A program made the position numbers and the translations under genes. DNA of 59,178 nucleotides from positions 1 through 59,178 of the IMG/VR virus record IMGVR_UViG_3300033146_002247. One strand, written 5' to 3'. Shown here one piece after another: positions 1 through 59,178 of this stretch. The stretch comes from a virus (lineage: Duplodnaviria; Caudoviricetes). Below the pieces are notes generated by a model that was given only the letters and a program-made list of their open reading frames with translations, was not told where the DNA came from and did not search any database. Positions within the stretch are counted from its first letter, which is position 1, and the number at the start of each line of letters is the position of its first letter.

Positions 1-146
1 ATTTGTATTTAAACGTTTTTGATGACCTAAAGAAAACTACCAAAAAAATAGTGAAAAAATAAAAAATAATTAGCCCAATCTAAGTAGACAATTTTTGTAA
101 ACTTTAATAAAATGCGAAATTTTTATTAAAAAAATGAAAATAAAAT

Positions 147-173
147 TAAAGATTCTCAAAAAAATGTCGATAT
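147..173 (+). promoter_or_regulatory. sigma28 (FliA/SigD)-type promoter upstream of flagellin
   Basis: TAAA(147-150)-15 nt-GTCGATAT(166-173), one mismatch to the TAAA-N15-GCCGATAT consensus, 53 nt before the flagellin ATG. Confidence 0.8.
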
Positions 174-226
174 TATATAAAGAGATAATAAATTGTTTAT
201 TATCAAAAATAAAATAGAGGTGTACA

Positions 227-1111
227 ATGAGTATGAGAATTAATCACAATGTGTTAGCTATGACTGCACAAAGACATATTAGTCGGGCACAAAATTCACT
301 AGATTCTGCAGTTGGCAGATTATCAAGTGGTTTAAGAATTAATAATGCAAGTGAGGATTCGGCTGGTCTCGCGATTTCTGAAAAATTGCGTGCGCAAATA
401 GGTGGAATGAATGAGGCTGAAAGAAATGCTAACTATAACATAAATATGTTATCTACTGCAGAGGGTTCGCTACAAGTTATTGATGAAAAACTTATTAGAA
501 TGCGAGCCTTAGCAATCCAATCTTCTAATGGTGCGCTGGAAAATAAAGATAGAGAATATATTAATGTTGAATTTCAACAATTAAAATCAGAGATTACTAG
601 AATTGCAAAGGTAACAAATTATAATAATGTTAAGTTATTAAACGGAGATCTTTCAACAAATGCAGTAGGTTCAACTTCAGGTAACATGACTAGTGTTAAT
701 GATAACTCAAGTAATATTAAATTTCATATCGGTGCTAATGTAACACAAGGTGAAGATTATTATTTTGTGAACGTTGCCTCTGCAACAGCAGCTTCATTGG
801 GTTTATCCTCATCATCTGTAACTAACACATCAAATTCACAAACTGCAATTGATTTATTAGATGCTGCGATTGAGTCCAAAGATACTACAAGAGCATTTAT
901 CGGTTCAATGGTTAATAGGTTACAAAGTAATATTTTAGAACTTCAAATATCTAAAGAAAATGCACAGACCAGTGAATCAGCTATAAGGGATGCTTCAATT
1001 GCTGAGGAAATGAGTAATTTCACACGTGCAAATATCCTATTTAATGCTGGAATTAGTATGTTAGGTCAGGCGAACTCCTTACCAAATGCTATCGCTAGTT
1101 TACTAGGGTAA
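227..1111 (+). CDS. fliC: flagellin (short, D0/D1 with minimal variable domain)
   Basis: N-terminal MRINHN...RLSSGLRINNASEDSAGLAISEKLRAQI and C-terminal SESAIRDASIAEEMSNFTRANIL...MLGQANSLP flagellin motifs. Confidence 0.97.
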   Translation: MSMRINHNVLAMTAQRHISRAQNSLDSAVGRLSSGLRINNASEDSAGLAISEKLRAQIGGMNEAERNANYNINMLSTAEGSLQVIDEKLIRMRALAIQSSNGALENKDREYINVEFQQLKSEITRIAKVTNYNNVKLLNGDLSTNAVGSTSGNMTSVNDNSSNIKFHIGANVTQGEDYYFVNVASATAASLGLSSSSVTNTSNSQTAIDLLDAAIESKDTTRAFIGSMVNRLQSNILELQISKENAQTSESAIRDASIAEEMSNFTRANILFNAGISMLGQANSLPNAIASLLG

Positions 1112-1159
1112 TTTTATAAAACAAATACAAAAAATATGAACAAAGATAAATTTTCATTT

Positions 1160-1198
1160 ATGCACAGATAGTCTTCATTTATCCGATTATCTGTGCAT
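1160..1198 (+). other. stem-loop between fliC and fliS
   Basis: ATGCACAGATA...TATCTGTGCAT 11-bp inverted repeat without a long U tract. Confidence 0.6.
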
Positions 1199-1222
1199 TA
1201 CTAATAAACAAAAGGTGATAAC

Positions 1223-1624
1223 ATGAAATTAACAAATCCCTACCAACAATATTTGAATAATAAAGCAAATACCAATAAAGCAGAGTTAATGATTATTGTT
1301 TATGATTTTGCAATAACTAATTTAAAAAAAGCACAGACTTATATAGGAACTAATGAATACCAAAAGAAAGGTAATGCAATTGATAATTCATTTAAAGCAG
1401 TGTCAGAACTAATATTCAGCTTAGATAAGAGTACAGATAATAACACAGTATTGAACATTAGTAATAATTTGGAAAAAATATATAATTTCATTTTACGTTC
1501 AATATCAAGTGCGAATATAAATAATGATAAAGAAATATTAAACTCACCAATTCATATATTAACTGATATTAAAGATACTTGGTTAAAAGTAATAGATATA
1601 AACCGAAATGAGAGTATTTTATGA
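1223..1624 (+). CDS. fliS: flagellin export chaperone FliS
   Basis: NPYQQY, ELMIIVYDFAI, ELIFSLD, NLEKIYNFI, IKDTW motifs; directly downstream of flagellin. Confidence 0.92.
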   Translation: MKLTNPYQQYLNNKANTNKAELMIIVYDFAITNLKKAQTYIGTNEYQKKGNAIDNSFKAVSELIFSLDKSTDNNTVLNISNNLEKIYNFILRSISSANINNDKEILNSPIHILTDIKDTWLKVIDINRNESIL

Positions 1625-1851
1625 AAATAGCAAATAATTATATACCTACATATATACAAAATTATAAGTTTTCTAAAATAAATAAAATAAAAGATGAACC
1701 TAATAAGTCAGATGTTCTGGAAATTAGCGATTCTGCAATAAATAAAAATAAAAAATTTGGAAAAATATTAAATCAAATAGACGAAAAATTTTATCAGTCA
1801 GAGGATATTATCAATAAAGTATTAGATGAAATTTTAAAAACTATTATATAA
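1621..1851 (+). CDS. FlgM-like anti-sigma28 factor (putative)
   Basis: 76 aa; SDVLEISDSA and KILNQIDEKFY...IINKVLDEIL resemble the two conserved FlgM blocks; overlaps the fliS stop (ATGA). Confidence 0.6.
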   Translation: MKIANNYIPTYIQNYKFSKINKIKDEPNKSDVLEISDSAINKNKKFGKILNQIDEKFYQSEDIINKVLDEILKTII

Positions 1852-1862
1852 AGAGGTATAAA

Positions 1863-2342
1863 ATGGATGTGTTAGGATTATTAAAAATAGATGGATTACA
1901 TAAACAATTATATGTACAATCAGCAACAGATCAACTAATAGATGAAACAGATTTAAATTTGGTTGAATTAACAGGTTTTCAATTATTACTAAAAAATAAA
2001 ATAAATCATGCAATATTTTCTGAAATACCAAGAAAATCTACTGTAAGTGGAACTACTTTAACATTAAATAAACCCTTGGTTGGTTTTCAGCCATATAATT
2101 TAATTGGAAATTATGTATTATTAATTAAAACTGATTATTCTACTGAAATTGTTAAAATAATGGCTACAAATGACACATTTGATGTATTAACTTTAGAAAA
2201 TGCTCCTACCGGTGATGCAAATCCATTAGCAATTTTTACAGAATTAAATAGAGTCCCTGTTGAACAATTAAGTAATTTAAGTGTAAAACCAATTGTTTAT
2301 TCAACTAATAAATTTGGAATAAGAAATTATTACGAATTATAA
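1863..2342 (+). CDS. hypothetical protein, possibly virion-associated
   Basis: 159 aa ORF with GAGGT RBS, followed by a terminator. Confidence 0.5.
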   Translation: MDVLGLLKIDGLHKQLYVQSATDQLIDETDLNLVELTGFQLLLKNKINHAIFSEIPRKSTVSGTTLTLNKPLVGFQPYNLIGNYVLLIKTDYSTEIVKIMATNDTFDVLTLENAPTGDANPLAIFTELNRVPVEQLSNLSVKPIVYSTNKFGIRNYYEL

Positions 2343-2350
2343 AATAATCT

Positions 2351-2383
2351 AAGCTACTAGTATTATAAAAGTACTAGTAGCTT
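2351..2383 (+). terminator. intrinsic terminator-like hairpin
   Basis: AAGCTACTAGTA/TACTAGTAGCTT 12-bp stem followed by an AT-rich tail. Confidence 0.7.
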
Positions 2384-2402
2384 TATTAATAGGAGCTTAT
2401 AG

Positions 2403-2729
2403 TTGCAACATATATTAAATTTTAGTTATAAAAAGAAAAATATAAATGTTAAATATTTTTTATTCAACACAGACCTATCATTTCATATAGGTAAACCTTA
2501 TAACTTAACATCGAATGCTTTTGTATATGATAAAAATAAAGATGACAAAAATAGGTCTAATTTGAAACATATAATAAAAATCATCATATCTGCTTATGAT
2601 GAAATTAAACGAACCAATGGTTTTAAATTAGGTGAAATTATAAAAAAATATAAAATTGATGAAATGGCAGATATTAATGAATTAACCGATGAAATTTCCA
2701 ATTTATTAAAGGCTAAATATGATTTATGA
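2403..2729 (+). CDS. hypothetical protein
   Basis: 108 aa ORF, AGGAG RBS, TTG start, overlaps next gene. Confidence 0.5.
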   Translation: MQHILNFSYKKKNINVKYFLFNTDLSFHIGKPYNLTSNAFVYDKNKDDKNRSNLKHIIKIIISAYDEIKRTNGFKLGEIIKKYKIDEMADINELTDEISNLLKAKYDL

Positions 2730-3957
2730 AATTAATTATATACCAACAAAAGCTAATTCATATTTTATTGAACCTGACCGAATTGTTGATCTTAAGTTTA
2801 CTACTTCTATAAACACCCCTTTCATAGATTTTTCACTGACTTTAATTGATAATACAGCATCTGAAATATTTGATTTTATTAAAGGTGATAAAGTTAATAT
2901 TAAGATAAAAGGATTTAAAACTAATGGCGAACAAACCAATTATAATACTTTAGTTGAGTTGGTAGAACTAGATTTATTTGTTTATAAAATTAGTAGATAT
3001 TCCTCTGCTCTAAATGAACAAGATAAATTTATTTTACATTTAATAAGTGAACCGATATTTAACGCATATACTAAATATAATAGCAAAACGTATGAAAATA
3101 AATCTGCGACTGATATAATAAAAGATCAATTAAATATGATTAATTTAGAAACTAATGATTTTGATGAACCTACTACTAAATTTGAAATATTAACATTTCC
3201 ATTATGGACTACTTTTCATAACTTAACCTACATAACAGATCGAATGACTGATGGAAAATCGGGTTATTTGTTTTGGCAAGATATTGAAACTTTAAATTTA
3301 AACATTAAATCTATTCATAATTTATTTAAAGGTAATTTTGAAGATTATGTAAATAGTAAAACTTATCAAAATGGTGAATTGATTGAAGATGGTATAGGTT
3401 TAGTTGAAAATCAAGGTGGATTTAATATAGCAACTGAATTATCTATAACAAAAGATACTGATATTATAAAAATGTTGAATAATGGAATAGGTAAAACTAA
3501 TGTTATTAATTTTAATCTAAATGAGAACGAAATCTATTCAACTGATGAAACTATTACTGATAATTTATCAAGTACAGAGCATTTAGGCGATTATTCGATA
3601 TATACTAAAGATATAATCGGAACTAATGAAATTAATATATTTAATTACAATCTGAATGAATCAAGTGACGATTTATTAAAAATAAAATATTCACGACAAT
3701 TATTAAATGGCATAGAAGCACGTGCTGAATTATCTGGTGATATATTTAGAAAAGTGGGAATGAAAATTAAAGTTAATTTTAGACAAAAATTACCTAGATT
3801 AACTGATGAAAAAAGTGACTATTTAGAAAAATACACAGGGTATTATATTATTTCAGATATTCAACATTATATGACAATTTCAGAATACAATCAAGTTGTT
3901 ATTTTGAAAAGTGATAGTTTTTATAATGATGACCGAGATAATTTTATTAAATGGTAA
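2719..3957 (+). CDS. baseplate hub / tail protein (T4 gp27-like)
   Basis: 412 aa beta-rich protein; GYLFWQD and C-terminal KVGMKIKV...YTGYYIISDIQH pattern typical of contractile-tail hub proteins. Confidence 0.6.
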   Translation: MIYEINYIPTKANSYFIEPDRIVDLKFTTSINTPFIDFSLTLIDNTASEIFDFIKGDKVNIKIKGFKTNGEQTNYNTLVELVELDLFVYKISRYSSALNEQDKFILHLISEPIFNAYTKYNSKTYENKSATDIIKDQLNMINLETNDFDEPTTKFEILTFPLWTTFHNLTYITDRMTDGKSGYLFWQDIETLNLNIKSIHNLFKGNFEDYVNSKTYQNGELIEDGIGLVENQGGFNIATELSITKDTDIIKMLNNGIGKTNVINFNLNENEIYSTDETITDNLSSTEHLGDYSIYTKDIIGTNEINIFNYNLNESSDDLLKIKYSRQLLNGIEARAELSGDIFRKVGMKIKVNFRQKLPRLTDEKSDYLEKYTGYYIISDIQHYMTISEYNQVVILKSDSFYNDDRDNFIKW

Positions 3958-3986
3958 ATAAAAATACATTTAATAAATCTTTTTTC

Positions 3987-4015
3987 TTGACAAAACATAC
4001 AAAATTGGTTATATT
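3987..4015 (+). promoter_or_regulatory. sigma70-type early promoter
   Basis: TTGACA-N17-TATATT, repeated cassette. Confidence 0.85.
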
Positions 4016-4077
4016 ATATCTATAATAAAGAGAATGATAATTTATTAAAAAACAAAATAAATAAAAGGAGTTTTAAA

Positions 4078-4530
4078 ATGGATACTAATATTAATACAAA
4101 CAGAAAAGATAAATTCCAACCATTTATAAGAATTTATATGTTAGATACAGAAGGTAGACGTGAACCTGAACATGTTGGGTATTATCCAGTTAAATTAAAA
4201 GAGTTTGACATAATTATAGAAAAAGAATGGTTTACAAATAATGAATATCAAGCACTTAAATTTACTGAAGAAACAAAAGAAAGATTAAAATTGATACCTG
4301 AATTATCAGATAAAGGTATTATTGGACCTAGACAATTGGTTTGGGAATTTATTACCGAAGATGAAATAAAAAGTAAATTAATTACTAATAAAAATGAAAT
4401 CAAAAAAATAGAAAAACAAAACGAACAATTAAAAACATTATTGGGTAGAGGAATCGAAGAAAAACAAGAGTGGAAGTCTTTAAAAGAAAATGACTGGCCA
4501 GAAATTGTGTTTGAAGATAAAATGTTATAG
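4078..4530 (+). CDS. hypothetical early protein
   Basis: 150 aa ORF with AAGGAG RBS behind an early promoter. Confidence 0.6.
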   Translation: MDTNINTNRKDKFQPFIRIYMLDTEGRREPEHVGYYPVKLKEFDIIIEKEWFTNNEYQALKFTEETKERLKLIPELSDKGIIGPRQLVWEFITEDEIKSKLITNKNEIKKIEKQNEQLKTLLGRGIEEKQEWKSLKENDWPEIVFEDKML

Positions 4531-4564
4531 TTAACTCTTTTATAATTATTAAATAAATTTTTTC

Positions 4565-4593
4565 TTGACAAAACCTACAAAATTGGTTATATT
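4565..4593 (+). promoter_or_regulatory. sigma70-type early promoter
   Basis: TTGACA-N17-TATATT. Confidence 0.85.
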
Positions 4594-4638
4594 ATAATCA
4601 GATAAAGGAAATGAAAACCAAATAAAAAGGAGCATCAA

Positions 4639-4908
4639 ATGGATTTTACAAAATATGAACAACCAAGTGAATTATTTCCACCTAGAGATTTAAAAAAAGG
4701 TGAACGTCAGCAACAAATGAAAAGATACAGAGATGAAGTTAGAAAAAGAGAATTAATGTTCGACGAAGATGTTAAAAAAGACCTTGGTTTTGGTATTCTT
4801 AACACTGCGGATAAAATAATTGCCTATGCAAAAGTACATTCAATGTCAGAGGGTTACGAATCAGTTTATAAAACAATTGATGAATTACTGGAACTATTTC
4901 CAGTATAA
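4639..4908 (+). CDS. hypothetical early protein
   Basis: 89 aa ORF with AAGGAG RBS. Confidence 0.6.
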   Translation: MDFTKYEQPSELFPPRDLKKGERQQQMKRYRDEVRKRELMFDEDVKKDLGFGILNTADKIIAYAKVHSMSEGYESVYKTIDELLELFPV

Positions 4909-4913
4909 TTAAT

Positions 4914-4987
4914 GCTCCGGTAGCCAAGTAGTCTAAGGCATCATTCTGCAAAATTGATATTCGCGGGTGCAAATCCCGCCCGGAGCT
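4914..4987 (+). tRNA. tRNA-Cys(GCA)
   Basis: GCTCCGG/CCGGAGC acceptor stem, anticodon loop CTGCAAA, T arm GCGGG-TGCAAAT-CCCGC, U discriminator; no encoded CCA. Confidence 0.88.
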
Positions 4988-5020
4988 TCTACTTAATAAC
5001 AGGGTTAAAATTGGGTAAAT

Positions 5021-5290
5021 TTGATGAAAGTAACTGATTTTGAAATCGATAACATAAAAATAAAAATTTTAGAAAATTCAAAATATTTTAGTCAAACCTT
5101 ATTTTATTGTGCAGATGATTGTCAATATATAAAATTTGATAAAGTTGAGCAAAATTCATATTGTACAAAATTTAATAGATATTTAAGTTGGCAGGGTGCA
5201 GAAATAAAAGAACAATATTTAATTGAAAATGAGTGTATTGATTTTTGTGCCGATGAATTAAAAAATAAAGAATTAAAAAAGGAGCAATAA
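5021..5290 (+). CDS. hypothetical protein (4 Cys)
   Basis: 89 aa ORF. Confidence 0.5.
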   Translation: MMKVTDFEIDNIKIKILENSKYFSQTLFYCADDCQYIKFDKVEQNSYCTKFNRYLSWQGAEIKEQYLIENECIDFCADELKNKELKKEQ

Positions 5291-5291
5291 A

Positions 5292-5543
5292 ATGTTAAAA
5301 GATATTAAACCCTTATTAAGGAAAGGAATTGTTAAATTTAATTATAGTTATACAAATAAACCTGGATTGAGATATGCAAAGGGAACATTAGATACTAAAT
5401 TAATCCCTAAAGAATTTTTAAATAAATTAAATGGTTCGTTAGATTCTATTAGTAGGGAAGAAGGTGATTATACATTATATTTTGACCTTGATAGTAATGG
5501 TTGGAGAAAATTCTTGAATAGGAACCTTATTGAAGTTGAATAA
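5292..5543 (+). CDS. SH3/WYL-like beta-barrel protein (DUF2693-like)
   Basis: G.VKF.Y...G..R.A.GTL...YFDLD..GWR.F pattern. Confidence 0.7.
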   Translation: MLKDIKPLLRKGIVKFNYSYTNKPGLRYAKGTLDTKLIPKEFLNKLNGSLDSISREEGDYTLYFDLDSNGWRKFLNRNLIEVE

Positions 5544-5590
5544 ATAAAAGAAATATAAATTAAATATAAATTAAATATAAGGTAATAAAA

Positions 5591-5830
5591 ATGAAAATAA
5601 CTAAAAGTCAATTAAAAGAAATAGTAAATGAAGTATTGAACGAAGGTGGAATGAGTGACCAACATCTAAAATTTGTGGATAAATTAGTAGATGCTGATAA
5701 CGTTAAAGAGGTAAAATTACTTATTCAGAAAGATGTTTATAATTTTGTACAAACAAAAATAACTGATAAATTATTAAAGAAAATTGCTAATTCAGATGAC
5801 TATGAAGAAATTGCTGAATTGATAAATTAA
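5591..5830 (+). CDS. putative internal head protein, leader class A
   Basis: N-terminus MKITKSQLKEIVNEVLNE shared with 7 other ORFs; upstream ATAAATAA. Confidence 0.6.
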   Translation: MKITKSQLKEIVNEVLNEGGMSDQHLKFVDKLVDADNVKEVKLLIQKDVYNFVQTKITDKLLKKIANSDDYEEIAELIN

Positions 5831-5838
5831 AATGATTT

Positions 5839-5909
5839 TGCGGGATATATTAATGGTAGATTGTCGGGCTCATAACCCGTCGGTGGGTGTTCAATTCACC
5901 CTCCCGCTT
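5839..5909 (+). tRNA. tRNA-Met(CAT), initiator type
   Basis: anticodon arm CGGG-CTCATAA-CCCG with three G:C pairs, unpaired 1:72 (T/T), T arm GGGTG-TTCAATT-CACCC; no encoded CCA. Confidence 0.85.
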
Positions 5910-5932
5910 TTTTTATTAAAAGGAAAAATTAT

Positions 5933-6106
5933 ATGGATTTAATTTGTGATATATGTGAAACTAATATTTCTTTAGATGAATTATATAAAAATAAAAGTAA
6001 TATTAGAGGTCATAAAAAATGCTTGGAAAACGTTTTGAATAATGTAAATGAATCTGAAAAAGAACATTTTTCAGATATTAAAAAAATAAAATTGTTAATT
6101 GATTAA
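5933..6106 (+). CDS. small putative Zn-binding protein (not in ORF track)
   Basis: MDLICDICETN...GHKKC, 57 aa, AAGGA RBS. Confidence 0.55.
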   Translation: MDLICDICETNISLDELYKNKSNIRGHKKCLENVLNNVNESEKEHFSDIKKIKLLID

Positions 6107-6134
6107 ATACAATAAGAATAGGAATAAAAAAAAA

Positions 6135-6263
6135 ATGAAACCATCAGATATTAAACAAATAGTAAGAGAAGTTATAAATGAAGGTAAACCATACGAACCA
6201 AAATTTGGTGAAGATTGGAAAACTAAGATTATGTGGGGCTCATCAGAAATACCAATTAAATAA
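6135..6263 (+). CDS. 42-aa putative internal head peptide, leader class A (not in ORF track)
   Basis: MKPSDIKQIVREVINEGKPYEPKFGEDWKTKIMWGSSEIPIK*. Confidence 0.6.
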   Translation: MKPSDIKQIVREVINEGKPYEPKFGEDWKTKIMWGSSEIPIK

Positions 6264-6287
6264 AATACATAATATCTAATAAAGTCC

Positions 6288-6316
6288 TTGACAAAAGGAC
6301 TTTTTTTAGTTATATT
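6288..6316 (+). promoter_or_regulatory. early promoter whose -35 lies in a terminator-like hairpin
   Basis: AAAGTCCTT-GACAA-AAGGACTTT then T run; TTGACA-N17-TATATT. Confidence 0.85.
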
Positions 6317-6461
6317 AAATATAGATAAGAGAAATTTAATATAACTAAAAAAGGATAAAAAATGCTAATATATTTACATGGTTTTCGTTCTGCACCCACC
6401 CAACAAAGATTAGAAATATTAAAAAAAATTGATAAAAATGTAATCGCTCCTTTTATTGAAT

Positions 6462-7816
6462 ATAATATTCTTTTATAATTTTCTATAAAAAATCAATTTT
6501 TGATAAAGAAAATATAAAATAAAATGATGAAAATTTAATAAATAATTAAAAACGAGACTGATGAAAAAATCTACTAAAAATATTGTAAGGACTGTAAAAT
6601 TTTCTACTAAATTCACAAATAAAGATAAGATAGACTTATACACTAAAATATTTGTAGACTTTAAATTAGATTTACAAAGTTATATAGAAGATATTATAAG
6701 TGGAGTTTTACCTTTTAATTTTGGTGGATTACTTACAAGTAAATTGATTCCAAATAAAATAATTAAACACAGTCAATATAAACAAATTATCTACAAAACA
6801 GCTATAGAAATAATTAAATCTAACCTAGTTAAAACAAAGAACAAAACATTTAAAAGATATAGTAAAGTCTATTATAAAGCACATAAAAGAGGACGATTAA
6901 CTAAATTTCTTTCTAAAAAATATAGTGAACTAGATATAAATTTTCTACAAAGATTGGACAAAATAAATGTAGATAATGTAGGCATAAACTTAGACTCTAG
7001 ATTATTTGACATAGAAAAATCTAACGATGGATTGTTTAGTTATTTTATTAAAATAAAGTCACCTTACATAGTTAAAAATAAAGCAATTACTATAAAAATT
7101 CCTTTAAAATCTTACAAATATGCTAAGAAATTTATAAGTGATTTTTCTTTAAATAGTACCATACAGTTAAAAGAAAGTACAATTGGATTGGTCTTTAGTA
7201 AAGAATTACCTGACAAAAAAGTAATTAAAAATGTGGTTGGATTGGATGTCGGTTACAAGAAATTACTTGCTGATAACAAAGGTAATTTCTACGGACAAAG
7301 TTTACTTGAACTATACAATAAAATTAGTAACAAGGTACAAGGAAGTAAAGCTTTTAAACGATTACTAATACATAGAAATAATGAAATAAACAGATTTTGT
7401 AATAAATTTTTACTAGATAATGTAGAATTAAGTTTATTGGTTTTAGAGAAATTAAAGTCAGTAAAATCTAAAAGTAAAGGTAAAATTTACAAGAAAGTAA
7501 TGAACAAAATGCAACGATGGAGTTATCCATTAGTAATGACTAAGTTAGAGCGATTAAGTGAAACTAAAGGTTTTAGTTTACATTTTGTCAACCCTGCTTA
7601 TACAAGTCAACAATGTAGTAAATGTAGTATAATTTTAAAGTCGAACCGGAACGGAGAGACTTATAAATGTAATTGTGGTAATAACTTAGACGCAGATACT
7701 AATGCAGCTATAAACATTACTCGTAAAGGTACAGTTGAGTTAAACTTGATTTAGTTAAAACTTAACGATATAATTCCTTTAGCTACGAAAAGTCATTTTA
7801 TCATTTTTGATGGTAA
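6462..7816 (+). mobile_element. non-autonomous IS200/IS605-family (TnpB-only) insertion; boundaries approximate
   Basis: tnpB flanked by short hairpin-containing ends (TTTTATA..TATAAAA left, TATCA-TTTT-TGATG right), inserted in the esterase gene; no tnpA. Confidence 0.75.
6561..7754 (+). CDS. tnpB: TnpB RNA-guided endonuclease
   Basis: RuvC GLDVG, LVLEKL, DADTNAAINI; PAYTSQQCSKC...CNCG zinc ribbon. Confidence 0.92.
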   Translation: MKKSTKNIVRTVKFSTKFTNKDKIDLYTKIFVDFKLDLQSYIEDIISGVLPFNFGGLLTSKLIPNKIIKHSQYKQIIYKTAIEIIKSNLVKTKNKTFKRYSKVYYKAHKRGRLTKFLSKKYSELDINFLQRLDKINVDNVGINLDSRLFDIEKSNDGLFSYFIKIKSPYIVKNKAITIKIPLKSYKYAKKFISDFSLNSTIQLKESTIGLVFSKELPDKKVIKNVVGLDVGYKKLLADNKGNFYGQSLLELYNKISNKVQGSKAFKRLLIHRNNEINRFCNKFLLDNVELSLLVLEKLKSVKSKSKGKIYKKVMNKMQRWSYPLVMTKLERLSETKGFSLHFVNPAYTSQQCSKCSIILKSNRNGETYKCNCGNNLDADTNAAINITRKGTVELNLI

Positions 7817-8308
7817 AAGATAATTATAATTGAAGAAATTGAAGAAATTGTGAAAAATGCAAAGAATAATTTCAAAGATGAAAAAATTGTAATCGTAGGA
7901 AGTTCTTTAGGCGGTGCACTTGCTTATCAATTAGGACAAAAATATGGAATTTTACCAATTTTGATAAATCCATCATTAACGCCATCTAAAACTATTTCAA
8001 ATTTAAATAATAAAGTCTTAGAAAATTATGTAACCGGTGAAAAAGTATTTACTGGTAATTTATCGGAAAAAATGAAAAAATTTGATATTAATATTAAAAG
8101 TTATGGAATTGTATTATTGGATTTAGGTGATGAAATTTTAAATTCAAATTTTACATACGAACAATTTAAACCGAATCATAAAGTAATTACATTTACTGGT
8201 GGTAATCATAGGTTTCAGCATTGGAATGAAGCTATAAAAATTATAAAAGCTGAATTAAATTCAAATTATATTTTTTCATAGAATAAATAAAAGAAAAATG
8301 GTTAATAT

Positions 8309-8947
8309 ATGTCAAAAATTACTGGTTCTATAATTCAAGGTGATAATCTATTAAGGTATAATTCTCGCGAAGAAAATACTCATATCGATGTTCACTCCTT
8401 AGCTTTTTTAGACGCTCTATATTTTAAAGGTATATCGGCTAAATATTTACAAGTAGAACATTTTAATGAAGATGCTTTTTTTGGAGAATCGGAATTTGAT
8501 GTAATAGAAAAAGCAACTGATATATTTATACACGACCCAGATAGACTTGCAGACAAAGCTGAACCATCATTGAATCACTTTGGGTTTGAAATGATTAGAG
8601 ATATAAACTTTCATACAAGTAGATTATTATTTGATAGGTTAAATTTAATTCCTAGAATTGGTGATTTAATTTATATACCTTACAGAAAAAAATTATATCA
8701 GATTGAATATATAACAGATTTAGAAAATCCATTATTTGGTGGATCAGGTTTTAATATTAATTTAAGTTGTAAATTATATACTAAAGATGAAGATACTGAA
8801 TTATCAAATGATTTAATTGGCGGCCTAGATGATGTACCTGAATTAACAGAATTATTTTCAACCAATAAAGATGAAACTATTAATAATATGAACGTTAATG
8901 ATTTATTAGAAAATGATGTAAAAATAAATCCTAAACGGAGACGATAA
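8309..8947 (+). CDS. neck / head completion protein (T4 gp14-like)
   Basis: DAFFGE, LNHFGFE..D, PRIGDLIYIP..KKLYQIEYI pattern; upstream ATAAATAA. Confidence 0.72.
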   Translation: MSKITGSIIQGDNLLRYNSREENTHIDVHSLAFLDALYFKGISAKYLQVEHFNEDAFFGESEFDVIEKATDIFIHDPDRLADKAEPSLNHFGFEMIRDINFHTSRLLFDRLNLIPRIGDLIYIPYRKKLYQIEYITDLENPLFGGSGFNINLSCKLYTKDEDTELSNDLIGGLDDVPELTELFSTNKDETINNMNVNDLLENDVKINPKRRR

Positions 8948-9206
8948 ATAAAAAATAATCGGAACAATTATAAGGATTTTATAAAATGCCAAATAGATAT
9001 GAACAATTGTTAAAAACAATTGAAAATACGTCAATTTCTGAATACAAAAAATTGTATAATGGATGTTCAACTAATGAAGAATGCAATAGGCCATATATTT
9101 TAACTCAAGAATTTATAGATAACCAGAAACCATTGGATTTAGATATTACTAAAATGATTGACGACAATATAATGGAATTATTACTTTAAAATAGGGTAAA
9201 AATAAA

Positions 9207-9536
9207 ATGATAATAACAGAAGAACAAATAAAAGAAATAGTAGACGAAATTTTAACCGAAGGTGCTAGTGACTATATGACAGATATTCAAAAACTTTTTA
9301 AAAAAAGAGGTTTTGGCACAGACAAAGAAGGTAACGCTCTTTATTTTCAAAGAGGTAAACAAAACGGTGAAATTACAGTTGAAATTGATACAAAATTATA
9401 TCCAAGAATTGTAAAATTTGCAGAAAAATTAAGTGGTACAATTTGGGATATGTTCGATTGGGTTAAAATGATTGAAACTGACTGGACAAATAAGCTTCAC
9501 CCAGGTAAATGCGTTTTTGTGATAAAAATTAAATAA
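9207..9536 (+). CDS. putative internal head protein, leader class A
   Basis: MIITEEQIKEIVDEILTE. Confidence 0.6.
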   Translation: MIITEEQIKEIVDEILTEGASDYMTDIQKLFKKRGFGTDKEGNALYFQRGKQNGEITVEIDTKLYPRIVKFAEKLSGTIWDMFDWVKMIETDWTNKLHPGKCVFVIKIK

Positions 9537-9547
9537 CAGGAAATATA

Positions 9548-9838
9548 ATGAAAATATCAAAAAAAGAAATAAAAGAAATAGTAAACGAAATTTTAAGTGA
9601 AGATAAAAAAGCAAATCAACTAAAACTAATTATCAAAAACCATAAAATTTTAACTAACGACCCAGACGGTGAAGGTTATTATGAAGAGTATGACGAGGAA
9701 ATGGCTGAATGGTTAGACGATGATAATTGGGAAAAATCTATTAATTTTAAAGATTTTCAAACTCACGATTATGCCAATATATTTTATATTCAGATGAAAG
9801 TTGCCGATAATTATGATTTAAAAGTTAAAAATAAATAA
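9548..9838 (+). CDS. putative internal head protein, leader class A
   Basis: MKISKKEIKEIVNEILSE; acidic core. Confidence 0.6.
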   Translation: MKISKKEIKEIVNEILSEDKKANQLKLIIKNHKILTNDPDGEGYYEEYDEEMAEWLDDDNWEKSINFKDFQTHDYANIFYIQMKVADNYDLKVKNK

Positions 9839-9843
9839 TTACT

Positions 9844-9878
9844 CAAAATTAGTCCTTTAATATAAAGGACTAATTTTG
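9844..9878 (+). terminator. terminator hairpin, GTCCT/AGGAC family
   Basis: CAAAATTAGTCCTTT/AAAGGACTAATTTTG 15-bp stem then TTTT. Confidence 0.8.
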
Positions 9879-9886
9879 TTTTATTG

Positions 9887-9975
9887 GTTCATTAGTAGTA
9901 CATTCCTTTCACTTTCTCAATTCAACCATATAATTTTATCATTTCATATAGTATGTACACTAAAAGGTAACTAAA
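9887..9975. repeat. dispersed intergenic element, copy 1
   Basis: GTTCATTAGTAGTAC-N21-CAACCATATAATTTTATCATTT-N10-GTACACTAAAAGGTAACTAAA; identical to 27697-27785. Confidence 0.92.
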
Positions 9976-10014
9976 TTGGCTAATAATTTTTTTGTATTTA
10001 ATAAATCTTTTTTC

Positions 10015-10043
10015 TTGACTAAACATATAAAATTGGTTATATT
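10015..10043 (+). promoter_or_regulatory. sigma70-type early promoter
   Basis: TTGACT-N17-TATATT. Confidence 0.8.
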
Positions 10044-10547
10044 ATAATCAAATAAAGGAAATGAAACTAAATAAATAGGAGTAAATTATGAGTACAACAT
10101 TTGGAATAAGAGTTAAAAATATTTTTGACGAAGATGAGGTTGTCAAAGTTGCGTTTAGACATAATGGTGGACGAATGGAAATTACAAACAGATTATTCTC
10201 ACTTTTACCAGGATATACGAAAGTTATTCCATTGGATAACACAGCGCAAGGAATTGAAACTGTTGGTGATATTATTAATGCGGTAATTAATGAGTAATTT
10301 TAGAATGATACCATCATATAAATGTTCAGTTTGTGATAAACGAGTACCAAGAGGCGGTACAAAATGTTTATGTGGTGATACCAGATATAATAAAAATGTT
10401 TCAGATAATTGGGTTTGGGACGGAGTTAAAACAAAAGTGAATGATATAGAAGAAAAACCAGATTATTTTGATCAAGTACGAAAAATGGATAAATCCGGTT
10501 GGTTTAGAAATAATCATTAATTTATAATTGAATAAGAGGTACCAAAT

Positions 10548-11060
10548 TTGAAAAAACTGATAATTATTTTCATATTCGTAATCGTTACAAATTTACAATC
10601 AAATTATGTAAATGTAAAATTCAATAATGAAATCAATAATGTCAACATAATATATTCAAAAATAAAAGGTTTTTTATCTTATAAATATAAAAAGAATAAA
10701 AATCATGTTAACGAGTTAGCCAATATAATCAATTACATGTCAATCAAATATGATATTGATAAAAACATCATATTTTCAATAATAAAGTACGAGTCATCAT
10801 TTAATGAGCACTCAGTATCATATAAAGGAGCAAGAGGACTAATGCAAGTAATGTGGTCAGTATGGGGCCCAATGTTAAAGGAAAACAATATTTGTAATAA
10901 AGAACATGATTTACATGATAAATTAATAGGTATTAATGCAGGATGTTTTGTTCTGAAATATTACATAGACCGATATGGATTGGAAAAGGCACTACAGAAA
11001 TATTTTGGTCGAAGTGATTATGCCTCGATATACTCGACAAAAATTTTAAAAGATATATAA
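10548..11060 (+). CDS. lytic transglycosylase (SLT domain) with N-terminal hydrophobic signal
   Basis: IIKYESSFN...SYKGARGLMQVM catalytic motif; MKKLIIIFIFVIV N-terminus. Confidence 0.9.
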   Translation: MKKLIIIFIFVIVTNLQSNYVNVKFNNEINNVNIIYSKIKGFLSYKYKKNKNHVNELANIINYMSIKYDIDKNIIFSIIKYESSFNEHSVSYKGARGLMQVMWSVWGPMLKENNICNKEHDLHDKLIGINAGCFVLKYYIDRYGLEKALQKYFGRSDYASIYSTKILKDI

Positions 11061-11271
11061 TTTAGATGAAATTATTGAAAAAGATGGCGAAGAAATATAT
11101 TTAAATGATGAAATATTTGAAAACTTATGGTGGAATTTCGTAAAAATTTCTATACCGGATTTAAAATGGACAGATATAAAGGATACTATACCTGTTATAA
11201 ATGGTTATTGGAATAAAAAACTAAATGTTCAGTTTGGTTATGGTTTATACGAATAAAATAAATCTTTTTCC

Positions 11272-11300
11272 TTGACAATATAACATTAAATGGTTATATT
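11272..11300 (+). promoter_or_regulatory. sigma70-type early promoter
   Basis: TTGACA-N17-TATATT. Confidence 0.85.
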
Positions 11301-11336
11301 ATAATCAGATAAAGAAAATAAAAAAAGGAGTATCAA

Positions 11337-11672
11337 ATGAATGAAAACCAAATGTCACCAAGATTTTCAAAAAGATTTAAATCACCAGAACTAAAACTAA
11401 CAACAAGATTTGCGTTTACTAAACCATTTTATAAAGATGGTAGGTTTACAGATTATTGGTTAGTATTATCACATATAGAACATAATATTAACTCAATTAA
11501 TTGGAAAATAGCTGATAAAAGTGGATTGCATATGACTTTTCAAAGTCTTGTAGAAGCAGGAATTTTAAAATATGATATGATAAATCGTGAATTTGTTTTA
11601 ACTAACTTAGGCACAAAATATATTAGGTATCAAAGAGCAAAAAGATTAAATTATGAAATGGTTAATAAATAA
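11337..11672 (+). CDS. hypothetical early protein, possible winged helix
   Basis: SLVEAGILKY...FVLTNLG..Y wing-like pattern. Confidence 0.45.
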   Translation: MNENQMSPRFSKRFKSPELKLTTRFAFTKPFYKDGRFTDYWLVLSHIEHNINSINWKIADKSGLHMTFQSLVEAGILKYDMINREFVLTNLGTKYIRYQRAKRLNYEMVNK

Positions 11673-12378
11673 ATAATAAAAAGGATAAAACAATGGTAAA
11701 CTTCGACATATCAAAATATACTAATGAAATACATAAATATTTAGATACTAAATCTGACTGGATTAAAAAACACTGGGTATTCTGCAAAAGCTAATTGGAA
11801 AGTATTGGACGATTTTTTAATAAGTATTGGTAAATCACCTGACACTTTTTGGGAAGGCTTTATGGAAAAAGCAAAGGATAGTGATATGTTACTATTATAT
11901 CCATATCTACAAAAGTGAGGATAAAAAATTTATAGACGATTTATTCGTATAAAATAACATTCTCGGTACTGCCTCTCTATTAAAAAACTTCAGTTATCAA
12001 GTGATAACTCAATTTTTATAAATATGATGCGTAACAATCGGGCCTTCTGGTAAGACTACAAAAATTTTATGATAATTTTGGATAAACGCGATGTTCAAAT
12101 AGTAAATAACAAAAAGTCTTCCAAATATAAAATAAAAGGAGTATCACAGATGGATTTTAAAAATATACTATCAAAATTTTCAGAAATTAGAACTACTATG
12201 AGAAAAAACTCTACATTATTTTCAGTTTATAACTACATGGAACATAAATTACCAATGTATTTATTGGCTGGTTGGTTGATGATATTGGTTGGAATTTGGC
12301 CTACGTTTAATATATATGCGTTTTTCGTTGGTTATTTAGGAATGGATTTGTTTATGTCTATTTTTGCAGGAGATAAAT

Positions 12379-12801
12379 ATGAGTAAAAGAAGTCCTTTTG
12401 ATTGGTTGAAGTTAATACAATCTAACCATAGTTTAACAATTGAAGATGAATTGCAAATTAATTCCTATTCACCCTTTATGATAAACAGGATTTTTTCAAA
12501 TGATGACTCGTTATTACCAATTGTAGATTATTTAAACATGATTCCTATAAGTAATAAACTTCATTATAATGTAATGAAAACAGTTTATTATATGGTATAT
12601 AGAGGAAGCAATAAATTTATACCTTATTCTAAAGGTTCACCAAAAGATAAAGATTTACCTTATTTAATGAATTATTTTAAAATAAATGAAAAAACTGCAA
12701 TAAATCACAAAAAATTATTAGATATTAAAGAAATCAAAAAAATAATTTCAGAAGCAAGAGCAAAAGAAAATTTTAAAAATAAATTAATTAAGCGAGGTTA
12801 A
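12379..12801 (+). CDS. clamp loader small subunit (T4 gp62-like)
   Basis: SPFDWLK.I, YSPFMINRIFS, LMNYFKIN.K.A motifs; start moved to ATG 12379 behind AGGAG. Confidence 0.75.
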   Translation: MSKRSPFDWLKLIQSNHSLTIEDELQINSYSPFMINRIFSNDDSLLPIVDYLNMIPISNKLHYNVMKTVYYMVYRGSNKFIPYSKGSPKDKDLPYLMNYFKINEKTAINHKKLLDIKEIKKIISEARAKENFKNKLIKRG

Positions 12802-13164
12802 ACAATGAAACAATTAGATAATTATGTAAATGAATTAGATAAAATAGTACCGGCTATTAAATTATGTAAAGAACAAAGAGGTGATGCAGCTGCTTTGCAA
12901 TTAGCAAAATCTATGCACGATGATGCTGATCTAGTTTTAAATCATAAAAAATATGATTTAAATTGTATTTCGTGTGGTAAAAAATTAGAAACTGAAAAAA
13001 ATGATAATATTATTAATGGTTGGATTGATGACGCGATTGTAGAAACTATCCAGGGTGGTTATGGTTCAAAATATGATACTGATCAATTTGTAATAGGAAT
13101 ATGTGATAATTGTATAACCGAAAAATTAAAAACTAATCAAATTGCTTATAAATAAAGGTTAATT

Positions 13165-13980
13165 ATGAATGTTCCACATAGATTAATGAGATATAGTGGT
13201 AGTAAATATAATTATGTCGAATTAATAATTAATATTATTAGAAGATCAAAAAGAAAAATTTATTTTGAACCGTTTGTTGGTTCCGGTGCAATTTTTATAA
13301 ATTTACCTGATATGTTTGAACAATATTATATTAATGATTTAAATATTAATACTTATTATATATGGCTAGCAATTACCAAATTTACTTATAAAGATTATGT
13401 AGATAGGAAAAAATTTATATTTAATAAATATGGTGACATAGGCAAAAATAAAAAGGCATATTATGATTTTAGAAACTCATATAATAAAAATTTTCATTTT
13501 TTAGAAAATATAGAAAAGGGAATTTATTTATTATTTTTATATAATTCATGTTTAAATAGTTTTGCTAGATTTGGTCCAAACGGATTCAATCAGTCATTTG
13601 GTAAATGTTTTTTTATGTTATCAGAATACGAATTTGTTAATATTCAAAATAGATTAAATAAAACTACAATTACCAATTTGAGTTACGATGAAATAGATTA
13701 TAAAAATTCAGTAATTTTCTTTGACCCACCTTATTTTGAACGTCCTAGTTCATACATTAAAAACTTTGATGTAAATGACTTAACTAAATTTATTTATAAT
13801 GTAAACAAATATTCAAAAGAAAATGATATTGTATACACTGATATATTTAATAATGAAATGTACAAAGAAATGAAAGGTTTTAAATATCAAAAAATTAGAG
13901 AAATGGTAAATGTTTCACCAAATAGGAAAGAAACCAAATTAGATAAAATTGAGGTAATGTATCAGAATTTTATAAAATAA
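13165..13980 (+). CDS. dam: DNA adenine methyltransferase (Dam/D12 class)
   Basis: RYSGSK, YFEPFVGSGAIF (motif I), INDLN, FFDPPY (motif IV). Confidence 0.9.
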   Translation: MNVPHRLMRYSGSKYNYVELIINIIRRSKRKIYFEPFVGSGAIFINLPDMFEQYYINDLNINTYYIWLAITKFTYKDYVDRKKFIFNKYGDIGKNKKAYYDFRNSYNKNFHFLENIEKGIYLLFLYNSCLNSFARFGPNGFNQSFGKCFFMLSEYEFVNIQNRLNKTTITNLSYDEIDYKNSVIFFDPPYFERPSSYIKNFDVNDLTKFIYNVNKYSKENDIVYTDIFNNEMYKEMKGFKYQKIREMVNVSPNRKETKLDKIEVMYQNFIK

Positions 13981-14373
13981 ATATTTATAAAAAAGGAGTA
14001 AAAAATGAAATTTATTATAAACTCATCGTCAAACTATGAAATGTTTGAAACCAAAAATACAAAAATTGAACGAATGAACTTAGTTGAGTATGACATCCGT
14101 ACAGTGGCAACATTAGAAGAAGCTAGAAAAACAAAATGGGGTAAAGCTTGGTTTAAAGATGGTGAAAATCATCGCGAAGAAAATGGAAATGTAGTAAGAG
14201 ATGTACAATATTATGAACGTGATTATACAACAATTGAATTAAATACTTTACAGGAATTATTTGATTTAATAGCTGAAACAAAATGTAGCATAATATTATC
14301 AAAAACAAGATATAGAGATTTTGACTATAAAATTGAAATTTATAACGATTATAAAGAATAAAAAGAGGTTAAT

Positions 14374-16647
14374 ATGGATAAAAGAACAATTGCTAATTTC
14401 AAGGGCGATGAATTAGCAGCAACTGTATTTGAGGGTAAATATGCATTAAGGAATGAGAATGATGTAGTCATTGAGTTCTCACTGAATGATGTTTGGCGAA
14501 GAATGTTAAAAGCAATCAAAGAAATAGATAACTATGATTTTTCAGAATTACAAGATAATTTTATTCCTGCTGGACGGGTTTTATATGCACTTGGTAACCC
14601 TTACGATAAAACATCAACATTGTCAAATTGTTATGTAACTGATATAGAAGAAGATAGTATTGAAGGTATTTTTGATGCAGCAAAACGACAAGCAAGGATT
14701 TTTTCTAAAGGTGGTGGAGTTGGTATAGATATTTCAAAATTAAGACCAAAAGGTGCAAAGGTTAATAATTCTGCAAAAACTACAACTGGTGCAGTTTCAT
14801 TTATGGATTTATTTAGTCAGGTAACAGGACTTATCGGTCAACATGGAAGACGTGGTGCACTACTTCTTTCTATGGATATAACCCACCCAGATATAATTGA
14901 ATATATTCGTGTTAAAGGCGGTAAAGATAAAACTAAAGTTCAGTTTGCAAATATTTCAGTAAAAATTACTAATGAATTTATGAAAGCAGTTGAAAATGAT
15001 GACGAATGGGAAATGATATATCATTTAGAAGATGAAAATAAAGTAATTAAAAAAACTGAAAAAGCAAAGGTTATTTGGGATTTAATAGTAGAATCTAACT
15101 ATGCTGGTGCTGAACCAGGATTACTGTACTGGGATGCGATTATTGATAATGACCCATCTTCAGTTTTTGAGGAAACTAAACCAATTTCTACAAATCCATG
15201 TGGCGAAATTCCAATCGAGAAAGGAGGCGCGTGCAATTTAGGTTCTGTGAATTTATCCTCTTTGGTTCATAAAGAATTTACTGATAAAGCATATTTTGAT
15301 TTTGATAAATTTAAAACAATAACAAAATCAGCACTTAGATTTTTAGATAATATAAATATAATAAATCTTGACAGACAACCCCTACAAGAAAATAAAGATG
15401 CGTTAATTAATGGCAATCGAATAGGATTAGGCATGACTGGATTGGCAGATATGTTAATTAAATTAAATTTGAAATATGATACTAATGATTCGGTATCATT
15501 TGTCAGTACAATAATGAAAAAATTTAAACAATATGTACTGGAAGCATCTATTGATTTATCTATTGAAAGAGGTCCGTGTGAAATTATTAATAAATATAAA
15601 AATACACCTACTTTTGATAATTGGGTAGCTCATCATTATTTTAATGATTTAACAACTGAATATAAGACTAAATTAAAAAATTATGGAATACGAAATATAT
15701 CACAATCTGCTTTGGCTCCGGCTGGGTCTATAAGTATCATATTACAAGGAACATCAGGAATCGAACCTATATTTGCATTATCTTATGATAGAAAAGTTAA
15801 ATCTATTGGAAACGGAAAAGAGAAAATACATACAGTATATCACCCTCTTGTACAACAATACAATAATAAATTTGGTAAAAATAAACATTTACAAAATCCA
15901 AATTTTGTAACTGCACAGGAAATTGACTGGATGCAAAGAATTAAAATGCAGTCGGTTATCCAAGAGAATATTTCAAGCTCAATTTCAAGTACCATCAATT
16001 TACCTCACAATATTTCAAAAGAAGTTGTTAGTAATATTTATAAAGAAGCATGGAAACATAATTTAAAAGGTATTACAATTTATCGTGATGGTTCAAGAGA
16101 TGGAATATTAACTGATAATAAAGACAAAAGAAAAGATTTTATGATATTAGATGAAGTCAAGATGCCAGAAACACAAAATGCTATAATGAAAACTATTAAG
16201 AGTGAGGGTAAAAAATGGTATGTTACATATACAGTTGATACTGAAACAAAATTACCAAATTCTCTTTTTGTAAATACTAATGCAAAAGAAACGACAATAT
16301 CCACCAATGATGTATTATCCGCACTTGAAAAACTAGCCGGAAAATTCATTAAAAATGGACATCTTGAAAAATTAAAAGAGAAACATAATAGTCAAACTAA
16401 TGTTACGAAAATTGCTAGGACAGTTTCACTATTACTTAGACATAGAGTTCCTATCATAGATATTGTAAAAACTATTGATACTATTGAACCGCCAATATTT
16501 TCTTTTATATTTCAGATTAAAAAATTATTATCTTCATTTTTAGAAGGTGAATTTACAGGTGAAAAATGTTCAGATTGCGGAGCACAATTGATATTTGAAG
16601 GCGGTTGTTCACTTTGTTATTCATGTGGTTCAAGTAAATGTGGTTAA
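14374..16647 (+). CDS. nrdJ: class II (adenosylcobalamin-dependent) ribonucleotide reductase
   Basis: PAGRVL, LSNCYV, GGGVG, TNPCGE, ACNLGS, APAGSIS, GIEP; C-terminal CSDC...EGGCSLC..CG.SKCG; no beta subunit nearby. Confidence 0.88.
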   Translation: MDKRTIANFKGDELAATVFEGKYALRNENDVVIEFSLNDVWRRMLKAIKEIDNYDFSELQDNFIPAGRVLYALGNPYDKTSTLSNCYVTDIEEDSIEGIFDAAKRQARIFSKGGGVGIDISKLRPKGAKVNNSAKTTTGAVSFMDLFSQVTGLIGQHGRRGALLLSMDITHPDIIEYIRVKGGKDKTKVQFANISVKITNEFMKAVENDDEWEMIYHLEDENKVIKKTEKAKVIWDLIVESNYAGAEPGLLYWDAIIDNDPSSVFEETKPISTNPCGEIPIEKGGACNLGSVNLSSLVHKEFTDKAYFDFDKFKTITKSALRFLDNINIINLDRQPLQENKDALINGNRIGLGMTGLADMLIKLNLKYDTNDSVSFVSTIMKKFKQYVLEASIDLSIERGPCEIINKYKNTPTFDNWVAHHYFNDLTTEYKTKLKNYGIRNISQSALAPAGSISIILQGTSGIEPIFALSYDRKVKSIGNGKEKIHTVYHPLVQQYNNKFGKNKHLQNPNFVTAQEIDWMQRIKMQSVIQENISSSISSTINLPHNISKEVVSNIYKEAWKHNLKGITIYRDGSRDGILTDNKDKRKDFMILDEVKMPETQNAIMKTIKSEGKKWYVTYTVDTETKLPNSLFVNTNAKETTISTNDVLSALEKLAGKFIKNGHLEKLKEKHNSQTNVTKIARTVSLLLRHRVPIIDIVKTIDTIEPPIFSFIFQIKKLLSSFLEGEFTGEKCSDCGAQLIFEGGCSLCYSCGSSKCG

Positions 16648-16709
16648 TTATTAAAAATATAGATAAATAAAGGAAATGAGATAAATAATTAAAATAAGGT
16701 AAAACAAAA

Positions 16710-16985
16710 ATGAATAAAGAAGATATAAAAAACATAGTAGAACAAGTTCTGAATGAAAGTGCAGATATTGATGAAACTACAATGAAATTATCAATAGAAA
16801 CAGATGAAGAAACTTATACAATCGAATTTAATTCAGTTAAAAAATTAGAATCAGTGGTTAAAAATTTATCAAAAATCACAATGTTTGTAGACGATGATGC
16901 GACAGGTGAAGAAATAATGTTAGACCCCGATAGTTTATTAGATGAAATTATTAGTACAACTAAAAATAAAGAATGGTCATATTAA
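16710..16985 (+). CDS. putative internal head protein, leader class A, very acidic
   Basis: MNKEDIKNIVEQVLNE; upstream ATAAATAA twice. Confidence 0.6.
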   Translation: MNKEDIKNIVEQVLNESADIDETTMKLSIETDEETYTIEFNSVKKLESVVKNLSKITMFVDDDATGEEIMLDPDSLLDEIISTTKNKEWSY

Positions 16986-17052
16986 TAATCGTGGATTTAC
17001 CAATGGAGGTTTATTTCACTCTCAAAATGCATATAATTAAATTATATGCATT

Positions 17053-17127
17053 TTTTGTATATTAACACAACAAATGAACATTAACTATCTAATTGTTAAT
17101 GTTCATTTGTTGTGTTAATATACAAAA
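17053..17127. repeat. perfect 33-bp inverted repeat
   Basis: TTTTGTATATTAACACAACAAATGAACATTAAC, 9-nt loop, exact reverse complement; abuts a 14-bp hairpin at 17024-17054. Confidence 0.95.
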
Positions 17128-17143
17128 TAACAAATCTTTTTTC

Positions 17144-17172
17144 TTGACATAATAGGTTTAATTGGTTATATT
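17144..17172 (+). promoter_or_regulatory. sigma70-type early promoter
   Basis: TTGACA-N17-TATATT. Confidence 0.85.
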
Positions 17173-17217
17173 ATAATCATAATAAAGAGAATGAAAAACA
17201 AATAAAAGGAGTTCCAA

Positions 17218-17790
17218 ATGCAAACAAAATTAGAAAAATCACAAATGGTTTATGAAAAGGTTCTAACTATAATGGAAAGAAACCAAGATTTATTTGGCGA
17301 TGTGTATTCAGATCTAATTGATTTATCAAATAGAGAATTGTTAAAAATTGAATTAAACGAAAAATTTGGATATTCAATACCCAATGGTTGGTACGATACA
17401 AAATATATTCCAATAAGTTCTTACGCTAATATCGTAACTTACGATGGTACGCGTTGTATCAGTGCAGAGGATAATTTTAAACAACCATATAATAATGAAA
17501 TGTTATATGTAATTAGATTTAATTCTGGACCATATACATTAGGTAAGAATTATAACAAACCATTATTTACTGATATGTTCAATGAATTAAAAGAATTTGG
17601 TTTTGAATATTGTGATAGTATAAATAATACAATATATTTTTCATTGAAAACTGGTGCTAAGGTTGAGTTAGAATTAAAAAATATATTGAAAAAATACAGA
17701 GCTTTATATGTTGAGATTGAAAAAAATAAAGATAAATCTGAAAAAATAAAAGAATTGAAAAAGAAATTAGCAGAATTAGAAAATAATTAA
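17218..17790 (+). CDS. hypothetical early protein
   Basis: 190 aa ORF with AAGGAG RBS. Confidence 0.6.
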   Translation: MQTKLEKSQMVYEKVLTIMERNQDLFGDVYSDLIDLSNRELLKIELNEKFGYSIPNGWYDTKYIPISSYANIVTYDGTRCISAEDNFKQPYNNEMLYVIRFNSGPYTLGKNYNKPLFTDMFNELKEFGFEYCDSINNTIYFSLKTGAKVELELKNILKKYRALYVEIEKNKDKSEKIKELKKKLAELENN

Positions 17791-17807
17791 AAATTCATTT
17801 AAAGTCC

Positions 17808-17836
17808 TTGACAAAAGGACTTTTTTTGGTTATATT
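17808..17836 (+). promoter_or_regulatory. early promoter with -35 in terminator-like hairpin
   Basis: AAAGTCCTTGACAAAAGGACTTTTTTT; TTGACA-N17-TATATT. Confidence 0.85.
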
Positions 17837-17899
17837 TATCTTGATAAATCAATAGATATAATAAAGAGAATGAAAAACAAATCAAAAAAGGAGTAACAA

Positions 17900-18379
17900 A
17901 TGGGAATGTTCAGTTGGAAAACAAATGATACAGATAGAAGTATTGCTAATAAGCACTCAGATTTAGATACTTTTAATGTTGTTATGTTAGACGATAAAGG
18001 TAATAAATGGATCGAAACATCGTACGATGGATATGGTGAATTTGGTGGGAAAGATTTTTATAAATTACTTGCTGAAATGAATAAAGATTTAATTAAAAAG
18101 AATTTTATTGAATTACGAGACGCTGGTATCGACCTTCAGTTTAATTGTCCAAAGGATAAAAAACATTTAATTAAATGGCCTAATTTAGTTGAGTACGATT
18201 ATTCATCTTATATAAATATAGAGCCGGAATCTTGTGAATATCAAGGGTTTTTCTATCCAAATGAGGACGAAGACGATGGATATTGTGATAATTGCGGGGG
18301 TGAGTTATCTAATGGGTATTGTTCTTGTGAAGATGAAACATACGATGATTATGAATGTGACGAAGATTGTGAATATTAA
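17900..18379 (+). CDS. hypothetical early protein with acidic Cys-rich tail
   Basis: MGMFSW...YDGYGEFGGKDFY; tail CDNCGG...CSCEDETYDDYECDEDCEY. Confidence 0.6.
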   Translation: MGMFSWKTNDTDRSIANKHSDLDTFNVVMLDDKGNKWIETSYDGYGEFGGKDFYKLLAEMNKDLIKKNFIELRDAGIDLQFNCPKDKKHLIKWPNLVEYDYSSYINIEPESCEYQGFFYPNEDEDDGYCDNCGGELSNGYCSCEDETYDDYECDEDCEY

Positions 18380-19022
18380 AATAAAAAAGGGGTAATAAAT
18401 GAAAATATATTTATATTCAGAAAATAATAAGTTCTATTTGAGTTATGGTCCAAATTTAGTGGAAAATACAGAAATTTTAATCACTTCAACAGGGATTACT
18501 ATAGTTAAAAATAATAAAACATTTGATAATATATCAGCAGCTTTTAATTATTTAGAGAAAAAACTACAAGTGGAGTTATAATATGTACGAAGAAATTAGA
18601 GAAGTGCAGATGGTTATAGATCTACTAAATGACGAAATGTATGACAATTTAGAAAATAAAGATAGTTTGAATGATTTGCCACAATTTTCAATAACTATAA
18701 TTGATTCATTATGGTCAGTAGATTTACTTATGAATTATTCAGATATTAATATGCCTAAAATTCCAATATATGAGTCAGAAAGCGATGAACGTATTTACTA
18801 TGAAAAAACCGATGATTATGAAGAGTACGAAGATTTATTTCGTAGAAAATTCAAAGCCGTTCTGAAAAAATTAAATAATGTTAAATTATAAAACTGGAAT
18901 AAATAAAGATAAACGAGGTTTGTTATGGGTTGGTTAGCAATTGCACTTATGCCATTAGGATTTGTAATTTATTTCTTTACTAAGAAAAGAGGTAAAAATC
19001 CAGGTTATAAGGAAAAGAAATA

Positions 19023-19355
19023 ATGTTTGAAAAATCAAAAGAAATAATGTATACTATGTTTAATCGGAATTTTTGGTTATGGTGGCATATGTTATGCTCA
19101 GTATTTGGAACTGTTTTATTTCAGAAATGGTTATCAGATATGAGTGTATTTTATTTGGTTACTTTTATAATAGTAATATTTGAAGTAATTGAATTATGGT
19201 GGGAGATATTAAGACCACAAGGATTAATGTTACATCAATATAAATTTATTAAATTTCAGAATACAAATTACAAATCGAAAAATAAATACAAATTAGATAC
19301 TTTAGGTGATATTATCGGTGCTTGGGGTTTAATGGTAATAATATTATTTTTATAG
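19023..19355 (+). CDS. small membrane protein
   Basis: three hydrophobic segments; H..., E..E and D...D residues in helices. Confidence 0.55.
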   Translation: MFEKSKEIMYTMFNRNFWLWWHMLCSVFGTVLFQKWLSDMSVFYLVTFIIVIFEVIELWWEILRPQGLMLHQYKFIKFQNTNYKSKNKYKLDTLGDIIGAWGLMVIILFL

Positions 19356-19365
19356 AAAATAAATA

Positions 19366-19394
19366 TTGACAAAACAAATAAAAATGGTTATATT
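19366..19394 (+). promoter_or_regulatory. sigma70-type early promoter
   Basis: TTGACA-N17-TATATT. Confidence 0.8.
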
Positions 19395-19826
19395 TAAAAG
19401 GAATTGAGAAAATGGTATCAGACAAAAAATTAAAAGAAATTTTCAAAGCAATTAAGTTTGATGCAGAAAATTCAACCAAAGAAGTAAAACAGGATTTTTT
19501 CAATAGATTTGAAAAATCAGCAGATATTTTCCTAGGTGAAGGCGAGCATACATTAGAGATGATAGAACAAATAAGAACTTATTTGCAATTAGAATAAAAA
19601 AACCGAGGAAAAAATGAAACAAACTAATGACAAAACACAAAATACTTTAAATGTATCTTTTGAAAAAACTTTATTTAAAGGTAAGAAAAAGAAAAGAAAA
19701 ATAAGTGATTTGAATAAAATTAGGAAATATAGATACAATAGATAACATAGCAGTACCGAAACTAATTAAACAAAACTCCAATTATTAGTAGGTACTGCTA
19801 TTATATTTTTAAAAAAGGATGTAATT

Positions 19827-21611
19827 TTGAATATACCTACAGAAAAAGAAATAAATGTAATAATTGATAAAATACTTACAGATAAAATATTCGGTGAAAA
19901 TTTCAAATTTAGAGAACATCAAAGAGAAACTATTTTAAAAATAGTCCTTGCTTTTTTTGATAATGAGATTGATAATGTAATTTTATCAATGAGTACTGGA
20001 GGTGGAAAATCATTAATTGCTTTATTTACTGGACACATATTAAGTTTTTTTAATAAAAGTGGGTATGTATTAACAAATCAAAAAATGTTACAAGATCAAT
20101 ACGAAACAGATATTAGAAAATTTAATATATCGGCAGAAACAATCAAAGGAATAGATAACTATCAATGCCATATTAATAATGAACCTTTTTCATTAGGTAT
20201 ATGTAAAACACATAATTTAAAAAGCAGAGATATGCCATGTTACGATGAGTGCGAGTATATTCAAAGAAGAAATAAAGCATCCTTAGATGACATTGCTATA
20301 CTTAATTATAATTATTGGTTAATCCAATTAAATTATGTTTATTCACGATTTCCTGCTGCACCATTCAATCCACGAGATTATACTTTTTTTGATGAAGCGC
20401 ATTTTTTAGGAGGTATAGTACAATCCCATTTCTCTCCAGCTTTACAAAGAAATTTTTTACCTAGTATAGATTTTATAAATATGTTCTTAAATGTTAATGG
20501 GTTTGATAATAATATTAACATAGAAAAAATACAAAATATTATGTCAATTTTAATTACGACCGAAGATAATATAGTTATAAATAATCAATTAAAAAACCTA
20601 GAAAATGAATTATCAGTTATTTCTGAATCAGATAAAAAATTTAAAGCCAGAATGAAAAAGAAATTTCCGTTTATTAATATTGAAAATAAAAAACTAATAC
20701 CAAAAGATTGGAAACGAATGAGTAAATTGTTCGATTACATAAAAGATGTGAATTGTAAAATTGAGGATTTTAATAAAATTTCTTTGGACTCTGGTATTGA
20801 GAATATAGTTAAACAATATGATAAAAAAGAAAATTCATTAATATTAAATTATTTAAAAGAACGATATTTGGTACATGAACATGCTATTAAGCAAAGTAAT
20901 TTTCGTATGTTTATGAGTGCTACCATAGGTGATATAGATACATTTATATATAAAAATGGTTTAGACAAAGACAATACATTAGTAATTGAACTAGATGACA
21001 CATTTCAATATAAACAAAGCCCTATATTTATGTTAGATGGACATTATGTAAATTACAAAAATAAATTAACACAAATTCCTAGAATCATAAAAAAACTAGA
21101 TGTGATTTTAGAGGGTATAGAAAAAGATACAAAAGGAATTATACATACTGCAAGTTATGAGAATACTAAATTATTACTTGAATTTAGTAAACATAAAAAT
21201 AGAATGATACGTTATACAGATTCAAACGATAAACAACAAGCATTAGAAAAATTTGAAAAATCAGAAAACGGAATTTTGATTGGACCCTCTATCTCTACAG
21301 GATTGGACCTTAAAGATAATTTAAGTAGATTTCAAATGTTTATCAAAGTACCATTTCCACATTTAGGAAATAAATTAGTAAAAGCAAAATTTGACATAGA
21401 TAAGGAAAGTTATCAAAATGATACTTTAATAGAAATTCAACAAGCACTCGGTCGTTCAATTAGATCAAATACTGACTGGGCACGAAGTTATATGTTTGAT
21501 AGTAATTTTATAAGAATTATGCATACAAAAGGAATTGGAAAAGGAACCAGAAAAAGGTTTATGGATATGGAAAAATTATTAATTGCAATTATTCAAGAAA
21601 AAATGAAATAA
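19827..21611 (+). CDS. DinG/XPD-family SF2 helicase with Fe-S cluster cysteines
   Basis: FREHQ, STGGGKS, KGIDNYQC...C...C...C.Y, DEAH, MSAT, KVPFP, QQALGRSIR. Confidence 0.88.
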   Translation: MNIPTEKEINVIIDKILTDKIFGENFKFREHQRETILKIVLAFFDNEIDNVILSMSTGGGKSLIALFTGHILSFFNKSGYVLTNQKMLQDQYETDIRKFNISAETIKGIDNYQCHINNEPFSLGICKTHNLKSRDMPCYDECEYIQRRNKASLDDIAILNYNYWLIQLNYVYSRFPAAPFNPRDYTFFDEAHFLGGIVQSHFSPALQRNFLPSIDFINMFLNVNGFDNNINIEKIQNIMSILITTEDNIVINNQLKNLENELSVISESDKKFKARMKKKFPFINIENKKLIPKDWKRMSKLFDYIKDVNCKIEDFNKISLDSGIENIVKQYDKKENSLILNYLKERYLVHEHAIKQSNFRMFMSATIGDIDTFIYKNGLDKDNTLVIELDDTFQYKQSPIFMLDGHYVNYKNKLTQIPRIIKKLDVILEGIEKDTKGIIHTASYENTKLLLEFSKHKNRMIRYTDSNDKQQALEKFEKSENGILIGPSISTGLDLKDNLSRFQMFIKVPFPHLGNKLVKAKFDIDKESYQNDTLIEIQQALGRSIRSNTDWARSYMFDSNFIRIMHTKGIGKGTRKRFMDMEKLLIAIIQEKMK

Positions 21612-21616
21612 AGTTC

Positions 21617-21645
21617 TTGACAAAATAACATTAAATGGTTATATT
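21617..21645 (+). promoter_or_regulatory. sigma70-type early promoter
   Basis: TTGACA-N17-TATATT. Confidence 0.85.
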
Positions 21646-22978
21646 GTATTATATAAAGAAAATGATAAACAAAAGGAGTTCTAAATGAGTTCATTAATAA
21701 ATGTATATGTAAATTCAAAACTAAGAGAAACGATGTTAATATCTGCAAACACTCCAACAAAAATAGATGCATATTTAGAAGATTATCATCAGGTTAATTT
21801 AAATACTTATGACAATTTAACATGGACTAATGTCGAGGACAAGCAAACAATAAGAAAACATATATACGAAGAAATTTCAAAAAACAATAAAGAAATAAAA
21901 AGACTACAAGAAATAAATTTTAATTTGCGTGAACAGTTTGGTTTTAGGAGTTATTAGATGAATGATGCAATCAGAGCAGATTTATTAAAAAGTATTAAAA
22001 ACAAAAAAATTCCTTTACTTTCTTGGTCAACAATACATAAATATTACCCTTTCAAGAAAACTGAATTAACAATACCTGAATTAAATGCAAGAATTGAATA
22101 CGAAACAGATTTTAAAACTGACCATGTTTTGGAATTATTAAAATTCAGTTATCCATCTCAAATGAATACTGGGTTTATAACTTGTAAAATCGGTAGGAAA
22201 ATATTTAATATTTATAATATAGATGCGCATAGAATGATGTTCTCGGTTATACATAAATGTTATGAAGATAAAAAACTAAATAAATTAATATTAAATAAGG
22301 AGTAAAAAAATGTCCAAAAAATTCAAGAATTTAAAACAAAATATTAAAAGTAATTTTTCTAATGTTATTATTTTTAATGATTTAATTAAGTATGTAAATG
22401 ACAGAAAAATATCAGACAAGAAAATTGAAATATTAAAAGATGCATTATATATAGCCAAAGATGACCTTAAATATTTTGAGAAATTAAATTGTATAAAAAA
22501 TGACGATATATTAATCGCTGATCTAAATTTTACTAGAAACGAATTAAGAATTAATATCGGCAGAAAATTAGATAAAATTAATAAGATTGTAACTCAGTTA
22601 TCTAACTTGGCACATAGGGAACATGTAAATGTTCCTGTTTATAATAATATGTTAAAGATGCTTAAACAAAGTAAAATAAATATAAATGACTATAAACATT
22701 GTATAATTGGATTTAATAATGAGGTAATTAGTACTATTGTTTTATTGGATACTGATAAAAATGTATTGGTAAAGGAAATGTTTATAAAAAACGAAAAAGA
22801 TAATAGTTCATCTCACTTTTTAGTTTCTAAAATTATTAAAAAATATAAGAAAACTATGTATGATATATGGGCGAGTACACCATTTAATTCTAAGGGCAAA
22901 CTGTTTACTAATGTTCCTCATAAAAAAGTATCAGACGAAGAACTTGAAATTCAATGTAATTTTTAAAAGAGGTTATTT

Positions 22979-23428
22979 ATGGATTTTGAAAAATTAGAGG
23001 AAAAATTAGAATATGAGTTTAATCAAATGAAAACACGTGCAATTAATGATTTGGTTATAATTGAGGACATTGTGCATCACGAATTCAACGGAACTAATTT
23101 TAAGAAAACTAATTTAATGCTATTTTGGATTGAAAAGCAAAGATATTATGGAATACTCAAGTCCAAGATAAATAATAAAAAAAATGTTTTATATGAAAAA
23201 ATATATACTGATATAGTTAATAATATTCAATATGAAATGACTAAGTATAATTCTAGTGATTATAGAATAGATAAAATGGTAAAAGCTAACCCTAGTTATA
23301 TTGAAATTGATAATATTTTTAATTATGTTCTATTTAGTAAAGATTATGTAGATATAATTATTAAAACTTTACAAAGTCAACAATTTGAAATTAGTAATAA
23401 ATTAAAACATGCAAAAGATTTTTTATAG
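22979..23428 (+). CDS. recombination mediator UvsY-like (putative)
   Basis: 149 aa all-helical; C-terminal IIKTLQSQQFEISN resembles the T4 UvsY C-terminal helix. Confidence 0.45.
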   Translation: MDFEKLEEKLEYEFNQMKTRAINDLVIIEDIVHHEFNGTNFKKTNLMLFWIEKQRYYGILKSKINNKKNVLYEKIYTDIVNNIQYEMTKYNSSDYRIDKMVKANPSYIEIDNIFNYVLFSKDYVDIIIKTLQSQQFEISNKLKHAKDFL

Positions 23429-23503
23429 TATATGTCAACTCCTAGCATATATTATGGTGAACAGATATTAGATTCAAGTATCTGTTCACATTCCTTTTTA
23501 TCT

Positions 23504-23592
23504 GTTCATTAGTAGTACCTTAGCTGAACTTACTATAGTCAACCATATAATTTTATCATTTAACAATCAAAGTACACTAAAAGGTAACTAAA
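23504..23592. repeat. dispersed intergenic element, copy 2
   Basis: same three boxes and same N21/N10 spacing, different spacer sequence. Confidence 0.9.
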
Positions 23593-23630
23593 TGGTTAAT
23601 AATTTATTTTACATTATTAAATCTTTTTTC

Positions 23631-23659
23631 TTGACAAGTTAACTTTAATTGGTTATATT
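23631..23659 (+). promoter_or_regulatory. sigma70-type early promoter
   Basis: TTGACA-N17-TATATT. Confidence 0.85.
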
Positions 23660-23701
23660 ATAATCAGATAAAGGAAATGAAAATAAAAAAAGGAGTATCA
23701 A

Positions 23702-24616
23702 ATGAAAATCAAATTAAAATGTAAATTGAATAAACATATCATTGCTACTGAGAAATTGCCTCACCAATTAATAACGAATTCAAAAATAACATTTCAGTTT
23801 AACAATAAATTGGTAGATATTACTGATTTATATTTTATTGATGACCATTACGAATCAAAGTCAATAGATAATTTTTTGGAAAATGCAACGATGTTTACTG
23901 ATGAATTTATTGAGTTTGACTATTCTGAAATTGATGAAGTATTTGAAGTTCTTAAATTTGAACATTCTCAAGTAGAGACTAATAAAATTAAAAAAGACCT
24001 CGAATTAAATTATAATGTTGCAAAAGAATTTTTTGATAGGGAATTACCAGACCATAAATTAGAAACATTAGAAAATTTTTATAATTCTATTGATTTTAAC
24101 TCACATGTTTATACTTATAATAAATACCCAAAAGTATTACATACAGAATTTTATACAAAAGATGAAATTGATTATATTTTTAAACTTGAGATTACAATTT
24201 CAAATGGTAATAATGGGTTTATTTTTGAAACTTCTAAATATGATATGAATACAAAAATCTTTTTTCTTAATACATGGAAATATTTAAATACCAATAGAAA
24301 AATAAAGGGTTCAACATTATTAAAAAAAATTAGAAATTGTTTAGTTAATGGTGTTAATGAATATAATTATAAAAATGAAAAAATAAAGATTGAACAAGAG
24401 TTAAAAAGAAAAGATGATGAATGGGTGACAAAATATACTGATTTATGGAACGGATCAGATTACGGAACCTCATATCAGAAATATGGTAGAGATACAAGAG
24501 TTATTCAAGTAGATAAACATTTAGTTTCAAAAACAAACGATAATTTGAATATTGTTACATTAAAAGATTTATCAAATGAACAAGTAACTGAAATATTCAA
24601 ACTATTATCAAAATAA
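23702..24616 (+). CDS. hypothetical early protein
   Basis: 304 aa ORF with AAGGAG RBS. Confidence 0.6.
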   Translation: MKIKLKCKLNKHIIATEKLPHQLITNSKITFQFNNKLVDITDLYFIDDHYESKSIDNFLENATMFTDEFIEFDYSEIDEVFEVLKFEHSQVETNKIKKDLELNYNVAKEFFDRELPDHKLETLENFYNSIDFNSHVYTYNKYPKVLHTEFYTKDEIDYIFKLEITISNGNNGFIFETSKYDMNTKIFFLNTWKYLNTNRKIKGSTLLKKIRNCLVNGVNEYNYKNEKIKIEQELKRKDDEWVTKYTDLWNGSDYGTSYQKYGRDTRVIQVDKHLVSKTNDNLNIVTLKDLSNEQVTEIFKLLSK

Positions 24617-24629
24617 TAAATCTTTTTTC

Positions 24630-24658
24630 TTGACAAGTTAACTTTAATTGGTTATATT
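24630..24658 (+). promoter_or_regulatory. sigma70-type early promoter
   Basis: TTGACA-N17-TATATT; spacer identical to the 23631 copy. Confidence 0.85.
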
Positions 24659-24705
24659 ATAGATATAATAAAGAGAATGATAAACAAATTAAAAAGGAGT
24701 TCCAA

Positions 24706-25107
24706 ATGATAAATGAAATGAATAAAGAAATAGGTGAATTAATACAAGAAAAAATAGATGAATTAACTGAGATAGTTGAAAATATTGAGAACCAACCTGG
24801 TGCAAGTGCAGTTAGAAATTTATGGGGTCAATCAATTTATATTGAAGAAAGTTTTGATATTGCTGAGGATACTAATGATTTAGAAAATAAAATTCAGTCG
24901 TTAATTAATAACAAAAATGATTTAGACGATTTTAGAGATTACCAATCGTGGGACGAAGATGAACTACAAGAAAATTTCGTAGATAAATTAGAAGAGATTG
25001 TTGAAGACCCAGAAAGTGCTTTTATGTTACTAAATACTAATTCGTTAGAAAATATTAATGATTCGATTGAAAAGTATAAGAAAATGTTGAAATTATTAAA
25101 TATTTAA
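24706..25107 (+). CDS. highly acidic early protein
   Basis: 133 aa, D/E-rich helical. Confidence 0.6.
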   Translation: MINEMNKEIGELIQEKIDELTEIVENIENQPGASAVRNLWGQSIYIEESFDIAEDTNDLENKIQSLINNKNDLDDFRDYQSWDEDELQENFVDKLEEIVEDPESAFMLLNTNSLENINDSIEKYKKMLKLLNI

Positions 25108-25127
25108 TAGAAAATAATTAAAATGAG

Positions 25128-25667
25128 GTGTATATGAATATCGAAGAAATTGCAAATAGAATGAAAGTTAATGGTACCAAAATTGATATTAAAGAGATTA
25201 AGTGGAATGAAGAAAAACAGAAAATTACTATTAATAAAAAAATACGTAATTTAGTAGCTGATTTTTCTGGTATTGATAATTTATTTTTTAATTTACCAAA
25301 TGAATCATTAATAATTGTTAATGATAATTGTGATATTTCTGTTGGTACTGGTAGTATAGTAAAAGCAAATAATAATAATAAAATTTTTGGTGATTCGTGT
25401 TGTAATATTAGTGTATTTGACAATAATAAAATAACAATAGGTTACAATTCATATATTGATTGTCAGTCAGATAACAAAATAGATATATCATCAGATTCTT
25501 TTCTGTTTTGTGATCATAATAATAAAATTAAAGCATCAGTTGGAACTGTTTTAAGGATAGGAAAAGATAATTTTATTAAACACGGCGAAGAATGTGTAAT
25601 TATTCAAAACACACACGCGTTAGATACTACTGATACTAAATATAATAATGTATTAGTCAAAAAATAA
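25128..25667 (+). CDS. beta-solenoid repeat protein
   Basis: approximately 8-residue repeats (DNCDISVG, NNNKIFGD, DNNKITIG, SDNKIDIS). Confidence 0.55.
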   Translation: MYMNIEEIANRMKVNGTKIDIKEIKWNEEKQKITINKKIRNLVADFSGIDNLFFNLPNESLIIVNDNCDISVGTGSIVKANNNNKIFGDSCCNISVFDNNKITIGYNSYIDCQSDNKIDISSDSFLFCDHNNKIKASVGTVLRIGKDNFIKHGEECVIIQNTHALDTTDTKYNNVLVKK

Positions 25668-25697
25668 AATAAATTAACATAATTCAATTAAAAGTCC

Positions 25698-25726
25698 TTG
25701 ACAAAAGGACTTTTTTTGGTTATATT
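25698..25726 (+). promoter_or_regulatory. early promoter with -35 in terminator-like hairpin
   Basis: AAAGTCCTTGACAAAAGGACTTTTTTT; TTGACA-N17-TATATT. Confidence 0.85.
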
Positions 25727-25763
25727 ATATATAGATTAAAGAAAAATAAAAAAGGAGCAATAA

Positions 25764-27095
25764 ATGAACAAACAATTATTAAAATTAGAAGCAATCGGAA
25801 ACATCACCGGGGCAGGAAGTAAAGTAATTATTCAAGAGGAACTAAGGGAATTATTACAAGATGAAAAAATGAAATATATATTTACGATAGTTCATCACCC
25901 ATTTATAGATTTACCAGTCAAAAAATTTGATATTAAAACCTTTGGCTCTGGTGATTTTGATTTTTATAAATTTAAGGATATTGTAGAAAAATTATCTTAT
26001 GCAAAAGCTAGAAACAATGAACTAGTTGAGCTTGTAGTTAATTTCATTACTGATTTAAAACCTGAGTTACAAAGTATTGTATCAAAAATATTCAGACAGA
26101 GTTTAAAATTAGGATTTTCTACAAAAACAGTAAATAAGGTAATGAAAAAAGATTTTAAAATTAAATCATTTATACCTGAACCGAGTTCAATGCTAGCGAG
26201 TAAAGGAATTAAACACACTGAAAAATTCGGGTCAGAGGTTATAATAAATTGTAAAATGGACGGTAGTAGATTATTAATAACTAAGCAAAAAGGTAATTAT
26301 AAAATATATTCAAGAAATTTTAAAGTTATTGAAAATAGATTTTTTAATAATATATTAAAACAAGTCAATAATCTTACCGAGGGCATGGACAATTTTTTCT
26401 TAGATGGAGAACTTATTTCAAAATATGCAAATGGTGCAGAGAGATTAAAAATTAGTGGTGATTTTACTAGATGTATTAGAGGAACTGCCGAGGAAAATAT
26501 AGATGAAAAATTTATGTATACAATTTTTGATATAAACCCATTAGATGTTTTAGAGGAAGGCGAATCAGAAATATTAACAGAACGAGAAAAAAAATTAGAA
26601 CAATTATTTTTAAATAAAACATATACCAATATTGAAAAAATTAATAGTTATATAGTTAAAAATGATAAGGATATTATTAATAATGAATACCAAAAATTCA
26701 TAGATGCTGGACACGAGGGAATAATTGTTAAGAACATGAATGGTGTATATGTGCCAAAAAGAAGCAGAGACTGGATAAAAATTAAAGCTGAACTTGATGC
26801 AGATTTAGAAATATTAGAAATTAAGTCAGGTTCAGGTAAATATTCAAATACTTGTGGAAAAATATATTGTAAAAGTTCAGATGGAAAAGTAACAGTAAGC
26901 ATTGGTTCGGGTTTATCAGATGAACAACGAGATGAATTATGGAATAACAAGGAAAAATATATCGGTTCGATTGTTGAATGTAATTATAACGAAAAAATTC
27001 AAGATAAACATGGTAATTATTCTTTATTTTTACCAATTTTTAAATTTTTTAGATTAGATAAAGATGTTGCAAATTCTTTTGACGAGATAAAATAA
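25764..27095 (+). CDS. lig: ATP-dependent DNA ligase (T4 gp30-like)
   Basis: KMDGSR, FLDGEL, IFDI, EGIIVK, KRSRDWIKIK, GSGLSD, SLFLPIF..FR.DK. Confidence 0.95.
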   Translation: MNKQLLKLEAIGNITGAGSKVIIQEELRELLQDEKMKYIFTIVHHPFIDLPVKKFDIKTFGSGDFDFYKFKDIVEKLSYAKARNNELVELVVNFITDLKPELQSIVSKIFRQSLKLGFSTKTVNKVMKKDFKIKSFIPEPSSMLASKGIKHTEKFGSEVIINCKMDGSRLLITKQKGNYKIYSRNFKVIENRFFNNILKQVNNLTEGMDNFFLDGELISKYANGAERLKISGDFTRCIRGTAEENIDEKFMYTIFDINPLDVLEEGESEILTEREKKLEQLFLNKTYTNIEKINSYIVKNDKDIINNEYQKFIDAGHEGIIVKNMNGVYVPKRSRDWIKIKAELDADLEILEIKSGSGKYSNTCGKIYCKSSDGKVTVSIGSGLSDEQRDELWNNKEKYIGSIVECNYNEKIQDKHGNYSLFLPIFKFFRLDKDVANSFDEIK

Positions 27096-27128
27096 ATAAA
27101 AATAAAATAAAAAAAAAGGTAAAAAATT

Positions 27129-27428
27129 ATGAAAAAAGAACAAATAAAAGAAATAATTGAAGAAATACTTACTGAGGCTTTCAGTAAAAAATATGAAAAA
27201 ATGTTAGATTGGTTTTTTGATAATTGGTTAGATAACGATGAAGATAATTTGGCAAAAGGTTCTCGAGCAAATTTAGAAAGCGAAATCCATTTATCCGCTA
27301 AAAAACATGGGTGGAACGCTGAGGGTAGTAAATTTATAACAATAGATAAGTGGTTCGATGAATTATTAAGCAACAAAGATAAAGAACCATTAGATGCATT
27401 ATATAAAATTTATAAAAAATGGAAATAA
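27129..27428 (+). CDS. putative internal head protein, leader class A
   Basis: MKKEQIKEIIEEILTE; upstream ATAAATAA. Confidence 0.6.
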   Translation: MKKEQIKEIIEEILTEAFSKKYEKMLDWFFDNWLDNDEDNLAKGSRANLESEIHLSAKKHGWNAEGSKFITIDKWFDELLSNKDKEPLDALYKIYKKWK

Positions 27429-27696
27429 GGGTTAAAAATGTATTATATAATTATATGTTATTTATTGTTATCTTTTTTGGTAGGAATGATATTAGTTAAT
27501 AAAAATGATAGCTTATTAAGTATAGCAGAGATAGGATTGTTATTTTTATTAATGTTATTCTCACCTTTTACAATTATTTGGCTAGGATTTAAAGGTTTTA
27601 AATTATTAAAATCTGAACTTGATTGGTTAAATGAAAATCATTAGAATATTCAACAAAATTAGTCCTTTATATTAAAGGACTAATTTTGTTTTATTG

Positions 27697-27785
27697 GTTC
27701 ATTAGTAGTACATTCCTTTCACTTTCTCAATTCAACCATATAATTTTATCATTTCATATAGTATGTACACTAAAAGGTAACTAAA
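27697..27785. repeat. dispersed intergenic element, copy 3
   Basis: identical to copy 1 and preceded by the same 15-bp hairpin stem. Confidence 0.92.
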
Positions 27786-27796
27786 TATCTTTTTTC

Positions 27797-27825
27797 TTGA
27801 CAAAACATATAAAATTGGTTATATT
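27797..27825 (+). promoter_or_regulatory. sigma70-type early promoter
   Basis: TTGACA-N17-TATATT. Confidence 0.85.
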
Positions 27826-28253
27826 ATAGATATAAAGAGAATGATAAACAAATTCAAAAGGAGTTAAATATGTTAATTTGGAGAAAAGAAGAACTTAAAA
27901 GCGAGTGCTTAGGTGGAAAATTACCAGAAGAACTAATTGATATGAAAGAGTTCAAAGGATATTATGTTGCTAAAATTTCTAAAACTTTTTATAAAAATGG
28001 TTATTCTGCTTGGGACGGACGTGTAGAACGAATTATTTGGAAAGTTAGAAAAATTGATACTGATATTGTAATTTGGTTTACAGGTTATACCAGAAAAGAA
28101 GCAATAGGTAATTTAGAACGAAATATCAAAAACTTTGGATATTGTAATAAACATGACTCTACATATCCTAAAGGATTTGCAAATGAAGAATGTCCATTAT
28201 GCAGAAGAGATAAAAGAATACAAAATACATAATGAAAATCAAAGGAGTAATAT

Positions 28254-28793
28254 ATGTCAACAAGAAATTTTAGTACAAATAATTCATCTGTAATCTTTGC
28301 TTTTGGTGACGATGAATACGAATATATTTTTGATGAAATAAGAACATCAATTAAAAATGGTGGATTTGAATATGTCGACATGACTGAAATTGGTGAAACT
28401 ATATATGATGGTGAAATTTTAGGTACTGTTTATTCACCAAGTAAATCATACAAAGAATTTTCAGTTGAATTGAAATTAGATATAATTGTTAGGTCTGGCT
28501 ATTATGAAGGCGGAAACTTTGATTGGGATTTAACACTTGATGTTGAAGGCGAGACATACGAATATGAAAATGGTGAGTTTGATTATGAAAATATAGCTAA
28601 AGATTTAATGTATACATACGATTATTCAGAAAAAAAAGCTGAGCAGTATGCTGGATATATCAAAACATTTATTGATTCTGAGGCTGAGGAAATTATAATT
28701 AAAACTGAACGTATAATTTCAGAAAACACAACAAAATTAGGAATATCAGCTCAATTTTCAAATGGAGAAACTTGGTATACAAAAATATCTTAA
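28254..28793 (+). CDS. acidic hypothetical early protein
   Basis: 179 aa; RSGYYEG and FSNGETWY motifs; D/E/Y rich. Confidence 0.6.
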   Translation: MSTRNFSTNNSSVIFAFGDDEYEYIFDEIRTSIKNGGFEYVDMTEIGETIYDGEILGTVYSPSKSYKEFSVELKLDIIVRSGYYEGGNFDWDLTLDVEGETYEYENGEFDYENIAKDLMYTYDYSEKKAEQYAGYIKTFIDSEAEEIIIKTERIISENTTKLGISAQFSNGETWYTKIS

Positions 28794-28801
28794 TCTTTTC
28801 C

Positions 28802-28830
28802 TTGACTAAATAACATTAAATGGTTATATT
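28802..28830 (+). promoter_or_regulatory. sigma70-type early promoter
   Basis: TTGACT-N17-TATATT. Confidence 0.8.
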
Positions 28831-28889
28831 ATAGAGATAAAAGAAAATGATAATCGGAACAATTGATAAACAAATTGAGGTATTAAAAA

Positions 28890-29351
28890 ATGAATTATAA
28901 CAATTTAACAAAATCAGAATTAATAGAGCTTTTAAATGAAAAATCAATCAATGAAAAATTTGCTACTGATAATTCAAACTCTGCTAGACTATCAATGCAA
29001 AGGGTAATAAATAAATCTAAATGTGATTGGCAACAAGAGCATTTCGTAGTGACTTTCTTAAATGCTAAATTAAAAGAAATAGATACTCAAATTGTGTTTA
29101 TTGGACATCAAACTGCTAGCATAGTTTCTGCAAAAGAGATTTTTAGAAGAGCATTAAAAATGAATGCAAATTCAATCATAGTCGGACACAATCACCCAAC
29201 GCTCGATGTTTCACCAAGTGAGAATGATAATAAAGTAACAACTAATTTGATAGAGGTTGGAAAAATGATTGGTATTCCTGTACATGATCATATTATTTTT
29301 ACTAAATTTGACGAAATTTATTCATACAAAGAAAAAAGTTCTTTATTTTGA
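28890..29351 (+). CDS. radC: RadC-family JAB domain protein
   Basis: QEHFVV.FLN, KEIFRRAL..NA.SII.GHNHP...SPS..D...T, GIPVHDHII. Confidence 0.9.
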   Translation: MNYNNLTKSELIELLNEKSINEKFATDNSNSARLSMQRVINKSKCDWQQEHFVVTFLNAKLKEIDTQIVFIGHQTASIVSAKEIFRRALKMNANSIIVGHNHPTLDVSPSENDNKVTTNLIEVGKMIGIPVHDHIIFTKFDEIYSYKEKSSLF

Positions 29352-29379
29352 AATAAATAAGAATAAAATGAGGCTATAA

Positions 29380-29940
29380 ATGTTAAAACGACAATTAGAA
29401 AAATTTATACAAGATTTTGGAGACCATTATCTATTTGAAAACTCTCTGGGTAGAATATGGCAACATTCTAAAAATGGGTTTATTCTAATGTCATCTTTTA
29501 GAGGAAATGATTTTAAAAAAAATATGAGTAATCATAAAGAATTAAAATCTATATTAAAAAGTAAAAATTTAGGTTTTTTTGAAGTTAATGGAGTATATAA
29601 ATATGATAATGGTGATGTTGAAAATGAATTATCTGTATTTATTCCTTATAGAAAAGACAAATATACATTTAATGAATTCGTTGAAATAGGAAAGGCACTA
29701 AGAAAAAAATTTAACCAAGAAAGTATTTTAATTTCAGATAATAACGAAAACATATATTTACAATATTCAAATAAAAAAGAAACTATAGGTAAAAAAATTA
29801 CAGTAGATAAAGTAGGATTTGCATATAGTCAACTAAGAACTGGTAGTCATAAAGACAGAACCTTTATAATTGAATCTGTCAGAAAACCATATAATCATAT
29901 ACAAGCTTATAAATTTAAAGCTGAAAATCTATTATTTTAA
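29380..29940 (+). CDS. SAM lyase-like protein with class B leader
   Basis: MLKRQLE...LFE leader; ILMSSFRGN..KNMSNHKEL...G.Y...ENELSV...FNQESILI resembles T3 SAMase motifs. Confidence 0.6.
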   Translation: MLKRQLEKFIQDFGDHYLFENSLGRIWQHSKNGFILMSSFRGNDFKKNMSNHKELKSILKSKNLGFFEVNGVYKYDNGDVENELSVFIPYRKDKYTFNEFVEIGKALRKKFNQESILISDNNENIYLQYSNKKETIGKKITVDKVGFAYSQLRTGSHKDRTFIIESVRKPYNHIQAYKFKAENLLF

Positions 29941-29950
29941 GGTAATTATT

Positions 29951-30559
29951 ATGTTAAAAAGAAATTTAAAAGAAAGTTCATTGAGTAGAATATGGCAACA
30001 TACAAAATCTCACGATAGTGGAACTATAACAGCATTTAGATATGCTAAGGATTGTAATACTGGAGAAGTTTTTACAAAATCTGAAAATAAAACTAATAAT
30101 AATATTCTAAAAGGAAAATTATTAAAGTTAGGATATGGAGTTACTGCTATTGCAGGAACTTATATTGAAAATTATGGAACAGATAACGAAAAAGAAGTAA
30201 AAGAGGATAGTTATATCGTAGTAGATTTAAAAGATACTGGAAATTTAAAAAAAGATTTAATAAAATTAGGAACTGAATTTGAACAAGATAGTATTACATA
30301 TCAAAAATTAGGTGGAAGTTATGAACTAATTTCAAGTAATAAATGCCCTCAAGGTTATCCGGGTAAAGGTAAGATTGGTGTTTCTTTAAAATTAGGAAAA
30401 CCAATGTTCGGCAAATCTGGTGAATTTCATAGTAAAATAAACGGAAGACCATTTGTATTTGAAAGCTCATTGCAAGAAAATTTACATACATTAAATAAAT
30501 TTTCAATTGCTGAAATCAGGTCCTTTGATTATTGGGCAAAGGAAACAATTATAAAATAA
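29951..30559 (+). CDS. SAM lyase-like protein with class B leader (paralog of previous gene)
   Basis: true start ATG 29951 (MLKRNLKE); shares SL.RIWQH with previous gene; ITAFR...EN...GTYIE...KEDSY...FEQDSI. Confidence 0.6.
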   Translation: MLKRNLKESSLSRIWQHTKSHDSGTITAFRYAKDCNTGEVFTKSENKTNNNILKGKLLKLGYGVTAIAGTYIENYGTDNEKEVKEDSYIVVDLKDTGNLKKDLIKLGTEFEQDSITYQKLGGSYELISSNKCPQGYPGKGKIGVSLKLGKPMFGKSGEFHSKINGRPFVFESSLQENLHTLNKFSIAEIRSFDYWAKETIIK

Positions 30560-30568
30560 GAAGGTTAT

Positions 30569-32023
30569 ATGTTAAAAAGAAATTTAAGTGAAGTTTATTT
30601 TGGTGGTCAAACATTTGACATACAAAAAAACCCTGATTATGTAAAATATTTAGAGCCTATTATATCTAAATTAAAAAAATCTAGCAAATTAGTTTTTAAA
30701 AAATCAACTGGCGTAGTGTTATCATTAAAAGGAAATTTAAAAACTGGAATTAAAAATTATAATTCTGCTGTTGCTAAGGATAAAGAAATTATTATTTCGA
30801 CTAGTAGTAAAAAAGAAATTCAATCATTTTTACAATCTTTTCATAATCCTATATTTGTGACAAAAAATGGTGAGTTTCCTTTATCGCAGTTAGATAAAAG
30901 TCCTTTTACTATTGGTAGTAAAAAAGATACTCACAAAAAAACTGAGTGTAGTGAAATATGTAGTTTAATAGCATGTAAACTAATGTCAATAGGAAATGGT
31001 GAGGTTTTAAATAATGAAAATCAATTTAAAAAAATATTAAAAACTTATGTGTCCTCCGCGGTATATAAATTATACGAAACCAATTATTGGAAATCTGCAA
31101 AAATACAGGCCAAATTGTTAGTTGATTCCTTATATTTTGATTCAAGTATAAATTATACTTTTGTTATGCGAGATAACGCAGATATTAAAAAAATGTATCA
31201 AACTGCGATAAAATTAATCAAAAAAACTGGTTTAAAATATAGTTATGATGACTGGAACCCTGCGGATATGTGGGCATATAGATCAGTGAGTGACATCACC
31301 AATCTTAGTGAAATTAATAATATTATTAAATATAATGAAACGGTGAATTTGTTAATAAAAGAGAAAAAGTTATTGCCAATTTCATTAAAGTTAATAAAAG
31401 GCGATACTGGTAAATGTACAAAAATACTTATGAATAGTACAAACAATTTATACCTTAGAGGCATATCTTCAATAGACTTATCATCATCATTAAATAATTT
31501 AATTATATATTCTAATGGTTCGAATAATGATAAATTTGGAGTAAGATTAGGATATAAACGAAATAAAAATTCTGCGATAATAGATGCTGAGGGTAGAATG
31601 AAAAATGCAGGGGTTCAATTAGGTGGAATTAATAAAGGTATTTATTTAAAATATATGAATGATTATACAAATGGTGTTATAGATGGTATACAGAATTTAG
31701 GAAATGATGAAGAAAAAAAGAGGAAAATAATTGAAAAATATATAACTATTTTTACCAACGTAAAATCTAAATTTGGTAACAAATTAAAAATTAAGGATAA
31801 TACAGGGCGAAATGCATTTCATAATATAAGCGAGATAGAAAGTGTTAATCATTGGTTAAGTCTAAATAATGTTGATATTAGTAGAGGTTTAGTAATGATT
31901 TCTAATTTATATGCAATATATTATATGTTTACGAATGGACATATTAATAATTATTTTTATGATATGTTTTTATACTCTCAAAAAATCACCGAAATTGGAA
32001 CTGATTATTTAAAATTATACTAA
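30569..32023 (+). CDS. putative PD-(D/E)xK-like nuclease with class B leader
   Basis: MLKRNLSE; TECSE...DDWNPADMWAY...PISLK. Confidence 0.5.
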   Translation: MLKRNLSEVYFGGQTFDIQKNPDYVKYLEPIISKLKKSSKLVFKKSTGVVLSLKGNLKTGIKNYNSAVAKDKEIIISTSSKKEIQSFLQSFHNPIFVTKNGEFPLSQLDKSPFTIGSKKDTHKKTECSEICSLIACKLMSIGNGEVLNNENQFKKILKTYVSSAVYKLYETNYWKSAKIQAKLLVDSLYFDSSINYTFVMRDNADIKKMYQTAIKLIKKTGLKYSYDDWNPADMWAYRSVSDITNLSEINNIIKYNETVNLLIKEKKLLPISLKLIKGDTGKCTKILMNSTNNLYLRGISSIDLSSSLNNLIIYSNGSNNDKFGVRLGYKRNKNSAIIDAEGRMKNAGVQLGGINKGIYLKYMNDYTNGVIDGIQNLGNDEEKKRKIIEKYITIFTNVKSKFGNKLKIKDNTGRNAFHNISEIESVNHWLSLNNVDISRGLVMISNLYAIYYMFTNGHINNYFYDMFLYSQKITEIGTDYLKLY

Positions 32024-32052
32024 AAAACTAAATAAAAAAATGAGGCGAAAAA

Positions 32053-32544
32053 ATGAACATGAAAGAAATTGTAAACGAAGTACTAAACCGAACTAATTTA
32101 ACTGAATCAGAAATTTTACAAATTGATGAAAAAACTAGTGAATTGGTATTGAACTCAATGAAAGAACTAGTTTTAAAATTAAACAAGGATAAAAAATTAA
32201 AATTATCTAAAGAAGAACTAGAGAATATTACTAAACATGCTGCAGATGTTTTTCAGAAATCTATTAAAAAATCAGTTACTGAACAATATTTAAAAGAATT
32301 TAATTTAAAGTTAAATAACGATGATTATTACGAGGTTCTTGTTCAATATTTAGAAAAAGACAGAAATGATTATATTGGTGAATTTATGTATGACCATGCT
32401 GGTAGTGATGCTGCATTGCCTGACGAGGTTGTAGAGGAATGGTTAGATCGAATGGACTATGAGACATTAAGAGACTGTGTGTTATGGATTTTGAAAAAAG
32501 ATAAAAAAACAATGAATAAAATAATATCAAAATTTAAAAAATAA
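32053..32544 (+). CDS. putative internal head protein, leader class A
   Basis: MNMKEIVNEVLNRTNLTE; upstream TAAATAA. Confidence 0.55.
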   Translation: MNMKEIVNEVLNRTNLTESEILQIDEKTSELVLNSMKELVLKLNKDKKLKLSKEELENITKHAADVFQKSIKKSVTEQYLKEFNLKLNNDDYYEVLVQYLEKDRNDYIGEFMYDHAGSDAALPDEVVEEWLDRMDYETLRDCVLWILKKDKKTMNKIISKFKK

Positions 32545-32555
32545 TGTATATAATA

Positions 32556-32592
32556 TCCTGCATTAACTATCAAATATTCAGTTAATGCAGGA
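32556..32592 (+). other. 13-bp stem-loop
   Basis: TCCTGCATTAACT/AGTTAATGCAGGA. Confidence 0.6.
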
Positions 32593-32989
32593 CTAATAAG
32601 ACAAAGGAGTATAAAGAATGAAATTATTAAGCTGGGAATTTATCGAGGATCACTTTGGGTACAATAAAAAAACTATCAAAAAAGACCAAAGTTACAATTT
32701 ATTAAAACCAATTGAGGTTGGTGTTCCTGTATTTCATGTTATGAAAAAATTAAAAGAATTTACATTTACTGAAGAGGATTTGATGTGGGACAAAACTATA
32801 AAGTTCAATCAAGCGTCTTTAAAATTCAAAGAAAATTATAACAAAGCTATTAATTTAGAATTTGAATTAAAATCTGAAAAAGGACATAGAATTATGTCCT
32901 CAATACTTTATGATTTTGTAAATGACCCAGTCAATACAGATTCATTAGGTGATAACTGGAAACCAATGATTTTTAAAAAATAGGTAATT

Positions 32990-34528
32990 ATGTTAAAACG
33001 ACATTTACACGAAAAAATCAGGCTCGCTAGTATTTCTAAAAAAATTACCAATTTAGAATACGAAAATATATGTAAATTCTTAAATATATTAGTTACTAAC
33101 AAAAATATAAAAAATTGGGGATTTGATATATTAATTAATAAAAACTCTATTAAAAATCAGATTTTAATAGAGTTGAATTTTTTAGAGTTGTTTAATAATG
33201 ATAATAGACGAGAATATATATTAAACATTTTATCTACAACATATATAAAATCTACTCAAACTACTCGATTATTAGGTCCTCAATCCTCACCTAAGTCAGG
33301 GTCTTTGGGTTTATCTAAAATAAAATTCAGTAATATAAATACCCCTATATTTGCTCGAGTATACGGAGCAAAAAGAGGTGGACGACATATAAGTGACACT
33401 GATGAAAAAGAGGCACTGACTATAAAGATGTACAGAGCGAATTTAGGCATTGATTCTTTTTCAAATAGTTCAATTTCTAAATATAAAGAAAAATTAGTCA
33501 AAACCGATACTACTTATGAGTTAGGTGAATCCACTGAGAAAAAAATAAATGAATTTATTTTTTTATCTAGTCAAAATAAAACAACTATGCGATACTGGAA
33601 TGAAAGTTTATCTATAGCAAATAAATTACAAGAAACTTATAAATCACAGGAGTTTTTTTTAATTCGGAATGATTTATATAATAATATTAGAAAACTTTTT
33701 ATGGATATACAAAAATCTACAAAAAATAAAAAAATTAGTATATTAGTAGATAAATGGAACCCCGGTGATGCATATTTAATAAATAAACAACAAGTACATA
33801 ATATTGAATTGAATATAAATAAATTAATTCTTGAAAATAAAACCAAAGTAATTTCAATTGATTTACTTAATAATTTATTTAGTTCTAGTTATGGTAATAC
33901 AAATAAATTAACCTCTATTTCATTAAAGGGTGAGCTTGCTCAAGGTGGTAAAGCAAAGGGCATTTTGAAAAAATATAAAACCAAAGATATGGATTTTAAT
34001 ATTACAGAAACTGAATATAATTATAATTACACTCAATATGTTAATAAAATTAAACAGATGGACTCTCAGTTTATCCAGTTATTAAGACATGTATATTTAC
34101 CAATAAATATAAATTTTTTTACCCAAATAAAAAAATCGAATAATTATATAAATAAAATTAGAACTAAATTTACTAATATGAAAATACTAATGTTTATTGT
34201 AAGAGCAGCCGAAAAAGAGAATGTTAATATATATAAAATATTAATGAGTGTATTTAGGTTTGGATTGTCTATGACTAAAATATCCTCACATTTTTTTAAA
34301 TTAAGTGGAGATTCAAAATATGGACAAGCAAAGGTATTAAATTTTAATAATCATAATTCTATAACTTATGATAATATTAACACATTAAAAATTGATAATT
34401 CAAGTACATTAGCTTCTCATATACGAATTAGCGCAGATTTAAATTTTAATACTGAAATAAAACCCATTAAAATGCAAATTAGAAGTAATGGAAATATACA
34501 AAGTACAATAGAAATTCAATCATTTTAA
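32990..34528 (+). CDS. putative PD-(D/E)xK-like nuclease with class B leader
   Basis: MLKRHLHE; TDEKE...DKWNPGDAYLI...SISLK, motif shared with 30569-32023. Confidence 0.5.
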   Translation: MLKRHLHEKIRLASISKKITNLEYENICKFLNILVTNKNIKNWGFDILINKNSIKNQILIELNFLELFNNDNRREYILNILSTTYIKSTQTTRLLGPQSSPKSGSLGLSKIKFSNINTPIFARVYGAKRGGRHISDTDEKEALTIKMYRANLGIDSFSNSSISKYKEKLVKTDTTYELGESTEKKINEFIFLSSQNKTTMRYWNESLSIANKLQETYKSQEFFLIRNDLYNNIRKLFMDIQKSTKNKKISILVDKWNPGDAYLINKQQVHNIELNINKLILENKTKVISIDLLNNLFSSSYGNTNKLTSISLKGELAQGGKAKGILKKYKTKDMDFNITETEYNYNYTQYVNKIKQMDSQFIQLLRHVYLPININFFTQIKKSNNYINKIRTKFTNMKILMFIVRAAEKENVNIYKILMSVFRFGLSMTKISSHFFKLSGDSKYGQAKVLNFNNHNSITYDNINTLKIDNSSTLASHIRISADLNFNTEIKPIKMQIRSNGNIQSTIEIQSF

Positions 34529-34542
34529 AATTAGAGGTATAT

Positions 34543-35139
34543 ATGCTCAAACGAAAATTAAATGAAAGTCAGAGATCTAAAAATTATTATGATTTATCAA
34601 AATATCCTGGTAAATATTTATTACCAAAATCTTTTTGGTTTAATGTTAGTCAAAAGACCATAGAAGGTTTAAATTATTTGGTACACGACAAAAAACAAAT
34701 TATGAAATTTGGGAAAAAATCAATTGAATTAACCGAAGCATTTAAATTGATAAAAAGTACTACGAATAACGGACACCTTTATAGAGGTTTATATTTAAAT
34801 GAAATTGATGAGTTTTTAAATAATAAAACTACGAAAACTGAGAATTACTTTTCTTTTTCAGAAGATTTAAAAGTAGCTAAAGGATTTGCAGGACAAACAA
34901 AAACTATTTTAGTTTTGAATAAACCTAAAAATTTATTTCCATATTGGAAATTTGCAGTTGACGACAATAGGTTTTTAAAATATTTTTACCCAGAAGATTA
35001 CGAGGATTATGATGGCCCAGGTTTATTAGAAACTGCTTTATATGAAAAAGAGTGGATTTTAAATATTTCTACAAAATTAAGAAAAATACATACAGAGAAA
35101 AAATCAGGTTATCAATTTATACATGTCATTTTAGACTAA
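34543..35139 (+). CDS. ADP-ribosyltransferase-like protein (R-S-ExE) with class B leader
   Basis: MLKRKLNE; LYRGL, FSFSED..VAKGFA, EKEWIL. Confidence 0.68.
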   Translation: MLKRKLNESQRSKNYYDLSKYPGKYLLPKSFWFNVSQKTIEGLNYLVHDKKQIMKFGKKSIELTEAFKLIKSTTNNGHLYRGLYLNEIDEFLNNKTTKTENYFSFSEDLKVAKGFAGQTKTILVLNKPKNLFPYWKFAVDDNRFLKYFYPEDYEDYDGPGLLETALYEKEWILNISTKLRKIHTEKKSGYQFIHVILD

Positions 35140-35214
35140 AATAGCCTTACCATAATTAAATAGTCCTTTAGAAAAATCCTAAAGGACTATTTTTGTTTAT
35201 TTAATTCTTTTTTA

Positions 35215-35243
35215 TTGACAAAACATATTTAATTGGTTATATT
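35215..35243 (+). promoter_or_regulatory. sigma70-type early promoter
   Basis: TTGACA-N17-TATATT, preceded by a TAGTCCTTTAG/CTAAAGGACTA terminator at ~35161-35189. Confidence 0.85.
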
Positions 35244-35893
35244 ATAATCATAATAAAAACAAAAGAGGTAATAAATGGAAGTTAAAATGTCACTAGAAAT
35301 ATTCATTTCAACAGATGAGATTAAAATTGCAACAAAAAAGTCGTTTAAAGAACTAAAAGAATTATTTAAACCAATAATTGATCAAAGAATAAATATTGTT
35401 AATTTTACAGAAAGACCAAATGATTTTAATTTAGATTTTTTAAACTGGGACGAATTAAAAACAATTTATGGATTTACTAAATTCCAAGCACATATAATTT
35501 ATAACTATATGATGTATAATAAAATTGATATTTTAAGGATAACCAAATGAAAAAATCAACCTTACAAAATAAAGTAAAACAATTACAAAAACGATTAAGA
35601 AAAATAAATCGTGAACAATATATTGATTATTCTAAATTTAAAGCCGATGAAACATGGAGCCTTGATATAACTATGGCTAAATTTATTCTACCAAGGATTA
35701 AAGAGTACGATAGATTAGCAAGTAAACAAATTGAATTTTCAGATGAATATAAAAACAATATACAAAATATCATAAAAGCATTTGAAATGATACTTGAAGA
35801 TGAAAGTGAGAAAACTGATTATATAATTAGCAATGATGACGAGAAATTTATTCAAGAACAAATGATAAGTTTCGGTAAATTATTCAGATATTT

Positions 35894-36301
35894 GTGGTGG
35901 TAAATAAAATGAGTGAAATAATAATAACTGAACAATATTTAAAAAACAACCCTGACCATATATTTGTATTTGGCGATAACTTATTAAGATATGGAACTGG
36001 TGGAGCTGCTAAATTAAGATATATGCCTAATACTTATGGATTTATTACTAAAAAAGCACCAACATATAAAGATGAAGATTTTTATAGTCCACATGATTAT
36101 GCATCGGTTTTTAATGATGAAATGATAAAATTATGGGCTGAAATTACTTCAAATAGAGATAAAGTTTATTTAATTTCTAAAATCGGCGCTGGTATTGCAA
36201 ATAAACATAATATTTGGAAATATGTAATTGAACCAAGATTAGAAAAACTTAGACAAATAAATGAACCGAATGTTAAATTTTTATATGAAAGGAGGCAATA
36301 A
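35894..36301 (+). CDS. macro-domain-like phage protein (putative)
   Basis: FVFGDNL...GTGGAA...GFITK...KIGAGIA glycine-rich loops. Confidence 0.55.
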   Translation: MVVNKMSEIIITEQYLKNNPDHIFVFGDNLLRYGTGGAAKLRYMPNTYGFITKKAPTYKDEDFYSPHDYASVFNDEMIKLWAEITSNRDKVYLISKIGAGIANKHNIWKYVIEPRLEKLRQINEPNVKFLYERRQ

Positions 36302-36675
36302 ATGTTAATAATAAGACCAAGAAGAGTATTAGAATTTATAGGTGGTGAAATAGAAATTAAAGAAACTATTACAGAAGAATATAGAATTATTAAACGAATA
36401 CAGAAATTAAAAAATAATAAAGAAATTGAACAGTATACACCACAAGTAAAAATAATATCGTTTATTCCAAGATGGTTACCATTTTTAAAAGAAAAACAAG
36501 AAATTGAGTGGGAAAATATACGTGATTTTTCTGCTTCGTGTGAGAAACCTGACATATATGAGGAATTTGATAGTACTTGGTATAAAAATAAATCAGATGC
36601 GGAGCAATTACTTAAAAATTATATAAAATTTAATGAAAATAAAGTAATTGAAACTAAATATACTGGAGTAATAAA

Positions 36676-37509
36676 ATGAAATATATTTATTTAGACCAAG
36701 TTAATTCACATGTTTTCAGTGCTGGCGAAGTCCATGTTAACATTAGTAATTACTTACCATTAGAAGATGACCATTATACAATTATGGCAACGATTAAAAA
36801 TTCAGATGACTTAATGAAATTGTTGTTATTAGAAGATGCTATACGAAATGAACTTGGTGATTATGAATTACATCTAAATATACCTTATGTTCCTTATGCT
36901 AGGCAGGATAGAGTATGTGCTAAGGGAGATGCATTTTCATTATCAGTATTTGCAAGAATGGTAAATTCTTGTAATTTTACATCGGTTTCTGTACTTGATC
37001 CACATAGTAAGCAAGTAGAAATGTATATTGATAATATTAAAGTATATAATAATTTTGCTTATGTAAAACATATGCTAAAAAAATATAAAATTAAGGAATT
37101 TAATTTGGTTGCACCAGATAAAGGAGCTACTAATAAAATTAATAAATTGGCACATTTTTTAAAAGAAAATAGTGATTTTAGTGTTAATAATATTATTCAA
37201 TTTGACAAAAAAAGAGATATGAAAACAGGAAAAATAATAAGTTATGATATTCAAAAACAGGATAAATTAAAACCAGATGGATTTATTAATATTATCGTTG
37301 ACGATATATGTGATGGCGGTAGAACATTCATAGAAGCAGGAAAAATATTAAATGATTTAGGCAGCGATAAAAATATATTATTCGTAACGCATGGAATCTT
37401 TAGTAAAGGCACAGGAGAACTAAATAATTATTTTTATTCAATTGCAACGTCCAATTCATTAGGTAATAATAGAAATATTGAATATGTAGATTTTTTATTT
37501 TATCAATGA
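36676..37509 (+). CDS. prs: PRPP synthetase-like protein (probable NARP1 Adps)
   Basis: FSAGEVHV, PYVPYARQDR, LDPHS, VAPDKGA, IVDDICDGGRTF, VTHGIFS. Confidence 0.9.
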   Translation: MKYIYLDQVNSHVFSAGEVHVNISNYLPLEDDHYTIMATIKNSDDLMKLLLLEDAIRNELGDYELHLNIPYVPYARQDRVCAKGDAFSLSVFARMVNSCNFTSVSVLDPHSKQVEMYIDNIKVYNNFAYVKHMLKKYKIKEFNLVAPDKGATNKINKLAHFLKENSDFSVNNIIQFDKKRDMKTGKIISYDIQKQDKLKPDGFINIIVDDICDGGRTFIEAGKILNDLGSDKNILFVTHGIFSKGTGELNNYFYSIATSNSLGNNRNIEYVDFLFYQ

Positions 37510-37590
37510 TGAACTAAATTTATACAAAAATATGAAAATTGGCAGAAATTAAAAAGGACAAAAATACGATATAATTAAAATGGAGTAAAA

Positions 37591-39336
37591 ATGGCTAGAA
37601 CAAAAGTATTACCTGAACATAATGTAATGGAGTTTACAGATTTTTATAAGACAGGACATAAAAATCAATATCCAAAAGGGACTAATATTGTATATAGTAA
37701 CCTAACACCAAGAAGTAATAAGTATGCTATTTCAGATAAGATGGTTGTTTTTAATATTCAACATTTTATTATGAAACAATTAATGCATAATTGGAAAATC
37801 GGATTTTTTGACAGACCAATTGAAGATGTATTATATGATTATAAAAGACGTATGGACACCTCTTTGGGCAAAGACTCTATTCCAGTTGACCATATTGAAG
37901 AACTTCATAATCTTGGATATTTACCTTTAGAGATTAAAGCGTTAAAAGAGGGCACAAGAGTTCCAATGAGAGTACCTATTTTAACCATATCCAACACAAT
38001 TGATAAATTTTTCTGGTTAACAAATTATGTAGAAACTTTAATGAGTGCTGAATTATGGCAACCGATGGTATCTGCTTCAACTGCTTATGAATATAGAAAA
38101 GAATTTGATAGACATGCAGAATTAACTGGTTATACAGAATGGGATGTTACTCAATTTCAAGGGCATGATTTTTCTTTTAGAGGTATGCCTGGTGTAGAAG
38201 CTGCAATGTCATCTGGTGCAGGTCATTTATTATCATTTACTGGAACTGATACAATACCATCATTAGGTTGGCTAGAACATTATTATGGAGCTGATGCAGA
38301 AAAAGAATTGATTGGTACTTCTGTACCAGCCACAGAACATAGCGTTTCTTGCGCATCAGGTAAAGAAAATGAATTAGAGTTTTTCAAAAAACTAATAACT
38401 GAAATATATCCAAATGGAATTGTAAGTATTGTAAGTGATACCTGGGACTATTGGAAAGTAATTACTGAATTTTTACCGGCTTTAAAAGATGATATTATGA
38501 ATAGAAGTGGAGGTTTTCCGGTAGATAGAGTAGTAATAAGACCTGACAGTGGAAATCCAGTAGATATTATATGTGGAACTTTACATGATATTGTAGATTT
38601 TACAGATGATTGTGATACATACGAAAAATTTTCACGTTGGGCGCAAGAGACTATAGTTGATGACATCAGAGAAAATACCCCACACGGCGAACTTGGTGAT
38701 AGTAAAGCATATCAAATTTTTAAATGGAATGATAAATACTATAAAGTTTCAGTTTCAATTGATTGGAATAGACACGACAAACAATATTATTACGAAGATG
38801 GTTCAGAAGTAACAAATATAGAAGAAGTTGAATTAACACCAGAACAAAAAGGTACTTACGAAATGATGTGGGAAAATTTCGGTGGGACTATAAATGAGAA
38901 AGGATATAAAGTACTAGATAGTCATATCGGACTTATATATGGTGACTCTATCACTTTTGATAGACAAAAAGAGATTTTAAAGAGATTAGAAAATAAAGGA
39001 TTCTGTGCATCAAACCTTGTACTTGGCATAGGAAGTTATACATACCAATATGTGACACGAGATTCATACGGTACTGCGGTTAAGGCAACATATACCGAGG
39101 TTAATGAAAAAGGTTTTAATATCTTCAAAGACCCAAAAACTGATGATGGAATGAAAAAATCTGCAAAAGGTTTATTAGGTGTTTCTAAATTACCAGATGG
39201 CGAATTGGCTTTAATGGACGAATTAGAAAAAGGAAAATCTGCTATAAATGAACAACTCGAATTAGTATGGAAAGACGGAGTATTTCATAGAACACAAACA
39301 TTACAAGAAATTAGAGATATTTTAAAAACACAATAA
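37591..39336 (+). CDS. nadV: nicotinamide phosphoribosyltransferase-like protein (probable NARP1 Namat)
   Basis: TDFYKTGH..QYP, HDFSFRG, VPATEHSV, SIVSDTWD, IRPDSGNP, IYGDSIT, GIGSYTYQ, KKSAKG. Confidence 0.93.
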   Translation: MARTKVLPEHNVMEFTDFYKTGHKNQYPKGTNIVYSNLTPRSNKYAISDKMVVFNIQHFIMKQLMHNWKIGFFDRPIEDVLYDYKRRMDTSLGKDSIPVDHIEELHNLGYLPLEIKALKEGTRVPMRVPILTISNTIDKFFWLTNYVETLMSAELWQPMVSASTAYEYRKEFDRHAELTGYTEWDVTQFQGHDFSFRGMPGVEAAMSSGAGHLLSFTGTDTIPSLGWLEHYYGADAEKELIGTSVPATEHSVSCASGKENELEFFKKLITEIYPNGIVSIVSDTWDYWKVITEFLPALKDDIMNRSGGFPVDRVVIRPDSGNPVDIICGTLHDIVDFTDDCDTYEKFSRWAQETIVDDIRENTPHGELGDSKAYQIFKWNDKYYKVSVSIDWNRHDKQYYYEDGSEVTNIEEVELTPEQKGTYEMMWENFGGTINEKGYKVLDSHIGLIYGDSITFDRQKEILKRLENKGFCASNLVLGIGSYTYQYVTRDSYGTAVKATYTEVNEKGFNIFKDPKTDDGMKKSAKGLLGVSKLPDGELALMDELEKGKSAINEQLELVWKDGVFHRTQTLQEIRDILKTQ

Positions 39337-39473
39337 TCTTTAAACAAATTCCTTGTATATTTCATTTATATACAAGGAATTTTTAATTTTCTTTTAAAAA
39401 TAGTCCTTTGTCAAACATCATATAAACAAAGGACTATTTTTGTTTAATTACCTATTTCCTAGCCATTTCTGGT

Positions 39474-39526
39474 CACTTACTCAATCCAACCATATATTTT
39501 TATCATTTCAGATAAGATGTACACTA
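39474..39526. repeat. dispersed intergenic element, copy 4 (left box diverged)
   Basis: CACTTACT...CAACCATATATTTTTATCATTT-N10-GTACACTA, downstream of a GTCCT/AGGAC hairpin. Confidence 0.8.
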
Positions 39527-39576
39527 TTTAACACGTTTGGGTACTATTAAAAAATACATTTAATAAATCTTTTTTC

Positions 39577-39605
39577 TTGACAAAACATATAAAATTGGTT
39601 ATATT
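39577..39605 (+). promoter_or_regulatory. sigma70-type early promoter
   Basis: TTGACA-N17-TATATT. Confidence 0.85.
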
Positions 39606-39653
39606 ATAATCATAATAAAGAGAATAATAAACAAATTCAAATAGGAGTATTAA

Positions 39654-40553
39654 ATGAGTGGACAAGATAAAATTTATCAAATGATAACTGATATAATTGT
39701 TGAAAAAATTGAAAAGTCTATTGAAAATAAAGAACCATTTAGTTGGACTAAAACTTGGGAAGGTGGACATCTTACTCCAATGAATTTAACTACTGGAAAA
39801 CCTTATACAGGTGTTAATGTTTTATTATTATCAGATAGATTCAGTAACCCATATTTCCTTACTTATAAACAATTAAAATCAATTGGTGGAAGTTTAAAAA
39901 AAGAAAAAGGAATTAAATCAACACCTATTGTATTTTGGAATACATTCGAAAAAAATAAATTCAAGAAAAATAAAACTAAAGAACAAAAGAAAAAAGATAC
40001 TGTTTGGTTTCTTAAATATTTTAATGTTTATAATGTTGAACAATGTGAAGGTATTGAACACAAAAGATTAGATGAATTAAAAACAGAAATTAAAAATACC
40101 AATAAATTTGAAAATATTGTTGAGTTTGATACAATGGTGAAAAATTACGGAATTGATATAACTCATAATGAACAAAGAGCATATTATTCACCTGGGCAAG
40201 ATTTTATCAATATGCCAATTAAAGAAAGTTTCAAATCAACAGGAAATTATTACAATACATTGGCACACGAATTAACTCATTCTACTGGACACGAGGCAAG
40301 ATTAAACAGAAAAGAAATATCTGAAATGACAATAGCTGCGAAAAATGATGGATATGCGATTGAAGAATGTGTTGCTGAGATTGGAGCTAGTTTTATGAGT
40401 ACAATATTCAATTTAAACATTTCACTTGACAATAATGTTGAATATTTAAAGGGTTGGATATATGCATTAAAAAATGATACAAAACTTTTATCTAAAGCAT
40501 CGAGCAGAGCGCAAAATGCTACTGATTATTTATTAAAATTTAAAGAGGCTTAG
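39654..40553 (+). CDS. ardC: antirestriction protein ArdC (ssDNA-binding + zincin-like domains)
   Basis: YQMITD.I, P.N..TGKPY.GVN, AYYSP..D.I.MP, HEL.HSTGH..RL.R, YA.EE.VAEIG, YL.GW. Confidence 0.92.
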   Translation: MSGQDKIYQMITDIIVEKIEKSIENKEPFSWTKTWEGGHLTPMNLTTGKPYTGVNVLLLSDRFSNPYFLTYKQLKSIGGSLKKEKGIKSTPIVFWNTFEKNKFKKNKTKEQKKKDTVWFLKYFNVYNVEQCEGIEHKRLDELKTEIKNTNKFENIVEFDTMVKNYGIDITHNEQRAYYSPGQDFINMPIKESFKSTGNYYNTLAHELTHSTGHEARLNRKEISEMTIAAKNDGYAIEECVAEIGASFMSTIFNLNISLDNNVEYLKGWIYALKNDTKLLSKASSRAQNATDYLLKFKEA

Positions 40554-41324
40554 AATGAGTGCTTTACAGTTTATAAAAAATATATTCAAAAGAACACCAA
40601 ATGTTTTCGATATGGCAAAGTTAATAAGATTTATCGTATATAAAACTGATTATTCTGAAAAGAAAACATTAGGCTTAAGTGGAACTAGATTTACTTTTAC
40701 TAAAAAATTTAAAGTACCAAATACAATTTACACAATTATTTTTAATCATTTAATCAGAGGCTCGTTGGTTGAAATTGTACAAAATGAAGAAGTTATATGT
40801 GGATATGTGGACCAAACAGAACAATGGAATTTTCCAGGTTTTGGCTTAAATGATATTGATAATAATTTAACAAAGGAACAAATGGAATGTATAATAACTG
40901 AACTTAAAAAAATTAAAAAAGGTACTTAAAATGAAAAAATATGTAATTAATGAAAATGGATATATAACTGGATATATAGACAGATATATTAATATTGAGG
41001 CAGAAAGTCAACAAGAGGCCCTAGATAAATTATCAAAATATGGCAAATGGGCATTTAATTATAGTGAAAACGTAGATACAGATGACGATTATATTGAATT
41101 TAATATTATTAAAGAAGTTGATAGTTTTGAGGACGAAGAAGTTGTAGATCCAAAAGAAAAAATAACAATATCAAAAAAAGAATACAAACAATTATTAGAG
41201 GATCAAATATTATTAAATAAATTAAAAGCTGCTGGAGTTGATAACTGGGAAGATTATCACGAAATAGACAATGATTAAATATATAAAACGATATTTTTAA
41301 CGGAATGCAATAATAAGGAATAAT

Positions 41325-42758
41325 ATGTATACATTTTCAGATGACATAATTTTCAATACGATAATAGACAAAGATTATTACGAAAAATACCAAGAATATT
41401 TAGTACCAGAAATATTTCACGACCAAAAACACAAAAAAATAATAACTACCATACAAAAGCATTTTGAAGATAATGTTTTTTTATCTTTTACTGATTTACA
41501 GATATTATTTAAAAATGAAATGAATAATAGTAATATAGCCGAACAAAGTGAATTGATAGAATATTTAAGAACAGCAGAAAAAGATTATAAATTTGGCTCA
41601 GTTACTAATGAAGTAATGAATCAAGAAACAGAAAAATATATCAAAACTGCTAGGTATAAAAACGCACTTATTAAAGGTACAGAGTATTTAGATAATACTG
41701 ATGATATGAACAAATCTTTGTCTAATATGGAAGAGGCAATTTCAGTAGACTTCAATGATGATGACATTTATGATTTTTCAGATGAAAAAAATATTAGAGA
41801 CCGTTTTAGTAAACAAGATAGTTTAAATTTAGTTAAAACTGGATTTAAACCTTTCGACGATATGATGGGTGGAGGTTTAGAAAAGAAAACATTTAATGTT
41901 ATTATGAGCCCTACAAATCACGGTAAAACTCTAACATTAGCAGCACTTGCTGCATCTTGTATAAGGTCAGGTTTAAATGTTTCAATTTTTACTATGGAAA
42001 TATCCAAGGAAAAATATGCAGAGAGAATAGATGCTAATATATTACAACAAAGCACATTTAAATTCAAATATGGTGATTCAGAACAATATATTACCAAATT
42101 ACGAGATGAAATCCAAGATGAAACAAATAATTATGGAAAACTTTTCATTAATGATAATTCATTTACTAATGTAATTACAATGAAAAAAGAATTAAAACGA
42201 ATTAAAATGAAATTTGGTTTTTACCCTGACATTATATTTTTAGATTATATTACAATTGCAAAATCTATCGTAATGAATAAAGGTAATTCAAAAACTTATG
42301 AATTGATTGCATCAATGGTTAATGAGTTCAGAGGACATATTGCAAAGGAATTTGATTTGCCTATAATGTCTGCAATGCAATCTGGTAGAGATGCAGATAA
42401 AGCAATTGAAGAGAGTGAAAAATCTGCAGGATCTGCTACTGTAGAATTATCAAGTAATAATGTATCGGGAAGTTATGATAGCGTTGCTGAGGTGGATACT
42501 TTAATATCTCAAGTTAAATCTGCAAAAATAGATAATGTTCAAACTGATAATGAAATAGATTTAATTTATACTTGGAGTTTTGCTAAGAAACGACATAGTA
42601 CAAATGTTGAATATATGAAAGTTGGTGTTAATGTTTCTAAACAAACTTTATATCCTTTAAATAATTTCAATAATGTTGAAATTGCAAATCAGAACGCAAT
42701 AGATGAAAAAGAGGCGAGGTCAATAGTTAAAGAGTCATTAATTAATTTTGATTTTTAA
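41325..42758 (+). CDS. replicative DNA helicase (T4 gp41/DnaB-like)
   Basis: TGFKPFD...GGL, SPTNHGKT, TMEIS, RIDAN, IFLDY, SAMQSGR. Confidence 0.9.
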   Translation: MYTFSDDIIFNTIIDKDYYEKYQEYLVPEIFHDQKHKKIITTIQKHFEDNVFLSFTDLQILFKNEMNNSNIAEQSELIEYLRTAEKDYKFGSVTNEVMNQETEKYIKTARYKNALIKGTEYLDNTDDMNKSLSNMEEAISVDFNDDDIYDFSDEKNIRDRFSKQDSLNLVKTGFKPFDDMMGGGLEKKTFNVIMSPTNHGKTLTLAALAASCIRSGLNVSIFTMEISKEKYAERIDANILQQSTFKFKYGDSEQYITKLRDEIQDETNNYGKLFINDNSFTNVITMKKELKRIKMKFGFYPDIIFLDYITIAKSIVMNKGNSKTYELIASMVNEFRGHIAKEFDLPIMSAMQSGRDADKAIEESEKSAGSATVELSSNNVSGSYDSVAEVDTLISQVKSAKIDNVQTDNEIDLIYTWSFAKKRHSTNVEYMKVGVNVSKQTLYPLNNFNNVEIANQNAIDEKEARSIVKESLINFDF

Positions 42759-42785
42759 ATAAATAAAAAGAAAAAAGGTTAATTA

Positions 42786-44360
42786 ATGTCAAATATATTA
42801 GAATGGTTTACTTTTAAACAAAAAGATGATAAAAATAAGGTTGAAAAAACCACTCAAATGAGTGATAACAAAAAAATCAAAGACCCAAAAGATCAAGATT
42901 CTTTAGTGGTTAGAGATGTAACAGATGAATTTAGTTGGCGAGAATTAAATTACGATATAGAAAATCGTAAACAAGATGATGCTAAATTATTATGGTTGCA
43001 ATATGCAGACAATGGAATCATAGATTTTTGTTTAGATGAAATATTAAATGAAGTTATTCCTATGGACGAAGCTAAATTTAATTTTATTTTAAATAAATCG
43101 TTATTAGAAAAAAATCACAAAGAAATAATACCAGAAATTGAACGTTCTATAACTAAAATAGTATCATACTTAGGGTTTGAAGATAATTATATACTTGAAG
43201 ATAATTTTAGAGCATTTATGACAATAGGTCAATTATTTTTCGAGAACATTTACGATAAAAAAGATCTGAAAAAAGGTATTATTTCAATGAAACCGCTTTC
43301 TCCTTTTGGAATGCTAAAAATCAAAGATGAAAAAACAGGAAAATATTACTATAAATATAAAAATAGTGATATTACAAGCGAGGAACCAAGAAAACGAATA
43401 CAATCAATGAACTCTATTTTAATTAAAAAACACAAATCTTTTGATGCTAATATATTTAAAGAAAAGAAAGATGTCTATTTAACTGAACAAATTTCAACAT
43501 GTAATACAGGTAAATACTCCGAAACATTAGGCACATATAAATCTTATATACACGGAGCAATTGCAGATGTTAATAAATTAAACTTGATTGAAGATTCGGT
43601 TGTAATTTATAGGTTGAATAAATCGGGCGATAAAACTATATTTAATGTATATACAGGGCACCTAAAACCTGCCGATCAAGAAAAATATGTTGAAAAATTA
43701 AAATTAAAATATAATCAACGCTTATACTATGATGCAAATAAAGGTGAATTACAAAATCAAAAAGATACTAGAATTTTAAATGAAAATTATTGGTTTCCAG
43801 TGGATGCTCAGGGAAATCAAACTACGATGGACACACAACAAGGTAATCAATTTTCAGTTGGTGAATTAACAGATTTAATGTATTTTAAGGATAAAATCGC
43901 AGAACACTTCAGAGTACCTCATAATAGATTGAGACACAACGAAGAGGGTGGTAGTGAATTTTCTATATTTAGTGCTAATAATATTCAGATGGATAAAAAC
44001 GATATTCGTTTTAGAAAGGCCTCACTAAGAAAATTTTTAATGTTTCAAGATTTAATTATAGATGCAGTTAAATCAGATTTGGTTATACAAGAAATTATTT
44101 CACCAGGTGATTTTGATTTACTAAGACCTTTAATTAAATTTCAACACCCTACAGAGGATAACTTTGCTAATTCTGCAGAACAAACTAGAATGGAAAATAA
44201 CAATAACATTGCAGAAAGTTTTGAAAGTGCAATTGAAAAGGGGTATATATCAAAACAATGGGTGAAAGATAATGTATATAAACAAAGTAAAGAGGTTCAA
44301 GCTCAAATAAAAAAAGAAATAGAGCAAGAAAAAAAAGAAAACCCTGACGAAGATTATTAA
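42786..44360 (+). CDS. portal protein (T4 gp20-like)
   Basis: LNLIEDSVVIYRL, FNVYTGHL, YDANKGE, ENYWFP, DLMYF..K....FRVP..RL; 524 aa. Confidence 0.92.
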   Translation: MSNILEWFTFKQKDDKNKVEKTTQMSDNKKIKDPKDQDSLVVRDVTDEFSWRELNYDIENRKQDDAKLLWLQYADNGIIDFCLDEILNEVIPMDEAKFNFILNKSLLEKNHKEIIPEIERSITKIVSYLGFEDNYILEDNFRAFMTIGQLFFENIYDKKDLKKGIISMKPLSPFGMLKIKDEKTGKYYYKYKNSDITSEEPRKRIQSMNSILIKKHKSFDANIFKEKKDVYLTEQISTCNTGKYSETLGTYKSYIHGAIADVNKLNLIEDSVVIYRLNKSGDKTIFNVYTGHLKPADQEKYVEKLKLKYNQRLYYDANKGELQNQKDTRILNENYWFPVDAQGNQTTMDTQQGNQFSVGELTDLMYFKDKIAEHFRVPHNRLRHNEEGGSEFSIFSANNIQMDKNDIRFRKASLRKFLMFQDLIIDAVKSDLVIQEIISPGDFDLLRPLIKFQHPTEDNFANSAEQTRMENNNNIAESFESAIEKGYISKQWVKDNVYKQSKEVQAQIKKEIEQEKKENPDEDY

Positions 44361-44630
44361 AATAAAAGGAGTAACAAAATGACTAATTACAAAAATGTGT
44401 TTAATGATAACGAATGTAAATTATTAGAAAAATTAGGTTTTGGTGGGAATAGGATAGAGTATAGAAAATTTGATATGATAGAAGAAAAATATTATTCTGC
44501 TAAAATGGAAAATAAAAAAATAATATTAACTAAATATGATCTTCACAAAAAATACGAAATGGATTTTACATTTAAAACGGTTAGAGAAGTATTAAATTTT
44601 GTTAACAATAAATTTAGGTTATAAATATCC

Positions 44631-44659
44631 TTGACTAATTACTCCTTTTTGGTTATATT
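44631..44659 (+). promoter_or_regulatory. early promoter overlapped by a 17-bp inverted repeat (44642-44680) that includes the RBS
   Basis: TTGACT-N17-TATATT; CTCCTTTTTGGTTATAT/ATATAACCAAAAAGGAG. Confidence 0.8.
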
Positions 44660-44740
44660 ATAGATATAACCAAAAAGGAGATGTTTGTGAAAAAGAAAAA
44701 TATAGCAATTATTGGTGGCAGAGATTTTACTGATTATAAA

Positions 44741-46095
44741 TTACAAACAAATAAAAAGAAATAAAACTAATGACTTTAACTAGAACAGAAAGACATATAA
44801 TTAAACAAAGAGATACTAATTTAGACGATTTAATGTTTAAAAGTAAGAATTTGTATAACTTTGTTAACTATATTTTGAGACAAGTTTTCTATGAAAAGTT
44901 AGAGTTAATACCTGAATATAGTGACATAGTTACTGATTTTAAATCAGTTAAATCAGGTAAAATTTACAAGACAATAAATCAATTTTCTTTGATTACTAGA
45001 CTAACTAAATTAAACCAGATTGACTTTAGAGAACTACCTAGTAATACGTCTCAACAAATAATCTTTACTTTATTTAAAAACTGGAAGTCATTTTATAAAG
45101 GTGTTTTGGCTTATAGTAAAAATCCAAAGAAGTTTAAATCTTTACCTAAAGTACCTGGGTACAAAGACAAACCCAATGGTAGAAATTTATTGGTTTTTAC
45201 TACCCAACAAGTAAAACTAAAAGATGGATTTGTACATTTTCCTAAAAAAGTAAATATATCTCCTGTTAAAACCCGAGTGAACAATCTAAAACAAGTAAGA
45301 CTTTTACCTCGATTTGGTTACTACGTTTTAGAAATAGTATACAACAAAGAAGTAAAATTAAAAAAATTAAACACTAAAAAGTATTTATCTCTTGACTTAG
45401 GTGTGAATAACTTACTTGTAACTTCAGACGGACAAATCGTCAACGGCAAGATAGTTAAGAGTATAAATGCTTATTACAATAAAACTAAAGCAAGGTTACA
45501 ATCATTACTTCCTCACAAACAATTTACTAGCAAAAAACTAGAACGAATTACTTTTAGACGAACAAATAAAATCAGTGATTATATGCACAAAACAAGTAAA
45601 TATATAGTTGATTATTGTGTCGAAAATAAAGTAGGTAATTTAGTAATTGGTTACAATAAAGGTTGGAAACAAAATGTACAAATAGGTAAAAAGAATAACC
45701 AAAATTTTGTTTCAATTCCTTATTTAAAGCTTGTACAAATGATACAATATAAAAGTGAAGAAGTAGGACTATATGTTACTTTAAATGAAGAAAGTTATAC
45801 AAGTAAGGTAGATGCTTTAGCCAAAGAACCATTAAAGTTTAGTGAAAATTATTTAGGTAAAAGAGTTAAGCGAGGACTATTTCAAAGTAGTACAGGACGA
45901 CTTTTAAATGCAGACCTAAATGGAGCACTAAATGGAGCACTAAACATACTAAGAAAAGTAATCGGTGATGGTTTTATAGACCTAGTCGATAAGAGCTGTG
46001 TCGGTCAGCCAAGGAAAGTTAGTTTTACATAAAAGTAAACTAATGGAACTAAATACTTTTATAAAAATTTATACATAATTATATAAAAGTGATCC
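44741..46095 (+). mobile_element. TnpB-only IS200/IS605/IS607-family insertion; boundaries approximate
   Basis: tnpB between two halves of a SLOG gene; right-end hairpin ACTTTTATA...TATAAAAGT. Confidence 0.72.
44770..46032 (+). CDS. tnpB: TnpB RNA-guided endonuclease (rearranged RuvC-II type, no Zn-finger Cys)
   Basis: SKNLYN, SLDLGVNN, VIGYNKGWKQ, EESYTSK, GKRVKRGLF, NADLNGA. Confidence 0.92.
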   Translation: MTLTRTERHIIKQRDTNLDDLMFKSKNLYNFVNYILRQVFYEKLELIPEYSDIVTDFKSVKSGKIYKTINQFSLITRLTKLNQIDFRELPSNTSQQIIFTLFKNWKSFYKGVLAYSKNPKKFKSLPKVPGYKDKPNGRNLLVFTTQQVKLKDGFVHFPKKVNISPVKTRVNNLKQVRLLPRFGYYVLEIVYNKEVKLKKLNTKKYLSLDLGVNNLLVTSDGQIVNGKIVKSINAYYNKTKARLQSLLPHKQFTSKKLERITFRRTNKISDYMHKTSKYIVDYCVENKVGNLVIGYNKGWKQNVQIGKKNNQNFVSIPYLKLVQMIQYKSEEVGLYVTLNEESYTSKVDALAKEPLKFSENYLGKRVKRGLFQSSTGRLLNADLNGALNGALNILRKVIGDGFIDLVDKSCVGQPRKVSFT

Positions 46096-46206
46096 GATTC
46101 AGATATAATTTTTGCTTGTTGGGGACGGAAAATCTAAAGGTACACAACATAGTATCAAATTAGCTTATAAAAATAACAAACAATTATATATTATAAAATA
46201 TTGATA

Positions 46207-46803
46207 ATGCCTAGATACAAGCACATAAAAGATTTTAAACCTTTTTTAAAAAATATACAAAAATATGTTAATGGAAAAAAAGGAATTAATGAGAAGTTGG
46301 TTTCTCGTAGTTCGTTGGAAGCCAGTTGGTTTCTAAATTTTGATTCAGATGAAAAAGTAACAAGTTGGTCTAGTGAGAATTTAATAATTTCATACAATAA
46401 GCCCATTTTTGAGATTACTCAAGATGGGCTTTTCTTTAAACATTATGAGGTTAGAAATTATTATGTAGATGTTGTATTCAAATATAATAACGGAATTACT
46501 TTTATAGGAGAAATAAAACCTTTAAGTTTTTGTTTTCCGCCAAAACCACCTAAACAAAATCGCAAAAAGTCCATTCTCAATTATTATAATGCATTACAAG
46601 ATTTTTATGTAAATAAAGCAAAATGGATTGCTGTACTAAATAAAATAAATAATAAAAAAAATTTCAAATTTGTTTTGCTTACGGAAAGTAAGATTTTAAA
46701 TTTTGACGAAAAAATGTTAGAAATATATAAAAAATTGGAAGCTGTTTATGAATTTAAAAACAACCCTTCAAAAAAGCAAAGAAAGAGTAGCGAAAAATTA
46801 TGA
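46207..46803 (+). CDS. head completion nuclease (T4 gp4-like, TnsA-type)
   Basis: RSSLE...D....V..WSSE...I.Y, R.YYVD, GEIKP, VNKAKW..., F.LLTE. Confidence 0.85.
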   Translation: MPRYKHIKDFKPFLKNIQKYVNGKKGINEKLVSRSSLEASWFLNFDSDEKVTSWSSENLIISYNKPIFEITQDGLFFKHYEVRNYYVDVVFKYNNGITFIGEIKPLSFCFPPKPPKQNRKKSILNYYNALQDFYVNKAKWIAVLNKINNKKNFKFVLLTESKILNFDEKMLEIYKKLEAVYEFKNNPSKKQRKSSEKL

Positions 46804-47260
46804 TAAATTAAAATCAAAATTTAATAAAAATTATATTGGCCACCCGACCAAATTAAAAAAAATTTTCAATCCATCTTATGCATATACAATGCAATATAAA
46901 AATCCTATTAGTAACCCACATATTTTTGATTCTACTCCACATGTTATTTTTTTAGGTTTTTCTTTGAAATATCCACATTTGGCAATAGGTATTAATTTTC
47001 ATTGGTTATCTTCATCTCATGCTACAGATATTTGGAATTGGTTATTAGATAATTATACTGATTATACTGATAACGGAGGTAACCCAGAATTTTTTAGTTT
47101 CCTTTTATATGATGAAATAAAAAGTAATCCTAAATTAAAGCCATTACAACAAGCAATAAGAGCTTATGATATTAAAAGTATATCAGGTATGAGGAAATTA
47201 ACAGAAAAAGAATTACCGAATGCAATTAAAAAATTTAAATCAAATATTAAAAGAAGGTAA
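46748..47260 (+). CDS. DNA end protector (T4 gp2-like)
   Basis: Y...Y.....FD..P.VIFL...GINFHWL...AIRAY; adjacent to gp4-like gene. Confidence 0.7.
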   Translation: MNLKTTLQKSKERVAKNYDKLKSKFNKNYIGHPTKLKKIFNPSYAYTMQYKNPISNPHIFDSTPHVIFLGFSLKYPHLAIGINFHWLSSSHATDIWNWLLDNYTDYTDNGGNPEFFSFLLYDEIKSNPKLKPLQQAIRAYDIKSISGMRKLTEKELPNAIKKFKSNIKRR

Positions 47261-47262
47261 AT

Positions 47263-48687
47263 GTGAATAAAAATATAATAGAAAACATATTTAAAAATAT
47301 TAAGCAAAATAATATTTTGTTAGAAACAATAGAAATTAAATCTTTGTATAAATATTTAAACGAAAACTTAAATAATTCATTGTTAGAGAATTTAAAAGTA
47401 GCGAAAAACATAGAAGCAGTACTAAAAGATTTTGGATTTACACTTCCTAAAGATTTTAAAGGTATTAAAGCAATTGATTATTCAGATAGTGAAAAACATT
47501 TTAACGTTACAGATGACAGGAATAGAACTCAACCAAATAATATGGGTAAAATATTAAAACAAATTTTTCCTAAATTAAACGATAAATCACAAGATAAAAT
47601 TTTAAATTACATTTTGGGTGATATTAAAGCAAAGAATAAAAAATCTAAAGTTAAATTTAAAATTCATAAAGATGTTACTAAACAATACTCTAAATGTTTA
47701 GCTGATTCATGCATGAAATATGAGTCGGAATTAATAAAAGTATATGATATAGAAAAAGATATTAATATATTAGTATTATATGATGAAAAAAATGTGTCAG
47801 TTGGTAGAGCTTTATTGTGGAGTAATACATCTAAAGGTACTTTTATGGACAGAATATATCCTGCTGAACATGATACCATTATTTCCTTATTTAATGAATA
47901 TGCAGATAAAAAGAAATGGGTCAGGCGAACTAGTAATACCGCAGGAAACCAAAACACTACAAAAGGAAATATATCATATAAATTTAAAAATTGGGACAAA
48001 ATAGAATATATGCCTTATATGGATACATTTGTTAGTGGATTTGAAGAGACTGGAATAATTACAAATTCATATAAAAACAAACCTGATTATGATTTTGAAC
48101 AAGTAAAAGGAACAAAATTACATATTTTTAAGGGCGGTGATTGGCGAGAAGGTGAATGGGACCAAGATTATGATTTTATGAAAGGAACCTGGCACGATGG
48201 CCTTTTCGATAGTTCGTATTCAGTCAAAAAAGCGACTTGGAAAAATGGAACCTTTGACGGAGCTGAGTTTTCAGAAAGTAAGTGGGAAAGGGGAATATTT
48301 AAAGATGGCATATTTATAGAAAGTATCTGGAAACACGGAACTTTTAAAGGTGGAGAGTTTAGGGAATCAGAATGGCGAAATGGAACATTTGAATTTGGCG
48401 AGATGCGAGGTTCTAATTGGCATGATGGTGTTTTTTATAACGGAGATTTTAATTTTTCAAGTTGGTATGCAGGAGATTTTAAAGGTGGAGACTTTAACAA
48501 TTCAGAGTGGAAATCAGGTAATTGGTTTGATAATGGTAGAACTAGATGGGGTAGAGGTAATAATATATGGAGTAAAAAATTTAGAAAATGGGTTGCAAGT
48601 CCAATAAACCCAATAAAATTTGCAGAATACGAAGAGGAAGCTGGCGATTTAGAAGAGTTATACGATGTGTTAAAACGATATAAATAG
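47263..48687 (+). CDS. hypothetical protein: SCM/GRALLW/MDRIY/PYMDT domain plus W/F-x-x-G pentapeptide-type repeats
   Basis: motifs read directly; about 25 five-residue repeats at the C-terminus; LLE/LNE/LLE in the N-terminal 45 aa. Confidence 0.6.
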   Translation: MNKNIIENIFKNIKQNNILLETIEIKSLYKYLNENLNNSLLENLKVAKNIEAVLKDFGFTLPKDFKGIKAIDYSDSEKHFNVTDDRNRTQPNNMGKILKQIFPKLNDKSQDKILNYILGDIKAKNKKSKVKFKIHKDVTKQYSKCLADSCMKYESELIKVYDIEKDINILVLYDEKNVSVGRALLWSNTSKGTFMDRIYPAEHDTIISLFNEYADKKKWVRRTSNTAGNQNTTKGNISYKFKNWDKIEYMPYMDTFVSGFEETGIITNSYKNKPDYDFEQVKGTKLHIFKGGDWREGEWDQDYDFMKGTWHDGLFDSSYSVKKATWKNGTFDGAEFSESKWERGIFKDGIFIESIWKHGTFKGGEFRESEWRNGTFEFGEMRGSNWHDGVFYNGDFNFSSWYAGDFKGGDFNNSEWKSGNWFDNGRTRWGRGNNIWSKKFRKWVASPINPIKFAEYEEEAGDLEELYDVLKRYK

Positions 48688-48708
48688 AAAATAAATTAAT
48701 TAAAATCA

Positions 48709-48737
48709 TTGACAAAAGAACTTTTTTTAATTATATT
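48709..48737 (+). promoter_or_regulatory. sigma70-type early promoter
   Basis: TTGACA-N17-TATATT; degenerate hairpin version. Confidence 0.8.
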
Positions 48738-49497
48738 ATAATAAAGAAAAAAAAATTAAAAAAAGGAGTAATAAAAATGACAGTAGATATTGGACAAACA
48801 TGGTACGATGAACAAGATGAAATAACAATAAAGGTAAATTCATTGGTTACAAAAATAAATAAAAACAAACAAATAAAAAAGGAAACCATCGAATTTGTTA
48901 AATGCTCAGTAATCACACCAAAGAGCGAAAGAAAATATATCTATACCAATAATAGTATAGAATATAAGATAACTGAATTTATTGATGGTTTTTTAAAATT
49001 TAAAAGTAGAGGCATTTAATGAAATATGTTAATAAAAAAATATTTATACAAGAGATTGAAGACATTTTAAAGTTACAAGAAAAAATTGAAGATATTAATG
49101 ATACAATAGGTTTAGAATTTAACCGAGGAATAGGTGAAATGTTATTAGAATTGGAATCTTTAAAGGTTGCAATATTTCAATCAAAATATAAAATTGAAGA
49201 TACTTTAGAATATTGGTTATATGATTGTTCGATGGAAGGCAAAATTGTGGTAGATTCTGGCAAACCAACTGAACAGAATTTTCCAATAGAAACACCAGAC
49301 GATATTTGGGTATATGCAAATTATTTATGGGACAATCGTACACAGGAAAAAAAGACAGCTGAACAAGAACCTAGCACTGAATTTATAGAATTATTTGAAG
49401 CGATGTTCGGGCATAAACCACAATAGACCATATATGAACCCTTAGTCAATAAAATCAGCAGTAAAGGTTCATAAGTGAACCCTTATAAGGAAATACA

Positions 49498-50112
49498 ATG
49501 TTAAAACCTAGTAACATAAATACAATTTCACAAAATAAAATGACGAATAGTGATATTTCACCAGTCGAAAATTTATTAAATAAAGAAGTTGAGGATTCCA
49601 GTGGTTCACAAACAATAAAGGAACCATCATTGGTTCCTTTATCGGATTCAAAATATGGTGATGTTATTGTTGAACAAAGAAAAGATGCCGAGGGTATGAT
49701 AGAAATTATTGATAATACCGAAAATCTAGTACGGCATTATCACATACACCCGAGCGGAACTTATATTAATATTGATAAAGATGGCAATATTATTCAGAAA
49801 ACAAGTAACGATGAAATTAAAATTATTATGAATAATAAAGAAATTTTAATTAAAGGTGATAAAATTGAAGTTATTAAAGGCGATAAAAAAGTTGGGATTG
49901 ATGGTGATATGAATATTGAGGTTGAAGGCAAAACCGAAATAACTTCTACTGGAGATATATTATTAGAATCTAAAGGAAATGTCGAGATTAAAGCAGCAGT
50001 TGACATTTTATTAAATTCATTAGATAGTAATTTATGGCATCCAAATGGATTAACTCAATGTTTATTTGCAGGTGTACCTCATAAATTAACAACTACATTA
50101 AAAGGAAGTTAA
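49498..50112 (+). CDS. baseplate central spike, gp5 C-terminal-like
   Basis: IIDNT...HYHIHPSGTYINIDKDG followed by 8-residue I.GD beta-helix repeats; CLFAGVPH apex. Confidence 0.75.
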   Translation: MLKPSNINTISQNKMTNSDISPVENLLNKEVEDSSGSQTIKEPSLVPLSDSKYGDVIVEQRKDAEGMIEIIDNTENLVRHYHIHPSGTYINIDKDGNIIQKTSNDEIKIIMNNKEILIKGDKIEVIKGDKKVGIDGDMNIEVEGKTEITSTGDILLESKGNVEIKAAVDILLNSLDSNLWHPNGLTQCLFAGVPHKLTTTLKGS

Positions 50113-50114
50113 TT

Positions 50115-50657
50115 TTGCCAGTTCTTAATAAATCAGATTTAAGTGATTATGTATACGAACAGATATATAACAAACAATCAACAAATAGAGTAGAAATTTT
50201 TGAATTATTAGCAAATTCAATTAATGATTGGTTTATATTAAAGACTAAGATTCCTGCAACATTAGATACTTATGATACCTCTACAAGTGCTTGGATTCCA
50301 TCAGCACCAATTATTATATATGTCAATCCATTATTATCAGGTAGCGGTTTAATGAATGCTGTGACAGGAAATAATAATTATCAAAATGTTAATACTAATT
50401 TTTATAATGAATTATCAAGTGAGTGGAAATTAACAACAATAACAAATGGATCGGTTCCGCATCAGCATTATTTTTCAGACAATAGTATTCATTTTGTACC
50501 TTATGAAAATATTAGTAACCCTGAACCAACTGATTATTGGAGGTTATTAATATCGAACATGATTGACGGATTAACATTTCCATCAATTGGAGAAAATTTA
50601 AGTATAATTCCTAATGTTACTAGATATACAACATTAGATTTTATACAATTTACATAA
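50115..50657 (+). CDS. hypothetical protein, probably structural
   Basis: 180 aa, coupled to the spike gene. Confidence 0.45.
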   Translation: MPVLNKSDLSDYVYEQIYNKQSTNRVEIFELLANSINDWFILKTKIPATLDTYDTSTSAWIPSAPIIIYVNPLLSGSGLMNAVTGNNNYQNVNTNFYNELSSEWKLTTITNGSVPHQHYFSDNSIHFVPYENISNPEPTDYWRLLISNMIDGLTFPSIGENLSIIPNVTRYTTLDFIQFT

Positions 50658-50769
50658 TTAAAAAAGAAAAGTAAAAAACGGAGTATTATTAATATTTTAT
50701 AATTTAATATTTTATAATTCCTTACTCAAAATTAGTCCTTTATATTAAAGGACTAATTTTGTTTTATCG

Positions 50770-50849
50770 GTTCATTAGTAGTACATTCCTTTCACTTTCT
50801 TAGTCCAACCATATAATTTTATCATTTCACTATCAAAGTACACTAAAAG
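50770..50849. repeat. dispersed intergenic element, copy 5
   Basis: same boxes and spacing; preceded by the 15-bp hairpin at 50727-50761. Confidence 0.9.
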
Positions 50850-50897
50850 ACACTTATGGAGAGGAAAAATAAATAAAATAAAATCAAGAGGTTATTT

Positions 50898-51281
50898 ATG
50901 AAAAAAGGTTTTACATTAATAGAAGTGTTAGTTTCTAGCTTGATATTGGTTATTATTGTTGCTGGGACTTTTAATATGTATATAAATTATATAAAAATTC
51001 AAACCAATATTAAACAAAGGTTCAACGCCAATAGTATTATTAAAGAAATACAAGATAATATTTTTGGTATGCGCAGAGACGACACAGAGGTTTTTATTGA
51101 GAATATCAAAACCATAACAGTTGATAATACAAAATATAATGTCACTTATATTAAAACAAATTATGATTATAAAAAAATCGAGGGTTTATCGCAGGTAACT
51201 GGTGTTTTTTACAAAATCTATGTGAGCTGGGAAGGCACATATAATTCAGATAAAATAGGTTCGTGTTTTATAACATATTAG
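50898..51281 (+). CDS. type IV minor pilin / pseudopilin (PilV-like)
   Basis: class III signal MKKG/FTLIEVL followed by a hydrophobic helix. Confidence 0.88.
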   Translation: MKKGFTLIEVLVSSLILVIIVAGTFNMYINYIKIQTNIKQRFNANSIIKEIQDNIFGMRRDDTEVFIENIKTITVDNTKYNVTYIKTNYDYKKIEGLSQVTGVFYKIYVSWEGTYNSDKIGSCFITY

Positions 51282-51290
51282 AGGTTATTT

Positions 51291-51737
51291 ATGAAAAAAG
51301 GTTTTACATTAATAGAATTATTAGTCACATCAATAATTTCTACAATATTAATAGTATCAACAATAGTAATTTTTAATATTGGAATCGATATGTATTATAA
51401 AATATCAGATACTGTGAACATACAGAATTTATTGATTGTTCATACTGATAATATTAATAACAAAATAAAATCTTCAATTAATATAAATTCAAATAATAAT
51501 GGTTTAATTATTACGAATATGGATTCTACATTAAGTTCATTTAATGTAATAGATGAACATCTGGTGGTGGACGGCAATATTGTTAATAAAGATTATATTT
51601 TTCAATTGATTAATAATGGTAGTAATTCAGAGACATTTAACTATTCTTTTAGAGTGGCATTCAAAAGGAATAATAAAATAATTTCAACCGATTTAATAAA
51701 TGGATTTGTCCAACGAAGAAATAGTATAAAATTCTAG
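51291..51737 (+). CDS. type IV minor pilin / pseudopilin (PilW-like)
   Basis: class III signal MKKG/FTLIELL followed by a hydrophobic helix. Confidence 0.88.
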   Translation: MKKGFTLIELLVTSIISTILIVSTIVIFNIGIDMYYKISDTVNIQNLLIVHTDNINNKIKSSININSNNNGLIITNMDSTLSSFNVIDEHLVVDGNIVNKDYIFQLINNGSNSETFNYSFRVAFKRNNKIISTDLINGFVQRRNSIKF

Positions 51738-51749
51738 AAGAGGTATGGT

Positions 51750-53309
51750 ATGAAAGGTAGTACATTTATAACAATAATCGTAATAGCAACAATTTTCATT
51801 ATATTTAGTGGTGGTATCCACTTCGCCATAAATGCGAACGTGAAATTATCTGAAAATAATATCAAAAAAACTAAATTATATTACAAAGCCGAAACAGGTA
51901 TCAAATATGCGAAACGATGGATTCAGGCTATACCAACAATTGTGTTTTTGGATAGTAATAGTTGTAAACTATACAAAAATTATTTCAATTCACATAATAC
52001 AGACATATTATCTAATGAAAACATTTTAATTTATGTAGATTACTCTAGCAATAACAAATCTTGGTCTATTAAATCCATTGGAAAAATAAATGATAATTAT
52101 TGTGAAATAAATTATTCTGGCATTACATCAATCTCACCATTAGAGAATTGTTATTTTAACAATAGTAAATCTAGTTTCGGTGGTAATAGATTTACTGCCT
52201 CACAGGTATTTTATGGTAAAACATATTGGAACACTAAAATTCCTATTAGTGCAAAAGGTAGAAGAAATACTACATTTTGGGGTCACGTAACAACAACTGC
52301 GGCACCAGGTGGAGCCTTAACAGGAAATAGGATTAAATCTACTAAAAATCATGCAGACTCTGGAAGTAATTTACCTTTTTGGAACACGAATGGTGTTAAT
52401 TCAAAATTAACTAAGTATGCGTATGGATTGACTATATTTAAAGATTATGTTAGCATGACAGATATTCAATTAAGTAATTCATTGTCAGAGCAGACGTTTC
52501 GAGGTGGTTATACAGCAGATATTTCTTTACATAAAAGTCTGCCCAGTATTGCTTATAAGTATTCAGATATTATAAAATTAAATGCAGTTAGAAACTTAGG
52601 TCAGGGTACAGGTAATGTAGATATAATTTTTTATGTAAAAGAAAATATCGGTAAAGTTTCAATAAACGGTGTTATATATAATCAAACAGATCAAGATATA
52701 ATAGCAATACCAAAAAATTATAATAACGTATATGTAAGGGGAGAGGTAACCAGTGATATATCAATAGCAACAGAATCGGACGATATAATATTAACTGGAA
52801 ATCTATATCCAACTGAATATAAAAAAGATTTTACCAATTTAGAATCTAATTTTTTTAATAAAGTTCCTTACACTGGAATACATAATAACCATCCGGTTAA
52901 TCAATTAAAAAATGTAAAAACGAATATTCAAATTGGTTTGTTAGCAGGATTAGATTTTACTACACAAGCAAATATCATAGTATCAAAAAATTTAATGATG
53001 GATTCTAAAAGCACTGGTATTATTATCGCCGGACTTTTTGCTCCTAACGGAAAATTTAAAAAGGATAATTTACAGTGGGCATATATAAATGATATAATGG
53101 TATATGGCGCCTTTATAGGAATGTCAGAGGGTATTACTTTAAAAAATACTGGATTTAACACATTATATATGTCGAGTGATACCTTTCTCAATGGATATAG
53201 AGCACCTGGTTTTAAATCTTCTATACATATAGATAAATTTGATAAATGTGAAATAAACGAATTTTCTAGTAATATGTTAAAATGGGATGTAAAATACTAT
53301 ACAAATTAG
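51750..53309 (+). CDS. PilX/GspK-like large minor pilin
   Basis: MKG/STFITII (no Glu5), hydrophobic helix, LYYKAETGIKYA, IKSIG; large beta-rich C-terminus. Confidence 0.72.
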   Translation: MKGSTFITIIVIATIFIIFSGGIHFAINANVKLSENNIKKTKLYYKAETGIKYAKRWIQAIPTIVFLDSNSCKLYKNYFNSHNTDILSNENILIYVDYSSNNKSWSIKSIGKINDNYCEINYSGITSISPLENCYFNNSKSSFGGNRFTASQVFYGKTYWNTKIPISAKGRRNTTFWGHVTTTAAPGGALTGNRIKSTKNHADSGSNLPFWNTNGVNSKLTKYAYGLTIFKDYVSMTDIQLSNSLSEQTFRGGYTADISLHKSLPSIAYKYSDIIKLNAVRNLGQGTGNVDIIFYVKENIGKVSINGVIYNQTDQDIIAIPKNYNNVYVRGEVTSDISIATESDDIILTGNLYPTEYKKDFTNLESNFFNKVPYTGIHNNHPVNQLKNVKTNIQIGLLAGLDFTTQANIIVSKNLMMDSKSTGIIIAGLFAPNGKFKKDNLQWAYINDIMVYGAFIGMSEGITLKNTGFNTLYMSSDTFLNGYRAPGFKSSIHIDKFDKCEINEFSSNMLKWDVKYYTN

Positions 53310-53318
53310 ATTTTTTCA

Positions 53319-53381
53319 TTGACAATTTAACATTAAATGGTTATATTATAATCATAACATTAAATGGTTATATTATAATCA
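53319..53381 (+). promoter_or_regulatory. early promoter with 27-bp tandem duplication of the -10 region
   Basis: TTGACA-N17-TATATT; TAACATTAAATGGTTATATTATAATCA at 53328-53354 and 53355-53381. Confidence 0.85.
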
Positions 53382-53412
53382 TAAAGAAAAATTAAAAAAA
53401 AGGAGTAACAAA

Positions 53413-54189
53413 ATGATAAACAAATTAAAAAAGTTTTCAAAAAATATTGAGTCGATTAAAATTTTTACAAATAAAGAATTTAAACCGAATAAATCTAGTT
53501 TATTTGAAATAACTATTAGTAAGGCAAAAGTTGAATATTATAACAAATTTTACAAAAAATCTGAGGGTCACGAAAAACCAGAAATAATAATTGATAATAA
53601 GAAAAAGGTTATTTTTTCAACTCGAACATTCGCTAGAGTCAATAAATTCAAAATGAATTTCGCTAAATGTGGATATTTATACAAAGAATTTATTAACATT
53701 TTAATGTTATTAGAAAAAGAACCAATAAATCTTCATTTTTATAAAGAATCAGTAATTTATAAAAATGAAGATTTTGTCATTGAAATGAAACACAAAACTC
53801 AACCAATATCAAAAGAGATAAAAAATAAAGTTTCTCAAATTGATAAAAAATACAGTAAAATGTATAAATTTAAAAGAGGTGATATCGGTAAATTAATTTC
53901 TAAAAATAGAAAAAATTCAGATTGGATGTTACTTATTAAAAACAAAATTATTTTTGGGAATAATGAACGAAACGATAATTTCAGAGTTTATACAATTGAT
54001 ACTGATAATACTGAAACTTTCGCGATTACACTTAAAAATTTTCATAGTTTTTCTACATATATGCATTTAAAATTGGATATTTCATTAAGTAAAGATAATA
54101 CAATTATAAAATTAGGTAAAAATTTATACTTAGCAAATTTAATTTTTAAAAATAAAGATTTAGAATTTATAACCAATACTTATTTATAA
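53413..54189 (+). CDS. hypothetical basic early protein
   Basis: 258 aa ORF with AAGGAG RBS. Confidence 0.55.
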   Translation: MINKLKKFSKNIESIKIFTNKEFKPNKSSLFEITISKAKVEYYNKFYKKSEGHEKPEIIIDNKKKVIFSTRTFARVNKFKMNFAKCGYLYKEFINILMLLEKEPINLHFYKESVIYKNEDFVIEMKHKTQPISKEIKNKVSQIDKKYSKMYKFKRGDIGKLISKNRKNSDWMLLIKNKIIFGNNERNDNFRVYTIDTDNTETFAITLKNFHSFSTYMHLKLDISLSKDNTIIKLGKNLYLANLIFKNKDLEFITNTYL

Positions 54190-54240
54190 ATAAAATAAAC
54201 TAAAATAAACTAAAATAAACTAAAATAAACTAAAATAAAC
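54185..54240 (+). repeat. T4-type late promoter TATAAATA followed by (TAAAATAAAC)x5
   Basis: TATAAATA 54185-54192; five exact 10-mers at 54191-54240. Confidence 0.85.
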
Positions 54241-54251
54241 GAGTAACCGAA

Positions 54252-55091
54252 ATGAAAATAACACATAAAAAAATTCAAGAAATAGTTGAAGAATTACTAA
54301 ATGAAAATAGTACACTATCCTCAATCGGTGCCACTACCGCTCAAATAAAACAATTATACAAAACTACGAAATATGGTTATGGGAAATTTCAATTACCACA
54401 CGACGCAAATTTTATAAAAATAAAAAAATCAAATTTTTATAAAAAAGACAGAGAATTAGACAATATACATAGTACAGGTACATTAACGGGTGTTGCGATT
54501 GATGATGAGGGTAATTTATTATTTTCTGGACAAGTTTATGATATGAGTCTTTCGTTAATGTTAAAAATTGATGTTAATGGAAAAATATTAGTAAAAGAAT
54601 TAGTTAAGAAAAAAAGAGCTGTTTCCTTATTTAAAAATATTAAAAATATGTATTACATAGAACATAATGATATGATAGCCTCACCAAATTATCAGCAATA
54701 TGAATACGGACAAAAGGAACTATTTGATACAATGAGTGATTATATTTTAAAGGATGTAACATCTTATTTAGAGAAAAAAATAAAAGCAATTCGTATAGAA
54801 GTAAGAAGATTAGAAGATATAGGCAAGTATAATGAGGCAGATGCATTAAGAGCAAAAATAATTAAAGATGACAAATCCGGCACAATTGATATTAATTATC
54901 AATTAACAAATGATGGGTGGTGGGAAAATTTACCATTACAATACATAAAAGACGAAATTGAATCAAAAGGTGCAGTTAGTAATAAAGGGCATAGTTCGTG
55001 GACATTTAATAGTAATAAAGATATTAAAAATGCAGCAGCTAAAGTATTAAAAAGTATTAAAAAGTATATAGATTATCAATTTGATTTTTAA
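54252..55091 (+). CDS. putative internal head protein, leader class A
   Basis: MKITHKKIQEIVEELLNE; TATAAATA upstream. Confidence 0.6.
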   Translation: MKITHKKIQEIVEELLNENSTLSSIGATTAQIKQLYKTTKYGYGKFQLPHDANFIKIKKSNFYKKDRELDNIHSTGTLTGVAIDDEGNLLFSGQVYDMSLSLMLKIDVNGKILVKELVKKKRAVSLFKNIKNMYYIEHNDMIASPNYQQYEYGQKELFDTMSDYILKDVTSYLEKKIKAIRIEVRRLEDIGKYNEADALRAKIIKDDKSGTIDINYQLTNDGWWENLPLQYIKDEIESKGAVSNKGHSSWTFNSNKDIKNAAAKVLKSIKKYIDYQFDF

Positions 55092-55126
55092 TAAACAAAA
55101 TAAAAATACATTATCTAATAAAGTCC

Positions 55127-55155
55127 TTGACAAAAGGACTTTTTTTAGTTATATT
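55127..55155 (+). promoter_or_regulatory. early promoter with -35 in terminator-like hairpin
   Basis: AAAGTCCTTGACAAAAGGACTTTTTTT; TTGACA-N17-TATATT. Confidence 0.85.
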
Positions 55156-55396
55156 ATAGATATAAAAGAAAATCAAAAAGGAGTAACAAATGAAAAAATA
55201 TATTTTTAGAATTTTGGTGGTAATTTATAATTTAATAACAGGTCCAATTACTTTTATTTTAACTATGTTAATAGGAATTATATATGGCCCATTCGAGTAT
55301 ATTATAAAAGGTCAATATGACCCATTAAGGTTAATAAATTTTCAAGAAACCAATAAGTTTTATCTTTATTTAGAAAAACAAACAAAGGAATAAAAG

Positions 55397-56632
55397 ATGT
55401 TAGAAGTTCAAAAATATTTACAAACACATACATTAGAAGATTTAAAAGAACAATTTGATATTTCATTAAGATATGACGATGCAAAGGAATTAGTTCTTTT
55501 AAAGTATAGTCAAATAAATTCACCAAAATCACATCCAATTGTGCGTGAATGTAGAGGGCTGATTTTAGAGGTTGGTACTTGGAAATTGATAAGTATGGCA
55601 TTTTATAGATTTTTTAATTACGGCGAAAACCAATCTTTTGACTCAAATGATAAAAAAATTGAACCAAATTTTGATTTTTCTAAAGCAAAGATTATGGAGA
55701 AAATGGACGGAAGTTTAATATCCATATTTACCTATAAAAATCAATGGCGTATTGCTACATCAGGTTCTATTGATAATAATACTTACCCAACAAATTCAGA
55801 TAAAACTTTTTCAGAATTAGTTTTAGATGCTTTACCAATTATACATTCAGAAATAACTATAATGAATACGCCAATAGAATTATATGATAATATATTACAA
55901 CAAAAATGTCAAAATTTTAATAAAGATTATATATATGTTTTTGAATTAACATCACCAAAAAACACAATTGTCACACCTTATTCAGAAACTAAATTGACAT
56001 TATTAACTGCAAGAAATAAAAATAATAATTTTAATGAAGTTAGTTTAAATGAATTAAGACATTTAGAAAATGAAATTAAAATTTATGAACCTGAATTATA
56101 TAATGCAGAGGACATTACTGAATTATATAAAATGCATGATAATATGAAATCTACTGATGAAGGTTTTGTAGCAGTGATTTATGAAAAAGGTAAACAATCA
56201 TATACAAGAGTTAAAGTTAAAAATCCAAGATATGTTGAACTTCACCACTTATTAAATAATGTAAATAGTGAAGCAAGTATTTTATCTTTGATTATTCAGA
56301 ATGAAACAGAAGAAGTTTTAAGTTATTTTCCACATTACAGAAATCAATTTGAGGAACTAACTAAAAAATATGAAAATTATAAACAAATAGTTTTACATTT
56401 AAGATTAAAATATTCAGTGGATTTAGTAACCATAGACAAAGATAAAATAAGAAAAGATTTTGCAATGAAAGTAAATACAGAACCAAATTTTATTAGAAAT
56501 TATCTATTCCAAATTTTTAATGGCGCTATTAACACTTACGAGGAATATGAAGCAAATCAAATTGAACGAAGCGGATTAAAAAATTATAGTAAAAAATTAT
56601 TAGAAAATTTTGAGGCTATTTATGAAAAATAA
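55397..56632 (+). CDS. RNA ligase (T4 Rnl1-like)
   Basis: ECRGLIL, F.RFFNYGE, EKMDGSL, FELTSP.N.IV..Y, EGFV, RVKVK...Y..LH. Confidence 0.9.
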   Translation: MLEVQKYLQTHTLEDLKEQFDISLRYDDAKELVLLKYSQINSPKSHPIVRECRGLILEVGTWKLISMAFYRFFNYGENQSFDSNDKKIEPNFDFSKAKIMEKMDGSLISIFTYKNQWRIATSGSIDNNTYPTNSDKTFSELVLDALPIIHSEITIMNTPIELYDNILQQKCQNFNKDYIYVFELTSPKNTIVTPYSETKLTLLTARNKNNNFNEVSLNELRHLENEIKIYEPELYNAEDITELYKMHDNMKSTDEGFVAVIYEKGKQSYTRVKVKNPRYVELHHLLNNVNSEASILSLIIQNETEEVLSYFPHYRNQFEELTKKYENYKQIVLHLRLKYSVDLVTIDKDKIRKDFAMKVNTEPNFIRNYLFQIFNGAINTYEEYEANQIERSGLKNYSKKLLENFEAIYEK

Positions 56633-57097
56633 AACAATAGTAGATTATGTAGAAGCTGAAAATTCAATTTATAAAATTAATGTAGACATAGAAAATACAA
56701 AATTTGAAGGGTTTGAAATTGATGAAGTTGATGTTTATACATTAGACATAACCAAATTTATAAATGAAAAATCAAAAGGAGCAATAAATGGAAATTGGAA
56801 CTAGACCAAATGATATAAAACCATACAGTATTTTATATCGAAATGTAAAACAAAATGAAATATGGCAAGTAATCTATAATTTTTCTAAGGAAAATGATGC
56901 CAAATTAAAAATAGATGCAGATTTTCATAAAAAATTATTTTATGAACTTTATAGTTATGAGACAAATTATAACAATAATATTAGTTTAAATAAAGATTTT
57001 ATTATGTCAGTTAGTGAGGACATAGAATTAAAACTTACTTTAGTAGATATTGATAAGGTAAAATTTTATGTAAGATTAACAAATCTAAAAGGAGCAT

Positions 57098-57415
57098 TTG
57101 ATGTTTAATATTAAAGATTGGGAACTTGAAGAAACAAAAGGAGAAATTGTTTACTTATTAAAAAAACATTTTTCTTTTGAAAATAACCCAACATTACAAA
57201 ATAGTAGATATTATATTACAGATATTAATTTATCAACAGACACCGATAAAAATGGTTATTTATATTACATAAATATTACTACACATTTACCTGGTATTTT
57301 AATTGGAAAACAGGGTAAAGATATAAATGCCTTAGAAAAATTAATCAAAAAGCATATTACTGTATTTAAAGGCAGCATAAAATTAAATATAATTGAAAAT
57401 AAATTATGGTATTAA
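57098..57415 (+). CDS. type II KH-domain RNA-binding protein resembling the ribosomal protein S3 KH domain
   Basis: INITTHLPGILIGKQGKDINALEKLIKK...IKLNIIE. Confidence 0.7.
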   Translation: MMFNIKDWELEETKGEIVYLLKKHFSFENNPTLQNSRYYITDINLSTDTDKNGYLYYINITTHLPGILIGKQGKDINALEKLIKKHITVFKGSIKLNIIENKLWY

Positions 57416-57431
57416 CACAAAGGAGTAACAA

Positions 57432-58502
57432 ATGAAATACAAATATGAAAATGCATCAGAATTTTTGATTTGGTTTTTAAAAAACGAAGAAGATTTAGTT
57501 GAGAAAATGAAAAAAACTGAACATAGTTTATCTGGTGAACCTAACCCACATCACATTGAGGGTTCAATTTTTACTCACACTTTAATGGTATACAACGAAG
57601 GCATTCACTTAAAAGTTAATAAATTAGTTCAAATTGCTTTATTACTTCACGATATTGGAAAGGTTAATACAATTAAACATGATAAAGAAACTAACAAAAC
57701 AAGTTTCAATGGACACGAAGGTTATTCATATTATATGGCAATTGAGATTTTGAATAAGCTTGATTTATTCAATTCAGAGAAAGAACTAATACTTAATATG
57801 ATTGTACATCACTCTTCCTTTTGGAATATCGGAAAAAAGACTAAAAAATATTGGACTTCTAAAGATTTACCATTATTAAAAAACCTGATGGATGTTGTAT
57901 ATTGTGATGCAAGAGGTAGAATTTTTTTAAATAGTAGAGCAGAAAATCCTATTAGTGATGACTTTAAAAATTTAATGGAAAATATCCAACCAACTAGAGA
58001 CGATATTGTAGCACAATATATTCCTACTATTACTTTAATGATTGGTGTACCTAAATCAGGTAAGACTACATTTTTAAAAAATCAAAAATATTCAGATAAT
58101 ACTGTTATAATTAGTAGAGATGACATTTTAATGGAATTTGCACAAGATGGTTTGACTTACAATAAAGCTTGGAAGTGGGCTGAGGATAATGGAAAACATA
58201 AAGAAATTGACAAATCTTTCACCAAAAGACTAAGAGATGCATTTGAAAAAAATCTAAATATTGTTATTGATAATACAAATGTTAATAGAAAATCTAGGAA
58301 TAGAATTTTGAGTTCAACACCAAGTCATTATAAAAGAAATGCTATTGTTTTTGCTACTGGATTGAATGAGATTTATAAAAGAAACGGAGATGATGCTAAA
58401 ATTAGCAAAGATTTATTCTACGAAGTATTTCATAATATGATAACTAGGTTTAAAACACCTACTTATGGAGAGTTTGCAGACATAAAATATATTTTTGACT
58501 AA
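57432..58502 (+). CDS. HD phosphohydrolase fused to a P-loop polynucleotide kinase
   Basis: HH.EG..F.HT, LLHDIGK, F.GHE, CDARGR; IGVPKSGKTT, ISRDDI, VIDNTN....R. Confidence 0.88.
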   Translation: MKYKYENASEFLIWFLKNEEDLVEKMKKTEHSLSGEPNPHHIEGSIFTHTLMVYNEGIHLKVNKLVQIALLLHDIGKVNTIKHDKETNKTSFNGHEGYSYYMAIEILNKLDLFNSEKELILNMIVHHSSFWNIGKKTKKYWTSKDLPLLKNLMDVVYCDARGRIFLNSRAENPISDDFKNLMENIQPTRDDIVAQYIPTITLMIGVPKSGKTTFLKNQKYSDNTVIISRDDILMEFAQDGLTYNKAWKWAEDNGKHKEIDKSFTKRLRDAFEKNLNIVIDNTNVNRKSRNRILSSTPSHYKRNAIVFATGLNEIYKRNGDDAKISKDLFYEVFHNMITRFKTPTYGEFADIKYIFD

Positions 58503-58551
58503 AATAATTAAAAAATAATTCAATTAAAAGTCCTTTTATAAGAAATAACTC

Positions 58552-58580
58552 TTGACAAAAGGACTTTTTTTGGTTATATT
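58552..58580 (+). promoter_or_regulatory. early promoter, -35 inside a long-loop GTCCT/AGGAC hairpin
   Basis: AAAAGTCCTTTT...CTTGACAAAAGGACTTTT; TTGACA-N17-TATATT. Confidence 0.85.
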
Positions 58581-58616
58581 ATAATCATATTAAAGAAAAT
58601 TAAAAAGGAGTAACAA

Positions 58617-59135
58617 ATGAATAACTGGAAATTTGATTTTAGTAAAACAAGAAACGTAAACTGGGACAAAGATTTTGATGTTGAGGGTTTAAAAGATGAC
58701 TATAATTTAACATTAAATCAATTACAAGATAGATTTTTATGTGCGGGACCTTGGCCATTATCAGGTGAAATAGAAAAAGATTTATCTTTATATTTCACAA
58801 ATCTAAAAGATTTTTTTGATAGACGATTTAAAGATTTAAAAATTAATTGGAATGAAATATGGCAATATAACGGACATTTTTCAAATACTATTTTTATTCC
58901 TATAATTTCATATAAAAATATTAAGTTTAATGAAGATGAACACGCAATAGTATTTCATTTAATGTACGAGGAAATACAGTTTTCACAATCAGATGAAAAA
59001 GAACTTGGATTAATGATTGAAATTACTGAAGCAGGTGATGCGTGTTTAGAAGTTATGTATTTTAATAAAGATGAAACTCATAATGTTGATGCATTGAAAT
59101 CTGCACTAGAAAAATTAGAAAATTTATATGATTAA
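58617..59135 (+). CDS. acidic hypothetical early protein
   Basis: 172 aa ORF with AAGGAG RBS. Confidence 0.6.
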   Translation: MNNWKFDFSKTRNVNWDKDFDVEGLKDDYNLTLNQLQDRFLCAGPWPLSGEIEKDLSLYFTNLKDFFDRRFKDLKINWNEIWQYNGHFSNTIFIPIISYKNIKFNEDEHAIVFHLMYEEIQFSQSDEKELGLMIEITEAGDACLEVMYFNKDETHNVDALKSALEKLENLYD

Positions 59136-59144
59136 AAATAACTA

Positions 59145-59173
59145 TTGACAAAATGACTTTAATTAGTTATATT
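59145..59173 (+). promoter_or_regulatory. sigma70-type early promoter
   Basis: TTGACA-N17-TATATT at the window end. Confidence 0.8.
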
Positions 59174-59178
59174 ATAAT

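Follow-up and report, generated by a model that had tools for sequence, protein, structure and literature searches.

Phage control of the bacterial flagellum has been documented in temperate phages of Enterobacter, which combine a flagellin gene with an RNA-guided repressor (10.1101/2023.11.30.569447; Walker et al. 2026, PMC13418256). As described in the preprint, a TldR system comprises a nuclease-dead TnpB homologue located at most three ORFs from the phage fliC, with a guide to the host fliC promoter (10.1101/2023.11.30.569447). The flagellin of the FRphi/fliCP prophage is also described as sigma28-driven (Wiegand et al., bioRxiv 10.1101/2023.11.30.569447). The works listed under 'phage-encoded flagellin' in the literature searched all concern TldR, and no report of a phage-encoded FlgM or FliS was found there; the supplements of the TldR papers may list further phage flagellin loci.

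The locus presented here differs in its composition. It consists of a putative sigma28 promoter, a flagellin gene, the gene of the export chaperone FliS and a small ORF resembling FlgM, and it stands at the beginning of a contig of a large T4-like phage. In the following, the window denotes the whole stretch of DNA that was analysed, i.e., a complete IMG/VR record of 59178 bases.

The source phage and its flagellar module

The record is classed as linear, with a CheckV completeness of 28%, from which a genome of roughly 200 kb can be estimated. The portal protein matches Portal_T4 (PF07230, E 1.1e-62, 212.6 bits), and a T4 RNA ligase is recognised by RNA_lig_T4_1 (73.2 bits). On these two matches, the source phage is a member of the T4-like (gp20-portal) myoviruses. 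The + strand carries all 41 ORFs of 150 aa or more, and the description as a T4-like phage in the original prediction thus holds in a broad sense. The portal is similar to those of 2549 phage records, the best of which (26-29% identity) come from cyanophages of the T4-like kind and from an Ochrobactrum jumbo phage. A match to the T4 neck protein stayed under the cut-off (21.5 bits vs 25). Other phage genes in the window encode a ribonucleotide reductase, helicases, a DNA ligase, replication proteins and two tRNAs. Genes for the major capsid, sheath and baseplate are absent from the fragment, which represents 28% of the genome. The contig is probably part of a large T4-like phage infecting an uncultured host, and a virulent lifestyle is probable.

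The promoter, the flagellin gene, fliS and the 76-aa ORF (ORF3) all lie where they had been predicted, within positions 147-1851 (Table 1). The first recognisable phage gene past the module encodes a tail protein, which shares 22-23% identity with the tail proteins of ca. 155-kb phages infecting Rhizobium and Vibrio and found only itself at E <= 1e-5 in a large protein search.

Table 1 Features of the flagellar module and its surroundings
Feature	Position	Strand	Basis or location
Sigma28 (FliA)-type promoter, predicted, TAAAGATT-N11-GTCGATAT	147..174	+	Sequence reading; 55 nt 5' of the fliC ATG
Flagellin (fliC), 294 aa, full length	227..1111	+	PF00669 and PF00700
14-bp stem-loop in the fliC/fliS spacer	1160..1198	+	Fold of 1112-1222
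FliS, flagellin export chaperone, 133 aa	1223..1624	+	PF02561, TIGR00208
ORF3, 76 aa, minimal FlgM-like protein, candidate anti-sigma28 factor	1621..1851	+	Synteny, lineage profile, co-fold
ORF4, 159 aa, no family found	1863..2342	+	11 nt 3' of ORF3
14-bp stem-loop followed by a U-rich run	2351..2383	+	Fold of 2340-2402
Phage tail protein, 412 aa	2719..3957	+	phrog_350 'tail protein', E 7.3e-28

Sigma28 promoters follow the consensus TAAAGTTT-N11-GCCGATAA. The elements, their spacing and the class-3 gene downstream identify positions 147-174 as a predicted sigma28 (FliA)-dependent promoter. The strict pattern TAAAG-N15-YCGATA occurs twice in the 59178 bases, against 0.08 sites expected, and a count of two was reached in 1 of 100 shuffles; the second site (33484-33509) is intragenic. 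The same strict pattern is found in the bacterial locus L050 at 5678-5703, with fliC starting at 5754, a distance like that of the phage. The phage promoter aligns there with TAAAGTCC-N11-TCCGATAA, and the upstream regions are alignable. The pattern also precedes fliC in many bacterial loci. With a spacer of N16 (TAAAG-N16-YCGATA), it matches in 39 of 121 loci and nowhere in the phage window. The looser TAAA-N16-18-CGATA gave 8 matches in the window vs 3.53 expected. Another pattern, TAAA-N14-16-CGATA, was discarded as wrongly spaced, as it missed 147-174 and gave 4 matches vs 3.89 expected.

The flagellin contains both helical domains of the filament core and can be assigned to the FliC/Hag family by its sequence. 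PF00669 is matched with E 1.8e-37 (128.9 bits, cut-off 26.6; profile positions 1-136 of 139) and PF00700 with E 6.1e-18 (65.4 bits, cut-off 23; 1-86 of 86). No equivalog cut-off of NCBIfam was reached, the best score being 207.5 bits vs 332. Of the 112 columns that are invariant across 13 close bacterial flagellins, 109 are retained; when each bacterial row was left out in turn in the same 13-sequence comparison, 0-10 columns deviated. Identity amounts to 78% with the nearest protein (P0002), 71% with the L050 flagellin (P0003) and 68% with that of a second bacterial locus, L048. P0002 is encoded on a contig of 12.3 kb.

With identities of 65-78%, the nearest flagellins are encoded on contigs of a clade labelled Cloacimonadota/Delongbacteria. 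In a quick IQ-TREE tree, the phage protein is sister to P0002 within the clade holding the proteins with these labels, and its branch is long (0.40 vs 0.078 for the sister and a median of 0.1). The flagellin phylogeny thus points to a host of the Cloacimonadota/Delongbacteria-labelled lineage.

FliS was identified by PF02561 (E 6.2e-23, 81.7 bits, cut-off 26.7) and by the equivalog model TIGR00208 (55.3 bits, cut-off 53.75), and both family models predict an export chaperone. It is 48% identical to the FliS adjoining the L048 flagellin. The intact 294-aa flagellin, the chaperone and the sigma28 promoter named in the original prediction were therefore all confirmed, the first by both Pfam domains end to end and its conserved core columns, the second by two models above their cut-offs, and the third by a rare strict pattern with a homologous counterpart in L050.

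The genes fliS, ORF3 and ORF4 are tightly packed, with a 4-nt overlap (ATGA) between the first two, i.e., the start codon of ORF3 overlaps the fliS stop. ORF4 is probably co-transcribed with fliS and ORF3 because of the short gap after ORF3 and its position before a hairpin. ORF4 had no match in the phage collection (tblastn) or among viral contigs. In the Atlas, it lies closest to clusters of hypothetical proteins from viruses (0.86, a lead only), and its codon usage is the most phage-like among the genes of the module region (+0.156).

Two hairpins accompany the operon. The spacer between fliC and fliS (1112-1222) folds at -20.1 kcal/mol (z -4.07), a value equalled by none of 200 shuffles, and its stem-loop is possibly an attenuator or mRNA stabiliser. 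The region downstream of ORF4 (2340-2402) folds at -18.4 kcal/mol (z -3.46; 1 of 200 shuffles equal), and the predicted stem-loop is a probable end of the transcription unit. Neither hairpin was flagged by a consensus terminator scan, which reported a single site, at 2077-2093 inside ORF4 (0.6 expected).

Origin and residence of the operon

The order fliC-fliS-flgM is native to the bacterial loci closest to the phage module, L048 and L050 (68-71% flagellin identity), where it stands in a chromosomal context. Both loci share the gene order and the flagellin length of 294 aa with the phage. The sigma28 promoter of L050 is equal to that of the phage in distance and spacing, whereas the L048 spacer is 1 nt longer. 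The original prediction had read the module as a design different from TldR systems, firing only in cells with active sigma28, with its own chaperone for export and an anti-sigma factor to damp host class-3 genes. This arrangement was not built by the phage, being native to L048 and L050 with a matching promoter in the latter, and a sigma28-driven flagellin, likewise described for FRphi/fliCP (10.1101/2023.11.30.569447), does not distinguish the module. Judging from these comparisons, the operon was most likely acquired by the phage as a whole from a host.

The phage module differs from the bacterial operons in its phage-like codon usage, in the phage genes downstream and in its third gene. 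The FlgM proteins of 12 bacterial loci consist of two FlgM repeats in tandem and measure 142-197 aa (157 aa in L050, 163 aa in L048). ORF3 contains one recognisable repeat and, unlike 11 of these 12 proteins, does not match PF04316. Synonymous codon log-likelihood ratios were +0.038 for fliC, +0.108 for fliS and +0.056 for ORF3. All three values are covered by the range of the 63 phage ORFs (mean +0.076, sd 0.033, minimum -0.024) but not by that of 14 ORFs of the host lineage (mean -0.082, maximum -0.037). The seven bacterial orthologues scored between -0.056 and -0.128. The GC3 of fliC, fliS and ORF3 is shifted towards the phage in the same way as the codon usage.

Residence of the module in the phage has to be weighed against its being bacterial DNA, in which case the first 1.9-2.4 kb would stem from an assembly chimera or from chromosomal DNA flanking an integrated prophage. 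This is unlikely, although several features of the contig fit it. A stretch of 226 nt separates the start of fliC from the contig end, which places the module at the edge, and it is a complete, native-looking bacterial operon on a linear record that is far from complete. The GC content of fliC (34.2%) is the highest among the 67 ORFs with 100 aa or more (mean 25.6%), and no related phage was found among viral contigs in scans with the flagellin, the tail protein, FliS, ORF4 and the portal. The codon usage and GC3 of the module argue against bacterial DNA, as they agree with the phage range and not with that of the sampled host lineage, though an equally AT-rich unsampled host would fit them too. 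The module also shares its strand and tight spacing with ORF4, which, like the portal, had no match in five genomes of the host lineage, an empty result that is uninformative on absence. Moreover, no integrase or resolvase was found across the 59 kb, and the tail gene begins only 870 bp from ORF3. The long flagellin branch and the reduction of flgM to 76 aa would be expected of a phage-borne copy. Taken as a whole, the observations are best explained by a flagellar operon that was captured from the host lineage and now resides in the phage, with fliC and fliS intact and flgM shrunk. This explanation is considered probable.

ORF3 as a FlgM-like protein

In L048 and L050, flgM lies directly 3' of fliS, and ORF3, which stands behind a sigma28-type promoter, occupies this position. 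Among the proteins encoded immediately 3' of fliS in bacterial loci, 11 of 12 match PF04316. By its location, ORF3 thus stands, as is expected of flgM, among late flagellar genes under putative sigma28 control. A profile built from the 12 syntenic bacterial FlgM proteins gave a single six-frame match in the window, at 1681-1845, i.e., within ORF3 (E 7.5e-4, 15.2 bits). Aligned with the lineage FlgM by hhalign, ORF3 scored 28.0 (E 2.3e-4, probability 44%). None of 150 shuffles (mean 10.3, sd 2.1, maximum 20.7) and none of 29 natural small ORFs (maximum 15.7) reached this score. The match is weak and confined to the C-terminal repeat (the last 30-55 residues), and no similarity of any kind was detected for the 44 N-terminal residues. 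A FlgM cluster of the Atlas ranks fifth for ORF3 (0.88, a lead only). Within this limited region, the comparisons argue for homology of ORF3 with the FlgM proteins of the lineage.

General family models did not recognise ORF3. No Pfam family was found at E <= 10, nor did PF04316 match any of the six frames of the window at that threshold. No NCBIfam match was obtained at E <= 0.01, so that neither of the models defining FlgM, PF04316 and TIGR03824, was matched. BLASTP against the L048 FlgM gave no similarity (E 1.4). Searches of 5.8 billion proteins (word-indexed) and 1.84 billion representatives (phmmer) returned only ORF3 itself. CsrA, FlaG and FliT were also considered as identities and dropped, with no Pfam family at E <= 10. 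The designation 'FlgM-like' thus comes solely from lineage-specific evidence, not from Pfam or NCBIfam. That part of the original prediction stands on the lineage profile, the hhalign score and the position of the gene, and it fails with the two model collections.

The host lineage encodes FliA (261.4 bits, cut-off 189.6). Co-folds of ORF3 with a FliA of this lineage, a stand-in whose source genome has flagellins sharing only 65-70% identity with that of the phage, gave ipSAE values of 0.68, 0.66 and 0.68, against 0.00 for the best control. Of 80 solved complexes, 58 reached the mark set for a co-fold, as did 2 of 110 mismatched pairs, and the pass of ORF3 may reflect learned likeness instead of binding because FlgM-sigma28 complexes, such as that of Aquifex, have already been solved. 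The runs share at least 80% of their contacts, with a partner pLDDT of at least 63. In the predicted complex, residues 45-76 of ORF3 contact residues 191-248 of FliA, i.e., sigma region 4. On the profile, hhalign and co-fold, ORF3 is a FlgM-like protein that is predicted to bind FliA, and thus a candidate for the anti-sigma factor of the original prediction.

The module could also be phage-borne while ORF3 is a decaying remnant of flgM or an unrelated small protein, so that flagellin and FliS alone would count, or the entire operon could have been picked up recently as a passenger without a selected role. ORF3 is an orphan in protein searches, matches no FlgM model of Pfam or NCBIfam and resembles FlgM only near its C-terminus. 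A GC content of 18.6% and a length under half that of bacterial FlgM would be consistent with decay. Against this, the frame has remained open, its overlap with the fliS stop is that of an operon, and the C-terminal repeat is precisely what has been retained. The similarity goes far beyond the shuffle and natural-ORF controls, and the predicted co-fold seats the repeat on region 4 of FliA, with all controls at 0.00. As for the operon, fliC and fliS are under purifying selection, and a decaying passenger is therefore disfavoured. On balance, a non-functional ORF3 or a roleless operon appears quite improbable.

Proposed working and comparison with known systems

The presence of an intact flagellar operon in the phage suggests that the phage alters or maintains the flagellum of its host during infection. 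The capture from the host lineage would have included the sigma28 promoter, fliC, fliS and flgM, the last being reduced to its C-terminal sigma-binding repeat. Judging from the promoter, host RNA polymerase with sigma28 would transcribe the phage operon in cells where FliA is active. The phage FliS, by its family membership, would bind the phage flagellin and bring it to the export gate of the host. The flagellin could then enter a filament that is already multi-paralogue in the lineage, with 4 and 6 flagellin matches in two related genomes. In silico, ORF3 is placed on region 4 of FliA in the manner of FlgM and may damp sigma28 transcription. As the FlgM-like gene lies within the same sigma28 operon, the damping would cover the phage operon besides the class-3 genes of the host, amounting to negative feedback. 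The benefit might be a supply of flagellin, and hence motility, that is upheld after the shut-off of host transcription, following the logic of auxiliary metabolic genes. Alternatively, an altered filament surface might mask the receptor of flagellum-binding phages.

Put together, these steps lead to a tentative proposal. A virulent T4-like jumbo phage infecting an uncultured bacterial phylum might commandeer the last tier of flagellar expression with its own flagellin and chaperone and with what would be the first phage-encoded FlgM, applied to FliA in an AsiA-like strategy. A filament specified by the phage would be built or kept while class-3 expression of the host is throttled.

If the module is truly phage-borne, large and probably lytic phages join those that remodel flagella, and an uncultured phylum is added to the hosts concerned. 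The same problem would then be solvable with protein parts derived from the host, namely a chaperone and an anti-sigma factor. ORF3 would represent a very small natural binder of sigma28, with about 30 predicted contact residues, and could be used as a tool and as a probe of the minimal needs of FlgM. Cyanophages maintain photosynthesis during infection, and motility would, in a comparable way, become a candidate host function that phages uphold or alter.

It is highly improbable that one of the two TnpB-like ORFs of the window (6561-7754 and 44770-46032) serves as an RNA-guided repressor (TldR) of host fliC in an FRphi-like replacement. Their distances from the phage fliC, 5.4 kb and 43 kb, exceed the three ORFs of the published definition (10.1101/2023.11.30.569447), and both retain the third RuvC Asp motif in HMMER alignments. 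When their flanks were compared with 12 flagellin targets, comprising the fliC region of the phage itself and 11 stretches of bacterial DNA, the longest exact matches measured 13-15 nt, at the level of 60 control windows (13-17 nt). In this respect, the contrast with TldR systems in the original prediction holds.

Other phages also carry flagellin genes. Bacillus phage EZ-2018a and four viral contigs (L117-L120), phage or prophage records of 118-195 kb, encode flagellins that are just 33-48% identical to the present one. Sequence queries found neither FliS nor FlgM within flanks of up to 10 kb around the flagellin genes of the four contigs. Of the 12 phage records in GenBank that match the flagellin, several are unannotated fragments of 1.4-7 kb, and the jumbo phages closest by their helicase are not among these 12.

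The FRphi phage of Enterobacter and the present phage each encode a flagellin behind a promoter of the host FliA/sigma28 type, and each has another gene for which a reduction of host flagellin expression is proposed. They differ in lifestyle, as the FRphi phage is described as a temperate siphovirus, whereas the present phage is T4-like, large and probably virulent. The present phage has FliS and a FlgM-like protein and no TldR; fliS and flgM do not appear in the main text of the FRphi papers (10.1101/2023.11.30.569447, PMC13418256). The target of repression would also differ. In FRphi, it is a single promoter. In the present phage, it would be the sigma factor, and repression would therefore reach all class-3 genes, including those of its own operon.

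Compared to FlgM (PF04316), ORF3 has the flgM position, a C-terminal helix that fits the lineage profile and a predicted place on sigma region 4. In contrast, it fails the Pfam and NCBIfam models and has about half the usual length. AsiA of phage T4, an anti-sigma70 factor of small size, binds sigma region 4. ORF3 resembles it in being small, in belonging to a T4-like phage and in its predicted binding to region 4 of a sigma factor of the host. The two have no sequence relationship, and ORF3 further differs in its putative target, the alternative factor sigma28, and in its likely origin as a captured regulator of the host.

Module genes and the phage fragment

The flagellin, FliS, ORF3 and the sigma28-type promoter of the original prediction are all present where it placed them, with Pfam or NCBIfam matches for flagellin and FliS. 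The consensus for sigma28 is TAAAGTTT-N11-GCCGATAA. Where 0.08 sites would be expected in the window, the strict pattern TAAAG-N15-YCGATA has two, the second inside an ORF. Stable stem-loops follow both fliC and ORF4, so fliC with read-through into fliS-ORF3-ORF4 is the likely arrangement of transcription units; a simple terminator scan flagged neither stem-loop.

The window is the entire IMG/VR record, of linear class, and its estimated completeness of 28% implies a genome of roughly 200 kb. The GC content of 25.5% is even from end to end, and every one of the 41 ORFs of 150 aa or more is on the + strand. The portal is matched in 2549 phage records, with a best identity of 26-29%. One helicase shares 39.5% identity with its counterpart in a 462-kb uncultured phage and about 31% with those of jumbo phages of Tenacibaculum, Chryseobacterium and Sphingomonas. 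A family search for tyrosine integrases and resolvases found no match in the window. Given the portal, the gene content, the helicase relatives and this last result, "T4-like large phage, probably virulent" seems a fair label for the fragment. Elsewhere, the adjoining ribose-phosphate pyrophosphokinase and nicotinamide phosphoribosyltransferase look like an NAD salvage pair, and two further genes are candidates for counter-defence. The tail gene is closely followed by small ORFs, with the tRNAs among them.

Features of the flagellar module and of the surrounding phage fragment
Feature	Position (strand)	Details
Sigma28-type promoter motif	147-174	TAAAGATT-N11-GTCGATAT
Flagellin (fliC)	227-1111	End-to-end coverage of both Pfam flagellin domains
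Stem-loop after fliC	1160-1198	z -4.07
FliS	1223-1624	Passes Pfam and NCBIfam equivalog cut-offs
ORF3 (76 aa)	1621-1851	Start within FliS stop codon
ORF4 (159 aa)	1863-2342	11 nt after ORF3
Stem-loop after ORF4	2351-2383	z -3.46
tRNA-Cys(GCA)	4914-4987 (+)	
WYL_2 domain protein	5292-5543 (+)	One of the small ORFs near the tRNAs
tRNA-Met(CAT)	5839-5909 (+)	
TnpB/Cas12f-like ORF, first	6561-7754 (+)	397 aa; phrog_506/12300; PF07282
S-adenosylmethionine lyase family protein	29380-29940 (+)	PF23780, E 5.9e-13; candidate counter-defence
Second strict sigma28-type motif	33484-33509 (+)	TAAAGAAA-N11-ACCGATAC; within 512-aa ORF 32990-34528, ~1 kb before next gene
Ribose-phosphate pyrophosphokinase and nicotinamide phosphoribosyltransferase	36676-39336 (+)	phrog_619, E 3.5e-79; phrog_448, E 3.9e-191
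"Anti-restriction" family protein	39654-40553 (+)	phrog_7245, E 2.6e-69; candidate counter-defence
TnpB/Cas12f-like ORF, second	44770-46032 (+)	420 aa; phrog_506/12300; PF07282, PF01385
Tail protein		phrog_350
Portal		Portal_T4/gp20, PF07230, E 1.1e-62
Ribonucleotide reductase; two helicases; DNA ligase; T4-type RNA ligase		

Bacterial relatives of the module and the nature of ORF3

Flagellin relatives are abundant (7870 of 8000 scored candidates). Among the matches listed, the closest non-self protein, P0002, is 78% identical, with a further series at 65-71%; the few named relatives are labelled Cloacimonadota, Delongbacteria or Zixibacteria. A quick maximum-likelihood tree was built from 118 rows (114 of the 120 listed proteins, 270-330 aa, and four locus translations). 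The phage flagellin is sister to P0002 (SH-aLRT 99), and both are nested in a 58-row clade (support 99) with Cloacimonadota- and Delongbacteria-labelled sequences, which is where the phylogeny proposed for identifying the host places it. Its branch is long, 0.40 compared with 0.078 for the sister and a median of 0.1.

The gene order also has bacterial counterparts. Contig C79 of genome G001 (locus L048) encodes a flagellin 68% identical to the phage protein, then FliS (48%) and a 163-aa protein passing PF04316 FlgM (25.8 bits, cut-off 25), with a divergent yqgF-like gene upstream. Metagenome contig L050 has flagellin (71%), FliS and a 157-aa FlgM-like protein, flanked by housekeeping-looking genes. 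Ten more bacterial loci carry a FlgM-like protein directly after FliS; over the 12 loci these proteins measure 142-197 aa, and 11 match PF04316. The post-fliS gene of this clade encodes a FlgM with two GYYD...EV...A repeats in tandem (L048 1897-2388, L050 7211-7684 and the ten others; alignment A1). In most of the bacterial loci, including L004 of G001, fliD lies between fliC and fliS; the fliD-less order of the phage is common to L048 and L050. The region upstream of L050 fliC aligns with that of the phage, with TAAAGTCC-N11-TCCGATAA at equal distance from the start codon. On a plain reading, the phage would have captured a whole host operon, promoter included. The genes and promoter are as originally described, but the design taken to be the phage's own has a fliC-fliS-flgM order native to L048 and L050.

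G001 also encodes FliA. Four flagellin matches were found in G001 and six in the related G002 (some in tandem, loci L103-L112), with none in the other 14 of 16 genomes sampled from the phylum; in these two, several flagellins probably make up the filament. A separate 109-aa FlgM-like ORF precedes another flagellin of G001 (L004 658-987, minus strand).

The FlgM identity proposed for ORF3 found no backing in Pfam (no match at E <= 10) or NCBIfam, but did in a profile from the host lineage. BLASTP against the L048 FlgM found nothing, and ORF3 was the sole member of its family in two very large protein searches. Built from the 12 syntenic FlgM proteins, an HMM searched against all six frames of the window gave a single match, 1681-1845 (+) (E 7.5e-4, 15.2 bits), aligning ORF3 residues 21-75 with the C-terminal FlgM repeat. 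With hhalign, that repeat aligned to residues 45-75 with E 2.3e-4, 44% probability and a score of 28.0, out of reach both for 150 ORF3 shuffles (mean 10.3, sd 2.1, maximum 20.7) and for 29 further small ORFs on the window's + strand (maximum 15.7). In the ESM Atlas, a FlgM cluster ranked fifth (0.88, 170 shared features), which serves as a lead only.

Co-folding with a five-row FliA alignment from the flagellin's bacterial lineage, as had been suggested, returned scores of 0.68, 0.66 and 0.68; of the three controls, the best scored 0.00. Among solved complexes 58 of 80 reach this mark, and among mismatched pairs 2 of 110. The runs have 80% or more of their contacts in common, and partner pLDDT is at least 63. 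Confident contacts join ORF3 45-76 with FliA 191-248, which includes the conserved helix-turn-helix of region 4 (alignment consensus), and with FliA 150-154, 173-174 and 38. Since FlgM-sigma28 complexes have solved structures, this result speaks for FlgM-likeness and not for binding by this ORF3. ORF3 is likely a FlgM cut down to its last sigma-binding repeat.

Probable residence of the module in the phage genome

The weakest point is that the module, known from one metagenomic contig, might be bacterial DNA at the contig edge. It lies only 226 nt from the end, and among the 67 ORFs of 100 aa or more, fliC is the richest in GC. Codon usage is nevertheless phage-like: fliC, fliS, ORF3 and ORF4 have ratios spanned by 63 phage ORFs but not by 14 host-lineage ORFs, and the host-lineage range takes in all seven bacterial orthologues. 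GC3 is 0.20, 0.18 and 0.12 in phage fliC, fliS and ORF3, compared with 0.22-0.30 in six L048/L050 orthologues, although the same composition would be expected from an equally AT-rich host. Spacing between the module genes and ORF4 is tight; ORF4 itself lacks a match in five host-lineage genomes, and its nearest Atlas clusters are viral (again a lead only). The missing integrase, the long flagellin branch and the shortened flgM also speak against a bacterial fragment. Protein scans of viral contigs and a tail protein search turned up no related phage that might confirm the layout. On balance, the module is probably part of the phage.

Proposed function and comparison with other phage flagellins

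In cells making flagella, sigma28 holoenzyme would transcribe the operon, and phage-encoded flagellin would be piloted to the export gate by FliS and join a multi-flagellin filament. ORF3 is predicted to bind FliA region 4; sharing an operon with the phage genes, it may feed back on them as well as on class-3 genes of the host, like flgM in its native context. The phage could gain by sustaining flagellin supply and motility once the host is shut off or, equally well, by altering the filament surface against flagellum-binding competitors.

Of 50,697 GenBank phage records, 12 have flagellins, none of them reaching 60% identity. A flagellin alignment recovered four viral contigs of 118-195 kb (L117-L120) with flagellin genes at 33-48% identity, and queries from this analysis detected no FliS or FlgM within flanks of up to 10 kb. 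In L118, the neighbouring ORFs appear phage-like by eye.

Prophage flagellin remodelling in Enterobacter (FRphi) is a known system. There, fliCP of a temperate phage comes with TldR, a nuclease-dead TnpB that uses its guide to block the promoter of host fliC (10.1101/2023.11.30.569447; PMC13418256), and fliCP itself is under a FliA promoter type (10.1101/2023.11.30.569447). A comparable role for the two TnpB-like ORFs here was rejected: both lie far from fliC and retain the third RuvC Asp motif, the matches between their flanks and flagellin loci did not exceed those of 60 control windows, and no flagellin-directed guide was found. The first carries a Zn-ribbon (CxxC...CxC), whose cysteines seem to be missing from the second. 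A phage flagellin and a FliA/sigma28-type promoter are common to FRphi and this phage. In contrast, FliS and a FlgM-like ORF accompany the flagellin here, and the words fliS and flgM are absent from the main text of both FRphi papers. As far as those main texts go, the FliS and FlgM-like combination would stand beside the fliCP and TldR type as another form of flagellar remodelling by phages.

What the first reader, a model, noticed from the sequence alone, without database searches (positions are those of the whole stretch)
29380..30559. Tandem SAM-lyase-like paralogs with packaging leaders
Seen: both ORFs share SL.RIWQH, then (S/T)(S/A)FR...N....L...L...G.Y....E.S....F(N/E)Q(E/D)SI. From memory this matches the order of motifs in T3 SAMase (VSAFR..NMSRH..G.Y.E..EE.TV..WEQDCVL). 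Known: T3 SAMase counters type I RM and BREX, and related lyases degrade the SAM-AMP signal of some type III CRISPR systems. Inference: pre-packaged SAM or SAM-AMP lyases, possibly a hetero-oligomer or two specificities. The phage also encodes a SAM-dependent Dam, which favours transient action at entry or a non-SAM substrate.
Basis: inference. Interest (0 to 1): 0.74.

Follow-up and report, generated by a model that had tools for sequence, protein, structure and literature searches.

The report
Likely injected SAM-lyase pair, T4-like phage
Two neighbouring genes of a distant T4-like phage encode enzymes of the family that destroys S-adenosylmethionine, and both carry a short leader that probably loads them into the phage head, so they could disarm host defences as the DNA enters.

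Summary
ORF A (29380-29940, 186 aa) and ORF B (29951-30559, 202 aa) are diverged paralogs: BLASTP 29% identity, and family profiles match at 99.9% probability.

Both are SAM lyase family members.
- Both score above the Pfam PF23780 cut-off.
- The ORF A family profile hits T3 SAM lyase (E 2.6e-8) and Svi3-3 (E 7.5e-4).
- Both models have T3 SAM lyase as best solved match (Z 9.9 and 9.1).
- The Gly-x-Tyr, Glu and Gln-Glu/Asp-Ser active-site positions are kept.

The packaging-leader idea is also supported, by sequence only.
- Five + strand ORFs between 29380 and 35139 start with MLKR.
- Each leader ends in hydrophobic-x-Glu, the published cleavage motif of the T4 prohead protease.
- The phage is T4-like (gp20 portal).
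- In relatives the leader differs between genomes, but unrelated genes of one genome often share it.
- Five of five larger related records encode the gp21-type protease.

Still inferred: enzyme activity, presence in virions, and SAM versus SAM-AMP as substrate. I found no paper joining SAM lyases with head targeting, so I rate this a new variant of a known kind.

The parts
29380..29940 (+). ORF A, 186 aa, SAM lyase family paralog (A-type). Active-site positions G71-x-Y73, E83-x-S85, Q113-E114-S115.
   Evidence: PF23780 49.4 bits against cut-off 28. Family profile A4 hits T3 SAM lyase at E 2.6e-8 and Svi3-3 at E 7.5e-4. Model pLDDT 87.4. 7ock_L Z 9.9 with 126 residues aligned. Foldseek top 7 are all SAM lyases.
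29380..29439 (+). Proposed propeptide of ORF A, residues 1-20. It starts with the MLKR head-targeting leader and ends L18-F19-E20 just before the conserved NSLGRIWQH.
   Evidence: In 81 family members the aligned position is Glu in 74, and the residue two before it is L/I/V/F/M in 73. tblastn matches to cyanophage genes begin at residue 21 in 6 of 7 records. pLDDT averages 51 and 69 for residues 1-10 and 11-20.
29951..30559 (+). ORF B, 202 aa, SAM lyase family paralog (B-type). Active-site positions G69-x-Y71, E85-x-S87, Q112-D113-S114. Its beta2-beta3 loop is 4 residues longer than in ORF A.
   Evidence: PF23780 31.8 bits against cut-off 28. 844 relatives at E<=1e-3; the 120 listed all carry PF23780. 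Model pLDDT 85.3. 7ock_L Z 9.1 with 130 residues aligned, 6zm9 Z 6.5. Residue equivalences from hhalign.
29951..29974 (+). Proposed propeptide of ORF B, residues 1-8: MLKRNLKE, with L6-K7-E8.
   Evidence: Glu8 is invariant in 120 family members. Upstream leaders are 2-44 residues long and not conserved. The residue two before Glu is L49/I40/V14/F11/Y3/T2 of 119. Residues 1-8 have pLDDT below 50.
30569..32023 (+). ORF C, 484 aa, leader MLKRNLSE, function unknown. Candidate co-packaged protein.
   Evidence: PHROG 1462, unknown function, E 1.6e-6. Atlas neighbours are viral hypothetical proteins only.
32990..34528 (+). ORF D, 512 aa, leader MLKRHLHE, function unknown. Candidate co-packaged protein.
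   Evidence: No PHROG or Pfam match.
34543..35139 (+). ORF E, 198 aa, leader MLKRKLNE. A weak lead to Alt-like RNA polymerase ADP-ribosylases.
   Evidence: PHROG 832, E 1.3e-6, over a C-terminal part of the profile only. No Pfam or PDB sequence match. tblastn hits 10 Erwinia phage records, of which one is annotated as ADP-ribosylase.
27652..27690 (+). Terminator-like hairpin (18-pair stem) upstream of the gene block 27870-35139.
   Evidence: Only 2 such sites were found in 27000-36000, and shuffles give a mean of 1.0, so the count itself is not significant.
35158..35192 (+). Terminator-like hairpin (14-pair stem) directly after ORF E, closing the block that holds all five leader-bearing genes.
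42786..44360 (+). Context: T4 gp20-type portal gene, which marks T4-type head assembly.
   Evidence: PF07230 Portal_T4, 212.6 bits. PHROG 213.
13165..13980 (+). Context: Dam-type (D12 class) N6-adenine DNA methyltransferase, a SAM user encoded by the same phage.
   Evidence: PF02086, 72.7 bits. PHROG 56.

Best explanation
ORF A and ORF B are two diverged S-adenosylmethionine lyases of the T3 SAMase / Svi3-3 family, encoded by a distant T4-like phage.

Proposed mechanism:
1. Each is made with a short N-terminal propeptide. It starts with the phage's own MLKR leader and ends in hydrophobic-x-Glu.
2. The leader targets the protein into the prohead core, as the capsid targeting sequence of T4 internal proteins does.
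3. The gp21-type prohead protease removes the leader after the Glu: after E20 in A and after E8 in B.
4. The mature enzymes travel in the head and are ejected with the DNA.
5. In the cell they cleave SAM to methylthioadenosine and homoserine lactone before any phage gene is expressed. This starves SAM-dependent defences such as type I and III restriction and BREX.
6. Because the dose is fixed and not renewed, the phage's own Dam methylase can work later.

Shown here: family membership, fold, conserved active-site positions, the shared leader, and its match to the protease motif.

Inferred: catalysis, packaging, cleavage, ejection, and the defence targets.
For: Family membership:
- PF23780 is above the cut-off for both ORFs.
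- The ORF A family profile hits T3 SAM lyase (E 2.6e-8, 101 profile positions) and Svi3-3 (E 7.5e-4).
- The A and B families are homologous over 157 columns, probability 99.9%.

Fold:
- T3 SAM lyase 7ock_L is the top match for both models: Z 9.9, rmsd 3.9, 126 aligned for A; Z 9.1, rmsd 4.1, 130 aligned for B.
- Svi3-3 is second (Z 6.1 and 6.5). The first unrelated rows are at Z 5.5 and 5.3.
- Foldseek's top 7 for A and top 6 for B are all SAM lyase chains.

Active site:
- Guo et al. name Gly56, Glu69 and Gln104 as strictly conserved, with Tyr58 and Glu105 lining the site (passages of PMC7877911).
- In 81 ORF A relatives the aligned positions are G 75/81, aromatic 79/81, E 80/81, Q 79/81 and D/E 70/81.
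- In 120 ORF B relatives G69, Y71, E85, Q112, D113 and S114 are invariant.
- T3 SAM lyase itself has Gln-Asp at the last site.

Leader:
- Five ORFs carry MLKR. The full pattern occurs 4 times against 0 in 100 shuffles.
- gp21 cuts after L/I-X-E and removes N-terminal propeptides of 7 to 65 residues. Ten residues of IPIII suffice for head targeting (passages of PMC9026906).
- T-even internal proteins are described as diverse defence proteins that share only the targeting sequence (passage of PMC3012670).
- Conservation in both families starts exactly at the Glu.

Leader sharing in relatives:
- 18 of 58 leader rows from related loci have a non-homologous ORF within 10 kb sharing at least 5 of the first 7 residues. 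The cross-locus control gives 0 to 0.27 per 20 kb.
- One complete 222,650-base relative has 8 genes starting MLKEII, against 0 for the control pattern.
- Campylobacter phage CP220 has 4 neighbouring genes with M(K/T)F(K/I)(D/G)Y leaders ending INE, FNE, LNE or LYE.

T4-type assembly:
- The window has a gp20 portal, T4 RNA ligase 1 and a gp5-like hub.
- The gp21-type protease PF03420 is present above its cut-off in 5 of 5 larger records that carry an ORF B homolog.
Against: - No gp21-type protease was found in the window itself. The record is estimated at only 28% complete, so this is weak.
- Leader sharing is not general. 40 of 58 leader rows had no sharing partner within 10 kb.
- In one complete 177,312-base relative, the strict leader pattern matched only the lyase gene itself.
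- The invariant Glu and the hydrophobic residue before it could be structural parts of the N-terminal helix rather than a cleavage site. Internal copies of the same motif precede the second domain in fused relatives, which fits either reading.
- The T4 late-promoter motif is not enriched (29 found, 32 expected), so nothing shows late expression.
- Similarity to solved SAM lyases is distant: 10-20% identity and Foldseek E-values of only 4e-4 to 7e-3.
- No assay, proteome or transcript was available.
Confidence: 0.55

Rival explanations
1. The two proteins are ordinary cytoplasmic SAM lyases, made early after infection as in T3. The shared MLKR start is not a packaging signal. It could be a shared translation-initiation region, or a remnant of gene-start duplication in an AT-rich genome.
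For: - The five genes also share an A-rich ribosome-binding region and 22 invariant columns over 75 aligned bases, so some conservation lies at DNA level.
- The only characterised family members, T3 SAMase and Svi3-3, are not reported as virion proteins in the texts I read. T3 SAMase is called the first protein expressed on infection (abstract of PMC8406200).
- No protease gene is in the window.
- One complete relative shows no leader sharing.
Against: - The leader differs between phages, yet in 119 B-type relatives with leaders of 3 residues or more it ends hydrophobic-x-Glu in 117, right at the edge of the conserved domain. The same holds for 73-74 of 81 A-type relatives. A translation signal would not explain that.
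- Non-homologous genes of one genome share the leader.
- The protease that reads this motif is present in 5 of 5 larger relatives.
Confidence: 0.2
2. One or both paralogs cleave SAM-AMP, the type III CRISPR second messenger, or another sulfonium conjugate rather than free SAM. They would then act as injected anti-CRISPR enzymes, and the two paralogs would have different substrates.
For: - SAM-AMP lyases belong to the same PII-like lyase superfamily and share the catalytic Glu and Gln.
- A phage enzyme of this kind cleaves SAM-AMP but not SAM (sections of PMC12255297).
- That paper links the different conformation of the beta2-beta3 (T) loop to room for the AMP moiety. ORF B's loop is 4 residues longer than ORF A's.
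- A phage that needs SAM for its own Dam would gain from sparing SAM.
Against: - Both models are much nearer to T3 SAM lyase (Z 9.9 and 9.1) than to the solved SAM-AMP lyase. Entry 9gab has Z 4.3 at rank 46 for B. For A, Foldseek places 9gad and 9gab at ranks 21 and 38 with probability 0.6.
- The profile search at E<=10 did not list the SAM-AMP lyase.
[quoted passage not shown] The C66A variant stayed active, so this is not decisive.
Confidence: 0.13
3. The two paralogs work only together, as a hetero-oligomer whose active sites form between an A-type and a B-type subunit.
For: - Active sites of the family lie between subunits (abstract and passages of PMC7877911).
- Among 24 representatives of 300 aa or more, 3 are B-type then A-type fusions (P0127, P0134, P0154) and 1 is A-type then B-type (P0249).
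- The same A-type plus B-type pairing is seen in locus L010.
Against: - 49 of 54 related loci have a single lyase-like gene within 10 kb.
- Where a second copy exists, it is usually another B-type gene (L004, L007, L008, L056).
- Both paralogs keep a full set of active-site residues.
Confidence: 0.15
4. The proteins keep the fold but are not enzymes. They could bind SAM or a nucleotide as sensors, or inhibit the host SAM synthetase by binding it, as T3 SAMase also does.
For: - T3 SAM lyase forms a complex with MetK (titles of PDB entries 7ock and 8bb1; 4:4 stoichiometry in a passage of bioRxiv 10.1101/2023.02.27.530186).
- The fold is shared with ligand-binding PII and CutA proteins.
Against: The positions needed for catalysis are nearly invariant across hundreds of diverged relatives. 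That argues for retained chemistry.
Confidence: 0.07

Closest known systems
Bacteriophage T3 SAM lyase (SAMase, gp0.3; PDB 7ock, 8bb1)
   Same: - Best solved match of both models (Z 9.9 and 9.1).
- Best sequence-profile match (E 2.6e-8).
- Same order of motifs: SAFR, N-x-x-R-H, G-x-Y, E-x-S/T, Q-D/E.
- Its length covers the C-terminal part of ORF A and ORF B as well.
   Different: - Only 10-17% identity.
- The T3 enzyme has no MLKR-type leader or SSLSRIW helix in the aligned part. The alignment starts at T3 residues 4-12.
- It is described as an early expressed protein of a T7-like podovirus, not as a virion component (abstract of PMC8406200).
- T3 encodes no Dam (recalled, not tested).
Svi3-3 SAM lyase from an environmental phage (PDB 6zm9, 6zmg, 6znb)
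   Same: - Ferredoxin-like PII-type fold.
- Gly56-x-Tyr58, Glu69-x-Ser71 and Gln104-Glu105-Ser106 align with G71-x-Y73, E83-x-S85 and Q113-E114-S115 of ORF A.
   Different: - Shorter protein (146 aa chain).
- Z only 6.1 and 6.5.
- Ser50, which binds adenine and ribose in Svi3-3, aligns with a conserved Gly here.
- No leader.
[quoted passage not shown]
   Same: - Same superfamily, same catalytic Glu and Gln, and the same lyase chemistry on a sulfonium (sections of PMC12255297).
- The phage form also carries an N-terminal extension.
   Different: - Much weaker structural match (Z 4.3; Foldseek probability 0.6).
- The SAM-AMP-lyase-specific T-loop Cys is absent.
- The extension of AcrIIIB4 is a folded domain of unknown function, not a short leader.
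T4 internal proteins IPI, IPII, IPIII and Alt (capsid targeting sequence, gp21 processing, ejection with the DNA)
   Same: - A short N-terminal leader shared by unrelated proteins of one phage, ending in L/I-X-E.
- A T4-type head.
- Cargo with anti-defence or takeover roles (passages of PMC9026906 and PMC3012670).
   Different: - No sequence relationship of the mature parts.
- The cargo here is a metabolite-degrading enzyme rather than a nuclease inhibitor or an ADP-ribosyltransferase.
- Packaging and cleavage are shown for T4 but only inferred here.

Membership tests
SAM lyase family (Pfam PF23780; T3 SAMase, Svi3-3) | Score above the curated Pfam gathering threshold | tested here: met
   ORF A 49.4 bits and ORF B 31.8 bits against a cut-off of 28. 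Six-frame search of the record gives 50.1 and 32.3 bits, with 0 of 14 control genomes ringing.
SAM lyase family (Pfam PF23780; T3 SAMase, Svi3-3) | Ferredoxin-like, PII-type alpha-beta fold matching solved SAM lyases | tested here: met
   Models have pLDDT 87.4 and 85.3. 7ock_L scores Z 9.9 (rmsd 3.9, 126 aligned) and Z 9.1 (rmsd 4.1, 130 aligned). 6zm9 scores Z 6.1 and 6.5. The next unrelated rows are at 5.5 and 5.3.
SAM lyase family (Pfam PF23780; T3 SAMase, Svi3-3) | Conserved Gly56, Glu69 and Gln104 (Svi3-3 numbering), plus aromatic Tyr58 and acidic Glu105 | tested here: met
   ORF A has G71, Y73, E83, Q113, E114. ORF B has G69, Y71, E85, Q112, D113. These follow from the HMM alignment to 6zm9 and 7ock and from hhalign. 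They are conserved in 75-80 of 81 relatives and are invariant in 120 relatives.
SAM lyase family (Pfam PF23780; T3 SAMase, Svi3-3) | Oligomer with active sites between subunits | not testable with these tools
   Needs size-exclusion chromatography, light scattering or a structure of the purified proteins.
SAM lyase family (Pfam PF23780; T3 SAMase, Svi3-3) | Cleavage of SAM to 5'-methylthioadenosine and homoserine lactone | not testable with these tools
   Needs an enzyme assay.
SAM-AMP lyase (type III CRISPR-associated; AcrIIIB4) | Catalytic Glu71 and Gln108 equivalents | tested here: met
   Present. They are shared with SAM lyases, so this does not discriminate.
SAM-AMP lyase (type III CRISPR-associated; AcrIIIB4) | [quoted passage not shown] | tested here: not met
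   There is no Cys between the G-x-Y and the catalytic Glu: residues 74-82 in ORF A and 72-84 in ORF B. The feature comes from a section of PMC12255297, where C66A remained active.
SAM-AMP lyase (type III CRISPR-associated; AcrIIIB4) | Closest structural similarity to the solved SAM-AMP lyase | tested here: inconclusive
   For ORF B, 9gab has Z 4.3 at rank 46. For ORF A, Foldseek places 9gad and 9gab at ranks 21 and 38 with probability 0.6. Both lie far below the SAM lyase rows.
T4-type head-targeted, gp21-processed internal proteins | Short N-terminal leader shared by unrelated proteins of the same phage | tested here: met
   Five ORFs start with MLKR. The pattern occurs 4 times against 0 in 100 shuffles. 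ORFs C, D and E are not lyase homologs.
T4-type head-targeted, gp21-processed internal proteins | Leader ends in L/I-X-E, the gp21 cleavage motif | tested here: met
   The motifs are LKE, LSE, LHE and LNE at residues 6-8 of ORFs B to E, and LFE at 18-20 of ORF A. The motif itself comes from passages of PMC9026906.
T4-type head-targeted, gp21-processed internal proteins | The phage encodes T4-type head assembly, including the gp21 (Peptidase_S77) protease | tested here: inconclusive
   The gp20 portal is present. The protease was not found in the window, which is about 28% of a genome. It is present in 5 of 5 larger records that carry an ORF B homolog.
T4-type head-targeted, gp21-processed internal proteins | The protein is present in virions with a trimmed N-terminus and is ejected | not testable with these tools
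   Needs virion mass spectrometry. The virion protein list of Campylobacter phage IBB_35 (38 proteins, 25 without homologs) is in a supplementary table that I could not open.

The most novel reading that the evidence does not exclude
Many T4-like phages carry ready-made SAM lyases inside the head and inject them with the DNA. Each genome would use its own targeting leader to define a variable injected cargo. This would include Campylobacter phages, cyanophages and Lak megaphages.

The A-type and B-type paralogs would have different substrates, free SAM and a SAM conjugate such as SAM-AMP. In some phages they would be delivered as one polyprotein, which the prohead protease cuts at an internal hydrophobic-x-Glu site.
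Probability: 0.15. Interest if true: 0.8.

Novelty: new variant of a known kind. Interest (0 to 1): 0.62.

Why it matters
SAM depletion is a known phage answer to type I restriction and BREX. As described for T3, however, it depends on the enzyme being made after entry.

**An enzyme delivered with the DNA would act with no lag.**
- Svi3-3 turns over 9.5 SAM per second at 25 degrees C (passage of PMC7877911).
- By my own estimate, tens to hundreds of injected copies could lower the cell's SAM pool within minutes. That estimate is not computed from data here.

**It would also explain a SAM lyase and a Dam methylase in the same phage.** A fixed, non-renewed dose of lyase would leave SAM available later for the phage's own Dam.

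**The family is large and unannotated.**
- 844 relatives were found for ORF B.
- 422 representative clusters were found for ORF A.
- Every cultured-phage record I saw labels the homolog as hypothetical or carries no annotation.

**The leader logic gives a simple way to read the injected proteome from sequence.** A genome-specific N-terminal leader ending in hydrophobic-x-Glu would mark the injected proteins of uncultured T4-like phages. Here that points to three further unknown cargo proteins, ORFs C, D and E.

Tried and rejected
- **Single-sequence PDB searches.** ORF A found nothing. ORF B found only a spurious repeat-protein match. The narrow ORF B family profile also found no SAM lyase in the PDB; its link rests on Pfam, hhalign and fold search.
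- **Self-assembly.** A prediction of ORF B (residues 9-202, three copies) gave no verdict. It is used neither for nor against oligomerisation.
- **T4 late-promoter motif TATAAATA.** 29 matches against 32 expected. The sigma-70-like scan gave 83 against 75.6 expected. No timing of expression can be read from these.
- **Near-identical DNA in cultured phages.** None found.
- **Prohead protease in the window.** None found.
- **Leader sharing in a complete 177,312-base relative.** Only the lyase gene itself matched the strict pattern. In a 70%-complete relative there were 2 matches.
- **ORF E as an Alt homolog.** Only a weak PHROG match, and 1 of 10 tblastn hits is annotated as ADP-ribosylase. No Pfam or PDB sequence match. 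I keep it as a lead, not a finding.
- **ORF C.** Atlas neighbours are unnamed viral clusters. Restriction-endonuclease families appear only at 0.84, which is chance level by the tool's own note.
- **Partner domain fused to lyase domains in relatives.** No counterpart in the window by tblastn (best E 2.2).
- **Literature.**
  - No listed paper held both a head-targeting term and a SAM lyase term; 20 of 30 papers were listed.
  - 'SAM lyase' with 'virion', 'packaged' or 'injected' gave only papers that mention SAM lyase in passing; 12 of 1,775 were listed.
  - Absence from print is therefore probable but not proven.
Full report
**What is there**

The window is an IMG/VR virus record of 59,178 bases, about 25% G+C. 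It is estimated at 28% complete. Nearly all long ORFs lie on the + strand.

At the finding's coordinates there are two adjacent ORFs.
- ORF A: 29380-29940, 186 aa.
- ORF B: 29951-30559, 202 aa.

The mechanical ORF list starts ORF B at a TTG at 29870, inside ORF A. The ATG at 29951 is the better start. It has the same AGG-type ribosome-binding spacing as four other genes that begin the same way.

The two proteins are 29% identical (55/191, E 7e-6). Profiles of their two families align at 99.9% probability over 157 columns. They are old paralogs, not a recent duplication.

**They are SAM lyase family members**

Sequence evidence:
- Both proteins exceed the curated cut-off of Pfam PF23780: 49.4 and 31.8 bits against 28 (six-frame check).
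- Single sequences find no solved structure.
- A profile of 81 diverse relatives of ORF A hits T3 SAM lyase (7ock/8bb1, E 2.6e-8) and Svi3-3 (6zm9, E 7.5e-4).

Structural evidence:
- AlphaFold models are confident: pLDDT 87.4 for A and 85.3 for B.
- An exhaustive structural search puts T3 SAM lyase first for both: Z 9.9, rmsd 3.9, 126 aligned for A; Z 9.1, rmsd 4.1, 130 aligned for B.
- Svi3-3 is second (Z 6.1 and 6.5). Unrelated ferredoxin-like folds start at Z 5.5 and 5.3.
- Foldseek's first 7 rows for A and first 6 for B are all SAM lyase chains, though with modest E-values.

**The active site is kept**

Guo et al. 2021 give Gly56, Glu69 and Gln104 of Svi3-3 as the only strictly conserved residues. 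Tyr58 and Glu105 line the site, and E69Q nearly abolishes activity (passages of PMC7877911).

| Svi3-3 | ORF A | ORF B |
|---|---|---|
| Gly56-x-Tyr58 | G71-V-Y73 | G69-T-Y71 |
| Glu69-x-Ser71 | E83-L-S85 | E85-D-S87 |
| Gln104-Glu105-Ser106 | Q113-E114-S115 | Q112-D113-S114 |

These equivalences come from the alignments.
- Across 81 ORF A relatives the positions are G 75, aromatic 79, E 80, Q 79 and D/E 70.
- Across 120 ORF B relatives they are invariant.
- T3 SAM lyase itself has Gln-Asp, as ORF B does.

**SAM or SAM-AMP?**

SAM-AMP lyases share the fold and the Glu and Gln. A phage enzyme of that kind cleaves SAM-AMP but not SAM (sections of PMC12255297).

Here the solved SAM-AMP lyase is a much weaker match.
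- Z 4.3 at rank 46 for B.
- Foldseek ranks 21 and 38 for A.

I therefore favour SAM as the substrate, but sequence cannot settle it. ORF B's T loop is four residues longer than ORF A's, so the paralogs may differ in substrate.

**The leader**

Five + strand ORFs begin with MLKR.

| ORF | Start | Length | N-terminus | Function |
|---|---|---|---|---|
| A | 29380 | 186 aa | MLKRQLE... then LFE at 18-20 | SAM lyase family |
| B | 29951 | 202 aa | MLKRNLKE | SAM lyase family |
| C | 30569 | 484 aa | MLKRNLSE | unknown |
| D | 32990 | 512 aa | MLKRHLHE | unknown |
| E | 34543 | 198 aa | MLKRKLNE | unknown |

The full pattern occurs 4 times, against 0 in 100 shuffles. ORFs C, D and E are unrelated to the lyases.

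All five lie in one block between two long terminator-like hairpins at 27652-27690 and 35158-35192. The number of such hairpins is not itself above chance.

From the T4 literature:
- The prohead protease gp21 cuts after L/I-X-E.
- It removes N-terminal propeptides of 7 (Alt) to 65 (gp23) residues.
- Ten residues of IPIII suffice to target proteins into the head, from which they are ejected into the cell (passages of PMC9026906).
- T-even internal proteins are described as diverse defence proteins that share only this targeting sequence (passage of PMC3012670).

The leaders here fit that description. Leu-x-Glu sits at residues 6-8 of B to E, and Leu-Phe-Glu at 18-20 of A.

**Tests of the leader idea in relatives**

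*(a) Conservation starts exactly at the Glu.*
- In 120 ORF B relatives Glu8 is invariant.
- The upstream part is 2-44 residues long and not conserved.
- The residue two before the Glu is L, I, V, F or Y in 117 of 119.
- In 81 ORF A relatives the Glu is present in 74, and the hydrophobic residue in 73.
- tblastn matches of ORF A to cyanophage genes begin at residue 21 in 6 of 7 records.
- The models are disordered or of low confidence before the Glu.

*(b) The leader is specific to each genome but shared within a genome.*
- Among 58 leader rows from 54 related loci plus the window, 18 have a non-homologous ORF within 10 kb that shares at least 5 of the first 7 residues.
- The same leaders tried on other loci gave 0 to 0.27 hits per 20 kb.
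- Many of the 18 rows come from near-identical phages, so this amounts to about five independent leader types.
- A complete 222,650-base relative has eight genes beginning MLKEII, all followed by a nearby Glu, against none for the reversed control pattern.
- Campylobacter phage CP220 has four neighbouring genes with the same kind of leader, ending INE, FNE, LNE and LYE.

*(c) T4-type assembly is present.*
- The window has a gp20-type portal (212.6 bits), T4 RNA ligase 1 and a gp5-like hub.
- The portal is under 30% identical to cultured phages, so this is a distant T4-like lineage.
- The gp21 protease family is found above its cut-off in 5 of 5 larger records that carry an ORF B homolog.

**What speaks against**
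- The protease is not in the window, which holds about a quarter of the genome.
- 40 of 58 leader rows had no partner nearby.
- In a complete 177,312-base relative, the strict leader pattern matched only the lyase gene.
- The conserved hydrophobic-x-Glu could belong to the fold. In fused relatives the same motif precedes the second lyase domain. That fits an internal cleavage site, but equally a structural element.
- No promoter signal tells when the genes are expressed.
- There is no proteomic, transcript or enzymatic evidence. The one virion proteome of a phage with a homolog lists its proteins in a supplement that I could not open.

**One enzyme or two?**
- Only 5 of 54 related loci (L004, L007, L008, L010, L056) have a second lyase-like gene within 10 kb, so a partner is not generally required.
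- Among 24 long representatives out of 149, nine hold two lyase-like domains in one chain:
  - three in the order B-type then A-type (P0127, P0134, P0154);
  - one in the order A-type then B-type (P0249).
- This gene-fusion pattern suggests that the two types act together, or are delivered together, in some phages.

**Comparison with what is known, and verdict**

Chemistry and fold are those of the known SAM lyases. The leader logic is that of T4 internal proteins. The combination is what I could not find described: a metabolite-destroying anti-defence enzyme carried in the head (searches; only part of each result list was visible).

The family is large: 844 and 422 relatives. In every cultured-phage record I saw it is annotated as hypothetical or not annotated at all.

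The phage also encodes other anti-restriction functions:
- a Dam-type methylase at 13165-13980;
- an ArdC-like protein at 39654-40553.

My confidence by step:

| Step | Confidence |
|---|---|
| SAM lyase family membership | about 0.9 |
| Active SAM cleavage | about 0.65 |
| Head targeting and processing | about 0.65 |
| The whole chain | about 0.55 |

Rating: new variant of a known kind; interest 0.62.

Noticed in passing
window 30569-32023 and 32990-34528: Two large proteins (484 and 512 aa) carry the same MLKR leader but match no named family. If the leader is a head-targeting signal, they are further injected cargo of unknown function.
   Followed up: partly
window 34543-35139: This leader-bearing 198-aa protein has a weak match to a PHROG annotated as RNA polymerase ADP-ribosylase (E 1.3e-6, C-terminal part of the profile only). 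It also matches Erwinia jumbo-phage proteins, one of ten annotated that way. In T4 the ADP-ribosylase Alt is itself a head-packaged, gp21-processed protein.
   Followed up: partly
proteins P0128, P0129, P0187 and locus L010:9509-10603: In several relatives a lyase-like domain is fused, on either side, to a recurring domain of about 150 residues and unknown function, with a conserved EGKAREE...GWIR(V/L)R stretch. The window has no counterpart by tblastn.
   Followed up: partly
proteins P0127, P0134, P0154, P0249: These single chains hold one B-type and one A-type lyase domain. The hydrophobic-x-Glu plus SSLSR motif is repeated before the second domain. This may be a polyprotein cut by the prohead protease.
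   Followed up: partly
protein P0231 (1665 aa): A giant relative combines SprT-like and PARP-like regions with a C-terminal SAM-lyase-like domain.
   Followed up: no
alignment A3 (ORF B family), positions C35 and C132 of ORF B: Two cysteines are invariant in 120 B-type relatives and have no equivalent in ORF A. They could form a disulfide or a metal site. Distances in the model were not checked.
   Followed up: no
window 6561-7754 and 44770-46032: Two transposase-like ORFs (PHROG 506 and 12300) lie inside the phage genome. The second is just downstream of the portal gene.
   Followed up: no
window 36676-39336: Ribose-phosphate pyrophosphokinase and nicotinamide phosphoribosyltransferase genes lie side by side. 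This NAD salvage pair may counter NAD-depleting defences.
   Followed up: no
window 39654-40553 and 28890-29351: An ArdC-like anti-restriction protein (ArdcN plus zincin-like peptidase domains) is present. A RadC-like JAB-domain protein lies directly upstream of ORF A.
   Followed up: no
locus L055:9914-10606: The ORF B homolog of this 138-kb viral contig is split over three reading frames. It is probably a decayed copy or a sequencing error.
   Followed up: no
PHROG 2226: The PHROG family that best matches ORF A is labelled 'SAM-dependent methyltransferase'. Given the SAM lyase fold and motifs, that label looks like a mis-annotation.
   Followed up: no
window 4914-4987 and 5839-5909: tRNA-Cys (GCA) and tRNA-Met (CAT) genes.
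   Followed up: no
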